Program-made: the position numbers and the translations under genes
Shown here: positions 1 through 64,000 of the stretch, one piece after another
Position numbering within the stretch: the stretch's first letter is position 1
How the letters are laid out: the number at the start of each line of letters is the position of its first letter
Source of the DNA: an uncultured bacterium
Lineage (GTDB): Bacteria > Abyssobacteria > SURF-5
Assembly (NCBI GenBank): GCA_964607485.1
Contig: CAZSKP010000012.1
Coordinates: 32,001 to 96,000, forward strand
Direction: 5' to 3'
Length of the DNA stretch: 64,000 bases
Notes under the pieces: model-generated
The model's database searches: none
What the model was told of the DNA's origin: nothing
Seen by the model: only the letters and a program-made list of their open reading frames with translations

Positions 1-1221
1 CTGGATGAGAATATTCCTATCGCATGGGGCGGATGGTATCCCACCACCCATCCGGAGCAGACGATTGCGGACCCCGCGATAGATTTCGTGGTCAAAGGCG
101 AAGGTGAGGTCACGTTTTCGGAGCTGTGCGCGAGACTCCGAGACGGGGAGAGCGTCCAAGACCTGCAGGGAATCGTTTATATGAAGCAGGGAGAAATGGC
201 GAGCAGCCCGGATCGTCCTCTCTTGAAGGAATATCCTTCAAAACGCCTGCCGTACGAGTTGTTGAAAATGGAGGCCTACCATATAGCCAACGGTACGATT
301 AACTATGTGAGCAGCCGAGGATGTCCTCACAATTGCAGATTCTGCAGCATACATGGGTACACAAGACAATGGAAGGGGCTGAAGGCCGAGCAGATAGTCT
401 CCGACCTGGCGTTTCTCAAATCGGAATTCGGAGTTCATAGCGTGATATTCCACGACGACAATTTCTGTGCGAATCCGAAAAGGGTCAGAGAGTTCGTCCA
501 TCTGTTGGCCGAAGCACGTCTGGAGATCACATGGATGTGCAACTCTCACGTTCGCGAATTGAGCTTTCTCGATCAAGAGACATTTGACATGTGCCGCCAG
601 TCGGGTTTGAGCAGGATGTCTATCGGCGTGGAGTCGGGCTCGCAGAAGACATTGGACTTCATCCGGAAGGCCTATAAAGTAAAGGAACTCGCGCCGGTGC
701 TGGAGCGAATCCATAAGGCATCGATTCCTCTTCGTACGTTTTTCATCATCGGCTTTCCGGATGAGAGCGAAGCCGACCTTGAAGAAACATTCTCGTTGAT
801 GAAGCACGTGGCCGAAACGTACCCGGACAGCGAATTGATAATGAGACTCTATCATCCGATTCCCGGGACGGACCTGTATGATTACGAGAAACAGAGCGAG
901 ATTCCCATCCGGTTTCCGGAAACAATCGATGAAATGTCGGAGATCGAGCTCGACGTGGGCCACCCGTGGGACCCCGAGAGTTCCCATCTTATGAGCTATC
1001 GTGACCGAGAGTTCTTGAGAAAGAAGAGCTTCTATTTCTGGCTCGCTTACATATCTCCATCCGTGAAGAACAGGAGGAAGGCGGGCCGTTTCAAAATGAT
1101 GTTTGAGCTGCTTTCTCGCGCGGCAAGATTTCGATCCGAGAAAAACTTCTTCTCACTCCCAGTCGAATGGTGGAATTACAGGCTTCTGCAAGCTCTGAGA
1201 GGCAAGCACTCCCGGAATTAG
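1..1221 (+). CDS. B12-binding radical SAM protein (5' end outside window)
   Basis: Frame is open from base 1 (LDENIPIAWGGWYPT...VVKGEGE, the end of a B12-binding domain). CxxxCxxC motif SRGCPHNCRFC, plus DDNF, GVESG and FIIGFP motifs. Confidence 0.88.
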   Translation: MDENIPIAWGGWYPTTHPEQTIADPAIDFVVKGEGEVTFSELCARLRDGESVQDLQGIVYMKQGEMASSPDRPLLKEYPSKRLPYELLKMEAYHIANGTINYVSSRGCPHNCRFCSIHGYTRQWKGLKAEQIVSDLAFLKSEFGVHSVIFHDDNFCANPKRVREFVHLLAEARLEITWMCNSHVRELSFLDQETFDMCRQSGLSRMSIGVESGSQKTLDFIRKAYKVKELAPVLERIHKASIPLRTFFIIGFPDESEADLEETFSLMKHVAETYPDSELIMRLYHPIPGTDLYDYEKQSEIPIRFPETIDEMSEIELDVGHPWDPESSHLMSYRDREFLRKKSFYFWLAYISPSVKNRRKAGRFKMMFELLSRAARFRSEKNFFSLPVEWWNYRLLQALRGKHSRN

Positions 1222-1257
1222 TGACCTGCGTATAAGTGAGACAAAGCCGTATTTTTT

Positions 1258-1335
1258 GTCATTCCCGCGCAAGCGGGAATCCAGAATATCACAATAATTG
1301 CAGGCCTACTGGATGCCCGCTTCCGCGGGCATGAC
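1258..1335. repeat. REP-like paired palindrome (GTCAT...ATGAC family)
   Basis: GTCATTCCCGCGCAAGCGGGAATCCAG followed by its near reverse complement CTGGATGCCCGCTTCCGCGGGCATGAC, between convergent genes. Confidence 0.8.
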
Positions 1336-1412
1336 GACATTCCTTGCATTACCCATGCAGAAATTTATAATGCTCCGGCCGGCGACTCTCTTTCCACGCG
1401 CATGGTTCACCA

Positions 1413-2408
1413 TCATGGGCCGCCCGCGTCGGCCCCCAGCAGAAGGACGAACTCTCTGAACAGCTCCTGGTCGAGCGCCTCCTTCATCTCATCGCGCATG
1501 ATGCCGAGCGCGGGGAACGACCGCTCCGCCAACTTGTACGCCCGCCGCGTCGTGAGCGCGTCGAAGATGTCCACCAGCGCGGCAAGCCGAGCATGGGGGT
1601 GCACCGCGGCGCCCCTCAGTCCGCGAGGATAGCCGGAGCCGTCGAGCTTTTCGTGATGAGCCACGACGATGATGAGGGCTTCCTCGCTCACCTGCCCCGA
1701 ACCGCGAAGCAGCCTGACGCCGTTTTCCGGATGCTCTTTCATGATGGCCCATTCGTTCTTGTTGAGCGGGCCCCGCTTGTTGAGGATTCTCTGATCAATG
1801 AGGCTCTTGCCGACGTCGTGAACGATAAGGCCGGAGCCGATGGTATTCATCTCCTCTTCGCTGTACCGACCGAGCCGGTGCGCGAGCCCGATGCCGAACA
1901 CGGCCACATTCACGGAATGGGTGTACGTGTAGTAGTCGAACGACGTGCTCGCAAGCAGGCTGAAGAACGCCTGCGAATCATTGAGCATGTAGTTGACGAG
2001 GTTCGATATGACGGCTTTCGAGCGATGTATGTGCTCGCCCGAGCGGGGGTTCTCCAACAGCTCCTCCACGAGGCCCGTGGCGCAGGTGTATGCGATCTCC
2101 GATTTTTCCTCTATCGGGACCGCCTCGTCCGCGATGATGCCGTCGAGATTCCGCTCGAGGTAGATTTGATACTCCTTCTTGTCCGAAACGTCGATATACA
2201 GGGCGTCGGTTCCGTGGTCGGTCAGGTTGCTTCGCGTGCGCTCGGTAAACGACAGATTCCTCCTGCGATACAGGACGAAGCGCTCCTTTCGATTGCGTTC
2301 CACGAGTCTCATGTACATGTCGAAATTCGTCACGGTATCCATGCGGAGACTGTGAAGCGATATCGGATGGTACTTCGCGTGAACCTTGTCAGTCTGTTTT
2401 CTCGCCAT
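1413..2408 (-). CDS. HD-GYP domain protein (putative cyclic dinucleotide phosphodiesterase)
   Basis: YTYTHSVNVA, HDVGK, HHEKLDGSGYP and DIFDALTTRRAYK motifs. Confidence 0.9.
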   Translation of the reverse strand: MARKQTDKVHAKYHPISLHSLRMDTVTNFDMYMRLVERNRKERFVLYRRRNLSFTERTRSNLTDHGTDALYIDVSDKKEYQIYLERNLDGIIADEAVPIEEKSEIAYTCATGLVEELLENPRSGEHIHRSKAVISNLVNYMLNDSQAFFSLLASTSFDYYTYTHSVNVAVFGIGLAHRLGRYSEEEMNTIGSGLIVHDVGKSLIDQRILNKRGPLNKNEWAIMKEHPENGVRLLRGSGQVSEEALIIVVAHHEKLDGSGYPRGLRGAAVHPHARLAALVDIFDALTTRRAYKLAERSFPALGIMRDEMKEALDQELFREFVLLLGADAGGP

Positions 2409-2438
2409 GGGTCGTTGCGTTCGGATTGTCAGCCGGGC

Positions 2439-3773
2439 TCAGTCTACATCCATCGCACAGCGAAACCCGATGAAGGCGTAGTTCCGGCCCTCGGGCCTGA
2501 CTCCGGGCGCGCCGGGGAAAGCGCAGAACCGCATCGAACAACGCGCCAGAAAATCGTTGCCGCCATAGTAGGAACCTCTCACAACCTTCTTCCTCGGGTC
2601 GAACGTGACATCCTTCGACGTATTGCCGGGATAGGCGACGAAATTGCTCGATGTCCATTCCTGCACGTTTGCGGCCATATCGAGGACGCCGTAGGGGCTC
2701 TTGTCGCCCTCGAAGCTGCCGACCGGGGCGGTGCCGGAGCCGAGGTTGCACAGCCCGCGCTCGAATATGTTGCCCCAGGGCCATTTCCTGCCGTCGGTGC
2801 CACGAGCGGCTTTCTCCCACTCCTCTTCCGTCGGCAGCCGCTTGCCCGCCCACGCCGCATACGCCTGCGCGTCGTGCCAACTGATTCCGGTGACCGGATG
2901 GTCGGCCTTCTCTGGCGGGAAGCTGTGGTCGGGCCTGAATTTCTTGTATTCCGCGTTCGTGACCTCGTGTTTGTCCATCAGAAAAGGTTTGACATTCACG
3001 ATATGTTCCGGCTTTTCCGACGCCAGCAGCAACAGCCGGCTCACACCTTCCCGGCGCGACGGGTCCACCGGCATGTTGTCCGCATCGCTGTCATTGTCGT
3101 TACCCATCAGGAACCCGCCGCCCGGAATGTAGACCATCTCGGGATGTTTCCTGAGCAGGGCGGCCGTTCTGGGAGAAACGGCGTCTTTTCCCTTCTTCGG
3201 ATGTTGCTCCTCCGGCTGCTGCGCGGGAACGCTTCTATCCTTTGATTTCTTGGACGGAGAGAAGATGAGGCGGGCAAGCTCCTCGATCTTGGCCGGAATG
3301 TCATCGACGCTTCGCGCCCACGCGCGTTCTATCCGAACCCGCTCGACGTTCGAGAGGTCCACCAGCCGGAGCGTGACGCCGTACTGTTGATTCCACAGGT
3401 AAACGCTCCCGCCGAGGAGGTGGGTGGAACCTGTCGATTTCATCAGAGTTCTTGCCGTCGAGGGAGAGATGCTGTCGGCATCGATGGACGACCTCAGCCG
3501 AGCCAGCTCGGCCGCCTGCGCGCCGGTGATCATGCGGACTTCCGGGGCGGCCCGTGTGATCGAGTCCATGAGCCACTTTGTCGCAATCGGGCCGGCGTTC
3601 TGCACGCCTATATCGTTTTCCACGCGCACAGCCAACACGATGACCTTTCCCCGTGCCGCCCCCGCCGCTTCGGAGCAGAAAAGGGACAAGATGCAGAACA
3701 GGCCGACTGCGTAGTTGTGGAGAAGGCGTGCGCGCATATTAAGAGGTGTTCGGCTCATAGGAATCGCCAACAA
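2439..3773 (-). CDS. FGE-sulfatase (SUMF1-fold) domain protein with an N-terminal CsgG/TolB-N-like domain, probably exported; true start likely downstream of 3773
   Basis: PGGGFLMG, HEVTNAEY, PVTGISWHDAQAY, RLPTEEEWEKAARG and IGFRC motifs; hydrophobic N-terminal segment ending AAGA. Confidence 0.8.
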   Translation of the reverse strand: MLAIPMSRTPLNMRARLLHNYAVGLFCILSLFCSEAAGAARGKVIVLAVRVENDIGVQNAGPIATKWLMDSITRAAPEVRMITGAQAAELARLRSSIDADSISPSTARTLMKSTGSTHLLGGSVYLWNQQYGVTLRLVDLSNVERVRIERAWARSVDDIPAKIEELARLIFSPSKKSKDRSVPAQQPEEQHPKKGKDAVSPRTAALLRKHPEMVYIPGGGFLMGNDNDSDADNMPVDPSRREGVSRLLLLASEKPEHIVNVKPFLMDKHEVTNAEYKKFRPDHSFPPEKADHPVTGISWHDAQAYAAWAGKRLPTEEEWEKAARGTDGRKWPWGNIFERGLCNLGSGTAPVGSFEGDKSPYGVLDMAANVQEWTSSNFVAYPGNTSKDVTFDPRKKVVRGSYYGGNDFLARCSMRFCAFPGAPGVRPEGRNYAFIGFRCAMDVD

Positions 3774-3892
3774 TTTTAGTGAAAATGCAGTGGGCTGTCA
3801 ATCCGGTTCGGGTTTTGCCGCCGCCACAGCGCAGGACTGGGCACATGTCGGCGGAACGTTTGGAACAATCTCAAAAAAGGGGTTCAGTGGAC

Positions 3893-3920
3893 TTGCAATT
3901 TGAGCAATCAATGTTACAAT
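3893..3920 (+). promoter_or_regulatory. Putative sigma70 promoter for the rubrerythrin-like gene
   Basis: TTGCAA-N16-TACAAT with TG one base upstream of the -10 (extended -10). Confidence 0.5.
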
Positions 3921-4020
3921 TTCACTAGATAGGGGGCCACGCAACAGTGGCAGGCATCGCTATACGTTTGTTATACTTAGAAAGGGCGCGGTCGAAAGCC
4001 GCGAAAAGAAGGAGGGGATT

Positions 4021-4551
4021 ATGAACGTGTTCGTATGCAGGATTTGTGGAGACCCATATGTGGGCAACACCAAACCTTCAAATTGTCCTCATTGCGGCGC
4101 GCCTGCGAAGTACATAATTCTCGCCGAGAACTGGGCGGAGCCGGAGATTCCCGAACTGAGCGACGTCTCGAGAAAGCACCTCGAGGCTTCATTGAAACTG
4201 GAGGTGGATAACGTCCAGTTTTACCGTTGCGCCACGAACGCCGCCGCCGACTCCCAGGCGCGGGCGATGTTCAAAGCGCTCTCAAAGATAGAGGCGGAGC
4301 ATGCCGCCACCGTCTGCAAACTCCTCAAGCGACCCAAGGAGGCCATCGAGGACAATCCCGCCACCTGCAGCGCCACCACGCAGGAGGAGCACCTTCAGGA
4401 AGCGCTCCGGCGCGAAGAGCAAGCGGTCAAGTTCTACACGTCGGCCGCCGACTCTGCCGTGGAACCGGTCGTGAAAGAGTTTTTCGAAGCACTCGTCGAA
4501 ATCGAGAGCGACCACATAAGCCTCTCGAATCTCGGTTTGGGGATAGCGTGA
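4021..4551 (+). CDS. Rubrerythrin/ferritin-like protein with N-terminal rubredoxin-like domain
   Basis: CRICG...CPHCG, then two E...ExxH diiron half-sites (IEAEH, IESDH). Strong RBS AGGAGG upstream. Confidence 0.85.
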   Translation: MNVFVCRICGDPYVGNTKPSNCPHCGAPAKYIILAENWAEPEIPELSDVSRKHLEASLKLEVDNVQFYRCATNAAADSQARAMFKALSKIEAEHAATVCKLLKRPKEAIEDNPATCSATTQEEHLQEALRREEQAVKFYTSAADSAVEPVVKEFFEALVEIESDHISLSNLGLGIA

Positions 4552-4571
4552 CCGGTTGATATACCCCATTA

Positions 4572-5789
4572 TCACTCTTTTCTGAAAAACAGTGGTAGAA
4601 TCTGCCATAACCACAGACAGATTAGTATCGCATATACGATGATTGGGACCGTGAAAATTGATGAAAAATAAACGAGGCAGACGGCCATAGCACATGCTAT
4701 TACCCTTTCTCCCTCTTTTGTTGTAAAAAAGAGAAATATTATGGACGGTAGTGGGGCTCCAAGCATGTAGAAGTCCCAGATGAGAGGAAGGGGTAAGAGT
4801 GTTATGAAAAACCAAGGTAACACATTGCTACCCGGTTTTTTTGATACAAAACACGCAATACCACTTAATAGCAGTATGGTAGTTATTGAAACAATTAGTT
4901 TGAAATCGTTGGGAATGTATCTCAGTGGAGAGATATTATGTTTCCATACTTCTTGGAATAGATCTCCCACGAGTGTTTTTGGAACTTCCGTCAGAAAAAT
5001 ATAATAATTTTCAATTGAACTTCCTACTATCAGCAGGCTTCCAAGAAAGCCAAGACATCCAGAAAATACAACACCTCCTATTGTATAGAAGTTCTTATTC
5101 TTCCAACTTGAGAAGAAAGGAAGATTAGAACTAGGAGTAAGTATGGTTTTATCATAAAACTCACTCCCAAGAACATACCTCCTAAAACATCTACCCATTT
5201 TTTCCTTGAAGAGTATTCACATAATAGGTAAATGAACACAAAGGCGGAGGCCCATATGACCACATTTCCACACTCTATAATCTGAGTTGCGGGAATGAAA
5301 CTAACGATACAAATACAGAGCAAGGAAACAACACTTAATCCTGAAGGGAGTCCTTCTCTTTTTACATATATTCCAAAAGATAGTATGATGCAGAGCATTA
5401 TGCTGATTATAGAGATATAGTTCCCCAAAGTGATAAATCTCTTAAAAGTTCCTAAATCTTCACTTCCCAACCTTAAATAAGCACTTTAGAAATGCGAATA
5501 ACGTTGGAGTGCTTACATTTCTCGCGTTTGTATAGGGGACATCCATTAAAGCTCCCTCATAAAGGAATTGAAAATCTACGCCCCCATGAATTACCGGAAC
5601 CTGTGTTACCCATGTTATAGAGACGTAACTTAGGAAGTAAATGGGTAAGATTAGAAAAAAGAGCAGAGATAGTTTTGCAATTCTCTTACCGCTCCTCTCC
5701 AAAGTCCCTTTGACTAGTTTTGCGAAGAATAAGGTAGCAAAGAATAGAGACAAAAACCATGGCAGTTCTCTTAACAAAATGACAATCAC
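4572..5789 (-). pseudogene. Frameshifted polytopic membrane glycosyltransferase (GT87/GT-C-like)
   Basis: Three overlapping hydrophobic ORFs in different frames (5460-5897, 5078-5470, 4572-5198) join into one GT87-like protein: VDFQFLYEGA...Y...TP, then GNVVIW...GMFLGVSFMIKPY, then HNISP and further TM helices. Shifts fall near 5465 and 5115. AT-rich. Confidence 0.6.
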
Positions 5790-5991
5790 TCCTTTCTGAA
5801 AGACAATGGCACGTGAGATGTCCCCGTTTTTGGTGTGAAGTGCGAGATTCACAAAGGACGGCCTGTCACCGCATCCTCCTTTTACCACCAAAAACATTCA
5901 CGTAGTTCACATTCCATCCACTGGTCTCTCATGATTGGTCCGGGTAATCCTAACTCCGCCGACACAAGAAAGGATCGGATTCACTACCGGA

Positions 5992-6140
5992 ATTATTAAA
6001 GCTCGCAGAATATGGTGAGAGAATCCGAAGGGCCGAATTTATTCGGCCAATTCTCGCAGGAAATGTGCGAATGAATTCGCACCTACACTTGCAAAACCTT
6101 TTGGAAGACGTCATCACTGTATTATGCGCGTTTCAATAAT
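5992..6140. mobile_element. MITE-like element with 21-bp imperfect terminal inverted repeats and an internal REP-like doublet
   Basis: ATTATTAAAGCTCGCAGAATA (5992-6012) matches the reverse complement of 6120-6140 at 17/21. Inside are palindromes GGCCGAATTTATTCGGCC (6031-6048) and GTGCGAATGAATTCGCACCTAC (6065-6086). Confidence 0.5.
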
Positions 6141-6210
6141 CTATTTGACAAATGGTTGTTATTGTGATAGATAATGTTAAGTATAAAGAAAAACTGACCT
6201 AGCTGCAAGG

Positions 6211-7521
6211 ATGAAATGCGCTTACTTTGTTTTAAGTATTAGAGCTATGAACTGGCAGAAATTCATTACGTGGTGTCTTGTTATTCTTTTTATAAGCTTT
6301 GCCTCTGCCTATTCAATTATGGGCTTTGGGCGCTCCTTTGAAATTAATGCGGGTGGCGCTGGAATATACAAGTTCGACCGTATGCAAAGTATCATCCTTG
6401 CCAAATCCTTTCTTGCTCGCGATTTCTCCTGCTACAAGAGGGGGTATAGAGGAGAATTTCTAACAGGTATTGGCAGATTTCATACTTACCCTCCTGTCTC
6501 AGGATTGGTAGTTATGCCCATGGTGCTTGCCTCAAAGTGCATAGGAATGGGAAACGATGATTTGTTCAACATCGTCATCCTACCATTTATTTTTTTGAGC
6601 GGTTTCGGCGTTTTGCTCGTTTTCAGTGTCTCGCAGAAGTATGCGAATAACCACTATACACCAGGTGGGCTGGTTTTGACGAGCATTTTCCTGTTTTCCG
6701 GTCTCCTGTTCTACTCGGTTGTTGAAGAGGGCAAACTCGAGGGGGTCGTGGCTTTCTTCATACTATTAGGGGTTTTCTTTCTGCCGGAGAGGAAGGTCTT
6801 GAGCGGAATCTGCTTCGGCCTAGCTCTCTGTACGAAACAGATAGCCGTCCTGTGTGTCATACCCACGTTTTTCGTTCTGGTTCGTGAAGGAAGTTACAGA
6901 AACCTGCTCAAATGGCTCTCAGGCCTAACTGTGGTCGTGGCGATTGTGTTGATCCCTTTCATCTGGGGCTCTGGACCTAAAGACATGTATATCGCCATGT
7001 TCAAGAACTTCGAGCTTCACAAAATTCAGAAGGACACCCCTTTCGGCTACCTGTACATGCTCATAAAACTTCTGCTTGGAGATGAGAGCGGAAGTATCGA
7101 ACGATTCATGCAGCTTTCCGCAAACAACGTGGTACTCTCAGCCTGCGTTTTGATCAGTCTCCTTCTCGTCTTGAAAAGGAACATCGATCTCTCGGCGCCG
7201 GAACGATACTTTGCCCTTCTTGTCGTTTGTTCCTTTCTGTTTATAACTTTCGGGAAATGGTATGCACCCGGTACCTATGAAGTAATGCCCTTGTACATCT
7301 TCCTCCTTTGGGCGGTTACTGCGGACGAAACCACGTCCTGCGGGATTCTGCTTCTGCTCCAAGCATTCATTGTGTGCTCATGGCCCGCTACTCTTTATAA
7401 GAAAGAATTACTGATACTACTATATGTCGTGATCTCTATCTATGTATACCACAAGACATTTCGCGCTAAGGGGCACGAACCGCTGATATCGCGCAAGCAA
7501 TATCTCAAGCCAGCGTCCTAA
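6211..7521 (+). CDS. Polytopic membrane glycosyltransferase (GT-C fold, GT87/ArnT-like); start may be 6247
   Basis: Many TM segments; HTYPPV, EGKLEG and GLALCTKQIA motifs typical of lipid-sugar-donor transferases. Confidence 0.65.
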   Translation: MKCAYFVLSIRAMNWQKFITWCLVILFISFASAYSIMGFGRSFEINAGGAGIYKFDRMQSIILAKSFLARDFSCYKRGYRGEFLTGIGRFHTYPPVSGLVVMPMVLASKCIGMGNDDLFNIVILPFIFLSGFGVLLVFSVSQKYANNHYTPGGLVLTSIFLFSGLLFYSVVEEGKLEGVVAFFILLGVFFLPERKVLSGICFGLALCTKQIAVLCVIPTFFVLVREGSYRNLLKWLSGLTVVVAIVLIPFIWGSGPKDMYIAMFKNFELHKIQKDTPFGYLYMLIKLLLGDESGSIERFMQLSANNVVLSACVLISLLLVLKRNIDLSAPERYFALLVVCSFLFITFGKWYAPGTYEVMPLYIFLLWAVTADETTSCGILLLLQAFIVCSWPATLYKKELLILLYVVISIYVYHKTFRAKGHEPLISRKQYLKPAS

Positions 7522-7711
7522 GATTGTTTATGAGGCTGCTTCGTATCGCTGCCAGCAGATGAGGGGCTAAAGCGCTTGAGGAAGGCAAGACGGCGAAACT
7601 CAGGCGTTGGGTGTGGGATGCATCCAATATATGTTGCTTTCTGGAATTGTCTCGCGTCGCTTTGTTCCAAAGAAAAGGGTTATGAAGACCTTCAGCGTGA
7701 TCGTATAGATT

Positions 7712-9028
7712 TCAGACGGGGCTGCGCTTCAATGTTTCCCTGCCCGGATCGTTGGCTTCATCCTCCACCTCGGCGATTCCGAAACGAAGATACAGTCGTG
7801 AAGGGTCGAAGCTCTCCTTGAAGAGTTCTTCTCGAAGCTCCCACGCCGGAACACGATCCCTGATAATCCTTTTGTAAAAGCCCGCCGCGCCGACATCGCC
7901 GAGCAGAGTCGCGCCGATGAGTCTGTCGCCCGAGAACACCAACCTAGCTCCGCGTCCCCGCTTCAGCGTGGGGCTGGCGAGCACCTTCGCAGCCGGCACC
8001 TTATCGGCCAGATAGCTCTGACCCAGTGTGACGACCGTCAAGCCGAAAACGTGGAGCGAGTTCTGCCATACCGCACCGGCGTACGCCACGCGCCTGCCCG
8101 CCATGTTCGCGCCGGCGACGTGGCCCTGTTCCGACGCGTTCGGCCACAACGGCATCACCACGGTCTTGCCGGTGGCCGCATTCTTGGTCTCGACGACATC
8201 GCCCGCAGCGAAGATGTTCTCGACGCTGGTGCACATGTGGTCGTCAACCACGATTCCCCTGTGCATGTTCAGGCTCATTGATTTCGCAAGCGCGATGTTT
8301 GGCGCCACGCCGGGGCACATGATGGCTGCGTCGCAGGGGATGGAGCGGCCCGAGTAGGTGACCAGATGCGACACCTTCTTCTCTTTCCCGGAGGTCAGAA
8401 ACTCCCTGAAGCGTTCGCCGAGGACTATCTTGAAGCCGTTCTCCCAGCACAGCCTTGAAACCGGCCCGAGCGAGTCGGGGTCGAGCACGCGGGGCAGGAG
8501 CCGCGACTCTTTTTCCACTATCGAGACGTCGATGCCCCTGTGGTGCAGCATGCAGGCGACCTTCAGACCGACGATTCCGCTGCCCACGACCGCGGCCTTC
8601 CTGACTTTTTCCCTCCTGAGGAAGGAATCGATTCTGCGGGCGTCCGCGATGGTCCGAAGCACGAATACGCCGTTTACGTTCAGGAGACTCAGACGGGGCA
8701 AGACGGGGCGGCCGCCCGTGGCGATGAGAAGCTTATCGTAGGCGTGCCTGCCGTCCGTTGTCGCGACGACGGCGTTATCGGCGTCGATTTCCTCGACCTT
8801 CTCCCCCGCCCGAAGCTCTATCCGTTTTTGGGCGAAGAAATCGGCCGGCCGAAGAGTGAGCGAGCTTTCTTCCATTTGACCGCCCAGGACATCCGGCAGG
8901 AGGTGCCGCGCGTAGGGAGGCTCTTTCTCCGCAGAGAGAACGACGATGCCGCCGGTCGAATCGTACCGCCGGATTGTCTCCGCGGCGCTGAGGCCGGCCG
9001 GGCCGGCGCCGATGATGACATATCTCAT
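7712..9028 (-). CDS. FAD-dependent NAD(P)H oxidoreductase (rubredoxin reductase/NirB N-terminal-like)
   Basis: IIGAGPAG, LLIATGG, VVGSGIVG and TSVENIFAAGDV motifs. Confidence 0.88.
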   Translation of the reverse strand: MRYVIIGAGPAGLSAAETIRRYDSTGGIVVLSAEKEPPYARHLLPDVLGGQMEESSLTLRPADFFAQKRIELRAGEKVEEIDADNAVVATTDGRHAYDKLLIATGGRPVLPRLSLLNVNGVFVLRTIADARRIDSFLRREKVRKAAVVGSGIVGLKVACMLHHRGIDVSIVEKESRLLPRVLDPDSLGPVSRLCWENGFKIVLGERFREFLTSGKEKKVSHLVTYSGRSIPCDAAIMCPGVAPNIALAKSMSLNMHRGIVVDDHMCTSVENIFAAGDVVETKNAATGKTVVMPLWPNASEQGHVAGANMAGRRVAYAGAVWQNSLHVFGLTVVTLGQSYLADKVPAAKVLASPTLKRGRGARLVFSGDRLIGATLLGDVGAAGFYKRIIRDRVPAWELREELFKESFDPSRLYLRFGIAEVEDEANDPGRETLKRSPV

Positions 9029-9067
9029 CGATAACTCCCCGCTTTACTGCTTGGAGCACACAATAGT

Positions 9068-9167
9068 TGTCATTCTGAGCGTAGCGAAGAATCTGGAAAA
9101 GTGAAGCACATTCGGGTTAAACGCGAGATCCTTCGCTTGGGCCTGCGGCCCTTCGTTCAGGATGACA
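9068..9167. repeat. REP-like paired palindrome (GTCAT...ATGAC family)
   Basis: TGTCATTCTGAGCGTAGCGAAGAATCT ... AGATCCTTCG...TTCAGGATGACA, forming a nested inverted repeat. Confidence 0.7.
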
Positions 9168-9367
9168 AGAGTGTGAAGCTCGTCATGCCCCCGGCAATAT
9201 TTTGCTTCGAGCTTCCGCCACCGCACAGCGTAATTATTATATCACAACAGGAGGGATTCGTGGTGAAAAGAGGCAAAACACCCGAAGTCGCGTGGTTGTA
9301 TTCGACTGAAGCTCCCGGCGAATGGATGCCGAGCGGTCTCGCGAACAGGCCGGTCTGCGCGCTCAAG

Positions 9368-12300
9368 TCAGTCGAACTTGAGCGGTTTGGCCGAGAACGA
9401 CTCGAAGTTCACCTTGCCGAGCCCGGGGTCGTCGTCACCGTCAACTATCTGTTTCGAAATAGTCTCTTCGTTGTCGGCGCCCCAATAACAATCCGTCGTC
9501 AGGAGGGGGGAAGATTGTGATTCGTTTCCATTATAGAGCTGGCTGCCGGCATTTCCGTAGATGTTGTTCCGCTCGAAGACGAGGTATCCCACGACGAACA
9601 CTCCGCCGTTGCCCCGCTCGGGTGTCGCAAGATTCGAGGTAACGGTATTGTTGGTGAAGACTTCGTTCTCGACCGACATGCCCCAGAAGTTGATATACAC
9701 GCCGCCTCCGAATTCGGACAGCGCCTTGTTCGAAGCCACGTAGTTGCGCGTGATGCTGCTGTTGCGCTCGGCATAGATTCCCCCGCCCCGTGCGGCGCTG
9801 TTGTCGCGCACCTCGTTTGCGGTCACAAGTCCGAAGGTGGCATATATGCCCCCGCCCTCTCCGTCGGCCCGGTTGGATTCGACCTTGTTGCCCACGGCCG
9901 ACGACCTGGAAAGGTAAATGCCTCCGCCGTTGCCGGTGGCCTCGTTGGAGAAAATGTCGTTGTCCTCGACGTGTATCGTGGAAGCGTTCATATAGCCGTA
10001 TGCGAAAACGCCGCCCCCCTCGCCGTCGGCGTGGTTGTGATGAATCCTGTTGGACATGACGCGTATGACGTCATTGGTGTAGGCGTAGATGCCGCCGCCG
10101 TTGGTCGGGGCGGCGTTGTGGTGAATGTCGTTGCCCTGTATGACGGCGCCGCCCTGCCGGACGGTTATCCCGCTGCCGTCGTTATACGCTATCGAACAGT
10201 CCTTTATGAGCGGCGACGAAGACTCGACAAGGATACCCTTTCCGTATTCCAGCAGGCATCGCTCGAGCACGTTCCCGTCTCGGTAATTTCCAGCATCGTC
10301 CAGCGAGGCGTCTTCGCTCGCATCGGCGAATATAATTCTCCCCCATTTCGCGTTCGATTCGCGCGTGAAGAGTATCGGCTCCGAAGGGGCGCCCCTTGCC
10401 ACGAGCTTGCCCCGAACCATGAGGTTCTTATCGGGCGCAAGTCGCACCTGCACACCCGGCTCCATCTGGAGCACGCCCTTGGGCATCACGAGCGTGTTGC
10501 CTGTGACTTGATAGGGACTGAAGCGTTTTTCGAGCTTGACCGACGACGATATAGGCCCCTGAAGGGCCGAGGGGTTGCCGACGATGGTGGTGAAGCAGGT
10601 GGGCTTGCTCCAGCCGGACCAACTGCCGGTGGCGGTGCGATGGGCGACTCGCCAGAAATATTTCTGCCCCTCCTGCAGGCTCTCGCGCGAGATTCTGAGC
10701 GTCGAGAGTTCATCCCCCGATGTGACGGCGTCGATTGTGAGAGTCGTGAAGTCTTCCGGGAAGGCGGAAACCTGCCATCGAGATTCGACGACGTCGTGGG
10801 ACGCGCGCGGCTTGCTTGCCTCCAAGGTCGTCTGTCGCGATACACTCATCTCGGCATCGGGAGGCGAAATGTTTCTCGGGGCGGCGATGGATTCGTCGGA
10901 GCCCGTGAACTTGACGCGAACTTCCTCGGACAGCCCGGTCTCTTTGTCCTCGCCGTCAATGTATCCATACCCGGATACGGCAAACCAGTACTCGGTCCCC
11001 GGTTCGAGTCCTTCAATCGTGAAGGTCTTCTCCGGGCCGGCCTGGACCACACGGTCATACGGGTAGCCGCTTGAGGACCCGAAATAAATCCTGTGCCCCT
11101 CGAAGCCGATGTCCTGAGGGTCGTCCCACGAGAGCCGCACGCCTCCCTTTCGGGCGACGGCCACGAGGTTCATGGGTGGCGGCGGCGGCGCATCGGGCGA
11201 CAAGCGCTCCAGGTAGGGAGTGCAAACGGCAAGGCCGGCGGCCTCGTCGTCGAACCAGTCGAAGATGAGACGCAGTATCTCTTTTTCCGAACGGGCGCCC
11301 CAAAAATTGTCGTCGGCCGGGACGTCGGGCGCGCCGGTCAGGTTTGCGACGTGCAGCGCATATCCGGAATTGTTGAAGATGTTGTTCCCATGGACCGAAG
11401 GATTTCCCGACACATAGATGCCGCCGCATGCGTCCTCGCCGGCGGCCGTGTTCGCTACAACGCAGTTGCGACCGATTTCGCCCGAGCCAAAGTAATAGAC
11501 CGCGCCTCCTTCGGCCTTTTGGGCCACGTTGCGGATTATGCTGTTCGATGCGATTTCGCTGTTCTCCGCGAAAATGCCCGCGCCCTGCTGTGCGAGATTC
11601 GATTGCACCAGGTTGTCGAGAATTCTCGACTCGACGGCGTAGATGCCGCCGCCCCGCTTGGCCGCCGTGTTGCCGACGAGCGTGTTTTGAGCGACAACGC
11701 ACTTGTAGGCGTACATTCCGCCGCCGAACTGGGAGCTGGTGTTTCCGAACAGGATGTTGTTTTTGATTACCGTCTGGCTGCCGTCGGAGGCATAGGCATA
11801 CACTCCGCCGCCGCCGTCGCGCCCGCCTTCGGACGTGTTGTTATAGATGAGATTGTCGGCGATGAGCACGTTTTTGTCGCTGTACGAGATGATTCCTCCG
11901 CCGTTGCCCGAAGCGGAGTCATATGCCGTCGAGTTGCCGTAGATGCGGTTTCGCACGATTCGCGGCGAACCGAATTCGACTCGGATGCCGCTCGAGAAAT
12001 TGTTTCGCACCTCGCAATCTGCGATCAGCGGAGCGCCGAATCGCACGAAAATCCCGCGGCCCTTCTCGATGATGCAGTTCTTGAGGATACACCCTTTGAT
12101 GTACCGGCCGTCTTCGGAGAAAATTGCGTCGTCGCTGAAGTCGGTGAAGTGGAGCGTTCCCCACGGCTCTTCCGAGTGGGCGGTGAATACGACCGGCGCC
12201 TCTTCGGTTCCGACCGCCGTCAATTTTCCCCTGACCTCGAGCATCTTCTCGGGCGCGAGCTCAACCCTCGCGCCGGGCTCGATCTTGAGCGTCACGCCTT

Positions 12301-12475
12301 CCTGGAGAACAACGTTTTCCGTGATCACATACGGGCCCTTCGCGGCGGTCCAAACGGAATTCTTCGAGATGTCCTTTGTGATCGTTGTATCCGCCTGCGA
12401 ATGCGGAGGGATTGCGGCGACGATTGCCGCCGACAGGATCAAAAACATCAACTGCTTGACGCCTGATGTGCTCAT
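9368..12475 (-). CDS. Secreted right-handed parallel beta-helix repeat protein with two duplicated modules and central FN3-like domains
   Basis: Sec signal (LILSAAIVAAIPPHSQA), many N-x-A-xx-GGGIY repeats, FN3 signature (VRLSWD...FTIEGLEPGTEYWFAVS), internal duplication. Confidence 0.8.
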   Translation of the reverse strand: MSTSGVKQLMFLILSAAIVAAIPPHSQADTTITKDISKNSVWTAAKGPYVITENVVLQEGVTLKIEPGARVELAPEKMLEVRGKLTAVGTEEAPVVFTAHSEEPWGTLHFTDFSDDAIFSEDGRYIKGCILKNCIIEKGRGIFVRFGAPLIADCEVRNNFSSGIRVEFGSPRIVRNRIYGNSTAYDSASGNGGGIISYSDKNVLIADNLIYNNTSEGGRDGGGGVYAYASDGSQTVIKNNILFGNTSSQFGGGMYAYKCVVAQNTLVGNTAAKRGGGIYAVESRILDNLVQSNLAQQGAGIFAENSEIASNSIIRNVAQKAEGGAVYYFGSGEIGRNCVVANTAAGEDACGGIYVSGNPSVHGNNIFNNSGYALHVANLTGAPDVPADDNFWGARSEKEILRLIFDWFDDEAAGLAVCTPYLERLSPDAPPPPPMNLVAVARKGGVRLSWDDPQDIGFEGHRIYFGSSSGYPYDRVVQAGPEKTFTIEGLEPGTEYWFAVSGYGYIDGEDKETGLSEEVRVKFTGSDESIAAPRNISPPDAEMSVSRQTTLEASKPRASHDVVESRWQVSAFPEDFTTLTIDAVTSGDELSTLRISRESLQEGQKYFWRVAHRTATGSWSGWSKPTCFTTIVGNPSALQGPISSSVKLEKRFSPYQVTGNTLVMPKGVLQMEPGVQVRLAPDKNLMVRGKLVARGAPSEPILFTRESNAKWGRIIFADASEDASLDDAGNYRDGNVLERCLLEYGKGILVESSSPLIKDCSIAYNDGSGITVRQGGAVIQGNDIHHNAAPTNGGGIYAYTNDVIRVMSNRIHHNHADGEGGGVFAYGYMNASTIHVEDNDIFSNEATGNGGGIYLSRSSAVGNKVESNRADGEGGGIYATFGLVTANEVRDNSAARGGGIYAERNSSITRNYVASNKALSEFGGGVYINFWGMSVENEVFTNNTVTSNLATPERGNGGVFVVGYLVFERNNIYGNAGSQLYNGNESQSSPLLTTDCYWGADNEETISKQIVDGDDDPGLGKVNFESFSAKPLKFD

Positions 12476-12535
12476 CTCACGCCCCCAAAATCATGCCTCA
12501 TCCATTTCCCTGTTCTTGAGAAACACTTTGCCGCG

Positions 12536-14740
12536 TCAGTAGTCCATCTGAGTCCAGTCGATCTTCTCTTCGGTTTCTTCCTCGGGTTTGGGCTCAGGAA
12601 CCTTTTCCATGACCATCATGTATTTCGCCACGTAGTCGATCCACATCTCGGCATCCGACACCCTGGGGACGCCCTCGGGAGTGTAGAACACGTAGGGCAT
12701 CTTCGTGCCGGTGCCCGCATACTTGTCGGGGTTTCGCATGAAATTCTTCATCCACTCGAACCTCAGCCTGGATTTTGCGAGCATGAGGTTTATGGACAGG
12801 TCTTCGAGCTTCACGCCCTCGGGCAGCCCCGCGTCGAGCGAGACGGGATGGCATTGCATGCACTTGTCGCCGATGAAGCGATATTCGCCCATGTCGATTT
12901 CGATCTGGTGAATCTCCTCCTTTTGAGGGAGAAGGAGATAGGGCACGCGCGCGTTTGCGGGCGACGCGGCCTTCACGGAGAAGTAGTCTATCAGCCCTTG
13001 CGCCTGCTCGTATGCGAAAGAGAAGGTTGGCATCCGTATCTTGAGCCATGGCCTCATCGGAACAGGTTTGCTGAGATACTGGAAGGCCCACTGGGGCTGC
13101 ACCTTCTCCCCCTCTCCCACCAGCCGGGGAGGAACGTATGTTTTCAGCGCAATGAACTCATCTATGCGCGGCTTGACGTTTTCATCGAACATGTGGCAGC
13201 CGCGGCAGTTGCTTTCCGTTACGGTCCACTCTCCGTCCCGCCCCCTGCGCTGGTCCTGGGTGGCGGCGAGCATGTACTTTTCGGGCAGCTTGAGCCGGTC
13301 ATTGTATAGGTAGAAGGTGGTGAGAGCTTCCACTTCGCCTTCGTCGAATTTATACTCGGCCATCTTCAGCGGCATGTCTTTGGTTTCATAAATTTTCGGG
13401 GTCTTGATCTTGTTGTATATCCAATCCCACTTCGTGTGTTCGACCGTCGAATCGCCAAACGGCAACTCATCCAGCGCCTTCTTGGCGACCTCCGCCACCT
13501 CCACACCCGGAGCGGGCGCCTTTGCGAGGCTCTTGACGCTATGGCAACCGTAGCATCCCTGCAACTGGACCAGTTTCTCGCCGTTCTGCACCGAGGCTCC
13601 TTCGGTGGTCAGCTTCTCGGAGTCCACCATCTCCTTGTTGCCCTTGAGCGTCATCAGATATGCGGTGAGGTTCAGTCGGTCGGACTCTGTGATGTCGAGC
13701 TTCGGCATCCGCGTGTCGGGATTGTATGCCTTGGGGTCCTTGAGGTATTCGAACACCCAATCGGGCCTCAGTTTCGTGCCCGCGTCGGCAAGGTTCGGCA
13801 CGCGGCGCGTGAGCGAATCCTCGTCCGCCTTCGAAGAATGGCACGCCCTGCAGCCGAGGTCGGTAAAGAGCTTTTCGCCTTCCTGGGCCGATGCCTGGGT
13901 GAGATCGACCTTCGGGTATTCCTTGTCCGACTTCAAGGACAGCACGAAGGCCGTCAGGTCGCGGATTTCCGCGTCGGTCAGTTTGAACGTGGGCATGATG
14001 GTCTTCGGGCGCATCTTTTCCGGAGTCCGAAGCCAGCTCAGCATCCATTTCTCGTTCGACAGCTTATCGACGAATCCGTCGAACGGCGGCGCAAACTTCG
14101 GAAGGTTTTCAAATCCTCGCGCGCCGTGGCAGGCGTAGCAGCCGTATTTTTCGAAAGCCACCCTGCCGCCCTCAATCCTCTCCGCGCCGTCGAGGCCGTA
14201 CGAGGTCTCGTGACATTCGATGCAGGTGGCCTGAAGGTACTCGGCGGGAATGAGCGGGTCGAACCACGTTTCCTCCAGCCCGTGCGCGGCGCGAGTCGAA
14301 GCGCCCACCCCCTGCCCCTTATGGCACACGGTGCAGCCGAATCTCTCGGCCGGGTGCTGTTCCAGTATGCGGCCGGGATGAGTCCTGAAGGGCTCCGGCG
14401 CATCGGAGAAAAGCGGGTTCGCGATTCCCAGGTGACAGGTTGTGCAGAGGTCCCTAACGTTCGCGTCGGGCAAGAATATCTGGCGCAGGTGGGGCCTGGT
14501 GGCGTTCACCTCGCGGAGCTGCTTTTTCCACTTCTCCTTGCTTGCCGGATTATTATTCTCTTCCGGGTCGTGGAGCTTTGCGAGTATCTTCTCCTTGTAC
14601 AATTCATTGAATTCCCGCTGGTACTTGACCCATTCCTTCTCCGCCTCCCTCTGAAACGCACGATAGCTCAGCGCCGCAAACACTACCATCGCCGCGGAGA
14701 ATAACACGCGCTGGCTGGTTTTCGCTCTGATCAGACCCAT
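12536..14740 (-). CDS. Membrane-anchored octaheme cytochrome c (cytochrome c partner of a Rieske/cytochrome b complex)
   Basis: Eight CxxCH motifs (CTTCH, CTVCH, CIECH, CYACH, CRACH, CYGCH, CRGCH, CMQCH) and an N-terminal TM helix. Confidence 0.92.
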   Translation of the reverse strand: MGLIRAKTSQRVLFSAAMVVFAALSYRAFQREAEKEWVKYQREFNELYKEKILAKLHDPEENNNPASKEKWKKQLREVNATRPHLRQIFLPDANVRDLCTTCHLGIANPLFSDAPEPFRTHPGRILEQHPAERFGCTVCHKGQGVGASTRAAHGLEETWFDPLIPAEYLQATCIECHETSYGLDGAERIEGGRVAFEKYGCYACHGARGFENLPKFAPPFDGFVDKLSNEKWMLSWLRTPEKMRPKTIMPTFKLTDAEIRDLTAFVLSLKSDKEYPKVDLTQASAQEGEKLFTDLGCRACHSSKADEDSLTRRVPNLADAGTKLRPDWVFEYLKDPKAYNPDTRMPKLDITESDRLNLTAYLMTLKGNKEMVDSEKLTTEGASVQNGEKLVQLQGCYGCHSVKSLAKAPAPGVEVAEVAKKALDELPFGDSTVEHTKWDWIYNKIKTPKIYETKDMPLKMAEYKFDEGEVEALTTFYLYNDRLKLPEKYMLAATQDQRRGRDGEWTVTESNCRGCHMFDENVKPRIDEFIALKTYVPPRLVGEGEKVQPQWAFQYLSKPVPMRPWLKIRMPTFSFAYEQAQGLIDYFSVKAASPANARVPYLLLPQKEEIHQIEIDMGEYRFIGDKCMQCHPVSLDAGLPEGVKLEDLSINLMLAKSRLRFEWMKNFMRNPDKYAGTGTKMPYVFYTPEGVPRVSDAEMWIDYVAKYMMVMEKVPEPKPEEETEEKIDWTQMDY

Positions 14741-14762
14741 CTGTATCTCTGGCGCAATGCGC

Positions 14763-15512
14763 CTAAATGTTAAACCATGGTGTCGTCAATATGTACCGGA
14801 CATTGAACACAAGCCGCAGGATAATCTTCACGACCACACCGTACATCAACAGCACAAGCGTAAAGGCGGTGATGTACCTGACAGCGCCCATCTTCCTGAA
14901 GAGTCCCTTAGACAGGAGTGCCGGGAGCGTCAGCCCCGCTGCAAAGTACAGAACCAGAAAGCCGATGCCGAGCCAGCGGGGCAGATTGACGAGCGTTTCC
15001 TCAGCGCTCTTGGCAACGGACCAGTCTTCCCACAGCCAATAGAACTGCCAGTTGGGTCCGCGCAGAAACTGGCCGACCAGAATCAGCACTATCCACATCG
15101 CAAAGCCGAAGACAAAGACCGAGACGGCCGCCTTGCGCTTGCGGAAACTGTATTCGCCCACCCCGGCCGTGCTCGTGTCGAGGTATGGGATGAGCATGAG
15201 CCCGAATATTATCAGCAGAGGAATCACCACGCCGGCAATCCACGGGTCGAAGTACACGAGCAGCTCCTGGAGCCCGACGAAATACCACGGCGCCTTTGCC
15301 GGGTTCTCCGTCTTGTTGGGGTCGGCAATGCTCAACAGCGGCGCGTTGGCCGCCATCGACCACGCGAGCAACACGACGGAGGCGATGACGACGGCAATCA
15401 GCTCCTTGATGACGAGATGGGGCAGAACGAACTCGTAATCGTTGTCGAGTCTTTTTTCGGGAGCGTGCATCGCGGACCCCTTTGCGTCAGAGCGGATGAG
15501 AGATTCCGCCAT
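14763..15512 (-). CDS. Cytochrome b C-terminal subunit (subunit IV/PetD-like)
   Basis: [16 protein letters not shown] (variant of the PEWY Qo motif), IPYLD, several TM helices; overlaps the cytochrome b6 gene. Confidence 0.87.
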
Positions 15513-16248
15513 CTTTTCTCACCCGCCAGAAATGAACGAATATGAGGACGGTCGCGACCAGCGGCAGCAGTATGCAATGAAGCACATAGAACCGGAGCAG
15601 TGCGTTCTCTCCGACGACGGTATCTCCCAAGAGCAGGTAGCGGACATCGTTGTTGGCCCTGATTCCGAGCAGCGAGTGGAACGGTCCCTCGGCGCCAACG
15701 AAGGGAGCGGCTCCCCCCATCTTGGTGCCGACGGTAATCGCCCAGAAGGAAAGCTGGTCCCACGGCAGCAGGTATCCCGTAAAGCTGAGCAGAAGCGTCA
15801 GCACCAGGAGGCACACGCCCACCACCCAGTTGAATTCCCTGGGCGGCTTGTAGGAAGCCGTGAGGAAGACGCGGAGCATGTGCATCATCACCAGTATGAC
15901 CATCGCGTGCGCAGCCCACCTGTGCAGGTTCCTCATTATCGTCCCGAACTTGACCGCGTGCTCGAGCAGGCGCATGTCGAGGTACGCATATTCGACCGTG
16001 GGACGATAGTAGAACATCAGCAGCACGCCCGTTATGGTCTCCACGATAAACATGAAGAAGGTGAGTCCGCCGAGACAGAACGTGTGGCTGATCTTCAGAC
16101 CTTCCCTGTGAACCTTGGGCGGATGCAGATGGAGGAAAAAATTAGAAACGACCGTGAGCACCCGGTTGCGGGGGGTGTCGCTAAATTTGTGGCGGACTAT
16201 GGAACGCCATAGCTGACTCTCAGTGATCTTTTTCGAGATCTTGCTCAT
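15487..16248 (-). CDS. petB: Cytochrome b6-type subunit (cytochrome b N-terminal)
   Basis: [47 protein letters not shown]-x14-H and the GISHPL terminus. Confidence 0.92.
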
Positions 16249-16342
16249 TTCTGCCAGTGTTTGGGGTCATCATACCTGTCAAGGTGTTTCCTCGACTCCC
16301 GGCCGGTTGCTCAGGGAAGAGACGCGTGCTCCCGACCCCGGC

Positions 16343-17053
16343 CTATTTCCTGTCGGGATAAAGCGACCTGAGATATTTCAAGTCTGCTGCGCAAAAATTC
16401 GCCGAAAGTTCGATGAGGGCCCAGTAGAAAGACACAGCCGGCTCGCAGAGCTTGGGGATTTTCGCATGGAACACTTTCTCGGTTCTCTGAAAAAGCTGCG
16501 GCAGCCACTTCGTCGGGTGGCGGTCCAGGAAATCGATTTCCGCAAAACAATAAGGGGAAGGGTCCTCGTCGCGCTGGAGCGCGAGCACCTCTTTGAACGC
16601 CAGGTAGTGCATGAACTCGAGCTCCGTGGTGATATGGTCGGGCACTTCCCGTTCGCGCGCCTCGGCCACGCTGAGGCCGAAGTGGTTGTAGAAACGCACG
16701 AGGTCTTCCATGTTTGTCATTCTGTCGGCGACATATTGCCCCTCGTACAGCGGGCACGGCGGACCTCCGGGACCGGCATCGAAGACGCGGACAAACTCGG
16801 CCTCGAAGTCGTCCTGCGATACGTGCTTGAGCAATTGGCCCGAGAGCCCTCCTTCCTCAGCCGCGACTTCAAACGGAACATCATGCAAGACAGCCAGAGC
16901 CGATTCCAGATAGTCGCCGTGCTTTGCCATCTTGAAGAAATCCTTGTCGGGATACCGAAAAGATTCCGCCAGGAACCGGTACATCTGGCTCCGTCGGGCC
17001 CGCGCCATTTGGTCGGGGTCTTCTATGTTGTCGATCTCGGCGAACGTCTCCAT
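16343..17053 (-). CDS. TorD/DmsD-family molybdoenzyme maturation chaperone (EbdD-like)
   Basis: PLYEGQY and EVPDHITTELEFM motifs; follows the beta subunit. Confidence 0.88.
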   Translation of the reverse strand: METFAEIDNIEDPDQMARARRSQMYRFLAESFRYPDKDFFKMAKHGDYLESALAVLHDVPFEVAAEEGGLSGQLLKHVSQDDFEAEFVRVFDAGPGGPPCPLYEGQYVADRMTNMEDLVRFYNHFGLSVAEAREREVPDHITTELEFMHYLAFKEVLALQRDEDPSPYCFAEIDFLDRHPTKWLPQLFQRTEKVFHAKIPKLCEPAVSFYWALIELSANFCAADLKYLRSLYPDRK

Positions 17054-17078
17054 CGCTCCCCTCCTTGACTGCGCATAT

Positions 17079-18236
17079 TCACACCGCAGTGATCGGGTCC
17101 TTATCGAACGGTCCGAACATCTTGTGCCATCGTTTCGCTATGAGTATCTCCATCAACTCCGACTTCTCTCCGTCGCGTGTGCGCTCCATTTCGCGCTGGA
17201 GCAGGTTCAGCGACTGCTCGACCTCCGGGCCGAACAGATGCACCATGTACTTCAGCGGAATGCGGGGCTTGGATGGGTCGAGCTTGCCCGAGTCATCCAG
17301 CCGTGGAGGCGCGAGCGGCGGAACGTAGAACACGTTGGGCTCGGTTCCGAACTGCGGGAACAGCGGCAGCGCGACTTTCCACTTCTTCACCAGTTGATAG
17401 ACCGGTCCCTGCTCGTTGTCGAGGTAATCCACGAACCGGACGCGTCCGGTGCACTGACGTGCGCAGGCGTTGGCCACCCCTTTCTCTATCCTAGGATAAC
17501 AGAAGATGCACTTCATGCTAGTCAGCGTCTCGAAGTTGAAGTATATCTTCTTGTACGGGCACGACTCCAGACAGAACCTGTAGCCCTTGCAGCGGTCCTG
17601 GTCTATCAAGACGACGCCGTCCTCTTCCCGCTTGTAGATGGCGTGCCTCGGACACGCGTCGATACAAGGAGGGTAGGTGCAGTGGTTGCAGATTCTGGGG
17701 AGATAGAAGAAGAAACTGTTGGGATAGTTGAAGGCGGCGGACCAATCATACGGCCCCTGGTCTTCATCCCAGTTCATGGCCCAGTCGGGTTCGGTGCCGT
17801 CGGGGTTCTTCGCCGTCAGCTTGACGGTGCCCCACTTGCTGGTCACCAATTCGTCATGATTGAACTTCCAGAGGTCGCCGAATTCCTTCCGGGTGGGCAA
17901 TTTGCCCAGAATCGGCTCGCGGACGCTCTTCTTCTCAAACTCGTCCTTGAACTCTTTGACCTTGTATCCTCCGCCGAGGTCTTCGACGTTCTTCGGAGTT
18001 CCCTTGCCGGGCATGGTGTTGACCGTGTTCCACCACATGTATTCCCGGCCCTCTTTCTTGGTCCATGTGTTCTTGCATGCCATGCTGCAGAGCTGGCATC
18101 CGACGCATTTGTTCAGGTCCATCACCATCGCAAGCTGGTGGTTGGTTCTGCGCAGCTCGTCTTTTATGGCGAGAAATTCCTTTGCGAGTTCTTCCTCTCT
18201 CTTCTTGTCTTCGGGGGTTGGTTCTATTACCGCCAT
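17079..18236 (-). CDS. Type II DMSO-reductase-family beta (Fe-S) subunit, EbdB/NarH-like
   Basis: DLNKCVGCQLCSMACKNTW, YMWWNTV, LPRICNHCTYPPC...CP, CKGYRFC...CPYKK and KCIFCYPR...C: the three [4Fe-4S] plus one [3Fe-4S] pattern. Confidence 0.93.
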   Translation of the reverse strand: MAVIEPTPEDKKREEELAKEFLAIKDELRRTNHQLAMVMDLNKCVGCQLCSMACKNTWTKKEGREYMWWNTVNTMPGKGTPKNVEDLGGGYKVKEFKDEFEKKSVREPILGKLPTRKEFGDLWKFNHDELVTSKWGTVKLTAKNPDGTEPDWAMNWDEDQGPYDWSAAFNYPNSFFFYLPRICNHCTYPPCIDACPRHAIYKREEDGVVLIDQDRCKGYRFCLESCPYKKIYFNFETLTSMKCIFCYPRIEKGVANACARQCTGRVRFVDYLDNEQGPVYQLVKKWKVALPLFPQFGTEPNVFYVPPLAPPRLDDSGKLDPSKPRIPLKYMVHLFGPEVEQSLNLLQREMERTRDGEKSELMEILIAKRWHKMFGPFDKDPITAV

Positions 18237-18282
18237 GAGCTTTTTCTCCTGTTCATGCTCCGGGCTTCAGCCAATACCATTG

Positions 18283-18963
18283 CTAGGCCAACACGAGGTC
18301 GCGCCACTCTTTCGAGAAGGCCTTCACGCCGCCACGCTCGCCTGCGGATCCTTCCCATGCCGCAATGCCGATGGATTTCTTCCCGCCGGCGGCGATCTGT
18401 ATCGCCTGCTCCGGCGCCTCGAACGCGCGCCCGACGATCACCGTCCATTCTCCGTCCTTCCATGCGGAATTGGCGAAGATAGAGCTGTCGTCGGTGTAGA
18501 GGCTCGTTGAGAGCCCTTCGGAAACCTGGTTCTTCGGCTTGTTCTCGAAATCGGCCCGCCAGTACCACGCATTCGTGGGAGCCTCCTGCGTTCCCATTTC
18601 TTTTATCGGAGTGTCCTTGCCATCCTTCATGGGGAACAGCAGGGCCACGCCGTCGGGAAACGTGTTGAGGTCGCCGATTGTGAGGTTTGCCTCTTTGCTC
18701 TTCCACCTCAGCCGGAAGAAGATGTCCTTGCCGTTGTGGAGGGTCTTCAAGACGACCTGCGCCACCTTGCCCAGCTCCTTTTCATCGCGAGTCGCCTTGA
18801 TATACGGAGAGGGCTGGTTCGCCAGAGGAGTCGACGCCATTTCGATCGTGTATTCATTGCCGTTGGACCATACGGGCGAATCCAGTTTGAGCAATTCGTC
18901 CCTCGAGGCGGAGACCCTCGCCGCCACTATCTGGCCAACCAAAGCCGTTTCATTCTCAGCCAT
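18283..18963 (-). CDS. Soluble heme b gamma subunit, EbdC-like
   Basis: HNGKDIFFRLRW, FPDGVALLFP, EMG (Met ligand), WEGSAGERGGVK (Lys ligand); no TM helix. Confidence 0.88.
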   Translation of the reverse strand: MAENETALVGQIVAARVSASRDELLKLDSPVWSNGNEYTIEMASTPLANQPSPYIKATRDEKELGKVAQVVLKTLHNGKDIFFRLRWKSKEANLTIGDLNTFPDGVALLFPMKDGKDTPIKEMGTQEAPTNAWYWRADFENKPKNQVSEGLSTSLYTDDSSIFANSAWKDGEWTVIVGRAFEAPEQAIQIAAGGKKSIGIAAWEGSAGERGGVKAFSKEWRDLVLA

Positions 18964-18993
18964 AAGACATTGCCCCCTTACCTTTCACCAAAC

Positions 18994-21903
18994 TTATGCC
19001 TTCTCAACCTCGACCGATATCGCGCGGTCGATAGGCTGGGTGCACCAGTTCCATCGATAATAATTCAGATGACCGTAGCCCGCTGCCAGGTCGAGCCACT
19101 TCATCATGCCCGGGATCGCCGTGTCGTAGCTCTTCCACTTCTCAAACTGGTACGGCTCCCAGGCGTGATAGATTATCACCTGGCCCGGCCTCGGCCCCTT
19201 TTCCGAACGGGCCGCCGAGGTCAGCTTGACGTGAACCGTGAAATCGTCGAAGTCGTTGTGCACACGAACGAGGTCGCCGTCCTTGATGCCCCGCTTCTTT
19301 GCATCTTCGGCGTTCATGAACATGAACGGGCGGCCCTGGTGCGTGCGTGAGAGCACGTTGTCGGTGATCCATATCGAATGGATGCTCCACCTCTGGTGGC
19401 CGCTCGTCATGCGGAGCGGGTAGTTGCCCCCCATCTTCGGGTTGTCCTTGTGGACGGGGAAGCCCTCTCCGGCTTCGAGGAACCAGTCGTGGTCGATGTA
19501 GAAGCTGATCCTGCGATTGTACGTGGGATACGGGATCTTCTTCGGGCCGGTGTGGAACGTGAGCGGCACAATCGGCTCGTCGGGCTTGATCTCGGTCATG
19601 AGATGTTTGGCGATTATGTCCATGTCGGACACTTTCGTGAAGCGCACGATGCCGTCCCTGCGAAGAGTTTCGAGGGTCGTGTCCTCCGGCAGTGTGCCGA
19701 GCTTGGCGCTGAGCTTGAGCGCGTCGTCGAGCGTTTCGTCGCCGCTCGTACGCTCCAGCGTCTGTCGTTTGACCAATTGCGTCATGTCAAATTCAACCCC
19801 TTGGCGGGATTTGAACTTGGTGTAGTTCCTCTGCTCAGCAAGCTGCTTCATCCTCTCAGCCATCAGGCGGCCGACCTCCCATTCCTCTTTGGCTTCGCCG
19901 AGGGGCTGAACGGCCGCCTCGGTGAGCGTCAGCCACGGCACGTGAGGAGTGGGAAAACGTGTGTCGGTCTTCTCGTAGAACCCCGCCCCGGGCATGACCA
20001 TGTCGGACAGAAGCGCCGTAGTGCTCCAGCGGGTTTCTATCGTGAAGATGAATTTGTACTGCTTCCACAGTTCCGGATATATGTTCTTCCACCAGCCGCG
20101 GTTTTTTCGAGCGGGACTCGTGCCCATGAAGCAATAAACGAGCGGCTTCTGGTCGGGCGCCGGCCGCACGAGGCCGTCCCACCAGCCTTTGTCGATCGCC
20201 TCGTTCATGTATTCGTCGAAGCTGCGCTTCATCGTTGGGCAGTGCCACTCTTTCTTGTTCCATGTGTCGCGGTAATTGGAATGGAAGTAGTAGAGGAAAG
20301 CCGGCGGCACCATGCCCAGCCGTTCTCTGTCCGCGTTGCGCTCAAGCTCCCTCTGAATAATCTCGTCGGTTAGCTCGGGGTCTTTGGCCTTGAGCATGAA
20401 CTTGTCGAGCCTCGATTCGCCATACTGGAGGAGCGACGTCAGTCCCCTCCTTTCGCGGATCATCAGCGCCGTCGCCCCGTCGAACAGCGACTCGCTCCAG
20501 CCGCGGATTCCGCTGCCCTTGTTGCCCACGCTTCCGGTGAGCGCCAGCAGCAGGCACATCGAACGCTCCATCAGGTCGCCGTGGTAGTACTTGGACGAGT
20601 TCCAGCCGACGAGCACCTGCACATGGCCGCGCGCCTTCCACGCCTTGTGCGCAACACGCCGGATGGTGTCGGGATGCACGCCGCACAGCTCCGACGCCTT
20701 CTCGGGAGTGTAATCGCGGTCGAGTATCTCTTTATAGACGCCGAAACCGGGCCTCACCTCGACGCGTTTGCCGTCGTTCAGCGTGACGGTGTACGTGCCC
20801 TCGAGGGCGGGGTCGCACGGAAGCGCGAGCGTGCCGCGCGGCGCCTTGACGGGCGCATTGGTCGCCGGGTCCCAGAAATACATCTGGTCTTCCAATCCGC
20901 CGCCGGTCAGGTCGGTCTCGCGGAGGAACTTCTTGGTGTCCATCCTGATGAGCAGCGGGAAATCGGTCTGCTCTTTTAAGAACGACTTGTCGTACGTGCC
21001 CTCGGATATGAGCACCTGCGCCATTCCGAGCCCGAACGCCGCGTCGGCGCCAGGCTCCACCGGAACCCATTCGTCGGCGTGGACCGCCGAGGGCGAATAG
21101 TCGGGCGCGATGGTGATCACCTCGGTGCCGTTGTACCGCGCCTCGGATATGAAGTGGTACGACGGGATGCGGGTGTACACGGGGTTCATGTGCCAGATGA
21201 GGATGAGCTTCCCGAAGAACCATCCGTCGCACGAATCGCAGAACTGGAACTTGCCGAACGTTTCGTAAACGCCCTTGTTGAAATCTCCGATGGTGGAGTT
21301 GAGGTCGAGCTCGGTGGCGCCCAGGCCGCTGAAGAACCGGAATATCGTTATCAGATGTATCCAGCCCCCGTTTCCCGGGCCCGGCTCATAGATAATGGAT
21401 TCCGGACCCTCGGTCTGGATGGCGTCCATCAGGTGTGTGCACGTCGTGTCTATGGCTTCCTCCCAGGAGATCCTTTTCCACTTGCCTTCGCCTCGTTCGC
21501 CCACGCGCTTCATCGGATACTTCACGCGGTCGGGGTTGTACATCATGTTGCTGTACGAACAGCCCTTCTGACAGCCGCGCGGATTCCAGTCGGGGCCGGT
21601 CGCGTCTATGACCGGATACTTGCCCGCCTGCTCCTCGCGCCACACGACGCCGTCCTTGGTGTACACACGCCACAGGCAGTTTCCGGGATAGCAGTCCACG
21701 AGATGTGTGCCGTAGGTGATCTTGTCCCACTTCCATTCATCTCTGTGGAGGCCCTCCCAATTCTTGTACTCCCATTTCTGGAAGACCTTCTCGGTGGCGT
21801 GGGCCACTCCTCCGAGGAAACCCAGCGAGTCGAGCGAAAGCGCCAGCGCCGTAGTACCCGTAATCTTCAGGAACTGACGCCTCGTGAATCTGAACTCCGA
21901 CAT
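18994..21903 (-). CDS. Tat-exported Mo-bisPGD catalytic alpha subunit of the ethylbenzene dehydrogenase / steroid C25 dehydrogenase-like clade
   Basis: Tat signal FTRRQFLK; FS0 motif GTHLVDCYPGNC...NPRGCQKG; RVKYPMKRVGERGEGKWKRISW; IGDF with candidate Asp Mo ligand; HQRWSIHS. At 969 aa it is shorter than NarG. Confidence 0.92.
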   Translation of the reverse strand: MSEFRFTRRQFLKITGTTALALSLDSLGFLGGVAHATEKVFQKWEYKNWEGLHRDEWKWDKITYGTHLVDCYPGNCLWRVYTKDGVVWREEQAGKYPVIDATGPDWNPRGCQKGCSYSNMMYNPDRVKYPMKRVGERGEGKWKRISWEEAIDTTCTHLMDAIQTEGPESIIYEPGPGNGGWIHLITIFRFFSGLGATELDLNSTIGDFNKGVYETFGKFQFCDSCDGWFFGKLILIWHMNPVYTRIPSYHFISEARYNGTEVITIAPDYSPSAVHADEWVPVEPGADAAFGLGMAQVLISEGTYDKSFLKEQTDFPLLIRMDTKKFLRETDLTGGGLEDQMYFWDPATNAPVKAPRGTLALPCDPALEGTYTVTLNDGKRVEVRPGFGVYKEILDRDYTPEKASELCGVHPDTIRRVAHKAWKARGHVQVLVGWNSSKYYHGDLMERSMCLLLALTGSVGNKGSGIRGWSESLFDGATALMIRERRGLTSLLQYGESRLDKFMLKAKDPELTDEIIQRELERNADRERLGMVPPAFLYYFHSNYRDTWNKKEWHCPTMKRSFDEYMNEAIDKGWWDGLVRPAPDQKPLVYCFMGTSPARKNRGWWKNIYPELWKQYKFIFTIETRWSTTALLSDMVMPGAGFYEKTDTRFPTPHVPWLTLTEAAVQPLGEAKEEWEVGRLMAERMKQLAEQRNYTKFKSRQGVEFDMTQLVKRQTLERTSGDETLDDALKLSAKLGTLPEDTTLETLRRDGIVRFTKVSDMDIIAKHLMTEIKPDEPIVPLTFHTGPKKIPYPTYNRRISFYIDHDWFLEAGEGFPVHKDNPKMGGNYPLRMTSGHQRWSIHSIWITDNVLSRTHQGRPFMFMNAEDAKKRGIKDGDLVRVHNDFDDFTVHVKLTSAARSEKGPRPGQVIIYHAWEPYQFEKWKSYDTAIPGMMKWLDLAAGYGHLNYYRWNWCTQPIDRAISVEVEKA

Positions 21904-21958
21904 AAGAACCTCCTTGCTCCAAAAACCCCCTGGCCGCGGCGCCTCGCGCGGCCCTTTG

Positions 21959-23035
21959 TCACGGTTTCAGCGCAATCTTGATAACGTTATCGAGTTTTTT
22001 GTCAAACATTTCGTATGCTCTCACACCTTCGTCCAGCGACATGGTGTGAGTGATCAGCGGAGTAGTGTCGAGCAGTCCCGCCTCGATTATTTTCAAGAGT
22101 CTGTCCATGTGCACGACATTGACGAGGCCCATGGTAACGCCTATGTTCTTCACGGCGAGCTGCGGCATCAAGAGTTCCTGCGCTTCTTCAAAAAGGCCGA
22201 CGATCGACACGTTCCCGCCCGGCCTGACGGCCTGGAAGGCGGCATCCAGAGTGGGTTTTATCCCGACGGCCTCTATCGCCACGTCCGCTCCGCTGCGGCT
22301 GGTGAATTCCTCGAGCAGGTCCTGGGGCGCTCCGCCCGTCAGGTCCTTTATCTGCTCGACCGCATCGGTCTTGGAGGGATCGATCGTATGCGTCGCCCCG
22401 AGCTTCTTCGCCACTTCGAGCCGGTTTGCTATGGGATCGACGACGATCAGCTTGGACGGGCTGAAAAGCCTTGCGCACGCCGTCGCGCAGAGCCCCACCG
22501 GGCCGCCCCCGAAAACGGCGACCGCATCGCCCGGCGCCGTCTTCCCGTTGATTACGCCGAAATACCCGGTGGACAGGATGTCGCCCACGAACAGCACCTG
22601 TTCGTCGGTCAGCCCGTCGGGAATCTTGTGCATCCCGATCTGAGCGAACGGAACGCGCACGTATTCGGCCTGAGCGCCGACGAAGCTACCCAGTATCGGT
22701 CCGCAGCCGTATATGCCCCCCCGGACGCATTTGGCCGCCAGACCCTTCAGGCACATCTCACACTTTCCGCACTGCACCGTGGCCGCCACCGCCACCCGGT
22801 CGCCGACCTCGAATCCTTCGACCCGGTCGCCGAGCTCTTCGACGACGCCGACGAATTCGTGCCCGATGGTATCGCCGGGCATCATCGGCGCGGCGCCGCG
22901 GACCATGTGGATGTCGCTTCCGCAGATACTCGTCAGCGTGACCTTGACGATCGCGTCGTCGGGGTCCTGCAGCGTGGGTCTGGCGACATCGGCCACCGCC
23001 ACCTTATCGACTTCTTCGAACACTATCGCTTTCAT
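21959..23035 (-). CDS. Zinc-dependent alcohol dehydrogenase (MDR family)
   Basis: ICGSDIH, GHEFVG, CGKCEMC-x7-C and FGGGPVG motifs; no signal peptide. Confidence 0.92.
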   Translation of the reverse strand: MKAIVFEEVDKVAVADVARPTLQDPDDAIVKVTLTSICGSDIHMVRGAAPMMPGDTIGHEFVGVVEELGDRVEGFEVGDRVAVAATVQCGKCEMCLKGLAAKCVRGGIYGCGPILGSFVGAQAEYVRVPFAQIGMHKIPDGLTDEQVLFVGDILSTGYFGVINGKTAPGDAVAVFGGGPVGLCATACARLFSPSKLIVVDPIANRLEVAKKLGATHTIDPSKTDAVEQIKDLTGGAPQDLLEEFTSRSGADVAIEAVGIKPTLDAAFQAVRPGGNVSIVGLFEEAQELLMPQLAVKNIGVTMGLVNVVHMDRLLKIIEAGLLDTTPLITHTMSLDEGVRAYEMFDKKLDNVIKIALKP

Positions 23036-23298
23036 GTTTCCCCGTTAGTAAATGGAACCATCGTTATGGCGTTCCACGGACAGCCCTCTATGCGGGCGCC
23101 GAGGTAACCGCGCGTCGTGCAACTGCGGCACCCGGTACATTTGTCCGGATTTACCCGCATGCGCTTAAAAAGAAAACTGCTTTCGTCGGCCACATACTCG
23201 AGCGCTCCCTCGGCCGGACAGTACATCTTGCAGACGGGCGTGCCCGCACAGCCCGTGCAGCTTTCGTCTATGGAGGCGACGAAGCGCTTTTTCGCCAT
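23032..23298 (-). CDS. 2[4Fe-4S] ferredoxin with insertions
   Basis: CTGCAGTPVCKMYCP and CTGCRSC-x12-CP; ATGA overlap with the ADH start. Confidence 0.85.
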   Translation of the reverse strand: MAKKRFVASIDESCTGCAGTPVCKMYCPAEGALEYVADESSFLFKRMRVNPDKCTGCRSCTTRGYLGARIEGCPWNAITMVPFTNGET

Positions 23299-23327
23299 GG
23301 GCCTGGTTTGCCCTCCACAAGGCCCGC

Positions 23328-23915
23328 TCAGCCGACGCGAACGAAAACCTTTTGCCTCTCGAATTCCTGTATGTCAAACACGACGCTGGTATCGACGACC
23401 AGGTTGCCGCGGTCGTTTGTGTATATCTTGAGCCTGTCGAGCGGCCTGGGCGCCGGGCCAGCGAAGTTGACTCCGTTTGAATGGAACTGGCTGCCGTGAC
23501 ACGGACACTTGTAGATGCCCAGTCCCGGAAACCAGTTCACCGTACAGCCGAGGTGCGTGCATCGCGCGAAAAGCGCATATATCCGCGAAGTTTCGCGGAT
23601 GACAAAAAACCGGTTCTGTTTCTTCCACCTGGGCTCGACGTAGATGACGCCGTACGCGTCGGGGTCGGCGCCGGTGGAGAAATCGTCAACCGTTCCTATT
23701 TCGAAGGTGCTCGGCGGGTGAAACACGACGGAGGGCGAGAAAAAGCGGACCGTCTCGACGGCGCCCGCAGCCGTCAGGCCGAACAGCGTTCCCCATCCGA
23801 TGACGGAGAGGCTCTTCTCCAACAGCTCGCGCCGCGTTATGCCGAATGAGGACGCCGCGGCCGCTGCATCGCTCAACGTTGTCTTGGCTTCCGTCATGTG
23901 TGTGCTCACGGTCAA
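23328..23915 (-). CDS. Rieske [2Fe-2S] subunit of a Rieske/cytochrome b complex (start possibly 23897)
   Basis: CTHLGC and CPCHGS boxes, GPAPRPL, and a Tat-like TRRELL followed by a TM anchor. Confidence 0.93.
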   Translation of the reverse strand: MTVSTHMTEAKTTLSDAAAAASSFGITRRELLEKSLSVIGWGTLFGLTAAGAVETVRFFSPSVVFHPPSTFEIGTVDDFSTGADPDAYGVIYVEPRWKKQNRFFVIRETSRIYALFARCTHLGCTVNWFPGLGIYKCPCHGSQFHSNGVNFAGPAPRPLDRLKIYTNDRGNLVVDTSVVFDIQEFERQKVFVRVG

Positions 23916-23930
23916 GCCACGGGCAAAAAC

Positions 23931-24677
23931 TCAAATCCGCTCGCGCTCGAGCTCGCGGCTTATCTTGAGTATCAGCCTCTTCCGAAGTATCCCGATGAGG
24001 CTGTTCAGCAGGTTTATGCCGCTTTCGGCCATTTCGACCATCTCATCGAATGACAACCTGCCCGTGACGCTCCTGGAGAAAAACCTTACCTCTTGCTTTG
24101 CCAGGACCTCGATCAGGTCCGAGTACATCTTCAGGAACTCCGACGTAAAGCCGGCCTCTCTCGTATAGCCCGCCTCGCGGAGCTTATTGAGTATTTCCAC
24201 TATTCTCACGCAATCCTCGTCGAAAAGCCCGTCGGGCCGGCGCGAGATGACGCCAATGCGCTCCAGCTCCTCCACCTCGTCAATGCTGACCCCTGCGCGG
24301 GCGCTCAATTGCTGTATGTCCGGGGGTTGAAACTTAGGAAGGGCGGAAAGGTTCTTGAAGAGCTTCCCCTCGAGCTGCAGGAGGGTCTTGACCTCCTCGC
24401 TGTCCATTGGGTTTTCGTTCTCCTCGAGCATCTGCTTGATTATGCTGAGCGGGAGAAACCTCTTTTCCTGCAATTCCCTTATCAGCTTTATTCTGCCGAC
24501 ATAGCTCTGGTCGTAATAGGCCATGTTGCGATGCGTCTTGAGCGGTTTCGGCAGGAGCCCCTCGTTGATGTAATACCGAATCGTGCCTGGCGGCACACCA
24601 GTCATTTTCGACAGTTCGCGCATCTTGAGGAGCTTTTCGCGGGCGGAGGGTTTGCTTCTTGCAGAAGAGAAATCCAT
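23931..24677 (-). CDS. MerR-family transcriptional regulator
   Basis: MRELSKMTGVPPGTIRYYINEGLLP HTH and a second HTH-like segment. The tracked TTG start at 24782 coincides with the -35 hexamer, so ATG 24677 is preferred. Confidence 0.88.
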   Translation of the reverse strand: MDFSSARSKPSAREKLLKMRELSKMTGVPPGTIRYYINEGLLPKPLKTHRNMAYYDQSYVGRIKLIRELQEKRFLPLSIIKQMLEENENPMDSEEVKTLLQLEGKLFKNLSALPKFQPPDIQQLSARAGVSIDEVEELERIGVISRRPDGLFDEDCVRIVEILNKLREAGYTREAGFTSEFLKMYSDLIEVLAKQEVRFFSRSVTGRLSFDEMVEMAESGINLLNSLIGILRKRLILKISRELERERI

Positions 24678-24722
24678 ATCCCTAAAATCGCATTGCCGAG
24701 TGTATGGAGAGGGATGGTTAAA

Positions 24723-24738
24723 AGTTAACAGTTTAACT
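24723..24738. promoter_or_regulatory. Candidate operator (inverted repeat)
   Basis: AGTTAA-N4-TTAACT just downstream of the predicted -10, overlapping a second GTTAA-N3-TTAAC at 24717-24729. Confidence 0.5.
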
Positions 24739-24753
24739 ATGTACCTTGCGCAT

Positions 24754-24782
24754 AACTTACCATATAGCAGAGGTTTTGTCAA
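24754..24782 (-). promoter_or_regulatory. sigma70 promoter of the MerR/Rieske/molybdoenzyme operon
   Basis: Minus strand TTGACA-N17-TAAGTT with TGG immediately before the -10. Confidence 0.65.
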
Positions 24783-25055
24783 GTTCTTTTTCCCGATTTC
24801 TGACGCCTAAACAGTGTCTAAATCGGCTCCTGACATGGATTTATTGAGTCCAGTATTTTTTCTGAACATGGTTCATATTCGCTGCGCACGGTTCATCAGA
24901 CGCCGACCTTCCGGCATGTCCAGAGCCTTCGTCAAAGGTAGGCTGAGTCATTGGGACAAGCATGTTGTCACCCCGGCCCCATTGTTCGGGACAGTGAATG
25001 TGTCCGGCGAATGTGGGAGTGCAAACCTCCGATCGGTGTCGGGGACAAGTTCGCA

Positions 25056-25169
25056 GTCATTGCGAGGGAGAGTCACCGACTCGACCGAAGCAATCTCGGA
25101 CGCGTCTTCCCAATAGTCTCGGGATTGCTTCGTCGCCCGAGCTTGCAGCTCTTTGCTCCTCGCAATGAC
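25056..25169. repeat. REP-like paired palindrome (GTCAT...ATGAC family)
   Basis: GTCATTGCGAGGGAG...CGAAGCAATCTC ... GGGATTGCTTCG...CTCCTCGCAATGAC. Confidence 0.78.
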
Positions 25170-25397
25170 GAGGCAGGGAACATTGGAGGGTGAGGAACTA
25201 ATTGGACAGCAGTCCATATAGTCCCGGCAGTCGTATGACGTAGGATGACGCTCCGATGAATGTCAAACGGTCACGAGGGAAGTGCCTCTCCTGTGGCTGA
25301 CCGCGGGCGGTCAGGTGGGAGCCGGCCGCAGCGGCGCTCTCTCGATTACTTCTACTACCATATTTAATCATGGCGAAATTAAGTGTGAATAAAACTC

Positions 25398-25426
25398 TTG
25401 ACAAACAATAGACGCCGTGGTACAAT
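25398..25426 (+). promoter_or_regulatory. sigma70 promoter of the polysaccharide operon
   Basis: TTGACA-N17-TACAAT with extended -10 TG. Confidence 0.75.
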
Positions 25427-25533
25427 CTCCTAAACCTCAACATAGTGCATTATTGTAAACAGGCCATACCACATGTTGGAGAGACGAATTCAAAACCAAC
25501 GGGGACTGAAGACCAGAGAAAGGGAGGGTTCCA

Positions 25534-25986
25534 ATGCGCTATAGGTCAATTGTTGTGCCGGCGCTCGCACTATGCCTGTCGCTGTGTATGACGCCGGAAC
25601 CGGTCGGCGCGGCTCAGAAGCGGGTAACGCAGGGTGAGTATGCCGTGGCGCTCGCGAAAAAGCTTGAGATTGCCGAGTCTCCGACCGTCGCCGAAGCCGT
25701 CAGCCGACTCAAGCATTTGGGTGTCGAACCCGACAAGGGTTGGAAGTCGGACGCGGAAATGACCCCGGAGCTGGTTGAGCAGCTTTACCGTCGGTTGGTC
25801 GACGCAGTCGAGGAGGGCAAGCTCGATTTCTCGGTCGATCAGCTGAAGAAAATACTTCGCGACCTGGCTGTGAGCTTCGACCTGCCTTTCCCGTCAAAGC
25901 TGCCTCGCAGTTCGGGGGCGCCGCCGGCCCCATCTCCATCCAGTATCGGCGTGGGCGGCGGCGGGGGCGCGAGCGTATCCGAGTGA
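25534..25986 (+). CDS. Small secreted protein with Ser/Pro/Gly-rich C-terminal tail
   Basis: RBS GGGAGGG, signal peptide, helical body, tail SSGAPPAPSPSSIGVGGGGGASVSE. Confidence 0.75.
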   Translation: MRYRSIVVPALALCLSLCMTPEPVGAAQKRVTQGEYAVALAKKLEIAESPTVAEAVSRLKHLGVEPDKGWKSDAEMTPELVEQLYRRLVDAVEEGKLDFSVDQLKKILRDLAVSFDLPFPSKLPRSSGAPPAPSPSSIGVGGGGGASVSE

Positions 25987-26051
25987 GTGCGCGGGCGCTG
26001 TGAGAAGACTCTCCGTTTGCATTTCTCATAGATAAGGAAAAGGAGAGCGAA

Positions 26052-27317
26052 ATGACCAGAAAAGCATTCTTTCTCCGGTCACACGGATTGAGTCACTGCG
26101 TCTTGGCTGCGGCAGTTGTCGGTCTCCTCGCGACGGTGAGCGCCCGCGCTCACGCGCAGGGGCCCATCGTGTATCCGGGCTATGTTCCGCCGCTCGAGCT
26201 TCGGGAGTATCCGGGCAACATACGGTGCGGGCCGGTTCGCATCTATTCCGGGCTGGCATTGTCGGAAGAATACACCGACAACGCCTTCCTGACCGCCAAC
26301 AACGAGAAAGAAGATTTCCTCAGCATCTTCAGCCCTTCGCTCGCGCTGCAATTGCCCATGCGGCGGCACGAGTTGCAGTTGGAGTACCGCATCGACGTGA
26401 TACGGCGCGGGACCTATGAGCGCTACGATACCGAAGATCACTACGCGCAGGCTCTGGCGAACTTGCGCTTCGGTCGCGGGCTGACGCTCAAGCTGGGCGA
26501 CACGTTCCTCCGCACCGCGACGCCCCCGGATTTTTTGGGCGACACGCTCGACGAGTTCAACTTCAATGCGTCAACCGTCCAGGCGACCTACGAGTTCGGC
26601 ACGCGCTACAGGCTCCAAGCCGACTACACGTATTCGGTCAAGGACTACGACAGGTCGGCGGCGGAGATAGACAATTTTCGGGAACATGCCGCCAGCACGA
26701 CGCTGTACTATCGCTTCCTGCCGAAGACGTGGGCGCTGGTGGAATACTATTTCTCCCGCGTTGACAACAACGATAAGGGCGGCCCCTCGACGGACAACGA
26801 CAATCACAGAGTGTGGGCGGGGCTGTCGTGGGAGCCGACGGCGAAGATTCGGGGAACGGCAAAGGGCGGATACATCGAGCGGGATTACGACCGAGGCATA
26901 AGCAGCCGCGACAGCTTCGGGATGCAGGCGGCGGTGCAGTACTCGCTCACGAACCGAACGACGTTCGACCTCTCTGCCTCGCGCGAGATCATCCAGACCG
27001 AGTTCACCCGCGAAGAGCAGTTTTACGGTGTGGACTACTATCGCACCGGGGGAACGCTCGTGCTGAGGCAAAAGATGGCGTCGAAAATATACGGTGTTGC
27101 CGAAGGCTCTTTTTTCACTGACGACTACAACTCAAAGGGGGTCATCGGGAAGAAGAGGGAAGACGACCGGGTCTCCGTCGGGCTGGGTCTGGAATACCAC
27201 CTCAGAAACTCGATGGCCCTGATATTCAAGTACTTGTATATCGACAACGATTCAAACGTAGCAAGCGAGGATTACACCGAAAACCAAGCCTTTGTCTCGT
27301 TATCGCTGGCGTTCTGA
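26052..27317 (+). CDS. Outer-membrane beta-barrel protein associated with polysaccharide export
   Basis: Signal peptide, EEYTDNAF motif, amphipathic Tyr-rich strands, C-terminal Phe (VSLSLAF); directly upstream of the OPX gene. Confidence 0.85.
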   Translation: MTRKAFFLRSHGLSHCVLAAAVVGLLATVSARAHAQGPIVYPGYVPPLELREYPGNIRCGPVRIYSGLALSEEYTDNAFLTANNEKEDFLSIFSPSLALQLPMRRHELQLEYRIDVIRRGTYERYDTEDHYAQALANLRFGRGLTLKLGDTFLRTATPPDFLGDTLDEFNFNASTVQATYEFGTRYRLQADYTYSVKDYDRSAAEIDNFREHAASTTLYYRFLPKTWALVEYYFSRVDNNDKGGPSTDNDNHRVWAGLSWEPTAKIRGTAKGGYIERDYDRGISSRDSFGMQAAVQYSLTNRTTFDLSASREIIQTEFTREEQFYGVDYYRTGGTLVLRQKMASKIYGVAEGSFFTDDYNSKGVIGKKREDDRVSVGLGLEYHLRNSMALIFKYLYIDNDSNVASEDYTENQAFVSLSLAF

Positions 27318-27333
27318 TGCAACGCTGAAAGGA

Positions 27334-28296
27334 ATGGCGATGCGGCTGAAATCGTTGCTCCCCATAGTCCTGGCGGCAGTCTTGTTCGGATGCGCGCGGT
27401 ATCCCACTATACCTGCCGTTCCCGAACCGGCCGAGACCGCGGCCGACGCCGCCCAGGATGTTCCGGCCGAATTTTCAGGCGGGTTGCCCGAGTTGAAGGG
27501 GGTCGCCCTCAGCCGGGCGGATTCGGACTACGTCGTCGGCCCGGGGGACAGTCTGAAGATAACCGTGTGGGGCCATGACGATCTCACCCGCACGGTGCAA
27601 GTGTCGGAAGAGGGAAATTTCTCGTACCCGCTCATTGGCAAAGTTCACGCCGACGAGCTGTCGGTCTCGCAGATCGAACAGGAGATAACCCGGCGGCTCG
27701 ACGGAAAGTATCTCATCAATCCTCAGGTCACGATCGTGGTGGAGGAGTTCAGAAGCAAACGAGTGTTCGTCCTTGGAGAGGTCGGCGGACCCCAGGGCCA
27801 CGGCAAGGGCCCCGGAGCCTATCCGCTGACCGGGCAAACCTCGTTGATCGAGATTCTGTCGGCCGCGGGCGGTCTCACGTCCGAGGCCGGAGGCGAGGTC
27901 GTCGTCGTGCGTCCCATCTCCGACAAGAAGAGCGACCAGCCTCTGCCGCCGCAGGAATCGGAGACGGCGAAGGTGATCAGGCTCAACGTGAAGCACCTGC
28001 TCGGAGGGGATGCGACCCAGAACATCCTGCTCGAGGACGGCGACACGATTTACGTTCCGTCGGCGCAATATTTCTTCGTCTTCGGACAGGTGAAGAATCC
28101 GGGCCGATACGTGCTCGAGTCGGAGACCACCGTGCTGAAGGCCATCACCATGGCGGGCGGTCTCACCGAGATTGCGGCGGTCAAGAAGACTCGAATCCTC
28201 CGGGAAGAGAGCGGAGCGCGGATAGAAAGGCGCGTTGAGATGACCAGCAGGGTGATGCCCCAGGACATCATAATGGTTCCCGAAAGTTTCTTCTAA
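27334..28296 (+). CDS. wza: OPX/Wza-family polysaccharide export lipoprotein
   Basis: Lipobox LFGC, YVVGPGDSLKITVW PES motif, two SLBB domains, ends IIMVPESFF. Confidence 0.9.
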   Translation: MAMRLKSLLPIVLAAVLFGCARYPTIPAVPEPAETAADAAQDVPAEFSGGLPELKGVALSRADSDYVVGPGDSLKITVWGHDDLTRTVQVSEEGNFSYPLIGKVHADELSVSQIEQEITRRLDGKYLINPQVTIVVEEFRSKRVFVLGEVGGPQGHGKGPGAYPLTGQTSLIEILSAAGGLTSEAGGEVVVVRPISDKKSDQPLPPQESETAKVIRLNVKHLLGGDATQNILLEDGDTIYVPSAQYFFVFGQVKNPGRYVLESETTVLKAITMAGGLTEIAAVKKTRILREESGARIERRVEMTSRVMPQDIIMVPESFF

Positions 28297-28310
28297 ACAA
28301 TGAGGAGAGC

Positions 28311-30599
28311 ATGAACGAACGGACTGTCAGCAGAGGCGGAAATAAGCTTGCATCTTTGCCCGAGCCTTTTGACGTGGGGGTAGTGCTCCGAACGCTGTGG
28401 AAGCGTCGATGGGCTGTTGCATCGATATTCCTCGTGACCGTCACCGCGGCGGCGATACGGTCTTTCGGCGCGACGCCCATCTACAGGGCGACGACTCAAG
28501 TGCTCATCGACCGCGAGAACCCCAACATCGTGAACGTACAGGAGGTGCTGGCCATCGACACGGCCGACACCGACTATTACCTGACCCAATACGAGATATT
28601 GAAGAGCCGCTCGCTCGCACAGCGGGTCATAAAATCTCTGAAGCTGGACTCCGACGAAGTATTCAACCCGTCACCCAGGAGAACCTCGCTGAGCAAACGT
28701 CTGGGTTTGACGGGGCTCATCGAGTCTGTTCGCGGTGCCTTTCGGAAACAGGAAGAGAAGCCCGGCGCCGAAGAATCCCAGCTCCAGGCCCTCACAGACC
28801 GGTATCTTCGTTCCCTCAGCATCGAACCCGTCAGGAACAGCAGGCTGGTCGACATAAGTTTCGAGTGCCCGGACCCACGCCTGGCGGCCCGCATCGCCGA
28901 CGCTCACGGCCGACTCTACATAGAGGCATCGCTCGACAGGAAGTTTTCCGCCTCACAGGATGCGGTCGAATGGCTCAAGGGGCGAATCACCGCCATCCAG
29001 GCAAAACTTGAGGCGTCCGAGCGGGCGCTCCAAAAATACCGGCAGGAGAACAATCTCGTGTCGGTGGACTTCGAAGAACGCCACAACATAATCGTTCAGA
29101 AGCTGGGCGACCTCAATGCCGCCCTCACACGGGCGAGAACCGACTCCATCGAAAAAGAGAACCTTTACGCGGAATTTGGAAAGGCGCGTTCAGACCCTCG
29201 CATGCTCGAATCCATTCCTGCCGTGGTCAACAACTCACTCATCCAGCGATTGAAATCCGAAAAGGTGGACCTCGAAACGAAGGAATCGGAGCTCGCGCAG
29301 AAGTTCGGGCCGGAACATCCCAAAATGATAAGCGTACGCTCGGAGCTGGAGGAGTTGAAGAAGAAGATCAACATGGAGATGTACAAGATCGGGGAGAGCA
29401 TCGAGCTGGAGTACAGAATGGCGCTCGCGAAAGAAAAGTCGCTCCTGGCGGCGCTCGAGGAACAGAAACGCGAGGCGCTCGAATTGAACCAGAAGGAGAT
29501 TCACTACAACGTGCTCAAACGCGAGACCGAGACGGAACGGCTGATGTATGAAAACCTGCTCAAGAGGGCCAAGGAAGCCAGTCTGACGGGCGGCATACGC
29601 GCCTCGAACATCGCCATTGTGGACCCCGCGTACGTCCCCGGCACGCCCGTGCGTCCGCGCCGCGCGCTCAACATGTTCATCGCGGTCGTCGGCGGATTGG
29701 CTCTGGGCCTGGGGCTGGCGGCGCTTCTGGAATATCTGGACAACACCATCAAGAACAGCGAAGACGTGGAGCTGTCCGTTGAAGTGCCCTTCCTCGGCAC
29801 GGTCAGGCACTTCAAGAAGAGCAGCGACAGCAAGGTGGACGGTGAACTCGTCACGGCGTCTCATCCCAAGTCTGCGGTGTCGGAGGCGTTCCGAAACATC
29901 CGAACCAACGTGCTCTTCTCCACGCTGGGGACCCGAGGACAGACGCTGCTGGTCACCTCCGCAAGCATGCTGGAGGGGAAGACGGTTTTCACTTGCAACC
30001 TTGCAGTCACGCTGGCCCAGTTGCAGAAGAAGGTGTTGCTCGTGGACGCAGACCTCCGGCGCCCCCGCATCCACAAGGTCTTCGGCATAAAGGACACGCC
30101 CGGACTCAGCGATATCCTGACCGGACAGATGCCGCTCGACAAGTGCGTTCGTCAGACCACCGGCGGGAACCTCTCGATACTCCCGTGCGGGCCGATCCCG
30201 CCCAATCCGTCCGAGCTTCTTTCCTTGAAAGTCATGGATGAGTTCATTGAAGAAGCGAGACAACTATATGACATCGTGCTGCTCGATTCGCCGCCGGTGT
30301 TGTTTGTGACCGACCCCGTCATAATCTCCAAGAAGGTGGACGGGACCATTGCCATCGTCAGAAGCGGCAGGACACCGCGCCAAGCTCTCCGAAGGATTAT
30401 CTCGACGCTGCAGGAGATCGAGGCGCGCGTGATCGGGGTCGTGCTCAACAACGTGGATGTGGACACCGAGTCCTACTATTATCCCTACTATTACCGGTAT
30501 GGGAAGCACGGATATTACGAGCAGGATGACAGCGAAAAGGAGCGCACCGCTTCAACGAGAAAGCGAAAAGCTTCGGAGAAACCATACGCAAAGGTTTGA
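28311..30599 (+). CDS. wzc: Polysaccharide co-polymerase / tyrosine autokinase
   Basis: Two TM helices around a coiled coil, Walker A SASMLEGKT, VDADLRRP, LDSPP and a C-terminal Tyr cluster YYYPYYYRY. Confidence 0.95.
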   Translation: MNERTVSRGGNKLASLPEPFDVGVVLRTLWKRRWAVASIFLVTVTAAAIRSFGATPIYRATTQVLIDRENPNIVNVQEVLAIDTADTDYYLTQYEILKSRSLAQRVIKSLKLDSDEVFNPSPRRTSLSKRLGLTGLIESVRGAFRKQEEKPGAEESQLQALTDRYLRSLSIEPVRNSRLVDISFECPDPRLAARIADAHGRLYIEASLDRKFSASQDAVEWLKGRITAIQAKLEASERALQKYRQENNLVSVDFEERHNIIVQKLGDLNAALTRARTDSIEKENLYAEFGKARSDPRMLESIPAVVNNSLIQRLKSEKVDLETKESELAQKFGPEHPKMISVRSELEELKKKINMEMYKIGESIELEYRMALAKEKSLLAALEEQKREALELNQKEIHYNVLKRETETERLMYENLLKRAKEASLTGGIRASNIAIVDPAYVPGTPVRPRRALNMFIAVVGGLALGLGLAALLEYLDNTIKNSEDVELSVEVPFLGTVRHFKKSSDSKVDGELVTASHPKSAVSEAFRNIRTNVLFSTLGTRGQTLLVTSASMLEGKTVFTCNLAVTLAQLQKKVLLVDADLRRPRIHKVFGIKDTPGLSDILTGQMPLDKCVRQTTGGNLSILPCGPIPPNPSELLSLKVMDEFIEEARQLYDIVLLDSPPVLFVTDPVIISKKVDGTIAIVRSGRTPRQALRRIISTLQEIEARVIGVVLNNVDVDTESYYYPYYYRYGKHGYYEQDDSEKERTASTRKRKASEKPYAKV

Positions 30600-30810
30600 G
30601 GCGGTGTTCGCGGAGGCCGCGGGGTCGCTTGCGCCTGTCTGGGTGTGCGAGCGTGAACCTGAGTTAAGCGTCTCGCCGGTAGGAGGCTGACGAGACGAAT
30701 AGAGGAGGACAATGGTTGGTTCAACCTTTTGTTCCGAGTCTCAGCAGCGGCGGCCTCCGCAGCTGTCTCGCAGGGTGGACGAATCGAACACTACTTCTCC
30801 CCTCGCCGCT

Positions 30811-32763
30811 ATGAACTCCGGCCGGTGCAACCGGACGCTGACCAGGGGCGTGATTGTACTCCTCGTGTTTATGCCGTTGGCCCTCGGCTCCGTTCACATG
30901 TGGTCTTCCTCACTTTCCTTAACAGTTGTGTTTCTGATGACGGCCGTGTTTCTCGCCCGAAGGGTGCTCGACGGCGGCCTCGTGATTCCGGCGGTTCCTG
31001 CGTGGCCGTTTCTTGGTCTGATCTTCCTAGTCGCGTCGGTCCAGATCCTGCCCATGCCGCTTCGCGTGTTGGAAGTTATATCTCCGGAGAAGGCATCGCT
31101 CGGGCAGGCCGCTGCCGTGCCGTTCGCCGTCGGCGGGCTGCACTCCTTGAGCCTGTACCCCCGCGCCACGATCGGGGCCGTCTTGAAATTGTCGGCGTTC
31201 GTCGCGCTGTTTCTGCTTGTCACCAACCTCTTCCGCACCGACCGAGCCCTCAAGAAGCTGGCGCTCGCCATCGCGTGCACGGGATTCGCAGTGGCGCTGG
31301 TCGGACTCCTCCAGCACGCAGCCGGTACAGACGGCATCTACGGATTCTGGCGGTCAAGATACTGGAAAGCCGGCGAGGGCAGCTTCTTCGGGTCGTTCGT
31401 GAACAAGAATCACTTTGCCGGGTACATGGAGATGTCGATTCCGCTGACGCTCGCGCTGGGGGTCGGCCGGCGTTCGCGCAGGCGCGTGAAAACGCTGTCA
31501 CGCCGATTCGTCGATGCCGAGTCGGGAATATTCCGGACTTTGTTTGTGTTGTTCTGCGCGTCGGTCATGTTCTGGGCGTTACTGTGCTCAGGTTCGATAG
31601 GGGGAATCGCGAGCCTCGCGCTGGCCGCGGCGATTGTGGTTCTCACGCCCGCGCTGCGAAGGGGCTCATGGAAATTCCGGTTCTTCGCGATCGTCGGAGT
31701 CCTGCTCGCCTGTGCGGGAATCAGCGCTTACGTCGGAGACGCATCGCCCTTGGCGTTCGCGGGAATCGATTCCTCCCGCGCGCACGTGTGGCAGGACTCA
31801 CTCACGATGGGCTCGAAACACCCGTGGATGGGAACGGGCCTCGGCACGTTTGAGCACGTGTTTCCCGTCTATAGCACGCTTCATGACGGCGTCACATACA
31901 GACACGCGCACAACGAATACGTGCAGTTTTTCGCGGAGATGGGCATCTTCGGCCTGATAGGTCTGGCCGGCGTCTTCGTCGTTCTTGCTTTCCTGTCCCT
32001 GTCCTCCCTCCGCCGAAATATTCGCTTGCGCTCATCGTCGTTGGCGATTGCGTCGCTCACGGGCGCGCTCTCACTGACGCTTCACGGAATCGTCGATTTT
32101 AATTTTCACATAACAGCCAACGCGCTGACGCTCGCAGTCGTGGCGGGCATCGCGCTGAATTCCATGCTTCCGTTTTCCGACTCTCCGTCTCCGTTTCGCG
32201 AAATTCAGATAGACCTTTCGGAAAGGCTGCCGAAGCGGTGCTGTATTGCAGGCATATCGTTTTGCATTCTCCTCTCGCTGCTGGCTGCTTCGGCCGCCAC
32301 CGCCGGGATGTACCGTTCGCGCGCAGAATCCATTGTCGCGGAACGAGGCGGACGACCGGAGACGGCGCTGGACCACCTCAAGAAAGCAAGGAGATTCGAC
32401 CCGCTCAACTCCAAATACGCGTACATGCGTGGGAGAATCTACGAGATGCTCGCAATGCGAGAACGTTGGGACGAAGCTTCGAGAGAACGGCTCTTCAATT
32501 TGGCGACGAAGGAATACGCCCGCGCGACGACACTGGAGCCGACGAGCGCTTTGTATCACCTCAGCGTTGCCTACGCGCTCGCGGGCGGCGATCCCGCGGC
32601 GACGACTCCCGCCGTCGAAAAGGAGTTCGAGGTGGCGCGTCTGCTCGACCCGTCGAGTCCGAAGGTCAGCGAGTACATCGCACAGTGGAGCCGCATTCGG
32701 GACGGCGCTCCCGACAAATGGGGGAAAGCGCATGGTATCGATACTGGCTTACCACGGAGTTGA
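30811..32763 (+). CDS. O-antigen ligase (Wzy_C) family protein with C-terminal TPR-like region; start uncertain
   Basis: FVNKNHFAGY, R..VW, HPWMGTGLGTF, HAHNEYVQ and LHGIVDFNFH motifs. Confidence 0.85.
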   Translation: MNSGRCNRTLTRGVIVLLVFMPLALGSVHMWSSSLSLTVVFLMTAVFLARRVLDGGLVIPAVPAWPFLGLIFLVASVQILPMPLRVLEVISPEKASLGQAAAVPFAVGGLHSLSLYPRATIGAVLKLSAFVALFLLVTNLFRTDRALKKLALAIACTGFAVALVGLLQHAAGTDGIYGFWRSRYWKAGEGSFFGSFVNKNHFAGYMEMSIPLTLALGVGRRSRRRVKTLSRRFVDAESGIFRTLFVLFCASVMFWALLCSGSIGGIASLALAAAIVVLTPALRRGSWKFRFFAIVGVLLACAGISAYVGDASPLAFAGIDSSRAHVWQDSLTMGSKHPWMGTGLGTFEHVFPVYSTLHDGVTYRHAHNEYVQFFAEMGIFGLIGLAGVFVVLAFLSLSSLRRNIRLRSSSLAIASLTGALSLTLHGIVDFNFHITANALTLAVVAGIALNSMLPFSDSPSPFREIQIDLSERLPKRCCIAGISFCILLSLLAASAATAGMYRSRAESIVAERGGRPETALDHLKKARRFDPLNSKYAYMRGRIYEMLAMRERWDEASRERLFNLATKEYARATTLEPTSALYHLSVAYALAGGDPAATTPAVEKEFEVARLLDPSSPKVSEYIAQWSRIRDGAPDKWGKAHGIDTGLPRS

Positions 32764-33520
32764 ACAGACAATTCCGGAGAGACAGACCGTCTGTTTCGCC
32801 GGTATGGAGTTCAGGTTGAACTCGCTCCGCGTGAAGCTCGACTCGTTCAGAAGCCAACTGCAGTATCTTCGTCGAAAAGGGTATCGAAGCGTCGGGCTGG
32901 ATGAGGTGCTGCGCGCGAGAGAATCGGGCGACGACGCGAAGGCCAAGATTGTGGCGATAACGTTCGACGACGGCTTCAGCGACCTGCACCTTCCCACCAG
33001 GTATATCCTCGAAGAGTTCGGTTTCACGGCGACCGTGTTTCTCGTGGTCGGAAGGATAACCGACCAAGGACGCAACGGCTTTCTGACGTGGCGTCAAGTA
33101 CGCGAAATGAAGCGCTCCGGGTTTTCCTTCGGCGCGCACACGCTCACCCATCCGTTCCTCACGTCGCTCAGTCCTGAGGAGGCCTTCCACGAAATATCCG
33201 AATCGAAGCGGATAATCGAAGAAGAGATTCAGACCGAAGTGAGATTCTTCTGCTACCCGTTCGGCGATTTCAACCCGCAGGTGGTGGAGCTTGTGAGACG
33301 AGCGGGCTTCAAAGGAGCGGTCGTCACACCCACGCGGCCCGGCATCGCGGAGACCGCCTTTACCATGAAGCGGGTCGGAGTGAACAGGGGCAATTCGATG
33401 CTCACTTTCAAGCTGAAGCTGAACGGCGACTACGACGTGTTCAGAGACAGCCCCGTGCTGTCTCAGTTCAGTCATCTCAGGAGACGGATTCTTTTGTCGT
33501 TGGCAAGGGAGGCCCTATGA
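32732..33520 (+). CDS. Polysaccharide deacetylase (CE4/NodB, IcaB-like)
   Basis: ILAYHGV, ITFDDGF, GAHTLTHP and FCYPFG motifs; ATG at 32732 inside the longer tracked ORF. Confidence 0.9.
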   Translation: MVSILAYHGVEQTIPERQTVCFAGMEFRLNSLRVKLDSFRSQLQYLRRKGYRSVGLDEVLRARESGDDAKAKIVAITFDDGFSDLHLPTRYILEEFGFTATVFLVVGRITDQGRNGFLTWRQVREMKRSGFSFGAHTLTHPFLTSLSPEEAFHEISESKRIIEEEIQTEVRFFCYPFGDFNPQVVELVRRAGFKGAVVTPTRPGIAETAFTMKRVGVNRGNSMLTFKLKLNGDYDVFRDSPVLSQFSHLRRRILLSLAREAL

Positions 33521-35058
33521 CCATGCGCGTGTGTCTCATCAATCCTCTCATCCAGAATTCGATGTGGGAAAACGATCTCGCCGCAAAGTGGCCGCCGCTG
33601 GGAATCGCCTACATCGCCGCCGTGCTCGAGAGAGCCGGACACGAGGTGAAGATAGTGGAGAGACGTTGGCTCATCGGGGGGCGCAAGCGAACGCGCGAGA
33701 ATGTGCAGGCTCTCGACGACGCCACGCGCTCGCTTCTCTCCCAGTTCAAACCTCAGATAGTCGGAATCACCGCCACGACTCCCCAGATATCCGACGCATA
33801 CAGGACCGCCAGGGTCGCGAAACTTGCCGACTCTTCCACGCAGGTGGTCGTCGGAGGCTGCCACGCAACCGTGGAGCCCGAACGCACGCTCGAACAGTGC
33901 CCGCACATCGACATAGTCGTCAGAGGCGAGGGAGAAGAGGCAATGACCGAACTGGCCGCGGGCGTGCCACCGGCCGTCGTGCAAGGTCTGACGCTGCGGG
34001 ACGGAATCGGATTCGTTCACAATCCGCCCAGGTCGTTTGTGAAGGATCTCGACTGCCTTCCCTACCCCGCACGGCACCTGCTCGACCGCAGGACGTATTT
34101 CACGCCCACCGCCACGACACTGCGCGGATTCTTCCTGAACGCAACGAACGTGTTCACCACGCGCGGATGCCCCTATTCGTGCTCGTTCTGCGCGAGGGAC
34201 TGCCTGGCGGCGTCGAACTCCGGCGCTTACGTGCGCTTCCAGTCGCCCGAGTACGTGACGGGCGAGATCGAGTACCTGATTTCCGATTACGGCGTCAACG
34301 GCATACTGTTCGCCGAAGACATCTTCGCACTTCGCAAGGCGCGCGTGGAGGACCTCTGCGCGAAGATGCTGAGCTCGGGCATCTCCGAAAAAATACGCTG
34401 GGGCACGAACCTGCGCGTCGATTTTGCGGACCCTGCGCTGCTGAAACTCATGCAGAGAGCGGGATGCGTTCGAATCATCTACGGGTGCGAGAGCGGCTCG
34501 CAGCGAATACTCAAGCTGCTTGGCAAGAAGGTCACCGTAGAGCAGAACGAGGCGGCGGTGAGGCTAACGAAGGAGGCGGGTATATCGTGCGAGGTCAACA
34601 TGATGCTCGGCCTTCCCACTGAGACCGACGAGGACATACTCGCGACGATAGGATTTCTGAAGAAGTGCCAGCCCGACCGCATCAACAAGGGAAAGCTTTA
34701 CCCGATCCCCGGCACTCAACTTTACAAGGAGTTCCTTGAGAATGGGACGATACGCGAGCCGGAAAACTGGGATGAGCTGTGGGACAAGTACGTCGCGGCC
34801 GACTTCACGTTCGCCGATATGACACCCCGGAGGTTCAACGAACTGTTCGCGAAATTCGAGCGGGAAGTTTCCCTTCCCATCAACTACAAATTTCATATAT
34901 CCACCAACCTCTGGAAGCATCCATTGTATGCGCTCCAGCAGTCGTTCCTGATGGCCGGACATCTTGCGGTCATGCACACGTTTTCAACCAAGGCGCAGCG
35001 TCGTGCCAGAAAAGCGGCGGAACTGTTCCGAATGAAATCGCGACTGGTAGCGAGGTGA
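33517..35058 (+). CDS. B12-binding radical SAM protein
   Basis: PPLGIAYIAA, VVVGGCHAT, RGEGE, TRGCPYSCSFC, GCESG. Confidence 0.92.
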   Translation: MTMRVCLINPLIQNSMWENDLAAKWPPLGIAYIAAVLERAGHEVKIVERRWLIGGRKRTRENVQALDDATRSLLSQFKPQIVGITATTPQISDAYRTARVAKLADSSTQVVVGGCHATVEPERTLEQCPHIDIVVRGEGEEAMTELAAGVPPAVVQGLTLRDGIGFVHNPPRSFVKDLDCLPYPARHLLDRRTYFTPTATTLRGFFLNATNVFTTRGCPYSCSFCARDCLAASNSGAYVRFQSPEYVTGEIEYLISDYGVNGILFAEDIFALRKARVEDLCAKMLSSGISEKIRWGTNLRVDFADPALLKLMQRAGCVRIIYGCESGSQRILKLLGKKVTVEQNEAAVRLTKEAGISCEVNMMLGLPTETDEDILATIGFLKKCQPDRINKGKLYPIPGTQLYKEFLENGTIREPENWDELWDKYVAADFTFADMTPRRFNELFAKFEREVSLPINYKFHISTNLWKHPLYALQQSFLMAGHLAVMHTFSTKAQRRARKAAELFRMKSRLVAR

Positions 35059-35061
35059 GGT

Positions 35062-36231
35062 GTGAGAATCTGCTTGGTCACAAGCGTGTTTCCGCCTCGG
35101 ATAAGCGGGCCCTCGACGCAGACGTATCATCTCGCGCTCTCCCTCAGGCAGAGGGGCCTCGACACGTTTGTCATAACGTTCGGCAAGGAGAACGCGCTCG
35201 AATTCGTCGAGGGAATTCCCGTCCATCGGCTGCGCGAATTCGGCGGGGGCGCCGCCTCGCTAAAATACGCGAACGCATTCTTCGAGTCCAGGAGAATCCT
35301 GCTCGAAAGACGGCCCGACGTGCTGCATCACGTCTCCGGGATGAACTACCTCTGCTGTGTGTCGGGACGGCTGGCAAGGCGGCTGGCAATTCCGAGCGTG
35401 GTTAAGTACGCCGGAGACCTCGTGTGGGAAAGGATCGCGTCCAACGGCTACACCGGTGAATACGCCGACGTTTTCACAAGCTCCGTTTCGGCCCGCGCTC
35501 TCACTCGGCTTCAGAGGTACTGCTTTTCCCTGTTCGATGTCATCTGGTCCACGTCGAACTTTCAGACCCGCTCACTCATGCGGTTCGTCCGTGGTCCGTC
35601 CGACAAGGTTGTCACGATGCCCAATTTCATCAGGCTGAACGGGCGGCCAAAGGCGAAGTCCGGTTCCGAACAAAACGGAAAGTTGACAATACTCTCCGCA
35701 TGCAGGTTCGCCCGCTGGAAAAGGGTCGAGGACACTATACACGCTTTCAGTTTGCTCGACAGAAGCCGGGTGAAACTGAAGATTGTCGGCGGCGAGGACG
35801 CCCGCATCGCTTCCGAGCTAAAGGAAATGACGAGGGAGATGGGGTTGGAAAACTGCGTTCAATTTGTCGGACCCGAGTCGCCGACGCAGATGCTCGAGCA
35901 TTTCGAGAACGCGCACATCTTTTGCTCCTCCAGCCGCTATGAGCCGTTCGGCATCGCGCTCGTCGAGGCGATGGCGGCAGGGCTGCCCGTCGTGGCGGTC
36001 AACACAGGCGGAGTTCCCGAGGTCGTCCCGCACAACAGCGCGGGCTACCTTGTCAAAGCCGGCGACACGGCGGAGATGGCCGCGCGCTTGCAGACGCTGG
36101 CCGACACCGACGAGCTTCGCCGAAGCATGGGACGGTTCGCGGCCGAACACGCGAGAAAGTTCGACATCGAAGACAATTTAGAGAAAATCATCGACCTCTA
36201 TCGACTGGCCATAGAGAGGATGAAGGCGTAA
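35062..36231 (+). CDS. Glycosyltransferase family 4
   Basis: FPPRISG N-terminus; YEPFGIALVEAMAAG (Ex7E). Confidence 0.9.
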   Translation: MRICLVTSVFPPRISGPSTQTYHLALSLRQRGLDTFVITFGKENALEFVEGIPVHRLREFGGGAASLKYANAFFESRRILLERRPDVLHHVSGMNYLCCVSGRLARRLAIPSVVKYAGDLVWERIASNGYTGEYADVFTSSVSARALTRLQRYCFSLFDVIWSTSNFQTRSLMRFVRGPSDKVVTMPNFIRLNGRPKAKSGSEQNGKLTILSACRFARWKRVEDTIHAFSLLDRSRVKLKIVGGEDARIASELKEMTREMGLENCVQFVGPESPTQMLEHFENAHIFCSSSRYEPFGIALVEAMAAGLPVVAVNTGGVPEVVPHNSAGYLVKAGDTAEMAARLQTLADTDELRRSMGRFAAEHARKFDIEDNLEKIIDLYRLAIERMKA

Positions 36232-36233
36232 CG

Positions 36234-37475
36234 ATGAAGCCAATCGGAAAAAGCCGCGGCAACGCCTTGCCGAACGTTCTCGCCATAAGCCTCGACTCCA
36301 ACCTGGCCTTGGGCACGGAGGCGCGGCTGGGCGATTCGACGCGGCGGGTGCTGGCGGTCGCGTCCGTGTGCCAGACGTATCACATCGTGATGAGAACGTT
36401 CCGGCCCGGATCCCGATCGATAATTCCCCTTGGAGACAATTGCTTCTTGTATCCTGCCAATTCGCGCAATCGCATGAGCTTTATAGGCGACGCGATAACA
36501 ATTGGCTCAAGAATAATCCGCAGCAATCCGATAGATGTCCTCTACACTCAGGACCCGTTCTCGTCCGGGCTCGCAGGCTACGCGCTGAAAAGAAGGTTCC
36601 GAAAACCACTCGCGCTGTCATTCGCCGGCGACATGATCGACAATCCCCATTGGTGCGGAGAGTCGCCCCGGAACAGAGTCATGAACCGCTTCGGCAAATG
36701 GCTGATAAGGAGAGCCGACGCGTTCAGAGTCTGCAGCACGTCCGAGCGCGCGAAGCTCATCGCGAGGGGAGTTCCGGCAGGGCGCATCCACAACATCGGG
36801 TGGCTCAGCGATTTTTCGCGGTTCGAGAATGCGGACGGCAAAAGGCTGCGCGAGCGGTTCCTCTCGAATGGCTTCGACCGGCTCTTGCTGTTTGTGGGAC
36901 GGCTGGTGAAACAGAAGAACCTCCCGAACCTCATCGCGGCCATGAAGATTGTTACTGAAGCCCAAGGCTCGGTTCTGCTCCTCGTCGTCGGCGACGGAGA
37001 AGAATCGGCCCGAGTCAAGGAGCTCGCCCGGCGATTGAGAGTCGAGAAGAATGTCCTCTTCCTCGGCGCCGTTGAACATGAAAGACTGCCCGACTATTTC
37101 GCCGCCTGCGACGCGTTCGTTCTGCCTTCATTCTATGAGGGAAACGCCATTGCGGTCATGGAGGCCGCAGCGGCGGGCCGCCCCTCGGTTTCAACCGATG
37201 TCAGCGGCGCGTCCGACACGATCATCGACGGAGTAACCGGCTTCATCGTTGAAAACAACAATCCTGTTCGCCTGGCCGAAAGGCTGATCGCGCTCTTGAA
37301 TGACCCCGCAAAGGCGCGCGACATGGGACGGAGCGCCCGCAGCCGTGTCACGAGAAAATACGCCGAGGAGACGATTCTCAAACAGTTTCGGGAAATGTTC
37401 ATGCAGGCAAAGGAGTCGAATGCAAGTTACGAGAGAGAGCCTTCATCGATACTACTCTCAGCAAGAGGACGATGA
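36234..37475 (+). CDS. Glycosyltransferase family 4
   Basis: FVGRLVKQK; PSFYEGNAIAVMEA. Confidence 0.9.
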   Translation: MKPIGKSRGNALPNVLAISLDSNLALGTEARLGDSTRRVLAVASVCQTYHIVMRTFRPGSRSIIPLGDNCFLYPANSRNRMSFIGDAITIGSRIIRSNPIDVLYTQDPFSSGLAGYALKRRFRKPLALSFAGDMIDNPHWCGESPRNRVMNRFGKWLIRRADAFRVCSTSERAKLIARGVPAGRIHNIGWLSDFSRFENADGKRLRERFLSNGFDRLLLFVGRLVKQKNLPNLIAAMKIVTEAQGSVLLLVVGDGEESARVKELARRLRVEKNVLFLGAVEHERLPDYFAACDAFVLPSFYEGNAIAVMEAAAAGRPSVSTDVSGASDTIIDGVTGFIVENNNPVRLAERLIALLNDPAKARDMGRSARSRVTRKYAEETILKQFREMFMQAKESNASYEREPSSILLSARGR

Positions 37476-38208
37476 GCGGAGGATGTACAGGGCCGACCGG
37501 TTGCGCGCTTACGCGCAATCGCATCGGCTGCGGGAGATAGCCAGCCTTGCCGCCCGGTATCTCCCGTTTTCACCCGATGCCCGCGTGCTCGACCTCGGCT
37601 GCGGCGACGGATTTGCGACCGACCGCGTGCTCGACGGCCTGCCGCGCTCGATGTGCCTCGGTATCGACCTGTCGGTTCACAAATTGAAAGTGATGCGTGC
37701 CAAACTCGCGCGATGTTGCGCCACGGTCGCCGACGCAGAGCGCGTTCCTCTGAAGAGCGCTTCGTTCGACATCGTCCTTTGTCTGGAGCTAATCGAGCAC
37801 GTGCTCGACCCCCTGTCGGTTCTCAAAGAGGTAAGGCGGCTCTTGCGTCCGAACGGAAGGTGCCTGATAAGCACGCCCGCCGATTCGTTCATGCAGCCGA
37901 CACTAGTTCGGACGCTTTCCAAACTCAAGCACCGGAACGGACGCGGAAAGAAGTTCAACGAACATCTCCACTTTACCAGCATCGCCTTACTGCGACCCAT
38001 GTTTCAGGAGGCCCGGCTCGGAATCGTTGCCCAGCAACCCGTCGGATTCCAGCACCCGCTTCGCGCTTTCGTCGCAGGCAGAGTGCGCAGCGAAAGGCTG
38101 ATCGAATTCGAACGATGGCTTTCCAGGGGGTTGCCATTCGGCTCGTTCGGCGCCGGACCGCTCACGTTCGGAAACGAATACCTGGTTCTTTGTGCGAGGC
38201 CTCTTTGA
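37420..38208 (+). CDS. Class I SAM-dependent methyltransferase
   Basis: VLDLGCGDG, FDIVLCLELIEHV, LLRPNG; ATG 37420 follows AAGGAG. Confidence 0.88.
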   Translation: MQVTRESLHRYYSQQEDDERRMYRADRLRAYAQSHRLREIASLAARYLPFSPDARVLDLGCGDGFATDRVLDGLPRSMCLGIDLSVHKLKVMRAKLARCCATVADAERVPLKSASFDIVLCLELIEHVLDPLSVLKEVRRLLRPNGRCLISTPADSFMQPTLVRTLSKLKHRNGRGKKFNEHLHFTSIALLRPMFQEARLGIVAQQPVGFQHPLRAFVAGRVRSERLIEFERWLSRGLPFGSFGAGPLTFGNEYLVLCARPL

Positions 38209-39308
38209 TGGCGGACATTGGAGACAAGAACGGGAAAATCTGCTGCTACCTGCCCGAATACAACCGGCAGACGACGGGCCATCTCGCGCATGTGTATGAC
38301 CTTCTGGCACAGGTTGCCGGCAGGCGCGACATCTTCCTTGTCGTGACGAGATCGTGCGAGGAAACTCCTCCGGAATTTGCGCACCTTTTCTATGCGAGCA
38401 AATTTCCGCTCAAGCCGATTCGGATGCTGGAAACATTCGTTGTTTTCCTCACGGCGCGCCTGCGGGGATACAAAACCTTCTATGTACACTACTCGCTGTG
38501 GAATGCCCTGCTGGCCAGTATGGTCACAAGCGTGCTGGGTGGAACCGTCCACCAGTGGCACTGCCACTGCGGCGATCTGAAAGCTCCTTCTAACGGCCAC
38601 GCGCGACCCTGGTTCGCGGGCACGCTGCATCCGTGGGTGAAAAAAACGTCGCTCCGGCTTTCGGATTCCGTGGTGGTGGCCTCGCCGTCGGTGGCGAGAT
38701 GGTACCAGAGAAGATTCGGGCTGGCCGATGAGAAGCTCGTTGTCATGCCTCCGTTTGTGTCCGCCGAAAGGTTCGTCACCGGCGCGCGGGCGAACGGCCG
38801 AAAAAAGCGAGTGCTTTTCGTTCACACTCTTTCAAAAGAAAAGGGCGCTCATCATCTTCTCCGGATAATTCCCCGCATCTTGGAATCGCTGCCGGAGACG
38901 CAGTTCCCCGTGGCGGGTGATGGAAGATACAGGGATGAGATCGGCAAACTCCCCAACGTCACCATGCTCGGCGCGGTGCCGAATGTTCAGGTCCCCCGGC
39001 TCTATGCCGAGTCGGACCTCATCATTTTGCCGTCGGAGGAAGAAGGGGTGCCGCATGTACTGCTCGAGGCAATGGCGATGGGCGTCCCGTTCGTCGCCAC
39101 CGATGTCGGCGGAGTGGCAGACCTTGTAGGAGAGTCGCTCAAGGACACCCTCGTGTCTCCCGGCGACATCGATGCGTTCGTCGAGCGTTCGGTCGAGATA
39201 CTCACAAACGAGAAGCTCGCCGCAGACCTGAGCAGACGCTGCCTGGCCCGGGCGAGCGACTTTACGCTCGAAAACGCCGCAGACCGGTTTTTGGAAAAGA
39301 TACGGTGA
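38208..39308 (+). CDS. Glycosyltransferase family 4
   Basis: PSEEEGVPHVLLEAMAMG, ATDVGG; TGATG coupling at 38208. Confidence 0.88.
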   Translation: MADIGDKNGKICCYLPEYNRQTTGHLAHVYDLLAQVAGRRDIFLVVTRSCEETPPEFAHLFYASKFPLKPIRMLETFVVFLTARLRGYKTFYVHYSLWNALLASMVTSVLGGTVHQWHCHCGDLKAPSNGHARPWFAGTLHPWVKKTSLRLSDSVVVASPSVARWYQRRFGLADEKLVVMPPFVSAERFVTGARANGRKKRVLFVHTLSKEKGAHHLLRIIPRILESLPETQFPVAGDGRYRDEIGKLPNVTMLGAVPNVQVPRLYAESDLIILPSEEEGVPHVLLEAMAMGVPFVATDVGGVADLVGESLKDTLVSPGDIDAFVERSVEILTNEKLAADLSRRCLARASDFTLENAADRFLEKIR

Positions 39309-40612
39309 ATATGAGATTGACGCTCGAACAAAATGAGAGAGAATCCTTCACCTCCGCCGGGACATCTCCGCCGAAGACGTTGTTTTCAATCATCTATCCG
39401 TACACAAACATCGGGTTCCCTTCGCAGATGGCGAACATGATACAGACGCTGAACACGTGCGACGCCCTTGCGCGGACCGGACGAGCGCGGGTGAGCCTCA
39501 TCCTACGCAACTCGTCCGGCTGGAGCCCGGAGAGAATTCGCTCCTATTACGGCCTGGATGAGAACCCGGCGTTCGAGCTCCATTCGATTCCGCTCGGCCA
39601 TTCGCTGCGCCCGGTCATCGGAAAGCTCGACAACCTGCTGTACCGCGTTTTGCTTGTGCGCGCCGTGCGAAGAATCGCCAGTCGATCCGACAACGTCGTC
39701 ATATACGCGAGAGACGCTTCCATCCTCGCTCTGCTCGCTTCGGCGGCGGGTCTCGGAAAGTCGGCCAGGTTCGCATTCGAAGCTCACAACATCGTCGGCA
39801 CATCGCTTGGTCACAGCCACAGATGGTACGGCGGCACGAAGCCGGTCGGTTCGCGAAAGATACGGTTCTACGCCTCCCTCGAGCGCCGCGCCTTGAAACG
39901 CGCGGAGGTCGTGTTCGCGCTCACGCACAGGCTCAAGGAAATGCTCGCGGACGAACACGGCGTTCGAAAGGAAAAGATTTTCGTTGTGCCCGACGCCGCC
40001 AGAAGAATCCGGTTCGACAAACGCCCCGCAGAAGGCAACGGACATGAGCCTCTCGTCGGTTACGTCGGTCAGCTTTTCCCGTCGAGGGGAGTGCACGTGC
40101 TCATTCGGGCGATGCAGCTGCTCGACAGCTCCGTCAAGCTTCTCATCGTGGGCGGAAGCAGCCACAGGAACGACATCGACCAGCTTTCAGCGCTGGCGCG
40201 GGCGGTGGGCGTGGGGGACAGAGTGACTTTCTCGGGATTCGTCGAGCCTTCACGCGTCGGCCCGTTTCTGTCGAGGCCCGACGTGCTCGTCATGCCGCTT
40301 ATCGACGACGCGGTCACACGCAACTTCGCGTCTTCCATGAAACAATTCGAGTACATGGCCGCGCGCAGGCCGATAGTGGCATCCGACCTTCCTTCGACGA
40401 GGGAGATACTTCGCCACCGGGAGACGGCGATACTCGTGCAGCCCGACTCCCCCGCCGCGCTCGCCGAAGGGATATCACTCGCGCTCAACGATAGACAGCT
40501 CGCGCACAGCATCAGCGAAGCCGCCTACCGCGAGGTGAACGAAAAATACACCTTTCCCGTGAGGGCACAGAAAATTATCAGCGCCCTGGAGGAAGTATGC
40601 AATCGGGATTGA
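39305..40612 (+). CDS. Glycosyltransferase family 4
   Basis: YVGQLFPSRG; SSMKQFEYMAARRPIVASDLP. Confidence 0.88.
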   Translation: MNMRLTLEQNERESFTSAGTSPPKTLFSIIYPYTNIGFPSQMANMIQTLNTCDALARTGRARVSLILRNSSGWSPERIRSYYGLDENPAFELHSIPLGHSLRPVIGKLDNLLYRVLLVRAVRRIASRSDNVVIYARDASILALLASAAGLGKSARFAFEAHNIVGTSLGHSHRWYGGTKPVGSRKIRFYASLERRALKRAEVVFALTHRLKEMLADEHGVRKEKIFVVPDAARRIRFDKRPAEGNGHEPLVGYVGQLFPSRGVHVLIRAMQLLDSSVKLLIVGGSSHRNDIDQLSALARAVGVGDRVTFSGFVEPSRVGPFLSRPDVLVMPLIDDAVTRNFASSMKQFEYMAARRPIVASDLPSTREILRHRETAILVQPDSPAALAEGISLALNDRQLAHSISEAAYREVNEKYTFPVRAQKIISALEEVCNRD

Positions 40613-41301
40613 CGAAGAAGATCGCAACGCGCCTGCTGCCGGGCTTCGAATACGTGAAGAAGCCGCGATACGCGACGACGGCTCTCGATTACGACGACTA
40701 CTGGCGGCGGCTCGAGGCGAAGACGCACTTGAAACAGCGCCACCTGCTCCTCGCGCGCCAAATACCCGACAGCTCGCGCGTGCTGGAGGTCGGGTGCGGC
40801 ACGGGCGATTTTTCCTGCTATCTCATGCGCAAGAAAAACTGCGAGGTGCTCGCGACCGACATATCGGAGCGAGCAGTTTGCGTGGCGCGCCGGAAGGGAG
40901 TGAACGCGATGGTTCGCGACATCGCGCGCGAGCCGCTTGGGAACGGAGACGGGCGCTTCGATTTCGCCGTGCTCAGCGAAGTTGTCGAGCATTGCGTCGG
41001 GGCGGAGGAGCTCCTTAACTCCGCCTCCCGCTGCGCCGACATCTTGCTGGTGTCCGTTCCAAATGCGGCTTATGTACTGAACCGGTTGTGCCTGATGTTC
41101 GCCGGACGCTTCCCTGCGCAGTGGGTATGTCACCCGGCTGAACACGTGCGCTTCTGGAGCGTCACCGATTTCAGGCGGTGGACGCGGCACCTGGGCTTCG
41201 AGATTCTGTGGGAGAGAGCGGCGACAGGTGTGCCCATTTTCAAAAACATTATGCCGAACCTGTTCGCTCAACAGACATGCTTTACGCTAAGAAAAAAGTA
41301 G
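40597..41301 (+). CDS. Class I SAM-dependent methyltransferase (MetW-like)
   Basis: VLEVGCGTG, FDFAVLSEVVEH, VSVPNAAY...R..L...GRFP. Confidence 0.85.
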   Translation: MQSGLTKKIATRLLPGFEYVKKPRYATTALDYDDYWRRLEAKTHLKQRHLLLARQIPDSSRVLEVGCGTGDFSCYLMRKKNCEVLATDISERAVCVARRKGVNAMVRDIAREPLGNGDGRFDFAVLSEVVEHCVGAEELLNSASRCADILLVSVPNAAYVLNRLCLMFAGRFPAQWVCHPAEHVRFWSVTDFRRWTRHLGFEILWERAATGVPIFKNIMPNLFAQQTCFTLRKK

Positions 41302-42746
41302 AGCCGCAGCGCGGCGGCGTCCGTCTCGGCAACAGCGTCCTGTGGGCGTCGTCGGCCAGCGTGCTTGCGAAGGTCATCGACCTGGCCGGTCTGGTTCTGC
41401 TTGCCCGCCTGCTCGACCCGGAGAGCTTCGGGCTCGTGGCGATGGCGCTGTTGGTGATAAACGCGCTCGAGCTCTTGATGGACTTCGGGCTGGGACAGGC
41501 GCTGGTGCAAAGGGGCAGCATGGACAACAATGCCGCCGAGACAACGCTCTACATCGTCCCGGCGATTGGAATCGTCCTCTTTGCGGTCGCCTTCTTCCTT
41601 GCCGGCCCGACGGCTGCGTTTTTTCGCTCATCCGAGTTGACGAATATCATACGCGCGCTTTCGCTTGTGCTGGTGGTGCAATCGGTGGGCGCCGTGCCGG
41701 GAGCGCTTCTCGAGAGGAAACTGCTGTACCGGAAAATGACCGTTGCGGAGTCGCTCAGCTCGCTCTGCTATCTCGCGGTCGCGGCGCCGCTCGCGTACGC
41801 GGGATGGGGCGTATGGAGCTTGGTGTACGGTAAGCTTGCGCGTAGTTTTGTCAAGTCGGCAATCATGTGGGTCGTGGCCGGATGGAAGCCCGCCGGCAAA
41901 TTCAATCTTCTGGCTGCAAGAGAGCTCTACAGGTTCGGCCGCCACATCGTCGTGCTGGGCCTAATCTCGTTCGCGCTAAAGAACCTGGACAATGCGATTA
42001 TCGGACGGTACCTCAACCCTACTCAATTGGGTCTGTACTCTGTGGCCTATGCCATCGGCAACCTTCTGCCGACGTTCGTGAAGATGACGCTCGGCCGTGT
42101 CACCTTCCCCTACTACTCGCGCATACGGGAGAATCCGGATGAGCTGCGCGAGAAATTTCTGACCATCAACAAGGCCAACGTTGTCCTCTGCGTGTGGCTA
42201 ACGCTGATGCTGGCCGGCGCGTTTCCGCCCGTGGCGGGCTCGATCCTCGGCGATCAGTGGAAGGAAATCGGGCCGCTGATTCAGGTGCTTGCATTCTTCG
42301 GGCTGCAGAGGTCCATCGGCTCGGTGTGCGCACCCGCTCTGAACGCGCTGGGTGTTCCCCAGGCGCAGAGAGAGCCGATGCTCCTCAATGCCGCGATATT
42401 CGTTCCGCTTGCCATACCCGTCGCAAAGCTGGGCGGCGCTCCCGCGATCGCTCTGCTGGCTACGCTCAGCATCGTTCCCGGTTTCGTCTGGACCCTGCGC
42501 CGCACTTTCGCTCTGCTGGAGCTCGATTCCGAGCTGCCGAGGCTGCTCGTCCCGTGCGCAATCGGAGTCGCCTGCATGGCGCTGCAAAAAATGGTAGGGC
42601 ACCCTTTCGGGCTCGAGGATTACAGGTACGCCGTCTTCGCGGTGGCGAGCCTGTCGATTGCTTTCTTGGTGCTGATCCGGTTGTTTGAGCCGAAATCGTT
42701 CTCGACGCTGGGCGCTTTCGGGCGAATGCTGTTGGAGACGACATGA
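41277..42746 (+). CDS. wzx: Wzx flippase (PST/MOP family)
   Basis: LARLLDPESFGLVAM, DFGLGQALVQ, NLDNAIIGRYL...LGLYSVAY; many TM helices. Confidence 0.92.
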   Translation: MLYAKKKVEPQRGGVRLGNSVLWASSASVLAKVIDLAGLVLLARLLDPESFGLVAMALLVINALELLMDFGLGQALVQRGSMDNNAAETTLYIVPAIGIVLFAVAFFLAGPTAAFFRSSELTNIIRALSLVLVVQSVGAVPGALLERKLLYRKMTVAESLSSLCYLAVAAPLAYAGWGVWSLVYGKLARSFVKSAIMWVVAGWKPAGKFNLLAARELYRFGRHIVVLGLISFALKNLDNAIIGRYLNPTQLGLYSVAYAIGNLLPTFVKMTLGRVTFPYYSRIRENPDELREKFLTINKANVVLCVWLTLMLAGAFPPVAGSILGDQWKEIGPLIQVLAFFGLQRSIGSVCAPALNALGVPQAQREPMLLNAAIFVPLAIPVAKLGGAPAIALLATLSIVPGFVWTLRRTFALLELDSELPRLLVPCAIGVACMALQKMVGHPFGLEDYRYAVFAVASLSIAFLVLIRLFEPKSFSTLGAFGRMLLETT

Positions 42747-43831
42747 AGGTTCTGTTTTTCGGTTCGTACTCTCGCGAGTATCCGCGGAATAAAATTATCC
42801 GCGAGGGGCTCAGCCTGGCGGGAGTGGAAGTGCTCGAGTGCAACGTTCCGTTCGAGGAAAACCGGCGGTTCTATGACCGCTACCTGACACTTTTGCGCAA
42901 CCTCAAGAGCATCGGCAACGGATGGGAAGTAATGGTGGCGCCCGAATTCAACCACAAGAACATGCCGCTTGCGTTTGCCGCGGCACGCCTGTGCCGCCGT
43001 CCTCTCATCTTCGACCCGCTCGTCTCCTCATACAACACCAACGTCGAGGACAGAAAGCGCGTGAGCCCGAACGGAAGTGCCGCCTTGATGCAGCGTGCGC
43101 TCGACAGGACCGGCTTCATGCTCGCCGACAGAGTGTGGGCCGACACCGGCGAACATCTGAGATATTTTCACGAGACATTTCAGGTGCCACTTCGGAAGCT
43201 GTGCGTCGTGCCGGTCGGCGTCGACGACGAGGTCTTCCATCCATATCCCGACCGCAAAGAGAAAGAAGGGTTTGTCGTCGCCTTCTGGGGAAGCTACGTT
43301 CCGCTCCACGGATTGGAACACATCCTTGGAGCCGCGTCCCTCTTGAAGTGCTACAGCGAAATACGGTTCAAGCTCGTCGGCAATGGTCAGACATTTGAAC
43401 ACATCAAAGGCCTCTGCCGCCGCGAAAATCTGCACAACGTGGCGCTGATGCCGCCTGTGCCGTACAGGAGACTCCCCGAAGTTCTGTCCGACGCCGACAT
43501 CTGCCTCGGCATCTTCGGCGGCACGGACAAGGCGGGGCGGGTCGTTCCGAACAAGGTATATCAGGCGCTGGCGATGCGCAAGCCGGTGATAACGGGCGAC
43601 TCGCCCGCCATTAGGGAAGCGTTCGAGAGCGGGGTCCACCTGCTCACCTGCAAGATGGCCGACCCGTCATCGCTTGCGCGTGCGATACAGACCCTCTTGA
43701 ATGCCTCCGAACTTCGCGGGAAGCTTGCTTCTGAAGGCCATGAGCTCGTCATGAAAAAGTTCTCACGGAAAGCCATCGGCGAAAAGGTCAAGAGAATTTT
43801 GAAACAAATAATCGAGGAAGAGAGCACATGA
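42743..43831 (+). CDS. Glycosyltransferase family 4
   Basis: YPRN, FWGSYVPLHG, LGIFGGTDKAGRVVPNKVYQALA. Confidence 0.88.
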   Translation: MKVLFFGSYSREYPRNKIIREGLSLAGVEVLECNVPFEENRRFYDRYLTLLRNLKSIGNGWEVMVAPEFNHKNMPLAFAAARLCRRPLIFDPLVSSYNTNVEDRKRVSPNGSAALMQRALDRTGFMLADRVWADTGEHLRYFHETFQVPLRKLCVVPVGVDDEVFHPYPDRKEKEGFVVAFWGSYVPLHGLEHILGAASLLKCYSEIRFKLVGNGQTFEHIKGLCRRENLHNVALMPPVPYRRLPEVLSDADICLGIFGGTDKAGRVVPNKVYQALAMRKPVITGDSPAIREAFESGVHLLTCKMADPSSLARAIQTLLNASELRGKLASEGHELVMKKFSRKAIGEKVKRILKQIIEEEST

Positions 43832-45216
43832 GGGTTCTACTCGTAAAGCCGCATTCGTGGTTCAGCGCCAAAGGCGTCGGTCTGCCTCTTGGACTTGCCT
43901 ACCTCGGCGGCGAGCTGATTCGTTCCGGCCATGAGGTGAGCGGACTCGACCTCATGTTGTCCGACCCGAAGGAAGCGCCCGGTGTGTTTTCCCGGCGCAT
44001 CTCGGAGTTCAGGCCCGACCTTGTCGGCATCACGTGCAACTCTCACGAGAGGCTGGCAGCCTTCGAGGCCGCCCGCTGGACGAAGAAGCTCGGCGACATC
44101 CCGGTCGTCATGGGAGGGCCGCACGTCACGTTCACAGCGGAGCAGACGCTCGAGCATGTGCGCGAAGTGGACATGGTGGTCCTCCACGAGGGCGAGCACA
44201 CTCTCCTCGACCTCTGCAACGCGCTCGCCTCCGGCGGTCGGCTCGCAGATGTTGATGGCATCGTTTTCCGCGAGAGCGGCAGCGTGGTCAGAACCGAACC
44301 TCGCCAATTTATCAAAGACCTCGATACCCTGCCGATGCCCGCGCGTCACCTGTTTGAAGCCGACCGGTACGACCTTTATCTGCCCATCGCTGGCAGGCCG
44401 AAGGCGGTCCATCTCGTGTCTAGCCGCGGATGTCCCTACTCCTGCTTTTTTTGCTCGGCGACTCAGATGGCGGGCGGCAAGGCGCGTATGAGGTCGGCTG
44501 AGCACGTGATTCGCGAGATAGAGATAATCGCCGACAGCTACCCCTCGTGCAACTGGATATTTTTCTATGACGACCACTTCACGTTGTTGAAGAAACGCGT
44601 CGTGGAAATCTGCGATCGCATGATAGAGCGGGGGCTCAGGTTGAACTGGGGATGCTACGGGCGCGCCGATTCGCTTGATGAAGAACTGCTGGGCCACATG
44701 AAGGCGGCCGGCTGCAGGATGATTTCCTTCGGAATCGAGTCGGGCAGCGACCGCGTGCTTCGCCTGATGGGGAAAAAGGTGACGCGGCAAAGGATAGAGA
44801 GAGCCATCGCGCTTACAAAGGCGAAGGGGATAGTCACACGCTGCTCGTTTTTCTTCGGCTATCCCGGCGAGCGGCTGAGAGACGCGGCCGCTACTCTGGA
44901 CTTCATAAAGAAGATGCGCCTGGAAAAAGACGAGGTCGTGTGGAGCCGGTGCCCCGTGCTCTATCCCGGTACCGCGCTGTTCGAAAGGCTCTCGCACGAT
45001 GGAATCATTCCTCGGGATTTCAACTGGGCCGTCCCGCCGAATGTCCCGGCGTACAAGGACGTGCCCATCTATGTGTCCCGGCATTCCAAACTGCGGGAAG
45101 TCATGGTCAGAGGCTACTTGAAATTTTTCGTCGAAAACCGGGGAAGGCCGCTCATAGTCTCATTCCCCGAGTATTTCATTTCGCGCCTCACGAGGAGCGG
45201 ATATGTCGAGAGTTGA
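43828..45216 (+). CDS. B12-binding radical SAM protein
   Basis: LPLGLAYL, MGGPHVT, HEGE, SRGCPYSCFFC, GIESG. Confidence 0.92.
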   Translation: MRVLLVKPHSWFSAKGVGLPLGLAYLGGELIRSGHEVSGLDLMLSDPKEAPGVFSRRISEFRPDLVGITCNSHERLAAFEAARWTKKLGDIPVVMGGPHVTFTAEQTLEHVREVDMVVLHEGEHTLLDLCNALASGGRLADVDGIVFRESGSVVRTEPRQFIKDLDTLPMPARHLFEADRYDLYLPIAGRPKAVHLVSSRGCPYSCFFCSATQMAGGKARMRSAEHVIREIEIIADSYPSCNWIFFYDDHFTLLKKRVVEICDRMIERGLRLNWGCYGRADSLDEELLGHMKAAGCRMISFGIESGSDRVLRLMGKKVTRQRIERAIALTKAKGIVTRCSFFFGYPGERLRDAAATLDFIKKMRLEKDEVVWSRCPVLYPGTALFERLSHDGIIPRDFNWAVPPNVPAYKDVPIYVSRHSKLREVMVRGYLKFFVENRGRPLIVSFPEYFISRLTRSGYVES

Positions 45217-46696
45217 GCATACCATTTCGAGGCTCTTGCCCGGCAACATCACCCTCTGGGGAATGTGGTCTCTGGGCCTGGTCGCAGCATATTTCATCGC
45301 GCTGTCGCTGTGCGACGCCCCTCCGCTGCAAGCGCTCAGCCTTGTCGGAACCGGTATCGCCCTTGTCGCGATGCGCCGACTGGATCATTTGTTGATCCTC
45401 CTGATGATTTCGTCGTTGGTCACCCGGGGTCCCGTCAATATCGTAGGCGATGTGACGCCGTTCGACGTGCTCGTGTTGTTGATCGCGCTTCACGTCGTCT
45501 TTCGTATCGCCTACAAACGCGCTCATTTCATTCTCTCGACCGAAGCGAAACTCATGTCGGTTCTTCTGGGTATTGTGTGCTTCTCCGAGCTGCTGGGTTT
45601 CCTGTATTTGCCCCGACATCTCTTTCTGGAGGTTTCCGCAAAACCGTTCATTCAATTGATTGAATTCCAGGTGGTTCTGTTCGCGGTCGTGCTCTGTCTG
45701 GACAGCAAAGAGCAGATGGAGAGAATCGTGAGGTGGCAGATATTCTGCGCCGTTGTCTTTGCGGCAGTCGCGATATACGAATCGCATCTGGGAGTGATTT
45801 ACATCGGCCCGCAAAGCCTCTTCGGCAACACTGAATACGTGTTGCGGGGCGAGGTCAAGAGCAATCCGAATTCCCTCCTGTTGATAATTCCGGCGATCGC
45901 GTTCCTGATTTACGGCAAATGGCCTCGATGGTCACGGCTGGCGCTCGTCTCTTTCGTTCTCTATCCGTTCATCCCCCAGGGCACACGCACCTTCTACCTG
46001 GCGCTGTGCGGGGCGGTGTGCGGAATGATATGGCTCAGAAACACGCGCAAACCGATATGGATTATTTTTATAGCTTTGCTCGCGATTTTCGTTAATTCGA
46101 GCGTTGTTTTCCCGAAAGTCGAGGAGATATTTCGGGGCGTTCACGGGTATTTTGTCGCGCCCTATTCGGCCGACGAATCGAGCACGTTCGGTCGCCTGGT
46201 CCTGTGGAAAACGGCGCCGAAAATCCTGCTGAAGCACCCGCTCTGGGGATACGGTGTGAACGGATACGGGATGGAGCTTTACCTCGACCCGTCGGTGTTC
46301 ATGACCGAGCGCATCACCTTTTCAAGCTGGGCGAGAGGAGCGATGAATCCCGCAGGCAAGACCCACAACGAATATCTGCAGATACTTCTCGACCACGGTT
46401 TGATAGCATTCGCAATTGCCGTGTATCTGCTCTTCCGCACGTGGCGACGGTGCCGCGCAAAGGCCGGGCTTCAAGGGGACAAAGTCCTGACGGGCATTTA
46501 CCGCGCGCTGTTCGTGTCGTTCGTGGCGTTCGTGCTGGCGTTCATGAGCATATCCCTTCTCAGCTATCACGGCAACAATTTTCTCCAGATGTTCTTCTGG
46601 TTAAACATCGGGCTGATATATGCGCCGGTAGATGCGTCTCCGGCTCATGTTTCAGAACCTGAGCGCAAAGCAAACGAGAGAAGGGTCGGCAATTGA
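45203..46696 (+). CDS. Wzy polymerase / O-antigen ligase family membrane protein
   Basis: Many TM helices; NPN, GTR, STFGRLVLW, HPLWGYG, THNEYLQILLDHG. Confidence 0.82.
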   Translation: MSRVEHTISRLLPGNITLWGMWSLGLVAAYFIALSLCDAPPLQALSLVGTGIALVAMRRLDHLLILLMISSLVTRGPVNIVGDVTPFDVLVLLIALHVVFRIAYKRAHFILSTEAKLMSVLLGIVCFSELLGFLYLPRHLFLEVSAKPFIQLIEFQVVLFAVVLCLDSKEQMERIVRWQIFCAVVFAAVAIYESHLGVIYIGPQSLFGNTEYVLRGEVKSNPNSLLLIIPAIAFLIYGKWPRWSRLALVSFVLYPFIPQGTRTFYLALCGAVCGMIWLRNTRKPIWIIFIALLAIFVNSSVVFPKVEEIFRGVHGYFVAPYSADESSTFGRLVLWKTAPKILLKHPLWGYGVNGYGMELYLDPSVFMTERITFSSWARGAMNPAGKTHNEYLQILLDHGLIAFAIAVYLLFRTWRRCRAKAGLQGDKVLTGIYRALFVSFVAFVLAFMSISLLSYHGNNFLQMFFWLNIGLIYAPVDASPAHVSEPERKANERRVGN

Positions 46697-47823
46697 GAGC
46701 AAGAACGATTCACAGCATGGGCGAGATGGCGGCTCTGGAACCGGCGTGGGAGGAATTCGCTCGGACGACCGGACGCCAAACGCCGTTCACCAACAGTCTC
46801 TGGATACGAGAGTGGTTCAGGCATGTCGGCGCCGAAGCCGCCCCGATGCTCATATCCGTCTGGGACAACGGACAACTTGCAGGTCTCGCGCCGCTGGCCG
46901 TGACCCGGCGCTTCCCCGGAACAAGAGTGCTCACGACGGCCGGAGCGCCGCACGCCGCCCTGTGCGATTTCGCTGCCGCGAGCGGGCGCGAAAGCGAAGT
47001 CGCCGAGAAGATCGTCTCCGAGATCGCCCTCAACGGAAACCGTTGGGATTTGGGCGACATCGCCGACTTCGACCCGCTGTCCCGGCTGCCGCGTGCGCTG
47101 TCCGGCCGTGCCGACGATTTTGTTTTCGCGTCGAAGACGATTCCCGAAGAACCGTTCTTCAGCCTCGATTTGCGGTCGACCGGAACCGGCGGAAAACCGT
47201 CGCGAAAGCACAGATACAATCTCAAGCGCGCACGAAAACGATTGGGCGATTTCGCCAGCGTGGAATTCAGGGTCGTGAGCGATGCGGACGCCCTCCGCGC
47301 ATACATGCCGCAGGTGTTTGATATTCACAGGCGCCGCTGGAACGGCTACTACATCGGCTCGCTCATGAACGATGCCGGCGGCAGGGCCTTCCTCAAAGAA
47401 ATCGCGAAGCTCTATCTTGAAAGGGACTGGCTCTATCTCGCGCTGCTCACGTTGAACGAGAAGACGGTGGCGTATGCACTCTGCTTCCGGTTCGGCGACA
47501 CGCTGTACTACTACAATCCGGCGTTCGACCCCCGGTTCGCGAGCTTCTCCCCCGGCTCGCTGCTGTTGCAAGACATTTTAGAGGACTGCCGCCAGCGGGG
47601 CGTCTCGAAAATCGAGATGGGCAAGGGCCGGCTCCAGTACAAGGAGAGATTGGCGGCTTCTCCGACCGAAGCAGAACGAATCATATTCGCAAAGCGGAGC
47701 CCGGGCGCGTCCCTCACGCTGCGCTCGTATCTCGCGTGGCATTCAATGAGGCATGCCGCCCGCAGGTCCGAGCTCGTCCGAAAGCTGGCGGGCCGGGTCA
47801 AAAGGACACGGGTCGAGGTTTGA
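46693..47823 (+). CDS. GNAT-family acyltransferase (CelD/BcsL- or FemAB-like)
   Basis: W..EW, LAGLAPL, YYNPAFDP.FASFSPGSLL, G...YKER. Confidence 0.82.
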   Translation: MRARTIHSMGEMAALEPAWEEFARTTGRQTPFTNSLWIREWFRHVGAEAAPMLISVWDNGQLAGLAPLAVTRRFPGTRVLTTAGAPHAALCDFAAASGRESEVAEKIVSEIALNGNRWDLGDIADFDPLSRLPRALSGRADDFVFASKTIPEEPFFSLDLRSTGTGGKPSRKHRYNLKRARKRLGDFASVEFRVVSDADALRAYMPQVFDIHRRRWNGYYIGSLMNDAGGRAFLKEIAKLYLERDWLYLALLTLNEKTVAYALCFRFGDTLYYYNPAFDPRFASFSPGSLLLQDILEDCRQRGVSKIEMGKGRLQYKERLAASPTEAERIIFAKRSPGASLTLRSYLAWHSMRHAARRSELVRKLAGRVKRTRVEV

Positions 47824-47834
47824 CAGGAACGGCC

Positions 47835-48953
47835 ATGAAAACCATCGTGACACCCGAACCGGCGCCAACTCTCGGCGACCTGTTCGGGGGGAAGAATCGC
47901 GTCGGCACTCTCTTGAGACCCGACGTAACGCTGACCTGCACGGGCAGGTGCGCATACATGCTCGGGCTGCGGATGCTCCGGCTGTCAGGAACTGCGAAAG
48001 TTCTTCTGCCCGCGCTGTGCTGCACGGCGCTTGTGTCGGCGACGAGGGCCGCGGGCGCAGTTCCGATTTTCTACGACATCAAAGACGACCTGCGTCCCGA
48101 CCTGGATGGGCTTGAGAAAAGGGCGACAGAAGCTGAGGCGCTTGTCGTCATTCACTACCTCGGGTTCCCGCAGCCGCTTGAGGAGATACTGGAATTCTGC
48201 AAACGAACCGGCATTCGATTGATAGAAGACTGCGCCCATTCACTTTACTCACGGGTCGATGGAAAGCTCCTCGGCTCGTTCGGAGTGTTTTCATTCTTCA
48301 GCGCGAGCAAGATTCTGCCGGTCCCAAACGGCGGCGCGGCCGTGTGGAATAACGGTCTCTGCTCGCCGCCATTCTCTTTGCCGCGTTCGCGCACGTTCGA
48401 ACTGCTCTCAGCATCGAAATGCCTGCTGAGGTGCGCCGAGAATCTATTACGGCTTTCTCCGCGCGCGTGGCTGCTCAGCTCGGACAATCTGCGCCGTGCC
48501 ATCGCCGGGAAAGATGCAACGGCCAGACCCGCCTCTTTCGCATCCGCAAGATTATCCGAGAAGGCGCTCTTGAACGCCGACCCGGACGCAATCGTCACGA
48601 GGCGAAGAGAAAACTACACCTTCCTGTTGAGCGAAACCCGCGGCCTGCTCGACGGGTCCCTGCCGGGGCCGCTTGCAGATGGCGTCAGCCCGATGGGTTT
48701 CCCCTTGCTGGTGCGAGACCGCCGTTCGTTCATGCGGCGGATGCTTCGCGAAAAAATAGTCGTGAGGCCGCTGTGGTCGGAGCTTCCCGACGGGGTCGAT
48801 GCGAGGAGTCACCCGACCGCCGCCAGGGTCGGCCGGCATCTCGTGTATGTTCCCGTTCATCAAGCTCTGCGGCGCGCGCAGGTCGAGCGCATCGGCGCCG
48901 CTCTCAAAAAATCACTGCGCGAGGACGCCTGTGAAAAGATTTTTGATAGTTAA
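47835..48953 (+). CDS. DegT/DnrJ/EryC1/StrS-family PLP-dependent aminotransferase
   Basis: IHYLGFP, IEDCAHS, FSASKILP..NGG (PLP lysine), RRRENY, VPVHQ. Confidence 0.82.
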   Translation: MKTIVTPEPAPTLGDLFGGKNRVGTLLRPDVTLTCTGRCAYMLGLRMLRLSGTAKVLLPALCCTALVSATRAAGAVPIFYDIKDDLRPDLDGLEKRATEAEALVVIHYLGFPQPLEEILEFCKRTGIRLIEDCAHSLYSRVDGKLLGSFGVFSFFSASKILPVPNGGAAVWNNGLCSPPFSLPRSRTFELLSASKCLLRCAENLLRLSPRAWLLSSDNLRRAIAGKDATARPASFASARLSEKALLNADPDAIVTRRRENYTFLLSETRGLLDGSLPGPLADGVSPMGFPLLVRDRRSFMRRMLREKIVVRPLWSELPDGVDARSHPTAARVGRHLVYVPVHQALRRAQVERIGAALKKSLREDACEKIFDS

Positions 48954-49830
48954 CGCCGACGAGTTCGGACTCACCGAGGGAGTGAACGAAGCGATTGTGG
49001 ACTGCCATCGAAACGGAATTGTCACCAGCACAACGTTGATGGCGAACGCGTGGGCCTTTGAAGAGGCCGTGTCGCGGGCCGCAGAGAATGCCGGCCTCGG
49101 CGTGGGAATACACGTCAATCTGACCTTCGGCTCTCCCGTTGCGCCGGCGGGCGGCGTTCGGTCGCTGATGGGCCGCGACGGGCGGCTCCTCCCGCGGCCC
49201 CTTCTCCTGCGGCGGTGGATTTCGAGCGGCCTCAGGATGGAAGAGGTCGAGACGGAACTGAGGGCGCAGGTGGAAAAGGTGCTGGCCGCTGGACTAAAGC
49301 CGAGCCACCTCGACAGTCATCAGAACACGATGATGATTCCGGGCGTGCTCAAGCTCTTTCTGAAGGTGGCGGGCGAATTCGGAATACCCATACGGCTGCC
49401 CTACGAGCCGCCCAATTTCGACGGGATTTCGAGCGTTCTAAAAAATTTCGCCACGTGGCGTCACGCCAAGAAGAGGCTCACGAGCCGTCTGTGCGACCTC
49501 GGCCGCTCTTCGCTGCGTGAGTGCGGCGTGAGAACGATCGATCGGATTTACAGTCTGCCGAGTTGTTTCATGCCTCCCGCTCTTGGCATGTGTGGGCGGT
49601 ACGAGGCGCTCATATCGCGCATCGGGCCGGGCGTGTCTGAGCTGTTGACGCACCCCGGTTGGTCGGACCACCGGCTCGAAGAATTCCTCGGGGGGTCGAA
49701 GACGCGAGCAGAGGACAGAGAGAGGGAGCGCGCGGCACTGGTAAGCGAGCGGCTGAAAGAAGCCGTCCGAAGACACGACATTCATCTCATCAACTACAGG
49801 GAGCTCGCGGGATGTCCGGCAAAAGGCTGA
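48931..49830 (+). CDS. YdjC/ChbG/HpnK-family carbohydrate deacetylase
   Basis: LIVNADEFG, VTSTTLMAN, VGIHVNL, SHLDSHQ, ELLTHPG. Confidence 0.9.
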   Translation: MKRFLIVNADEFGLTEGVNEAIVDCHRNGIVTSTTLMANAWAFEEAVSRAAENAGLGVGIHVNLTFGSPVAPAGGVRSLMGRDGRLLPRPLLLRRWISSGLRMEEVETELRAQVEKVLAAGLKPSHLDSHQNTMMIPGVLKLFLKVAGEFGIPIRLPYEPPNFDGISSVLKNFATWRHAKKRLTSRLCDLGRSSLRECGVRTIDRIYSLPSCFMPPALGMCGRYEALISRIGPGVSELLTHPGWSDHRLEEFLGGSKTRAEDRERERAALVSERLKEAVRRHDIHLINYRELAGCPAKG

Positions 49831-50963
49831 GAATCCTTCATCTGACAAACAGCTCCACGATGGGCGGTGTCGAGGCGCACCTGCTTTCGCTGCTCAGCCG
49901 GCTCGACCGAAACGAGTTCGACCCGGTCTTCGGATTCCTTGACGATTCGGCCCATCTGCCCGACTCGCTCGCTCCCCGGTTTGCGGAAAACCGCGTCCCG
50001 GCTATCGGCCTGAAGGCAACCTCGCGCCTGGACGTGCGCGCCTTCGCGCGACTCGCCTCGCTGATGAGGGCGGGCGGGTTCGACATCGTCCACGTTCATC
50101 TCTTGCTGTCGGAACTGTGGGGAATCCCGCTTGCACGCCTGAGCCGCGTGCCGGCGGCAATCGTGTCGGTGCACAACAGGAGCCGCCGATATGCGAGGTT
50201 CCCGACCAGTCTTCTGGCCGGCCTCAACTTCAGGCTGGCCGACAGGGTGATTGCGATTTCGAATTCCGTGGCCCGGCACCTGAGCGACCACACAAGGGTA
50301 CCTCAACACAAACTGCGCGTGATCCATTATGGGTTCGATGTTCCGCCGCCTGTCAGCGCGGGCGCCGACGGCCTGCATTCGGAGCTTTGTCTCCCGCCCG
50401 ACACGAAGCTCATCGGTGTGGTTGCCAGGCTGGTTCCGGAAAAAGGGCACGTCCACCTCTTCGACGCGATGCCCGACGTTTTCAGGACGAACAGGAACTC
50501 TCACCTGCTCGTCATAGGCAGCGACGACGCGGGGCTCGCAGGCGGGTTCAAGGCGCAGGCACAGAGGCTTGGGATAGGCGACAGGGTCACGTTCCTCGGA
50601 TACCGTTCCGACGTTGCCGCGATTCTCCCGCAACTGGCCCTTTTCGTGCTGCCGTCGCTCACCGAAGGATTCGGGCTGGCGATACTGGAGGCAATGGCCG
50701 CGGGTTTGCCGGTCGTATCGACGAGCGCCGGCGCGATACCCGAGATTGTGGAGGACGGCGTGACGGGTTCGCTGGTGCCTCCGGCTCAGCCCCGGCCGCT
50801 GGCCGAGGCGATCAATCTCGCGCTCGCCCGCAGCGACCGGTCGCGAGAGATGGGTCTGGCCGGACGCAGCCGCGCGACGGAGCGATTCAGCCTCACGAAA
50901 ATGGTGTCGGCGACGGAGGACCTCTACCGCGAAGTGTCGCGAGAAAAGGGGCTGGTCCGATGA
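49812..50963 (+). CDS. Glycosyltransferase family 4
   Basis: MGGVE, VARLVPEKGH, PSLTEGFGLAILEAMAAG. Confidence 0.9.
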   Translation: MSGKRLRILHLTNSSTMGGVEAHLLSLLSRLDRNEFDPVFGFLDDSAHLPDSLAPRFAENRVPAIGLKATSRLDVRAFARLASLMRAGGFDIVHVHLLLSELWGIPLARLSRVPAAIVSVHNRSRRYARFPTSLLAGLNFRLADRVIAISNSVARHLSDHTRVPQHKLRVIHYGFDVPPPVSAGADGLHSELCLPPDTKLIGVVARLVPEKGHVHLFDAMPDVFRTNRNSHLLVIGSDDAGLAGGFKAQAQRLGIGDRVTFLGYRSDVAAILPQLALFVLPSLTEGFGLAILEAMAAGLPVVSTSAGAIPEIVEDGVTGSLVPPAQPRPLAEAINLALARSDRSREMGLAGRSRATERFSLTKMVSATEDLYREVSREKGLVR

Positions 50964-52102
50964 AGCGCTACAAGATACTCCGAATCATCACCAACTCGGA
51001 GGCCGAGCCGGGAGGAGCCGCCAATCACGTGTATCAGCTTTCGAGCCGGCTCAACTCGGTCTTCGAGACGATGGTCGTGTGCGGGACGGGCAGGCGCCTC
51101 GTCAAGAGGCTCAAGAAGGCGCGCGTGCCGGTCCTGACCCTGCCGCTCATGAAAAGGTCCCCGTCTCCCCTGCTGGACATCGCCTGTGTGTGCGAGCTGC
51201 GCCGAATAATCAAGGAGGGAAAGTTCGACATCGTGGCAGCGCACAGCACCAAGGCGGGCCTCATCGGGAGGGTGGCCGCGGCGCTGGCGGGCGCTCCGCT
51301 GGTCGTATTCACCGCCCACGGGTTCTCGTTCAACGAGCCGTCCGGGATGGTGAAGCACCGTCTCATGCTGTGGCAGGAACGACTCGGGGCTCGTCTGGGC
51401 GACCACATCGTAGCCGTCTCGGAGTATGACCGTCGCGCGGCTCTCGCCGAAAAGGTTTGCGGGGAGGACGGGATAACCACCATCCACAACGGAATCGACC
51501 TGGCGAAGTTCGACCTCGAGAACGGCTCGACAAAGCAAAAGCTCGGCTTTAGCACAGCCGACCGCGTGGTCGGAACCATCGCGAATTTCTATCCGAACAA
51601 GGGACTTGGCTTCTTCATCGACGCCTTCGAGGTCGTTTCGCGCGAGCTGAAAGACGCGCATGCCGTCATCATCGGGGACGGGCCGACCATGCCGGCGGTC
51701 CGCGCGCGGGCGAAGGCGAAAGGGCTCGCGGGAAAGGTTCGATTCCTCGGGTACAGGGACGACGCCGCCCGCTTCCTGCACGCATTCGATGTGTTCGCGC
51801 TTTCATCGGTGAAGGAGGGATTCCCGTGGGCATTGCTCGAAGCGATGGCCGTCGCGAGGCCCATAGCCGCGACCTCCGTCGGAGGGGTGTCGGAAATGGT
51901 CGGCGAGACGGCGCTGCTCGTCCCACCCCGCGAGCCGGCCTCGCTCGGCTCGGCGATACTCGGGCTGTTGAGCGGGCGAGAACGGGCTTTCAGCCTGGGG
52001 GCGGCGGCAAGAGAGAGGGTGGCCGGCAATTTTACGATTGAACGAATGATACAGAAAACGGAGAAGCTGTACCTGAACCTGCTCGAAAGGAAGGACAGAT
52101 GA
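50960..52102 (+). CDS. Glycosyltransferase family 4
   Basis: HSTKAG, FTAHG, SSVKEGFPWALLEAMA; ATGA overlap. Confidence 0.9.
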   Translation: MKRYKILRIITNSEAEPGGAANHVYQLSSRLNSVFETMVVCGTGRRLVKRLKKARVPVLTLPLMKRSPSPLLDIACVCELRRIIKEGKFDIVAAHSTKAGLIGRVAAALAGAPLVVFTAHGFSFNEPSGMVKHRLMLWQERLGARLGDHIVAVSEYDRRAALAEKVCGEDGITTIHNGIDLAKFDLENGSTKQKLGFSTADRVVGTIANFYPNKGLGFFIDAFEVVSRELKDAHAVIIGDGPTMPAVRARAKAKGLAGKVRFLGYRDDAARFLHAFDVFALSSVKEGFPWALLEAMAVARPIAATSVGGVSEMVGETALLVPPREPASLGSAILGLLSGRERAFSLGAAARERVAGNFTIERMIQKTEKLYLNLLERKDR

Positions 52103-53574
52103 GAATACTCCTGATAGACCCCCCCTTCCAGAGATTCATGCATTTCAAGTGCGACTGGTTTCCGCTGGGGCTGGGCTACCTCGCGGCGGTGCTCGCGCGG
52201 CATGGACACGAAGTGAAGGTGTACAACGCCGAGTTTCACGACCGCCAGCGCTATCTGCGCTCGTCCGAGCTGATCGATTCGTTCGACCTGTATCTCGACG
52301 CGCTCAAAAAAGGCGAACACGAGGTCTGGACCGAGATAGGGCACACCATCGGATACTTCGCGCCAGACGTCGTGGGAATAACGGCCGCAAGCGTGAAGTT
52401 CGCCTCGGCTGCGGCGATTGCGGCAATATCCAAGACGCTCTTTCCCGAGACTCCCGTGATCCTCGGCGGGGCGCACGCCACCAACTGCGCGCGAGAGGTT
52501 CTCTCGAAAGAACACGTGGACATCGTGGTTCACGGCGAGGGCGAGGAAACAGTAGTCGAACTCATCGAGGCATTGGGCGGACATCGGGACCTCCGCGACG
52601 TGGCGGGAATTTCATTCAGGAACGGGGACGGCTCCATCGTGCACAACCGCAACCGCGGGCTCATAGACGACCTCGACGCGCTGCCGTTCCCCGCCCGCGA
52701 GCACCTATTGGATGGAGAAAAACTCGAATCCGAGAGCATGGGCAACATGATAACCAGCCGCGGATGCCCGTTTTCGTGCGCCTATTGCGCCGCGCACACG
52801 ATCTGGACGCGCAAGGTGCGGTATCGCTCCGTCGAAAACATCGTGGAGGAAATCAAGCTGATACGGAAGAAATTCGGGACGCTTCAATTCACGTTCTGGG
52901 ACGACTGTTTTACGCTGAAAAAAAGCAGGGTGTTGCATCTCTGTGAAATGCTCCGTGGCGAGGGGTTGGATATCGGCTGGGGATGCAACACCCGCTTTGA
53001 TTTGCTCGACGAGGAACTCATCAGGGAGATGAAAGACGCCGGCTGCAACAACATCGAGGTGGGGGTGGAAAGCGGCAGCCCGAGGATACTCGAGAAGGTC
53101 AAAAAGGGCGAATCGGTCGAAAAGATGCAGCATGTGGCCTCGCTGCTCAACCGCAACCGGCTGTACTGGTCGGCGTTCTTTATGATCGGATTCCCGGACG
53201 AGGACACGAGCGACATCGCGAAGACGCTCGACCTGATGAACGACCTGAAGCCGTGCTGGTGCACGTTCAGCATTTTCACTCCGTATCCCGGCACGGAACT
53301 CTACGAGACTTCCGTCAAGAGGGGTCTGTTTCCGAGCGATTGCGACTGGAGCGAATTCGGCCATCAGAGCCCCCACAACAGTTTCACGTTCAACATGAGT
53401 CGGCGCGAGTTTGCGGAGGTCGCGAAGGTTGTCGCAAAAAAGTTCGACGGGTACAACCGCAAGCCATCTCTGCTGCTGAAGAAGGCGATGACGCGCACGT
53501 CGCTCTATTACAGTTCTCCAAAGACGCTGGTGGGAGACTCGAAGAAGCTGCTCGACTGGCTGGGCATAGCTTGA
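52099..53574 (+). CDS. B12-binding radical SAM protein
   Basis: FPLGLGYLAA, LGGAHAT, GEGE, SRGCPFSCAYC, GVESG, FTPYPGT. Confidence 0.92.
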   Translation: MRILLIDPPFQRFMHFKCDWFPLGLGYLAAVLARHGHEVKVYNAEFHDRQRYLRSSELIDSFDLYLDALKKGEHEVWTEIGHTIGYFAPDVVGITAASVKFASAAAIAAISKTLFPETPVILGGAHATNCAREVLSKEHVDIVVHGEGEETVVELIEALGGHRDLRDVAGISFRNGDGSIVHNRNRGLIDDLDALPFPAREHLLDGEKLESESMGNMITSRGCPFSCAYCAAHTIWTRKVRYRSVENIVEEIKLIRKKFGTLQFTFWDDCFTLKKSRVLHLCEMLRGEGLDIGWGCNTRFDLLDEELIREMKDAGCNNIEVGVESGSPRILEKVKKGESVEKMQHVASLLNRNRLYWSAFFMIGFPDEDTSDIAKTLDLMNDLKPCWCTFSIFTPYPGTELYETSVKRGLFPSDCDWSEFGHQSPHNSFTFNMSRREFAEVAKVVAKKFDGYNRKPSLLLKKAMTRTSLYYSSPKTLVGDSKKLLDWLGIA

Positions 53575-53614
53575 GCATGTTCGGCGCGCCCAGGCCCTGC
53601 AGCCTGAGACACAC

Positions 53615-55042
53615 ATGCGGATATTGAGCCACACGGTCTCAAGGCGCAAGCTGCTGCTGGTCTTCGCCGACCAGGTTGTCATCTGGGTGGCGCTCCTTGG
53701 GTCGGCGACGCTCAGGCTCGGGAGCGAAGAGGGCGCCCTGTACATCCGCACACATCTGTACTCCTTCTTTCTGCTCTCGTTCCTTTACGCCGTCACGTTT
53801 TACGTGGCCGACCTGTACAACCCCGGCAAGGACATCCGGAGCTATCGCACGATTCTCATCGTCGCGCTGGCCTCGTGCACACCCCTTCTCCTCTCGACCG
53901 TCTTCTTCTATGCGCACTCCCCCCTGAGGCTCGGAAGAACGATTCTCGTCCTCATCGGCGCGTTCGTGTTCGTCGAGACGACCGCGTTTCGGTGGGTGAT
54001 TTCAAAGGCGGGAAGGAGAGGCCCGCTGAAGACAAAGATCTTCGTCATGGGGACGGGACAGGCCGGCCAGACCCTGCTCGAAGACATCGAGCGTAACCCA
54101 TGGAACGGCGTCGAGGCGCTTGGGGCGCTGAACAATCCCACCTCGGTCAGCGAGACAGTCGTCTGTGAAAGAAACATCCTCGGCGGGGGGAACGAGGTCG
54201 AGGACCTGTCGAGGAGGATGTCGGCCGACGGTGTGGTCATCGCGTCCACATATGAGAGATTGACCAGCGAGATGAAGCGGACGCTGGTGAAATGCCGGCT
54301 CAACGGGATGCGCGTGATCGACAGGTTCACCTTCTACAGCGAGTTCTTCGGAAAAATTCCCTGCGATTACCTCACTCCGGAGTGGCTGTTGTATCGAACC
54401 GAAAGGCTGACGAGTTCGTTTCACCGGCGCGTCAAGCGCCTCTTCGATGCGGCGGTGGCGGCCGCAGGGCTGGTCGCCACCTCTCCCCTGCTGTCGCTGG
54501 TGGCCGTCGCGGTCAGATTCGATTCCCCCGGGCCGATACTTTACCGCCAGAAGCGCGTTGGAAAAGACGGCCGCGAATTTACTCTGCTGAAGTTTCGCTC
54601 GATGTACGAAGACGCCGAAAGAGACGGGCGGGCCGTTTTCTCGCACAAGAACGACCCGCGCATAACTCGTGTGGGCAAACTCATTCGCAAAACGCGGCTG
54701 GATGAGCTGCCTCAGTTGTTGAATGTGCTGAGGGGCGAAATGAGTATCATCGGTCCCCGTCCCGAGCGCGCGGCATTTGTCGAAGAATACATGCGCCGTG
54801 TGGACGAGGGCGTCGAAGAGGATGACTACCAGGAGAACATTCCCAATTATTCCCTCCGCCTGCTCGTGAAGCCCGGCATCACGGGATGGGCACAGATTAC
54901 CTGCGGCTACGCCGATTCGCTGGCCGCCTCCAAGGAAAAGTTGGAATACGACCTCTTCTATATAGTCAATCAATCCTTCCTGCTCGACCTCGTGATTCTG
55001 CTCAAGACAATCAACGTGGTCCTCTTCGGCAAGGGCGTCTGA
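53615..55042 (+). CDS. Priming polyprenyl-phosphate sugar-phosphotransferase (WcaJ/WbaP family)
   Basis: KRLFD, KFRSM, DPRITRVG, LDELPQL, GPRPE, VKPGITGWAQ, YDLFY. Confidence 0.94.
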   Translation: MRILSHTVSRRKLLLVFADQVVIWVALLGSATLRLGSEEGALYIRTHLYSFFLLSFLYAVTFYVADLYNPGKDIRSYRTILIVALASCTPLLLSTVFFYAHSPLRLGRTILVLIGAFVFVETTAFRWVISKAGRRGPLKTKIFVMGTGQAGQTLLEDIERNPWNGVEALGALNNPTSVSETVVCERNILGGGNEVEDLSRRMSADGVVIASTYERLTSEMKRTLVKCRLNGMRVIDRFTFYSEFFGKIPCDYLTPEWLLYRTERLTSSFHRRVKRLFDAAVAAAGLVATSPLLSLVAVAVRFDSPGPILYRQKRVGKDGREFTLLKFRSMYEDAERDGRAVFSHKNDPRITRVGKLIRKTRLDELPQLLNVLRGEMSIIGPRPERAAFVEEYMRRVDEGVEEDDYQENIPNYSLRLLVKPGITGWAQITCGYADSLAASKEKLEYDLFYIVNQSFLLDLVILLKTINVVLFGKGV

Positions 55043-55131
55043 GCGTCCCGGCCAAGCTGCCAGAAGGAACTTCTGTTATAATCTCTCCGATTCCTACCGG
55101 CGTATTGTCGAATTTCTCGTGTGCGATAGGA

Positions 55132-55228
55132 CTGGATTCCCGCTTTCGCGGGAATGACAAGAGGAGCGGGAATGACAAAACATCAAGAATTCCAAAGATG
55201 TCATTCCCCGGCTCGACCGGGGAATCCA
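55132..55228. repeat. REP-like palindrome cluster (GTCAT...ATGAC family)
   Basis: CTGGATTCCCGCTTTCGCGGGAATGACAA, a partial copy GCGGGAATGACAA, and an inverted copy TGTCATTCCCCGGCTCGACCGGGGAATCCA; same family as 1258-1335. Confidence 0.8.
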
Positions 55229-55277
55229 TAATAATTCATTTGGGCAATGTGCCGTTCCGAAAGGATGGACTGTCAAC

Positions 55278-56219
55278 TTGTCCGAGCAAGGTAACATCGG
55301 TTCTTCAATCCGAACCCGAAGCGCAGAGCGTCTCAAGGGCATGGGACAGATGCTCGTCGTGACGCTGCTGTGGTCGTCGTCGTTTCCCATTCACAAGGCG
55401 CTCATCGCGGGAGGCATGCCCCCGCTGTCACTGGCGGCGTACCGCTATTTCTCCGCTTCGCTGATCCTGCTGATTGCGCTCGGACTGAGGACGCACCGAA
55501 GAGCGCAAACCGCGGCCCCCGCGACGCGGCCCATCCCCGGCCAATGGCCGATACTGTTGGGAATCGGCTTCTTCATGTACACCGCGCAGGGCGTTCATCT
55601 CACGGCGCTTTCGCTCATCTCGGCGTCCGACTCCGGGCTCGTGAGCATGACGTTCATGCCGGTGGCCGTGGCGATACTCGCCTCATTCATCGAGAGGACC
55701 CCGCCGACACGGGCGCAACTGGCCGGATTGGGGATAATACTCGCGGGCATCTACATCTACTTCCCACATAACATAGGAGGCGCGCGGCTGGCAGGAGTGC
55801 TCCTGAATGTGCTGTCCTCGTCCATGTGGGCGGTCGCGGTCGTGCTCACCCATATCGCGGTCAGCAGGATGAAGATGACATCGCTCAAACTGACGACTGT
55901 CTCTATGATGACGGGCAGTTCCATCCTCCTCCTTGTCGCTCTCTTGCACGATCGCCTGTACGTTCCCGGCGCCGGTCAGATGCTCGTGCTGGCGTACCTT
56001 GCCTTCGTGAATACCGCGTTCGCCTTCGCGTTGTACAACCACACGATGAAGTTCCTGGGCGCATTCGAGATCGCGGCGTTTCAAGACTCGATGGTTATTC
56101 AGATAGGCATCCTTGCGGCAATATTCCTCGGAGAGTCGATCTCGCCCCTGATGGCGCTCGGGATGCTTCTGGTTGTGGCGGGTGTGGCGGTGGTGCAATA
56201 CTTCGCTCCGGAAGGGTAG
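55278..56219 (+). CDS. DMT/EamA-family transporter (start may be 55341)
   Basis: About ten TM helices in two repeats; LLWSSSF...K, PLSLAAYR, IFLGESIS. Confidence 0.88.
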   Translation: MSEQGNIGSSIRTRSAERLKGMGQMLVVTLLWSSSFPIHKALIAGGMPPLSLAAYRYFSASLILLIALGLRTHRRAQTAAPATRPIPGQWPILLGIGFFMYTAQGVHLTALSLISASDSGLVSMTFMPVAVAILASFIERTPPTRAQLAGLGIILAGIYIYFPHNIGGARLAGVLLNVLSSSMWAVAVVLTHIAVSRMKMTSLKLTTVSMMTGSSILLLVALLHDRLYVPGAGQMLVLAYLAFVNTAFAFALYNHTMKFLGAFEIAAFQDSMVIQIGILAAIFLGESISPLMALGMLLVVAGVAVVQYFAPEG

Positions 56220-56343
56220 CGCCAACCCGCTTCTTTGTTGCGAAAACAACACGGCTCAGCTACAATACTGTCCAATAAGAAATAACGATGTTGATGATGA
56301 GCGCGCTGTCAGGCCTCATGTTGGCCGTCGAAGGAGACAACCG

Positions 56344-57654
56344 ATGAGCGCATCGTCCGGCAAGAAAATTGTGTTTTTGGGAGGCGGCAGCAGCCAGTTT
56401 GCGCCCGCCCTTATCGGCGATTTCATCCGCACAAAGGAACTCTACGGAAGCACGATCGTGCTGGTGGACGTGAACGAGGAAAAGCTGAAGGTCGTCTCAG
56501 AGCTCGGACGACGCCTGGTCGAAGCGACGGGCGCGGAGTACAAGCTGGAGAGCACCCCCGACAGGACCGAGGCGCTGCCGGGAGCCGACTTCGTTATCGT
56601 GAGCGTCGAGGTCAACCGCTTCCCGTTGTGGAGGCTGGACCGGCAGATCCCGAAAGAATTCGGCATCGAACAGGCGCAGGGCGAAAACGGCGGCCCCGGC
56701 GGGCTCCTTCACGCGATGCGGCAGATACCCGTCGTGGTCGAGATCTGCCAGGACGTCGAGCGGCTTTGTCCCGACGCGCTCGTGATCAATCTGGCCAATC
56801 CGATGTGCCGCATCCTCCAGGCGGTCCACGATTACACCAAGGTCAGAAGCATCGGCAGTTGTCACGAAATCGTTGACGGACAGATGTTCCTTTCGTTCCT
56901 CCTGGATCTTCCCGAGGAACGACTGAACGTGGTGGCCGCCGGACTCAACCATTTCACGTGGTATCTGAAAATCCAGGACAATGAGACCGGCGAGGACCTT
57001 TACCCGATGGTGCGCGAGCTTGCCCCGGTCAAGGTGAACATGGACCGCCTGCTCGTGGCCGAGCTGCTCCGACTCACCGACTACCTGTGCGTGACGAGCG
57101 ACAGCCACGTCGGTGAATTCCTGGCCGGGGGTCATGTGTGGAAAAGCGAATGGGCTCCCGACGTCGAGCCGCTGGACTTTTACGAGGTCTATCAGCTATA
57201 CCTCAAGGACGTCGATGAGCGCGTGAAATCGCTTGCCGATGGCGTCTTCCCTCCTGAAGAATTCATCAAGAAGCCTTCGGGCGAGATCATTGCGGACATC
57301 TTTGCTGCGATCGCCCGGGGACGCAAAGAGCGTTTCAACGCCCTCAATCTTCCCAACGACGGCTACATTTCCAATCTGCCCGCCGACTGCATCGTGGAAG
57401 TGCCCGCCTGGGTCAATGGCGGCAACATAAGCGGCGAAGAGGTCGGGCCGCTGCCGCCGCTGCTGGCGGGCTGGTGCCATCTGCAGACGACCATCCACCG
57501 CCTCAACGCCAAGGCGGCGATGGAGGGCGATCGACAGGCCGCGCTGGAGGCGTTGCTGCTCGACCCGACGGTGCCCGATGTGTACGTCGCGGGAAAGTGC
57601 CTCGACGCGATGCTCGAAGCGAATCGGGCTTATCTGCCCAGGTTCTTTGGCTGA
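56344..57654 (+). CDS. Glycoside hydrolase family 4 (NAD+/Mn2+-dependent alpha-galactosidase/glucosidase-like)
   Basis: KIVFLGGGS, GENGGPGG, NP, GSCHE, GLNHFTW, IVEVP; ATG 56344 follows AAGGAG. Confidence 0.9.
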   Translation: MSASSGKKIVFLGGGSSQFAPALIGDFIRTKELYGSTIVLVDVNEEKLKVVSELGRRLVEATGAEYKLESTPDRTEALPGADFVIVSVEVNRFPLWRLDRQIPKEFGIEQAQGENGGPGGLLHAMRQIPVVVEICQDVERLCPDALVINLANPMCRILQAVHDYTKVRSIGSCHEIVDGQMFLSFLLDLPEERLNVVAAGLNHFTWYLKIQDNETGEDLYPMVRELAPVKVNMDRLLVAELLRLTDYLCVTSDSHVGEFLAGGHVWKSEWAPDVEPLDFYEVYQLYLKDVDERVKSLADGVFPPEEFIKKPSGEIIADIFAAIARGRKERFNALNLPNDGYISNLPADCIVEVPAWVNGGNISGEEVGPLPPLLAGWCHLQTTIHRLNAKAAMEGDRQAALEALLLDPTVPDVYVAGKCLDAMLEANRAYLPRFFG

Positions 57655-57689
57655 GGGAACGGGGGCGTCGGGAGCGGGAGGCTTGGGCG

Positions 57690-59192
57690 TCAAGCGAACT
57701 TCGCCGGGTCGTACTCGGGCACGTAGTCTTCCATGAGAGGAAAGTCGTCCAGGTTTCGCGCGAACGCCGCCCGCAGGAATGAATCCAGCCACCAGAAGAT
57801 ATCCGTTTGCCGGATGATGGCCCTGAGCCTCTTCATCCGCGACCGTCGTTCCTCAATGCCCATCTCGACCGCCTGGTGGATTGCGTTCGACACTTCCTCG
57901 ATGCTGTACGGGTTCACCAGCAGCGCCCCCTTCTGCAACTGGACCGCCGCGCCGGCAAACTCACTGAGAATCAGCACGCAGTTTTCCTCGATGCTGCACG
58001 CGCAATACTCCTTGGCCACCAGATTCATGCCGTCCTTCAGCGGAGTTACGAGGGCGATTTCGGCGACGCGGTAGTAGGCAAGCAGTTCATTATGCTCCAG
58101 CTGCCGGTATATGTAGTAGATCGGAACCCATCCGGACATGGTAAACTGACCGTTGATTTCGCCCACGAGCCGTTCGATATCCTTCTTGAGGCCGCGGTAT
58201 TCGGGGATTTCCTCACGGCTCGGCACGACGACCTGAATGAAGGTGAGCTTCTCGCGCAGCTCCGGGAAGCGTTCCATCGCATCCCTGAACGCTTCGAGCC
58301 TGTTGGTGATGCCCTTGGTGTAATCCAGACGGTCGATGCCGAGGATAAGCTGGCGGTTTGGCAGGTCCTCGTGGACGAACCACGCCTGCTCGGCGACTTC
58401 CCGGCTCGACGCCTGTTTCGCAAACGTGTTGTAGTCGATGCTGATGGGGAAGCTGCCGAGGCGCACCTCCCTGTCTTCTACCCGGCCGGTGAGAACCTGA
58501 CCTTTTCCCCTTATTGGAACATCTTTGCGAAGAGCGCGGGTGCACTGAACGAAGTTGCGTCTGTCACGCAGCGTCTGAAATCCGATGAGGTCATGCTCGA
58601 GCAGCGCGCCGAGAATCTCGAATCGCCATGGAAGCTTGAGGAAGAAATCGAGCTGAGGGAAGGGAATGTGCAGAAAAAAGCCGATCCTGTTCTTGACGCC
58701 CATGCCGCGTAATTCACGCGCCACGGTCAAGAGATGATAGTCGTGAATCCAGATATAATCGTCCTTCCTGATGTTCTTTGCGATTACCTCTGCGAACTTG
58801 CGGTTGACCTTGCGGTAGGCCGACCAACATTCCGGGTCGGGGATTTTGCGAGGCTGAAAATCATGGAAGACGGGCCACAGAATTTCGTTGGAGAATCCAT
58901 AATAGAATTTGTTCTTTTCCTCGGTGGTCAATGTGACCGGCTTGAATGTGTATCCTTCCCTCCTGGTCGCCTCGGCCAGAACATCCTCGACCTCTATTCC
59001 CTCTTCCGCCAATGTCCCCGGCCAGCCGATCCATAATCCTCCGCGGTTTTTCAACACGGGGGCCATCGCGGTGACCAACCCGCCGGAGCCGGATTTGACC
59101 TCTAATTGACCGTCATGGCTCCTGTTCACCACTATCGGCAGGCGATTGGATACGATGACAAGCCGACTGTCGGACAATTTCGTCAACGGCAT
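57690..59192 (-). CDS. otsA: Trehalose-6-phosphate synthase (GT20)
   Basis: VSNRLP, SGGLV, WIHDYHL, FFLHIPFP, DRLDYTKG, DGMNLVAKEY, LSEFAGAA. Confidence 0.95.
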   Translation of the reverse strand: MPLTKLSDSRLVIVSNRLPIVVNRSHDGQLEVKSGSGGLVTAMAPVLKNRGGLWIGWPGTLAEEGIEVEDVLAEATRREGYTFKPVTLTTEEKNKFYYGFSNEILWPVFHDFQPRKIPDPECWSAYRKVNRKFAEVIAKNIRKDDYIWIHDYHLLTVARELRGMGVKNRIGFFLHIPFPQLDFFLKLPWRFEILGALLEHDLIGFQTLRDRRNFVQCTRALRKDVPIRGKGQVLTGRVEDREVRLGSFPISIDYNTFAKQASSREVAEQAWFVHEDLPNRQLILGIDRLDYTKGITNRLEAFRDAMERFPELREKLTFIQVVVPSREEIPEYRGLKKDIERLVGEINGQFTMSGWVPIYYIYRQLEHNELLAYYRVAEIALVTPLKDGMNLVAKEYCACSIEENCVLILSEFAGAAVQLQKGALLVNPYSIEEVSNAIHQAVEMGIEERRSRMKRLRAIIRQTDIFWWLDSFLRAAFARNLDDFPLMEDYVPEYDPAKFA

Positions 59193-59247
59193 GAGCTCAC
59201 CCCCGGAGCTTTTATAGTTTTCTCCAATATTTCCGGCCGATGAGACG

Positions 59248-60042
59248 TCATTTATCTATCTCGCACGCTTCCGCCCAATTCGAGAGGAACTCCAAGAGCT
59301 CCTCGGGCGGCGTAATCCACAGGTCGGCTGCGGTCGAGCGGAACTCGTCGCGCACAAGAACGCCCAATCCTCTCCCCTTGATGGCGCCGAACGCATCCTC
59401 ATCCGTCAAATCATCGCCCAGATAGGCGGCAGCCGTATCCCCTCCCATTTCGGCAAAGACCATATCGACCGCGAAGCCTTTGTTTCTGCCGGGAATGCGA
59501 AGCTCGACGCCTCCGTCGAACTCGTGCAGATCGAGCTCCTCGTTCCAGGCCGAGAGAGTCCATTTCTTTTGCACTTCGTTGCGAATCGTTTTGACCTCGC
59601 CCGCTTCCAATCCCCTCCAATGAACCGCGAGGCAGGCGGGCTTGTGCTCGACCCGCTCGGCCAGTCCTGCCCTTTCAATCCAGGCGTCGGCTTCGGCAAG
59701 TGCTTTCAGGGAGGTTTCCTCCAGTTTGCCAATTTCATACGTGCCGTCGGGCCTTAGCTGCTCCCAGCCGTGAGACCCCCAGATTTCGGGCAGGCGCTTG
59801 AGTCCGAGGAGCGGAATCAAATCCTTCGTCCATCGCCCGGTGATGAGTATCACGCGGGTACTTTCCGCATCCACGAGCGTCTGCAATATCTCGCGCACGC
59901 CGGGATAAGGGGTCGCTCTGTCGCGCTCTACGGTGAAGGGAGCGAGGGTTCCGTCGTAATCGAGGAGCAGCGCGCGCTTGGCGGCCTCTGAGACGCGCCG
60001 GAAAAACCTCTGCGGCTCGAATTCTGGCTTGAGAATTTTCAT
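59248..60042 (-). CDS. otsB: Trehalose-6-phosphate phosphatase (HAD)
   Basis: LDYDGTL, ITGR, GSHG, NKG, GDDLTDEDAF. Confidence 0.93.
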   Translation of the reverse strand: MKILKPEFEPQRFFRRVSEAAKRALLLDYDGTLAPFTVERDRATPYPGVREILQTLVDAESTRVILITGRWTKDLIPLLGLKRLPEIWGSHGWEQLRPDGTYEIGKLEETSLKALAEADAWIERAGLAERVEHKPACLAVHWRGLEAGEVKTIRNEVQKKWTLSAWNEELDLHEFDGGVELRIPGRNKGFAVDMVFAEMGGDTAAAYLGDDLTDEDAFGAIKGRGLGVLVRDEFRSTAADLWITPPEELLEFLSNWAEACEIDK

Positions 60043-60143
60043 GATTCGGCTATCCGTGTCTGTGTTGTTTGTATCGGGTGAATGTCGATTATCCGCAGGA
60101 ACTTCTCTGCTTCATTCGCCCCTGCGGAGCTAAGAATAAGCGC

Positions 60144-61385
60144 TCATCCCAACTCGATCCTGCTCTTGTTTCCATACAAGAGCGAGACCATCAGGGTGAG
60201 CGACTCGCGCAGTTGCCGGGTAAGGAGGAAGTTGTCCCTGACGAAGTGTCTGGCCTTCTCCCCCATCTCGAAAATTTTCTCGCGATGACTGAGCAGGTAG
60301 CGAACGCGCAGCGCAACGCCCTCGGCCGAATCGACGCGAAAACCGGTGTGGTGGTCAACAACCTGCAGTCGAATGCCTCCGGTGTTTCCCCCAATGACGG
60401 GCTTGCCCTTCCACATCGCTTCGGTCACCGTGAGGCCGAATCCTTCCTTGATGGATTTTTGCAGCACGATGTCGGCGGCGCGTTGCAACGCGTTTATTAT
60501 CCGATGCGAGTCGGGGGGCAGCAGCAGGATATGGATGTCAGGATCATCGGCGCCGGCTTCCCTGACCTCGGCAAGAACGGCGTCTCCCTCGGGATCGTCC
60601 GAAGCTCCGCCGCCGGCCAGGACCAATTGCAGGGCCGGGATAAATCTCTTGGCCAACTTGTAACCGCGTATGACGCCCACCGGGTCCTTGAACCGGTCGA
60701 AACGGGACACCTGAACGATGACGGGCCTCGTGCGGTCGATTCCGAAACGCTCGCACACCTGCCCGACTTCACCCTCGTCAAGTTCTATGTTCTTTTCGCT
60801 CAACGGGTCGATGCTGGGCGGAATAATGAATTGCGGATGGGAAAGCCTCTGCTCGAAGTCGGCCAGCGAAAAAACGCTCGCGTCGTATCCGGCGACGAAC
60901 TCGCGTAGATATTTCCACACGGGCCGGAACGGCCGGCTGATATCGATGTGACAACGCCATATCCATTTGCCCTTGCGATTCGGGCACAATTTCAGCAGTG
61001 AAGCCGGTTGAGGGTCGTGGATGAACACAAAGTCGGCGCTTTCGAGAGCCGGCCGGAGCACCTCCGCGTTCTTGGCGTTTGTAACCTCGTATATTTTGAG
61101 CAACGCCTGCGGAATTTCGACCTTTTCGCCCTGCAGCCCGTTATGGAAACCCTTGGTGCATTGGAAGAAATCGCCGTTTCCGGAAATTACTTCCCAATGG
61201 GCGTCAACGCCCAGGTCTCCCATGATGGGCACCAGCTTCGTCAAGATCTCGGCGACTCCTCCGCCTTCACGAGTCGAATTCACGTGAACAACTTTCTTGC
61301 CCTCAAGCGGCTTCGCCAATTGCTGGAGGTGGCTGATGACGTCCTCACCTACAACTTCCGCATATTGTTGCAGAACATTCGTCAT
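60144..61385 (-). CDS. treT: Trehalose synthase TreT-like glycosyltransferase
   Basis: HVNSTREGGGVAEIL, IHDPQP, WRCHID, QVSRFDRFKDP, EGFGLTVTEAMWK. Confidence 0.9.
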   Translation of the reverse strand: MTNVLQQYAEVVGEDVISHLQQLAKPLEGKKVVHVNSTREGGGVAEILTKLVPIMGDLGVDAHWEVISGNGDFFQCTKGFHNGLQGEKVEIPQALLKIYEVTNAKNAEVLRPALESADFVFIHDPQPASLLKLCPNRKGKWIWRCHIDISRPFRPVWKYLREFVAGYDASVFSLADFEQRLSHPQFIIPPSIDPLSEKNIELDEGEVGQVCERFGIDRTRPVIVQVSRFDRFKDPVGVIRGYKLAKRFIPALQLVLAGGGASDDPEGDAVLAEVREAGADDPDIHILLLPPDSHRIINALQRAADIVLQKSIKEGFGLTVTEAMWKGKPVIGGNTGGIRLQVVDHHTGFRVDSAEGVALRVRYLLSHREKIFEMGEKARHFVRDNFLLTRQLRESLTLMVSLLYGNKSRIELG

Positions 61386-62059
61386 GACACGGAATCTCCG
61401 AAGTAGCCCCTAAATACGGAAGCGAGTTGATCGCGGAGTTCGCTCAAGGTCGGGAAAAACGGGTCCACGTCGGCAAGCTGGCTGATCAGGACTTTGTATT
61501 TCTTTCCATAGCCGGAGAGCCACGCCCTGAAGTCGTCAACCTTGTCGGGAGTACGCCGGCGCGCATCGATGAAATGGTAAAAAATGCTCCCTATCGACAT
61601 ATGAGGAATCGCGGTGACGAAGTCTTTTGCCGCAGTGAGCTGGCGATGCGTGTCGAAAACCACCAGATGCGTGGTGATGAAGCTGAACTGCTTATCCGGC
61701 CGCGACCATGGGACCATCTCGCTCTCGTCCAGCCTCTCCTCGATTATGTCAATCAGCTTCTGGCGCAGAGCTTCCAGGTCGTCGAAATCCGTCGGGTCGA
61801 CCACGCCCAAACGCTCTGCGAGCTTCTCGTCGTGGAGCCCGCGGTAGGCCCACGCGGCAAAATCGTTGTTGTATTCAGGGTCGTCAAACCGCGGCCGCAG
61901 CAGACCTCCCCAAAAATGGTGGTAGATGCTGTCAGGGTCCACGGTCAGAAGGTGTTCTCGCAACTCCCTGAGATTATGCGCCTTTTTGCCCGTGGCTATG
62001 GCAATCAGCGCACAGTCCTTGACCGCGAACGGCTGGACTTTTGTCGCCTTGGGAGGCAT
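61382..62059 (-). CDS. DUF5752-like protein associated with treT
   Basis: Two internal repeats (SIYHHF...NDFAAW and SIFYHF...DDFRAW); overlaps the treT start. Confidence 0.75.
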   Translation of the reverse strand: MPPKATKVQPFAVKDCALIAIATGKKAHNLRELREHLLTVDPDSIYHHFWGGLLRPRFDDPEYNNDFAAWAYRGLHDEKLAERLGVVDPTDFDDLEALRQKLIDIIEERLDESEMVPWSRPDKQFSFITTHLVVFDTHRQLTAAKDFVTAIPHMSIGSIFYHFIDARRRTPDKVDDFRAWLSGYGKKYKVLISQLADVDPFFPTLSELRDQLASVFRGYFGDSVS

Positions 62060-62330
62060 CTTTCACCCCATTTTGACGATTGACAGTTTCCCGCCTTCCT
62101 TTCGTTCTCTCATTAATACTAACAGGCTAGCAGGAAAGATGCCAAGAATACCAGGGAACCTTAGATTTAAGGACTTGATATGATTGCAGCCCCCGTCCGA
62201 AGAGGCACAGAGTCCGAAGATGCTTGATGCCGCCTGCTTTCCGTCCCAGTTACATAATACACCAAAAAGCGCGATACGGCAACCTTCCGACCGGTTGTGA
62301 CTCAAATGGCGAAGCGCAATCCGGACGCGT

Positions 62331-63782
62331 TCAGTCCGGCCCTCCGGATATCCGCTCGCGCGCCTTGCGGAACTGCTCCAACCTCGCCAGTACCAGGCAG
62401 GCGGCTCTCACGGAATCGAACGCGGGGACGCCGACCTTGAGCAGCCTCTGTTTCAGGGTGAGCCGGAACTCTTCCGCGTCCAGTTGGTCGGAATCCCGGG
62501 TCAGGGCGAAAACGACCGGTTTGGCGACGCGCGTCTTGACGCTCTCCAGCGCCCTGACCAGATATTCAAGGGCTTCTTCCAGCGACACGCCGACACGTTT
62601 GAGATTCCTGAAGAGGAAATACAACTGGTATGTGAACAGAACGCAATCGATGTTGGGGTCGCGGTCGATGATTTCGATGATCCGTGCGATGTTCTGGGGC
62701 ATGATGCCGTGGGCGCTGGCGTCAACGGGGTTCTTGCGTATGGTCCCCGCCTCCCGCAAGACGGTGAGGAGTTTCTGCTGCGTCTCTTGCAGCAGGCTTG
62801 GCAACCTCAGGCCGTGCTCGTTGCACTGGTCGGATGCAATCACGCTGTTGCCGCCGCCCGTGGTCACGAGGGCCGTGTTCAATCCTTTCGGCGGGGACAG
62901 GTGCTTGAGCGCGAGCATCATGTCGATCATCTCGTCGCTGTCGTCCACCAGAATGGCGCCCGCCTGCTTAATCATTCCCTTCCAGACGTCATAGGAGCCG
63001 GCCAGAGCGCCCGTGTGGCCGACGGCCGCGTAGGTGCCGGCGGGCGTGCGGCCGCCTTTCCAGATGATTACCGGCTTTTCCCTCGCCGATTCCTTCAGCG
63101 TTTCGAAGAACACGCGCCCCTCACCCGCCCCCTCGATATAGATGCCGATGACGGCGGTCTTCTCATCCTCGGCGAAATACCGGAGAAAATCGCTCGACGA
63201 AAGGTCGCTGGCGTTGCCGTAACTGATGGCCTTGCTCAGCCTCAGCCCGCGCTCCGTCACACACCTGATGAAATTGATGGCGTGGCCGCCGCTTTGCGAG
63301 ATGAAGGCGACGTCGCCCGCCTCGGTCGTGTGGTTTTCATCGAAGCCCACCCGCGCCTCGGGACAGTAAACGCCCATGCAGTTCGGCCCTATCAGCCTGA
63401 TCCTGCCCCGCGCAAGCTCTACCAACTCTCTCTCCAGGCGTTCCCCCTCCTCGGTCTGCAACTCCTTGAAACCGGCGGTGAAGAAGTGGACGTAGGAGAC
63501 TCCCTTCTCTATGCAGTCGGCCACCACTCCGGCCGTCGCCGCCGCGGGCACGCCGATGATCGCGTAATCGACCGGCCCGGGAATATCCGTGACTTTTGTG
63601 TATGCGCGAAGGCCCATCACCACCTCGCCCGAGGACGTGTTGACCGGATAAAGACCGCCCGGATAGCCGAGCGCAATCAGGCTGTGCAGAAACATGCTCG
63701 AGCCCTTTGCATAATTGTCCGATGCGCCTATGACCGCGATGCCACGCGGAAAAAACAGCCGGTCCAGATTATTCTCGTTCAA
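62331..63782 (-). CDS. CoA-binding protein, alpha-type subunit of an ADP-forming acyl-CoA ligase
   Basis: IAVIGAS, IGPNCMG, ISQSGG, SYGN, AAVGHTGALAG (phospho-His), NPVD; no ATP-grasp domain. Confidence 0.88.
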   Translation of the reverse strand: MNENNLDRLFFPRGIAVIGASDNYAKGSSMFLHSLIALGYPGGLYPVNTSSGEVVMGLRAYTKVTDIPGPVDYAIIGVPAAATAGVVADCIEKGVSYVHFFTAGFKELQTEEGERLERELVELARGRIRLIGPNCMGVYCPEARVGFDENHTTEAGDVAFISQSGGHAINFIRCVTERGLRLSKAISYGNASDLSSSDFLRYFAEDEKTAVIGIYIEGAGEGRVFFETLKESAREKPVIIWKGGRTPAGTYAAVGHTGALAGSYDVWKGMIKQAGAILVDDSDEMIDMMLALKHLSPPKGLNTALVTTGGGNSVIASDQCNEHGLRLPSLLQETQQKLLTVLREAGTIRKNPVDASAHGIMPQNIARIIEIIDRDPNIDCVLFTYQLYFLFRNLKRVGVSLEEALEYLVRALESVKTRVAKPVVFALTRDSDQLDAEEFRLTLKQRLLKVGVPAFDSVRAACLVLARLEQFRKARERISGGPD

Positions 63783-64000
63783 GACGTTCGAGTCTCCTCC
63801 TGCCGGACCTTGTCGGTCCGGCCCTTCGAAACCGTTTGCGGGTCCGTCGATCGTTTCTTGGTTGACGGGAAGAAGAGCAGGCTGATTTACAGACCAAATG
63901 CTCGCTGGGGCGATTTCTCAAGCCGCTATTCTAGCATTGCATGACAATCACCGTCAAATAGAAAGTCGATTCGTTGACACCCGTTCCGCCGTGTTGCTAT

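Follow-up and report, generated by a model that had tools for sequence, protein, structure and literature searches.

The window, i.e. the whole stretch of 64,000 nucleotides analysed here, carries on its minus strand, from position 24782 to 12536, eleven genes for a molybdoenzyme (Mo enzyme), a Rieske/cytochrome b (bc) complex and accessory proteins, all of them where a preliminary description of this DNA had located them and each with an identity backed by Pfam and NCBIfam models (Table 1). The genes are tightly packed, neighbours being spaced from a 26-base overlap to a 94-base gap (gene coordinates), and the Rieske gene is indeed remote from its partners, with 7.1 kb to cytochrome b6. The single promoter predicted earlier could not be recovered: a sigma-70 scan yielded no minus-strand site upstream of the MerR gene and promoter-like sites at chance level (8 vs 6.0 ± 2.0 expected); terminator-like sites were at chance level as well (16 vs 18.5 ± 3.9 expected). 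It is therefore the spacing of the eleven genes that suggests their co-transcription. The cluster extends past position 12536 to a conserved twelfth gene, 60 bases downstream of the octahaem cytochrome c gene and coding for an exported β-helix protein. Of 15 other loci with 2 kb or more of sequence past the octahaem gene, 14 (all but L015) have this gene after it, and an Atlas search with the protein returned generic β-helix clusters only.

Table 1 Genes of the cluster in order of the minus strand
Feature	Position	Strand	Evidence
MerR-family regulator	23931..24782	-	PF13411 78.7 bits; HTH residues 52-121
Rieske [2Fe-2S] protein, Tat signal-anchor	23328..23915	-	PF00355 and b6f PetC-type NCBIfam models
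2[4Fe-4S] ferredoxin, 88 aa, no signal peptide	23032..23298	-	Fer4 families
Cytoplasmic NAD-type Zn-ADH, polyol/threonine-DH-like	21959..23035	-	ADH_N and ADH_zinc_N
Mo-bisPGD catalytic α-subunit, EBDH-like, AhyA-type clade	18994..21903	-	Tat motif TRRQFLK, profiles, trees
Haem b γ-subunit (EB_dh fold), no signal peptide	18283..18963	-	PF09459 112 bits
Fe-S β-subunit, four clusters	17079..18236	-	TIGR03478 468.6 bits; EbdB model 429 bits
δ-subunit, NarJ/TorD-type assembly chaperone	16343..17053	-	PF02613; TIGR03482 143 bits
Cytochrome b6-type, 4 TM helices, two b haems	15487..16248	-	PF00033 144.5 bits
Subunit IV homologue, 5 predicted TM segments	14763..15512	-	PF00032, ExtQ
Octahaem cytochrome c, membrane-anchored (N-terminal)	12536..14740	-	exactly 8 CxxCH; Cytochrom_C and CBB3 families
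Exported β-helix protein, 1035 aa	9368..12475	-	PF13229 (two domains), PF00041 fn3, Sec signal peptide

The α-subunit scored 893 bits with TIGR03479 and 807.5 bits with the EbdA model, compared to 446 bits for ClrA and 439 bits for haloarchaeal pNarG with the latter; the EbdA cut-off of 2000 bits was reached neither by this protein, which is thus not an EbdA equivalog, nor by any of 49 scored relatives (range 522–895). Pairwise, its best match among solved structures was EbdA (2ivf_A; 771 bits), with PcrA at 472, NarG at about 202 and NxrA at 148 bits; ClrA, for comparison, gave 421 bits to EbdA and 505 to PcrA. Identity amounts to 30% with ClrA as well as with pNarG. In the alignment, Asp207 takes the position of EbdA Asp223, a Mo ligand; this Asp is conserved, and so is the residue aligned with EbdA Lys450. 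The FS0 motif reads Hx3Cx4C, as opposed to Hx3Cx5C in EbdA and Hx3Cx3C in PcrA, ClrA and pNarG. The position of EbdA His192, which we take to be catalytically important, is occupied by Pro176 in the alignment, and this counts against a hydroxylase.

The γ-subunit matched 2ivf_C with 119.9 bits, likewise the best among solved structures, its Met123 and Lys214 being aligned with Met108 and Lys201 of EbdC; both proteins are devoid of a signal peptide, which is present in ClrC and the haloarchaeal EB_dh protein. The window system thus resembles EbdABC(D) of Aromatoleum aromaticum (2IVF) in its α-β-γ-δ set, Tat-dependent α-subunit, Mo-ligand Asp, FS0 motif with insertion, and Met/Lys-ligated haem b γ-subunit lacking a signal peptide of its own. 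It differs in gene order (α-γ-β-δ) and in the addition of a Rieske/cytochrome b complex, octahaem c, ferredoxin and β-helix protein, none of which, to our knowledge, is part of the ebd operon. The γ haem ligands and the β clusters are described as common to reductases and dehydrogenases of the family (excerpt of PMC8840923).

Within the bc module, the Rieske protein displays the motifs TRRELL (Tat), CTHLGC and CPCHGSQF, kept as TRRELL, CTHLGC and CPCHGS(Q/E)(F/Y) in 14/14 aligned sequences. His109, His123, His224 and His239 of cytochrome b6 as well as the haem ci Cys58 (FCLGG) are invariant, again in 14/14 sequences. The best NCBIfam models for cytochrome b6 and subunit IV were ExtP and ExtQ, respectively, the former scoring 271 bits, just under its cut-off of 290. 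Subunit IV carries the Qo motif APWY, in which three residues (A74, W76, Y77) do not vary across linked loci and conservation of P75 is 90% or more; the motif reads PEWY and PDWY in the genome's two further cytochrome b systems, and PDWF in the Nar-linked haloarchaeal cytochrome b. APWY complexes were put forward as candidates for reverse operation, a link advanced as a hypothesis with no APWY complex characterised (PMC4122944). The octahaem cytochrome combines four closely spaced haems with four class-I-like domains, and its 8 CxxCH motifs occupy conserved positions in 15/15 orthologues. The small ferredoxin, with eight invariant Cys and the motif GCPW(N/D)AI, is encoded after the Rieske gene in all 16 other loci possessing the latter, and is missing from the four (4/4) paralogous bc modules without Mo enzyme.

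The listed MerR ORF (TTG start, 283 aa) includes about 50 residues before the HTH domain, and the true start therefore probably lies further in, near residue 54; L007, L127 and L129 likewise have an orthologue (67–76% identity) upstream of their clusters. The Zn-ADH contains GGGPVG and Asp200, has no signal peptide, and found its best NCBIfam matches in IolM and Tdh, both under cut-off; the in-cluster enzyme is of the secondary-alcohol/polyol type, which favours a hydroxylase. Its inclusion in the cluster holds for the window's phylum, where it is found in 4/4 loci (L007, L127, L128, L129; 66–81% identity), and fails for the Desulfobacterales-type loci (0/12).

For comparison, 76 loci were fetched by α-subunit alignment and regarded as linked where the α gene is accompanied by Rieske and/or cytochrome b6 genes. 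Linkage was detected in 15 of them, ten being complete from the Rieske to the octahaem gene, and is distributed over the window's own small phylum and Desulfobacterales-type MAGs. Synteny is accordingly kept across at least two phyla and survives a rearrangement in L025 (α-γ-β-δ-Rieske-ferredoxin-b6-subunit IV-octahaem-β-helix), in which no part was lost. All nine other genomes of the window's family harbour a cytochrome b6 orthologue (87–90% identity), in six cases at most 4 kb from the α gene on the same contig; the contig ends inside the cluster in G006 and G009, and in G003 cytochrome b6 starts 686 bases from the contig end. Recurring in 15/76 loci and throughout the family, the arrangement is far beyond chance, and Mo enzyme and bc complex would appear to constitute one functional unit.

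All 15 bc-linked α-subunits fall into one 27-row clade with a support of 100 (FastTree, 110 rows) and an SH-aLRT of 100 (IQ-TREE, 43 rows). ClrA, a cld-linked reductase, haloarchaeal NarG and Thermus NarG were placed outside all EBDH-like rows (support 96–99), the tree comprising no EbdA, S25dA, CmdA, Hxd3 AhyA, SerA, DdhA or NxrA. By trees and pairwise scores, the window α-subunit groups with none of the Nar, Pcr and Clr representatives obtained, in agreement with its earlier EBDH-like assignment. In this family, substrates are poorly predicted by phylogeny, DMS dehydrogenase grouping with reductases. Both published ahyA primers (excerpt of PMC7803848) match L021 exactly, giving a 488-bp product, and L021 resides inside the bc-linked clade; the window α gene gave no primer match within 3 and 4 mismatches. 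The encoded protein is 62–66% identical to Desulfobacterales-type members, including that of the Desulfosudaceae MAG L019. AhyABC of Desulfococcus (Desulfosudis) oleovorans Hxd3, a putative anaerobic alkane C2-methylene hydroxylase, was compared together with the ‘ahyA cluster’ from the environment, the primer-matched sequence standing in for that of Hxd3: the window protein falls with L021 in one clade of support 100 but represents a sister subclade in another phylum, is accompanied by an ADH and escapes the primers. AhyA-type enzymes are putative hydroxylases, still termed candidates in 2026 papers (excerpt of PMC13515206), which counts against a hydroxylase here; the ahyA literature searched makes no mention of Rieske or cytochrome b genes in the parts available.

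The observed gene content, cofactor motifs, export signals, synteny and phylogenetic placement led us to infer what kind of substrate is used, in which direction electrons move, that the components touch each other physically and what the ferredoxin does. The cluster may encode an oxidative hydroxylase that delivers its high-potential electrons uphill to menaquinone; this is our preferred reading, and we give it an even chance. The Tat-exported, soluble periplasmic αβγ enzyme would use water as the oxygen source to hydroxylate a hydrophobic substrate at a C-H bond, and electrons would exit at high potential via the Met/Lys-ligated haem b of γ; the γ haem b of EbDH has a measured potential of +256 mV. 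These electrons would be collected by the membrane-anchored octahaem c and enter, at the Rieske centre, a dedicated complex of b6f-like type with a split cytochrome b, a haem ci, a 5-TM subunit IV and an APWY Qo site, where a reversed Q cycle, paid for by proton-motive force, would reduce menaquinone at Qo, possibly assisted by low-potential electrons from the conserved small ferredoxin. In the window's phylum, the cytoplasmic NAD-dependent Zn-ADH would convert the alcohol product to the ketone. Many hosts of linked loci are Desulfobacterales-type MAGs, an order known for sulfate reducers in general rather than from these MAGs in particular, and we know of no high-potential acceptor in sulfate reducers for electrons at about +250 mV. 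Of two alternatives raised in the preliminary description, the reverse-bc hydroxylase gains from synteny, phylogeny and the APWY motif, which had gone unseen there, the direction of flow itself being presumed. The checks set there on synteny and phylogeny speak for a genuine coupling and for a hydroxylase. The cluster suggests a route by which O2-independent hydrocarbon hydroxylase-like Mo enzymes could feed the respiratory chain.

The concept has a precedent in the p-cresol methylhydroxylase/bc cluster of Geobacter metallireducens, which likewise joins a water-dependent anaerobic hydroxylase with an APWY-type bc complex and for which a reversed Q cycle to menaquinone was proposed (excerpt of PMC4122944, citing Peters 2007, Johannes 2008). 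Compared by description and not by sequence, it differs in that its hydroxylase is a flavocytochrome c and not a molybdoenzyme. No report of an EBDH-like enzyme with its own bc complex was found in the searchable literature. Ext-type complexes (‘group A2’ of PMC3509893) of anammox bacteria (Kuenenia) and Geobacter share the split cytochrome b, the haem ci cysteine, a multihaem c replacing cytochrome f or c1, and extra redox subunits, and electron bifurcation to a cytoplasmic NAD(P) reductase was proposed for the anammox complexes (excerpt of PMC12954380). They differ from the window system, in which the partner is a molybdoenzyme and the extra subunit an 88-aa ferredoxin instead of a flavoprotein.

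The second alternative, a terminal reductase fed by a forward Q cycle (menaquinol via octahaem c and haem b γ to an inorganic or organic periplasmic acceptor of high potential), stays a candidate, if a rather unlikely one. Its model is the Nar cluster with NarB/NarC of Haloferax mediterranei (L082), where a type II Mo enzyme (NarGH), an EB_dh haem b protein, chaperone, Rieske protein and cytochrome b are clustered as in the window, proposed to form a respiratory nitrate-reducing chain (excerpt of PMC3509893). That system, which works as a reductase, has neither multihaem c nor ferredoxin, and its cytochrome b is of another lineage, i.e. 28% identical, unsplit (485 aa), without ci cysteine and with PDWF rather than APWY at Qo. 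The γ haem ligands and β clusters shared with family reductases suit a reductase, as do respiratory DmsA-like and PhsA-like enzymes in the same organism, which therefore point to diverse anaerobic respirations in the host. No canonical NarG was found in the window's genome with the query used, and nar genes are annotated in a related lineage in the Abyssubacteria paper (excerpt of PMC6121073), so that a nitrate-reductase reading of the very same cluster may already be in print. Against this stand the α-subunit, at 30% identity to pNarG and ClrA and placed apart from the reductase references by either tree, the ADH within the operon in the window's phylum, and α paralogue expansions (78–85% identity), which better fit substrate diversification than a single oxyanion.

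The host of the cluster is a sediment bacterium. Its genome encodes ACIII and a cbb3 oxidase besides two other cytochrome b systems, and dsrA was not found in it; uphill electron flow is therefore not strictly needed by this organism. An oxidative Mo enzyme could then operate with a forward bc complex, the octahaem c, whose eight haems leave room for several partners, acting as a shared hub that gathers electrons from the enzyme as well as from the Rieske centre, for delivery to sinks of high potential (e.g. cbb3 oxidase, N-oxide reductases) and with no uphill flow. We consider this improbable, since the cluster is also present in Desulfobacterales-type MAGs with no high-potential oxidase seen at those loci, the genome already holds these other systems, and it would leave unexplained why the enzyme has kept at its side, through the L025 rearrangement, a whole quinone-reactive module whose Qo motif is special. 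That bc and Mo-enzyme genes are functionally independent neighbours, adjacent by chance or merely for regulation, might be argued from relatives whose genomes hold paralogous APWY-type bc modules devoid of a Mo enzyme (L122, L124, L125), but is hardly credible with a linkage kept from 58% to 85% α identity, across phyla, despite reordering and with tight spacing, and with bc-linked α-subunits being monophyletic.

Shared catabolic genes such as carboxylases were absent from the flanks of ten loci, a point against a hydroxylase. Orphan α paralogues of 78–81% identity without nearby β or γ genes occur in related genomes (L001, L004, L005, L010, L012) and favour a hydroxylase in that they repeat the pattern of the steroid C25 hydroxylases with their eight α genes and fewer βγ sets (excerpt of PMC6016249).

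The genes for a molybdoenzyme and for a Rieske/cytochrome b (bc) complex with an octahaem cytochrome c form one cluster, in which spacing ranges from a 26-base overlap up to 94 bases. The identity and minus-strand orientation of all genes named in the preliminary description were upheld by an ORF map together with Pfam and NCBIfam scans. The single predicted promoter that it had placed before the cluster was not recovered: a consensus scan contained no minus-strand site upstream of the MerR gene, and promoter and terminator sites in the window numbered no more than expected by chance. A search of sequencing runs for the region retrieved no RNA run; six DNA runs from sediment metagenomes were listed, one of which, with most of the sequence words, may be the source. 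Co-transcription of the cluster is predicted solely from gene spacing. The beta-helix gene belongs to the unit; in an Atlas search its product matched generic beta-helix/fn3 clusters alone, with scores of 0.84 or less.

Genes of the molybdoenzyme/bc cluster and their features (positions in the window)
Gene product	Position	Strand	Features or evidence
MerR	24782-23931	-	ORF map, Pfam, NCBIfam
Rieske protein	23915-23328	-	TRRELL, membrane anchor, CTHLGC, CPCHGSQF
2[4Fe-4S] ferredoxin, 88 aa	23298-23032	-	no export signal
Zn-dependent alcohol dehydrogenase (ADH)	23035-21959	-	no export signal
Mo-bisPGD alpha-subunit, 969 aa	21903-18994	-	Tat motif TRRQFLK
EB_dh-fold haem b gamma-subunit	18963-18283	-	no export signal
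Four-cluster beta-subunit	18236-17079	-	no export signal
NarJ/TorD-type chaperone (delta)	17053-16343	-	ORF map, Pfam, NCBIfam
Cytochrome b6	16248-15487	-	His pairs 109/123 and 224/239; FCLGG Cys
Subunit IV homologue	15512-14763	-	five hydrophobic segments; APWY at b6f PEWY site
Cytochrome c, 734 aa	14740-12536	-	N-terminal anchor, exactly eight CxxCH
Beta-helix protein, large, Sec-exported	12475-9368	-	two beta-helix domains and one fn3 domain

The alpha-subunit (PF00384, 119 bits; PF01568, 59.8 bits; TRRQFLK at residues 7-13) displays the type II DMSO reductase features of an Asp molybdenum ligand and a His/Cys3 FS0 motif. Its Asp207 aligns with the Mo ligand Asp223 of EbdA, the alpha-subunit of ethylbenzene dehydrogenase (EBDH), a ligand stated to be conserved throughout subfamily II (PMC8840923). 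No variation occurs at the FS0 residues H67-x3-C71-x4-C76 and C111 across 14 aligned alpha homologues; the spacing is Hx3Cx4C in the window and Hx3Cx5C in EbdA, as compared with Hx3Cx3C in PcrA, ClrA and the haloarchaeal periplasm-facing NarG (pNarG). Of the EbdA active-site residues His192 and Lys450, the latter corresponds to the invariant Lys438 and the former to Pro176, which counts against the likeness, as judged by sequence alignment rather than structural superposition. The gamma-subunit retains the two haem ligand positions of EBDH (Met and Lys) and, unlike ClrC and the haloarchaeal EB_dh protein, has no signal peptide.

Among solved structures, alpha scored 771 bits with EbdA (over the full length), 472 with PcrA, about 202 with NarG and 148 with NxrA; ClrA gave 505 bits with PcrA and 421 with EbdA. 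Identity to ClrA and to pNarG is 30 % each. Model TIGR03479, which is weighted to the reductase side (ClrA, 1347; pNarG, 1452), yielded 893.3 bits, below its curated cut-off of 984.75. With the EbdA equivalog model NF042978 (threshold 2000 bits), 807.5 bits were obtained for the window, 764-861 for nine scored alphas located beside bc genes (bc-linked), 850-895 for the Chloroflexota clade nearest to the bc-linked clade, 446 for ClrA and 439 for pNarG; nothing scored approached the threshold.

Phylogenetic trees included as named references, taken from plasmids, Ideonella ClrA, a chlorite-dismutase-linked reductase, Haloferax mediterranei NarG and Thermus NarG, but not EbdA, CmdA, S25dA, AhyA of Desulfococcus (Desulfosudis) oleovorans Hxd3, SerA, DdhA, PcrA or NxrA; the trees are supplemented by the pairwise scores against PDB chains. 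Sequences that had internal stops or aligned over less than 700 residues were dropped (e.g., L018, L024, L039, L047, L049, L052, L061 and L076, where L numbers denote fetched loci); L006 was also absent. The bc-linked alphas formed one clade with support 100 (FastTree, 110 alphas) and SH-aLRT 100 (IQ-TREE, 43 alphas), and the four reference reductases fell outside all EBDH-like sequences (support 96-99). The EBDH-like character assigned in the preliminary description stands with respect to these four references. Structure scores, trees and model scores place the alpha-subunit with the EBDH-like members of the family, yet it is distinct from EbdA. In Chloroflexota, Myxococcota and other MAGs (L029-L034, L035, L038, L059, L064, L070-L074), two to five EBDH-like alpha genes stand in an array accompanied by one or two beta-gamma-delta sets; no bc genes were present in the flanks of these arrays.

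The bc complex combines features of cytochrome b6f, namely a split cytochrome b with a four-TM b6 subunit, four His haem ligands, a haem ci cysteine and a PetC-like Rieske protein, with marked deviations: an octahaem cytochrome c in place of cytochrome f, APWY instead of PEWY, and a subunit IV longer than that of b6f, with five hydrophobic segments against three TM helices in the latter. His109, His123, His224, His239 and Cys58 of cytochrome b6 are invariant; box II of the Rieske protein is of the SF type. The Qo motif A74-P75-W76-Y77 assigns the complex, by motif, to the APWY clade (Kao and Hunte 2014), which was defined in PMC4122944 and contained no characterised member according to the available text of that article. 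The best NCBIfam models for b6 and subunit IV were ExtP and ExtQ of the Geobacter ext cluster; at 271.3 bits against a cut-off of 290 (NF040969), cytochrome b6 appears to be a close relative of ExtP rather than an equivalog. Split ci-type cytochromes b of D. oleovorans, Kuenenia and Geobacter have been treated as one heterogeneous group, for which the accessible part of the source mentions no molybdoenzyme context (PMC3509893). An APWY complex of Geobacter metallireducens is clustered with p-cresol methylhydroxylase (PCMH), and menaquinone reduction through reversal of the Q cycle has been proposed for it (PMC4122944).

Three cytochrome b systems are encoded in the window's own genome (G000), and only the Mo-linked one carries APWY. 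The second, a b6-type Rieske/cytochrome b complex with PEWY, is flanked by two multihaem cytochromes (contig 5; L088, 7007-11137), and the third, with PDWY, features a long cytochrome b between c7-like cytochromes (contig 65; L089, 6139-9761). Alternative complex III (ACIII) adjoins a cbb3 oxidase on contig 9 (L090, 7378-16195). Besides these, QrcB-like, DmsA-like and PhsA-like enzymes are encoded, and no dsrA was found in this genome.

Using the 14-homologue alignment, 76 loci were fetched from species-representative genomes, and the twelve proteins of the window served as tblastn queries against them; 15 of the loci contain Mo-enzyme genes together with Rieske and/or cytochrome b6 genes. Three belong to the window's own lineage (L007, L026, L047; alpha identity 83-85 %) and eleven to Thermodesulfobacteriota, Desulfobacterales or "Deltaproteobacteria" MAGs (L013-L017, L019, L020, L023, L043, L046, L063; 62-66 %), L019 being from Desulfosudaceae. 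The fifteenth, L025 (58 %), has the reshuffled order alpha-gamma-beta-delta-Rieske-ferredoxin-b6-subunit IV-octahaem-beta-helix, in which every part is kept. The span from Rieske to octahaem cytochrome is complete in ten of the bc-linked loci and cut by contig ends in the other five. Ferredoxin follows Rieske in all 16 other Rieske-containing loci, its eight Cys being invariant across aligned orthologues; eight CxxCH motifs stand at conserved positions in each of 15 octahaem orthologues; and a beta-helix gene succeeds the octahaem gene in 14 of the 15 other loci reaching at least 2 kb further. The ADH gene occurs in all four loci of the window's phylum extending that far (L007, L127, L128, L129) and is missing from all 12 loci outside this phylum. 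Two of the Thermodesulfobacteriota/Desulfobacterales/"Deltaproteobacteria" loci contain other genes near the cluster: a fumarate-reductase-type flavoprotein is encoded in L013 and in L063, and a 974-aa glycyl-radical (PFL-like) enzyme 5 kb upstream in L013 (53-2977, minus strand), a Thermodesulfobacteriota MAG.

The bc-linked clade can be connected to ahyA, the gene for the alpha-subunit of a putative anaerobic alkane hydroxylase. Both published ahyA primers (PMC7803848) match locus L021 exactly, with a product of 488 bp. L021 lies inside the bc-linked clade of support 100, and for this reason the clade corresponds to the environmental "ahyA cluster" as defined by primers. The window, in which no match of the primer pair was found within three and four mismatches, falls into the sister subclade and would, by this operational definition, represent a sister branch of the "ahyA cluster" in another phylum. 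The Hxd3 cluster has been quoted as spanning seven genes, among which bc genes could go unmentioned; if the Desulfosudaceae locus L019 is representative, the arrangement would be expected in Hxd3.

The GTDB set comprised 11 genomes of the window's phylum. A cytochrome b6 orthologue (87-90 % identity) was present in all nine other genomes of the window's family, in six of them less than 4 kb from alpha on the same contig; contigs end within the cluster in G006 and G009 (just past gamma in L121, in beta in L126), and in G003 the b6 gene begins 686 bases from the contig end. The window's genome has a single alpha gene; several relatives harbour one to five extra ones (72-82 % identity). The orphan alphas of L001, L002, L004, L005, L010 and L012 (78-81 % identity to the window's alpha; L012, 67 %), at about 10001-12910 in most such loci, lack beta, gamma, delta and bc genes in their flanks, and the orphan paralogues are nested within the bc-linked clade. 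Steroid C25 hydroxylase isoenzymes, with their shared beta-gamma subunits, show a similar pattern of orphan alphas. A MerR-like gene is located upstream of the orphan alpha in L001. Paralogous Rieske-b6-subunit IV-octahaem modules, likewise with APWY, were detected in related genomes (L122, L124, L125) and contain neither a Mo enzyme nor a ferredoxin; the ferredoxin is restricted to modules linked to a Mo enzyme. Beside the Rieske gene of another paralogous APWY-type module, an EB_dh-fold haem b protein is encoded (L123, contig 9 of G005; 11738-12442, minus strand); the contig ends at this gene, beyond which a second Mo enzyme may lie.

Two functions had been proposed for the cluster from the start, an anaerobic hydroxylase coupled to a reversed bc complex and a terminal reductase fed by a Q cycle. 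In the former, the periplasmic enzyme would oxidize a hydrophobic C-H substrate, electrons would pass from gamma via the anchored octahaem cytochrome c to the Rieske centre, and the APWY complex would reduce menaquinone at Qo, powered by proton-motive force, by low-potential electrons via the b and ci haems, or by both. The alcohol would diffuse inward and, in the window's phylum, be oxidized by the NAD-dependent ADH. The potential of menaquinone is near -75 mV. In EBDH, haem b releases electrons at +256 mV; the potential of the ethylbenzene/phenylethanol couple is +30 mV (PMC8840923). Biochemical proof of O2-independent n-alkane hydroxylation exists for no member of the AhyA cluster, according to the accessible text of PMC13515206. 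The flanks of ten related loci (80 ORFs) share no catabolic genes and thus yield no substrate clue. We also know of no way to read the substrate from phylogeny in this molybdoenzyme family. In view of these points, of a possible downhill route and of annotated nar genes, the hydroxylase with a reverse-running bc complex is given about an even chance of being correct. A reductase fed by a Q cycle is considered unlikely. In its favour, no canonical NarG was found in the window's genome with the query used and nar genes are annotated in a related lineage (PMC6121073). The cytochrome b that serves as its model, the haloarchaeal Nar-linked one, is unsplit, carries PDWF, lacks the ci cysteine and has 28 % identity to the window's. 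Nor does the window present the pNarG-type alpha with an unsplit cytochrome b of the Actinobacteria/Thermus type that marks the haloarchaeal arrangement. If in both systems a type II Mo enzyme does work together with a bc complex, the coupling would have arisen independently and with different bc lineages. The "nar" genes of Candidatus Abyssubacteria, as given in the available part of PMC6121073, may themselves be the EBDH-like cluster. The window's alpha shares 82 % identity with a named Abyssubacteria protein. Having ACIII and cbb3, the organism could pass the electrons downhill in the presence of oxygen; a bc complex running forward, with a shared cytochrome hub, is judged very unlikely. 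That the molybdoenzyme and bc modules are independent of one another appears exceedingly improbable; the linkage, sought in other genomes as proposed in the preliminary description, recurs and survives the reshuffling in L025.

In the hydroxylase reading with a reversed bc complex, the ferredoxin, always adjoining the Rieske gene, may speculatively be the entry point of low-potential electrons; a role in maturation is equally possible. A more specific form, regarded as decidedly unlikely, is confurcation at the Qo site, where one ferredoxin electron (about -400 mV) and one hydroxylase electron (about +250 mV) would together form menaquinol, the haem-ci b6f-like module using ferredoxin on the cytoplasmic side. 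The mean of both potentials is close to that of menaquinone. Such a reaction would run exactly opposite to the bifurcation that has been proposed in anammox, where the bc complexes carry NAD(P) reductase subunits (PMC12954380). Complex predictions of the ferredoxin with Rieske, b6 and subunit IV (14-row alignments) scored 0.01 and 0.00 (threshold 0.32), which is evidence neither way. A ferredoxin-NAD(+) reductase-like flavoprotein is encoded 339 bases downstream of the beta-helix gene (7712-9028, minus strand; best NCBIfam match PadH, 254 bits, below cut-off). Its gene holds the same position only in L007 and is missing downstream in L121, L127 and L128; considered as a possible partner of the ferredoxin, it was therefore excluded from the unit.

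Electron disposal without oxygen or nitrate respiration is the standing objection to the hydroxylation route of anaerobic alkane degradation, as electrons leave EBDH-type enzymes at about +250 mV; ahyA is nevertheless in wide use as a metagenomic marker. The building blocks, the coupling of haloarchaeal Nar to a bc complex and that of Geobacter PCMH to an APWY complex were known already. No paper linking ahy/EBDH-like genes to Rieske/cytochrome b genes was found within the searchable full-text literature, and the linkage of ahyA-type genes to an APWY/haem-ci bc complex with octahaem c, ferredoxin and beta-helix protein went unreported there as well as in the ahyA papers; as far as that literature reaches, the clade-wide linkage is unreported. 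That the whole ahyA-type clade is wired to its own quinone-reactive complex, whose class is suspected of reverse operation, is a concrete and testable answer to this objection. The combination of alpha, APWY-type bc complex and octahaem c offers a better genomic signature, and reverse or confurcating Q cycles, of which we know no characterised complex so far, could be studied in the clade as a natural system. Confurcation, if true, would supply the missing bioenergetic solution for water-dependent C-H hydroxylation in sulfate reducers and other strict anaerobes. A reductase function would make the system the first equivalent in bacteria of the Nar/bc arrangement of haloarchaea, with a bc part of unrelated lineage.

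Divergent from the cluster, a large exopolysaccharide locus (26052-57654, plus strand) encodes a porin, Wza/Wzc-like export proteins, many GT4 glycosyltransferases, two Wzy-like proteins and three B12-binding radical SAM proteins (33517-35058, 43828-45216, 52099-53574). Genes for an OtsA-like GT20, a trehalose phosphatase and a TreT-like synthase adjoin that of a DUF5752 protein (57690-62059, minus strand). G+C drops to 0.44-0.48 at 4001-8000, compared to about 0.59 elsewhere; this segment harbours a rubrerythrin-like gene, ORFs without family match and a GT87 glycosyltransferase gene.

Follow-up and report, generated by a model that had tools for sequence, protein, structure and literature searches.

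A putative AhyA-type hydroxylase operon that includes an alcohol dehydrogenase gene in a Candidatus Abyssubacteria genome

In Aromatoleum aromaticum, ethylbenzene dehydrogenase (EbdABCD, PDB 2IVF) is paired with (S)-1-phenylethanol dehydrogenase (Ped), so that an NAD-dependent alcohol dehydrogenase in the cytoplasm acts after a hydroxylase in the periplasm. Sulfate reducers carry a related enzyme, Ahy, which two papers call putative, with no biochemical demonstration of alkane hydroxylation for any member (PMC7803848, PMC3653055). One of them, citing a meeting abstract, states that the enzyme was implicated by proteomics of alkane-grown cells in a lineage with an orthologous locus (PMC3653055). 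The proposal for Hxd3 leads from alkane to 2-alkanol to ketone, which is then carboxylated at C3 (PMC3653055, PMC7803848). A further oxidative enzyme of the type II DMSO-reductase family is periplasmic NXR, whose high-potential electrons enter at cytochrome c and, in part, are thought to continue through a bc complex running in reverse in nitrite oxidisers (PMC3578206). AhyA matches have already been flagged in the phylum Ca. Abyssubacteria (PMC8767102). The locus described here lies in a stretch of 64,000 nucleotides (the window) from a genome that RpoB also placed in Ca. Abyssubacteria.

Organisation of the operon

A sequence-only reading of the window had described four hydroxylase subunit genes with an alcohol dehydrogenase (ADH) gene upstream. 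Its open reading frames were real (a 969-aa alpha and a 358-aa ADH, 55 nt apart), and its gene order alpha-gamma-beta-delta was borne out by PF09459, Fer4_11 and Nitrate_red_del domain calls. The unit was incomplete, as these genes form the central part of an operon of 12 minus-strand genes (9368-24782) spaced -26 to 94 nt apart; the Rieske/ferredoxin/b6/subunit IV/octahaem module and the MerR and beta-helix genes had been overlooked. From the first gene to the last, the operon reads:

23931..24782, minus strand: MerR-family regulator, 283 aa, operon gene 1 (PF13411 MerR_1, 78.7 bits)
23328..23915, minus strand: membrane-anchored Rieske [2Fe-2S] subunit, twin-arginine signal TRRELL (PF00355)
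23032..23298, minus strand: small 2x[4Fe-4S] ferredoxin, 88 aa, without a signal peptide (Fer4_7)
21959..23035, minus strand: cytoplasmic zinc-dependent MDR alcohol dehydrogenase, NAD-type, 358 aa (ADH_N and ADH_zinc_N)
18994..21903, minus strand: alpha, Tat-exported Mo-bisPGD catalytic subunit, AhyA/EbdA-like, 969 aa
18283..18963, minus strand: gamma, haem b protein, 226 aa (PF09459 EB_dh, 112 bits; 2ivf_C, 119.9 bits)
17079..18236, minus strand: beta, protein with four Fe-S clusters, 385 aa (Fer4_11; TIGR03478, 468.6 bits; NF042979, 429.4 bits)
16343..17053, minus strand: delta, NarJ/TorD-type assembly chaperone (PF02613 Nitrate_red_del; TIGR03482, 143.1 bits)
15487..16248, minus strand: cytochrome b6-type subunit, 253 aa (PF00033, 144.5 bits; NF040969 ExtP, 271 bits)
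14763..15512, minus strand: subunit-IV-like membrane protein, 249 aa (PF00032; NF040970 ExtQ)
12536..14740, minus strand: membrane-anchored octahaem c-type cytochrome, 734 aa (8 CxxCH, N-terminal hydrophobic stretch; Cytochrom_C and CBB3 domains)
9368..12475, minus strand: secreted protein containing Fn3 and two beta-helix blocks, 1035 aa, final operon gene (PF13229, fn3)

The MerR gene is separated by 15 nt from the Rieske gene downstream of it, and MerR homologues were found beside many related loci. At the other end, the beta-helix protein has a signal-like N-terminus; copies that are 34-61% identical occupy the same place in related loci and are NosD-like in loci L021 and L033. Within the window, no genes for a carboxylase, an aldehyde dehydrogenase or beta-oxidation were found.

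The hydroxylase subunits and their relation to AhyA

Two motifs of the alpha subunit, both reported by the earlier reading, translate as claimed:

21676..21705, minus strand: FS0 cluster motif HLVDCYPGNC (from the translation; aligned to EbdA HLNICWPQGSC)
21280..21291, minus strand: IGDF, whose Asp207 corresponds to the Mo ligand Asp223 of EbdA (phmmer alignment to EbdA)

Together with a Tat motif (TRRQFLK, 21865-21885), the alignment to EbdA supports an EbdA-like, Tat-exported molybdenum enzyme of the hydroxylase type. With phmmer, alpha aligned over its full length with EbdA (2ivf_A, 771.5 bits, E 1.1e-230), and scores with other enzymes were 472 bits for perchlorate reductase (PcrA), about 203 for NarG and 148 for NXR (7b04_B). 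The Tat and FS0 motifs, Asp207 and Lys438 are conserved, while by hand count on the phmmer alignment His192 of EbdA is replaced by Pro176 and Trp87 by Tyr72. HLVDCYPGNC, TIGDFN and KYYHGDL are common to essentially all 37 relatives listed and are not special to this gene. In gamma, the counterparts of EbdC Met108 and Lys201, which we take to be the haem b ligand positions, are Met123 and Lys214; similarity of gamma to NxrC (7b04_C) is weak (55.6 bits). With a Tat-exported alpha carrying FS0 and the Asp, a four-cluster beta (15 Cys), a gamma with haem b and the EB_dh fold and a NarJ-like chaperone, the enzyme has the features of the type II DMSO reductase family. Scores with the NCBIfam subfamily models fell just below the cut-offs (alpha TIGR03479, 893.3 versus 984.75; beta, 468.6 versus 480.7; gamma, 133.8 versus 169.85; delta, 143.1 versus 152.3). 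Ethylbenzene dehydrogenase proper was rejected, with EbdA (NF042978) at 807.5 versus a cut-off of 2000, EbdB at 429.4 versus 740, EbdC at 141.7 versus 400 and EbdD at 111.1 versus 360. The locus also differs from EbdABCD in gene order (alpha-gamma-beta-delta here, A-B-C-D there), in the type of alcohol dehydrogenase (zinc MDR here, SDR there) and in its private Rieske/b6 complex, which to our knowledge the ebd operon does not have.

Could the enzyme instead work as a reductase? Periplasmic reductases of the type II DMSO-reductase family are supplied by cytochrome c and bc complexes, and the Rieske/b6/octahaem complex of the operon might, running forward, feed quinol electrons to a respiratory enzyme that reduces nitrate or some other oxyanion, with an unrelated ADH. 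One paper reports 'narIHGK' for Ca. Abyssubacteria genomes (PMC6121073), yet this genome holds no better NarG candidate than alpha, which is the best match to the narG model in the whole genome at only 81 bits versus a cut-off of 1084. The scores with EbdA, perchlorate reductase and NarG, the translational coupling of the ADH gene within the operon (see below) and the proteomic implication of the enzyme in the lineage with an orthologous locus all argue against such a reductase, which we regard as quite improbable.

We then placed alpha in a FastTree phylogeny of 84 alphas, a sampling that leaves the EbdA, CmdA and S25dA references outside. The clade of the window's alpha (15 rows, support 100) was sister to a 25-row Thermodesulfobacteriota clade (support 100), the two together had a support of 100, and Chloroflexota-type paralogues fell outside. 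The window's clade is thus not inside the AhyA reference clade but sister to it. Alpha is 62-68% identical to the sister-clade alphas, including 65% for L021 (a Desulfosudis oleivorans MAG) and 63% for L024 (Desulfococcus sp. 4484_241, by its name the record of the second AhyA reference). The gene order Rieske-ferredoxin-alpha-gamma-beta-delta-cytochrome b-subunit IV-octahaem recurs in the Desulfosudis/Desulfococcus loci, whose architecture, subunit order, flanking genes and FS0, Asp and Lys motifs match gene for gene, the beta-helix gene included, save for the ADH. The examined active-site stretches are near-identical between the two clades. Judged from these sequence comparisons, the locus is predicted to correspond to the one that in sulfate reducers encodes the putative oxygen-free alkane hydroxylase, and alpha is not an orphan type but probably belongs with the AhyA lineage, a putative hydroxylase of the C2-methylene in alkanes. 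The substrate class is then not wholly unknown, contrary to what the sequence-only reading had supposed. The differences are a host of another phylum, which has AprA but in which DsrA was not found, and an MDR ADH gene between ferredoxin and alpha, which 0 of 24 sister-clade loci have.

The same enzyme and ADH logic could also serve a substrate other than an n-alkane, with attack on a secondary carbon in the alkyl side chain of an aromatic, in an isoprenoid, or in a steroid-like or other lipid. The window's clade lies apart from the clade of the AhyA references, and relatives of this lineage have many extra stand-alone alpha paralogues; one MAG contributes six alpha ORFs to the tree (two in L006 and one each in L008, L013, L014 and L015). 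The varied contexts of these paralogues suggest a range of substrates. However, the genome of the window has one alpha gene only, in the conserved full operon common to the alkane-degrader lineage, and the near-identity of the active-site stretches spans both clades. We consider a non-n-alkane substrate somewhat unlikely.

The alcohol dehydrogenase

The ADH gene genuinely belongs to the operon; its start and the ferredoxin stop overlap by 4 nt in ATGA. The protein has a GroES-like domain (PF08240, 92.3 bits), a Rossmann domain (PF00107, 90.7 bits), the zinc motifs CGSDIH, GHE and C89-x2-C-x2-C-x7-C103 of both zinc sites, and the motifs GGGPVG (GxGxxG) and VVD200; it is thus an MDR-type ADH, and with no N-terminal signal it is predicted to be cytoplasmic, as had been claimed. 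Its best solved relative is TADH of Thermus sp. ATN1 (4cpd, 274 bits over residues 1-348), with which it has the two zinc sites and an NAD-type fold in common, although the two are moderately distant and an operon link of TADH to a molybdenum hydroxylase is not reported in the literature found. One paper describes TADH as NAD-dependent and as accepting aldehydes, aliphatic and cyclic ketones and double-ring ketones (PMC6215098); acceptance of cyclic and double-ring ketones by TADH-like enzymes would also suit the non-n-alkane substrates considered above. Formaldehyde dehydrogenase was rejected (TIGR02819, 136 bits versus a cut-off of 636.95; 1kol and 4jlw, 131-133 bits over residues 4-283 only). 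A formaldehyde-specific ADH, named beforehand as a case that would speak against the proposed route, is thus not indicated by score, TADH being far closer (274 versus 133 bits).

The ADH gene was present at all four visible ferredoxin-alpha junctions of the window's clade (L008, L009, L016 and L077), and the ferredoxin-ADH pair recurred on two further short contigs. By contrast, the gene was found at 0 of 24 ferredoxin-alpha junctions in the sister clade and at neither of two rearranged loci. Absence from homologous loci, which had likewise been named as counting against the proposal, therefore applies to the sister clade; the ADH does not belong to the system in general and appears, from the loci compared, to be specific to this lineage. 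Does this make it a passenger, inserted in one lineage with a general alcohol or aldehyde role rather than as the second step of the pathway? Outside its own clade the nearest relatives are generic ADHs (46-52% identical, the named ones mostly from Firmicutes), which, with the empty sister-clade junctions, is what one would expect of a passenger. However, in the four clade loci the position is kept at 65-81% ADH identity, with comparable divergence in the flanking genes, and the start codon overlaps the upstream gene. Among 28 metagenome relatives, the three that are at least 74% identical all lie in this operon, and none of the other 25 has a Rieske, ferredoxin or alpha gene nearby. We find a passenger role very unlikely.

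The ADH is thus operon-coupled, kept in the clade and TADH-like, which makes reasonable the earlier argument that the product is an oxidisable alcohol and that hydroxylation is not tertiary. Of the methyl or methylene hydroxylation that had been favoured, the methylene part holds, while the methyl part is less favoured because the operon has no aldehyde dehydrogenase. An ADH gene in the operon fits the proposed alkane-to-alcohol-to-ketone route, and its logic is that of EbdABCD with Ped.

Electron transfer and the host genome

The Rieske subunit has the CTHLGC and CPCHG motifs, and copies that are 51-81% identical lie upstream of alpha in related loci. The cytochrome b6-type subunit has the four haem-ligand His (H109, H123, H224 and H239) and Cys58 of CLGG, all invariant across 28 sequences; CLGG presumably marks the Cys of haem ci. 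With a split cytochrome b and subunit IV, the module has the features of a Rieske/cytochrome b6-type quinol:cytochrome c oxidoreductase, and with the octahaem cytochrome it is syntenic in the Desulfosudis/Desulfococcus loci. Its subunit-IV-like protein is about 100 aa longer than the other copy in the genome (249 versus 142 aa). All 8 Cys of the ferredoxin are invariant in 29 sequences. Where detected, its gene directly follows the Rieske gene, and this holds for the rearranged loci L042 and L046 too; no ferredoxin match was found at L025, and the second Rieske/b6 locus of the genome has none.

Gene content, motifs, synteny and orthology with the AhyA reference loci were observed, and from them we infer the steps of a possible mechanism. 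In the periplasm, water-dependent hydroxylation of a methylene carbon in an aliphatic (alkane-like) substrate would give a secondary alcohol, which, being lipophilic, could enter the cytoplasm and be oxidised by the NAD-dependent ADH to a ketone. The two electrons would travel along the Fe-S chain and by way of the haem b of gamma reach the octahaem cytochrome, and from there either down to a cytochrome-c-dependent oxidase or, through the co-encoded Rieske/b6 complex in reverse, to the quinone pool. That an AhyABC-type hydroxylase, a private Rieske/b6/subunit IV/octahaem complex, a small cytoplasmic ferredoxin and an ADH together perform aliphatic methylene hydroxylation followed by ketone formation is the reading towards which we lean, with slightly better than even confidence. 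The ketone could go to a carboxylase encoded elsewhere. A carboxylase gene outside the window, which the sequence-only reading had proposed to look for, has a candidate at contig C3, where a Hydantoinase_A gene and a Hydantoinase_B-Acetone_carb_G fusion, a candidate ketone carboxylase, adjoin a mutase and an acyl-CoA dehydrogenase.

NXR offers a precedent for reversed flow, although its alpha is only distantly similar, the substrate proposed here is organic rather than nitrite, and the bc complex has its genes here within the operon of the enzyme. Sequence does not tell which way the electrons run. More tentatively, and with considerable doubt, we suggest that the Rieske/b6/subunit IV/octahaem complex and its own ferredoxin form a dedicated uphill device that passes the high-potential electrons of oxygen-free C-H hydroxylation to the quinone pool, with the ADH completing a hydrocarbon-to-ketone module. 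Its driving force might be the proton-motive force, or else confurcation in which low-potential electrons from the cytoplasm come in via ferredoxin at the haem ci side. Insertion of the ADH in Abyssubacteria would make the module self-contained, and its cytoplasmic step could supply low-potential reductant. If true, this would account for the ability of anaerobes that lack a high-potential acceptor to afford hydroxylation of the EBDH type. The genome also encodes a cbb3-like oxidase, and therefore reverse electron flow is not forced in this host. It also encodes six PFL-like glycyl radical enzymes, which could provide other hydrocarbon routes.

The putative hydroxylase operon and its alcohol dehydrogenase

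The sequence-only reading had paired an EbdA-like hydroxylase with a zinc alcohol dehydrogenase (ADH) as a candidate O2-independent alkyl activation system, leaving the substrate open. Both open reading frames are present on the minus strand, separated by 55 nt, and both belong to a run of twelve same-strand genes (24782 down to 9368, minus) with intergenic distances of -26 to 94 nt:

Gene 1, minus strand: MerR regulator
Gene 2, minus strand: Rieske protein carrying an RR signal and the motifs CTHLGC and CPCHG
Gene 3, minus strand: 88-aa 2x[4Fe-4S] ferredoxin, signal absent
Gene 4, 21959-23035, minus strand: ADH, 358-aa open reading frame
Gene 5, 18994-21903, minus strand: alpha subunit, 969-aa open reading frame
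Genes 6-8, minus strand: gamma, beta and delta subunits
Gene 9, minus strand: cytochrome b6-type protein
Gene 10, minus strand: 249-aa subunit-IV-like protein
Gene 11, minus strand: membrane-anchored cytochrome with eight CxxCH motifs
Gene 12 (last), 9368-12475, minus strand: secreted 1035-aa protein with two beta-helix blocks and Fn3

The beta-helix gene keeps its operon place in many related loci (34-61% identity, some NosD-like). A scan for promoters and terminators returned sites no more numerous than in shuffled sequence. Outside the operon, the window contains an exopolysaccharide cluster and trehalose genes. Genes for a carboxylase, an aldehyde dehydrogenase or beta-oxidation are absent from it.

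The alpha subunit starts with a twin-arginine signal (TRRQFLK), and its translation bears out the HLVDCYPGNC (residues 67-76) and IGDF (residues 205-208) stretches named by the earlier reading; the alpha-gamma-beta-delta order is likewise borne out by the domains found 3' of alpha, namely gamma (PF09459), beta (a four-cluster Fe-S protein) and delta (a NarJ-type chaperone). In a search of solved structures alpha aligned end to end with EbdA (2ivf_A; 771.5 bits, E 1.1e-230), with perchlorate reductase (472 bits), NarG (~203) and NXR (148) all far below; identities as NarG or perchlorate reductase were rejected on scores. Asp207 of alpha corresponds to the Mo ligand Asp223 of EbdA and Lys438 to EbdA Lys450, whereas EbdA His192 and Trp87 are replaced by Pro176 and Tyr72 (counted by hand on the printed alignment). 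Met123 and Lys214 of gamma align with Met108 and Lys201 of EbdC, and we take these counterparts to be haem ligands. The alpha motifs are family traits, common to essentially all relatives compared.

The ADH is a zinc MDR dehydrogenase with both zinc sites, a GGGPVG motif and an Asp that follows the second strand (VVD). It has no signal peptide, and the earlier observation of a cytoplasmic MDR-type enzyme gene upstream of alpha is confirmed. Because the ferredoxin stop and the ADH start share an ATGA overlap, the ADH gene is part of the operon itself and not just a neighbour. A formaldehyde dehydrogenase identity was rejected on scores. The nearest solved relative is TADH of Thermus sp. ATN1, which is described as NAD-dependent and as taking aliphatic and cyclic ketones (PMC6215098). 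The ADH of the window is small and easily expressed, and the range of compounds it accepts could show what the whole system acts on.

Homologous loci and the relation to ahy

A word-based search scored 8000 candidates, of which 2321 proteins reached E ≤ 0.001; among those with a name, the best matches came from Ca. Abyssobacteria SURF_5 (82%) and from MAGs labelled Poribacteria or Lindowbacteria. Species-representative genomes yielded 75 loci when scanned, and placement of the twelve window proteins by tblastn divided the homologous loci into three kinds.

In the first kind, the full operon with ADH, the ADH lies between ferredoxin and alpha in all four window-clade loci with the junction on the contig (L008, L009, L016 and, from metagenomes, L077; ADH 65-81% identical). 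On two short contigs (L078 and L079) ferredoxin and ADH precede the contig end, in L079 together with MerR and Rieske genes, and two others (L001 and L017) are cut within alpha with the downstream genes present. Searching from the ADH side yielded 28 metagenome loci: the three at ≥74% identity all lie inside the operon, and the other 25 (≤49%) have no Rieske, ferredoxin or alpha matches. In the protein database an ADH clade at ≥75% identity was found in the window lineage only; beyond it identity is at most 66% (the ADH of L008) and falls to ~50% with generic ADHs.

The second kind is the operon without ADH (24 loci in Thermodesulfobacteriota-type genomes, alpha 62-68% identical), in which 40-834 nt separate alpha from a preceding ferredoxin or Rieske gene. 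It includes a Desulfosudis oleivorans MAG (L021) and Desulfococcus sp. 4484_241 (L024), by its name the source MAG of the second AhyA reference used in PMC7803848. L042 and L046 have their Rieske-ferredoxin pair relocated behind delta, and an adjacent ADH is absent there too. Three sister-clade loci (L021, L024 and L033) showed no ADH or SDR gene in their flanks within ~10 kb; upstream of L024 are 3-hydroxyacyl-CoA dehydrogenase/enoyl-CoA hydratase and thiolase genes. A missing ADH at homologous loci had been named in advance as counting against the pairing, and no adjacent ADH match occurs at any of the 24 sister-clade junctions. The ADH is thus not a universal part of the pathway, although it supports the pathway logic. 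The small ferredoxin directly follows the Rieske gene wherever it was detected (L025 has no ferredoxin match), and its eight cysteines are invariant in 29 sequences.

The third kind comprises stand-alone alpha genes in window-lineage relatives and multi-alpha clusters in Chloroflexota, none with the Rieske/b module. The stand-alone paralogues (L002, L004, L005, L006, L007 and L011-L015) share 78-82% identity with the window alpha and have no gamma, beta, delta or ADH gene nearby; L006 has two alphas in tandem, L004 lies among 2-hydroxyacyl-CoA dehydratase/BcrAD-type genes, and L014 is preceded by MerR and alpha/beta hydrolase genes. The L011 alpha match is in two pieces (L011:10001-11449 and L011:11587-13041, span 10001-13041) and the read-through of the L005 alpha (L005:10001-12898) contains an X or a stop; either broken copies or gaps in the assembly could account for this.

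A FastTree phylogeny was built from 84 alphas, the window sequence and 83 open reading frames matching at least 850 query residues; partial matches and L005 were left out. The tree is rooted at the midpoint only, and references for EbdA, CmdA and steroid C25 dehydrogenase are not among the 84. The window alpha falls in a 15-row clade (support 100) of four ADH-bearing operons and eleven stand-alone paralogues. With midpoint rooting its sister is a 25-row Thermodesulfobacteriota clade (support 100) that holds L021 and L024, and the joint 40-row clade also has support 100. In the active-site stretches compared, the two clades hardly differ. On this placement and likeness we treat the window enzyme as a putative orthologue-by-synteny of the ahy locus, from a sister lineage. 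The window system appears to be the ahy-type locus previously proposed for anaerobic alkane hydroxylation, not a new kind; new here are the Ca. Abyssubacteria host and the lineage-specific ADH insertion, which is absent from the ahy locus of the sister clade. AhyA matches in Abyssubacteria are reported in the CANT-HYD paper (PMC8767102). Our literature search, supplements aside, found no paper linking the Ahy locus to a Rieske/b complex.

Proposed pathway and electron flow

For the anaerobic alkane hydroxylation route, the evidence so far comes from one cultured sulfate reducer, as hints in its genome and proteome, and in the literature we found no gene assigned to its alcohol-oxidising second step. 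In an orthologous operon from another phylum, an NAD-type ADH has been recruited directly before the catalytic subunit. This recruitment gives independent support, by comparison, to the view that the product is an oxidisable alcohol, most simply a secondary one. The core idea of the earlier reading, a hydroxylase and a dehydrogenase joined by an oxidisable alcohol, is reasonable.

What is observed, as a basis for a mechanism, is the set of genes with their cofactor motifs, the conserved synteny, and export signals that alpha and Rieske carry but ADH and ferredoxin lack. The periplasmic enzyme would take two electrons and put a water-derived OH on a methylene carbon, the alcohol would pass through the membrane, and the NAD-type ADH would turn it into a ketone. 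Since the operon lacks an aldehyde dehydrogenase, a ketone product may be a better fit than a primary alcohol product, albeit by a weak argument. The route as proposed in two papers runs from alkane through 2-alkanol to ketone, followed by C3 carboxylation (PMC3653055, PMC7803848).

The octahaem cytochrome would receive electrons from the gamma haem b, and the Rieske/b6 module would carry them in reverse to the quinone pool. We favour this reverse flow because hydroxylase and module are inherited together in two phyla, sulfate-reducer lineages included; reverse electron transfer is likewise proposed for the NXR of nitrite oxidisers (PMC3578206). A downhill branch to a cbb3-like oxidase would be possible in the window host. 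A complex prediction for ferredoxin, cytochrome b6 and subunit IV scored 0.02 against a mark of 0.32, which counts neither for nor against. Co-inheritance of the hydroxylase with its private Rieske, b6, octahaem and ferredoxin proteins offers a testable answer on how high-potential electrons are handled.

The host genome

RpoB is 90% identical to that of Ca. Abyssobacteria SURF_17, 89% to SURF_5 and ~65% to Hydrogenedentes. The genome (4.7 Mb, 97.5% complete) has a single alpha copy. A whole-genome search with a narG model found as best match the Ahy-type alpha itself (81 bits against a cut-off of 1084). The original Abyssubacteria paper reports 'narIHGK', and its text contains 'hydrocarbon' and 'ethylbenzene' 0 times (PMC6121073). 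Because the window genome has no better NarG than alpha, the reported 'nar' genes may, judging from this one genome, be the Ahy-type operon.

Dissimilatory sulfite reductase was rejected as an electron sink, with no DsrA over the cut-off in the genome; AprA scored 913 bits, and a distant cbb3-like CcoN/CcoO pair is present. A second Rieske/cytochrome b6/subunit IV locus (C5:155006-159136; L107:507-4637) is flanked by multihaem cytochromes. Its subunit IV has 142 aa and it lacks the small ferredoxin, whereas the hydroxylase-linked complex has a 249-aa subunit and the ferredoxin.

Outside the window, an acetone-carboxylase-like pair (C3:153453-157910; L076:6453-10911) consists of Hydantoinase_A and a Hydantoinase_B-Acetone_carb_G fusion (785 aa). 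It is preceded by an HTH-cupin regulator, and genes for an acyl-CoA dehydrogenase and a methylmalonyl-CoA-mutase-like protein follow it. Contigs C8, C6, C25, C55, C62 and C2 hold six genes for PFL-like glycyl radical enzymes (open frames of ~800-865 aa).

Within the window, G+C at 4001-8000 is 0.44-0.48 against ~0.59 elsewhere, with a rubrerythrin-like gene and a GT87-family glycosyltransferase. In the window (2439-3773, minus) and in a Desulfosudaceae locus (L033:2781-3788) alike, an FGE-sulfatase (SUMF1-like) domain protein is encoded some kilobases away from the operon, which may be coincidence. Three B12-binding radical SAM enzymes (33517-35058, 43828-45216 and 52099-53574, plus strand) are scattered among the glycosyltransferase, Wzy-like, Wzx-like, Wza and Wzc-like genes of the large exopolysaccharide cluster.
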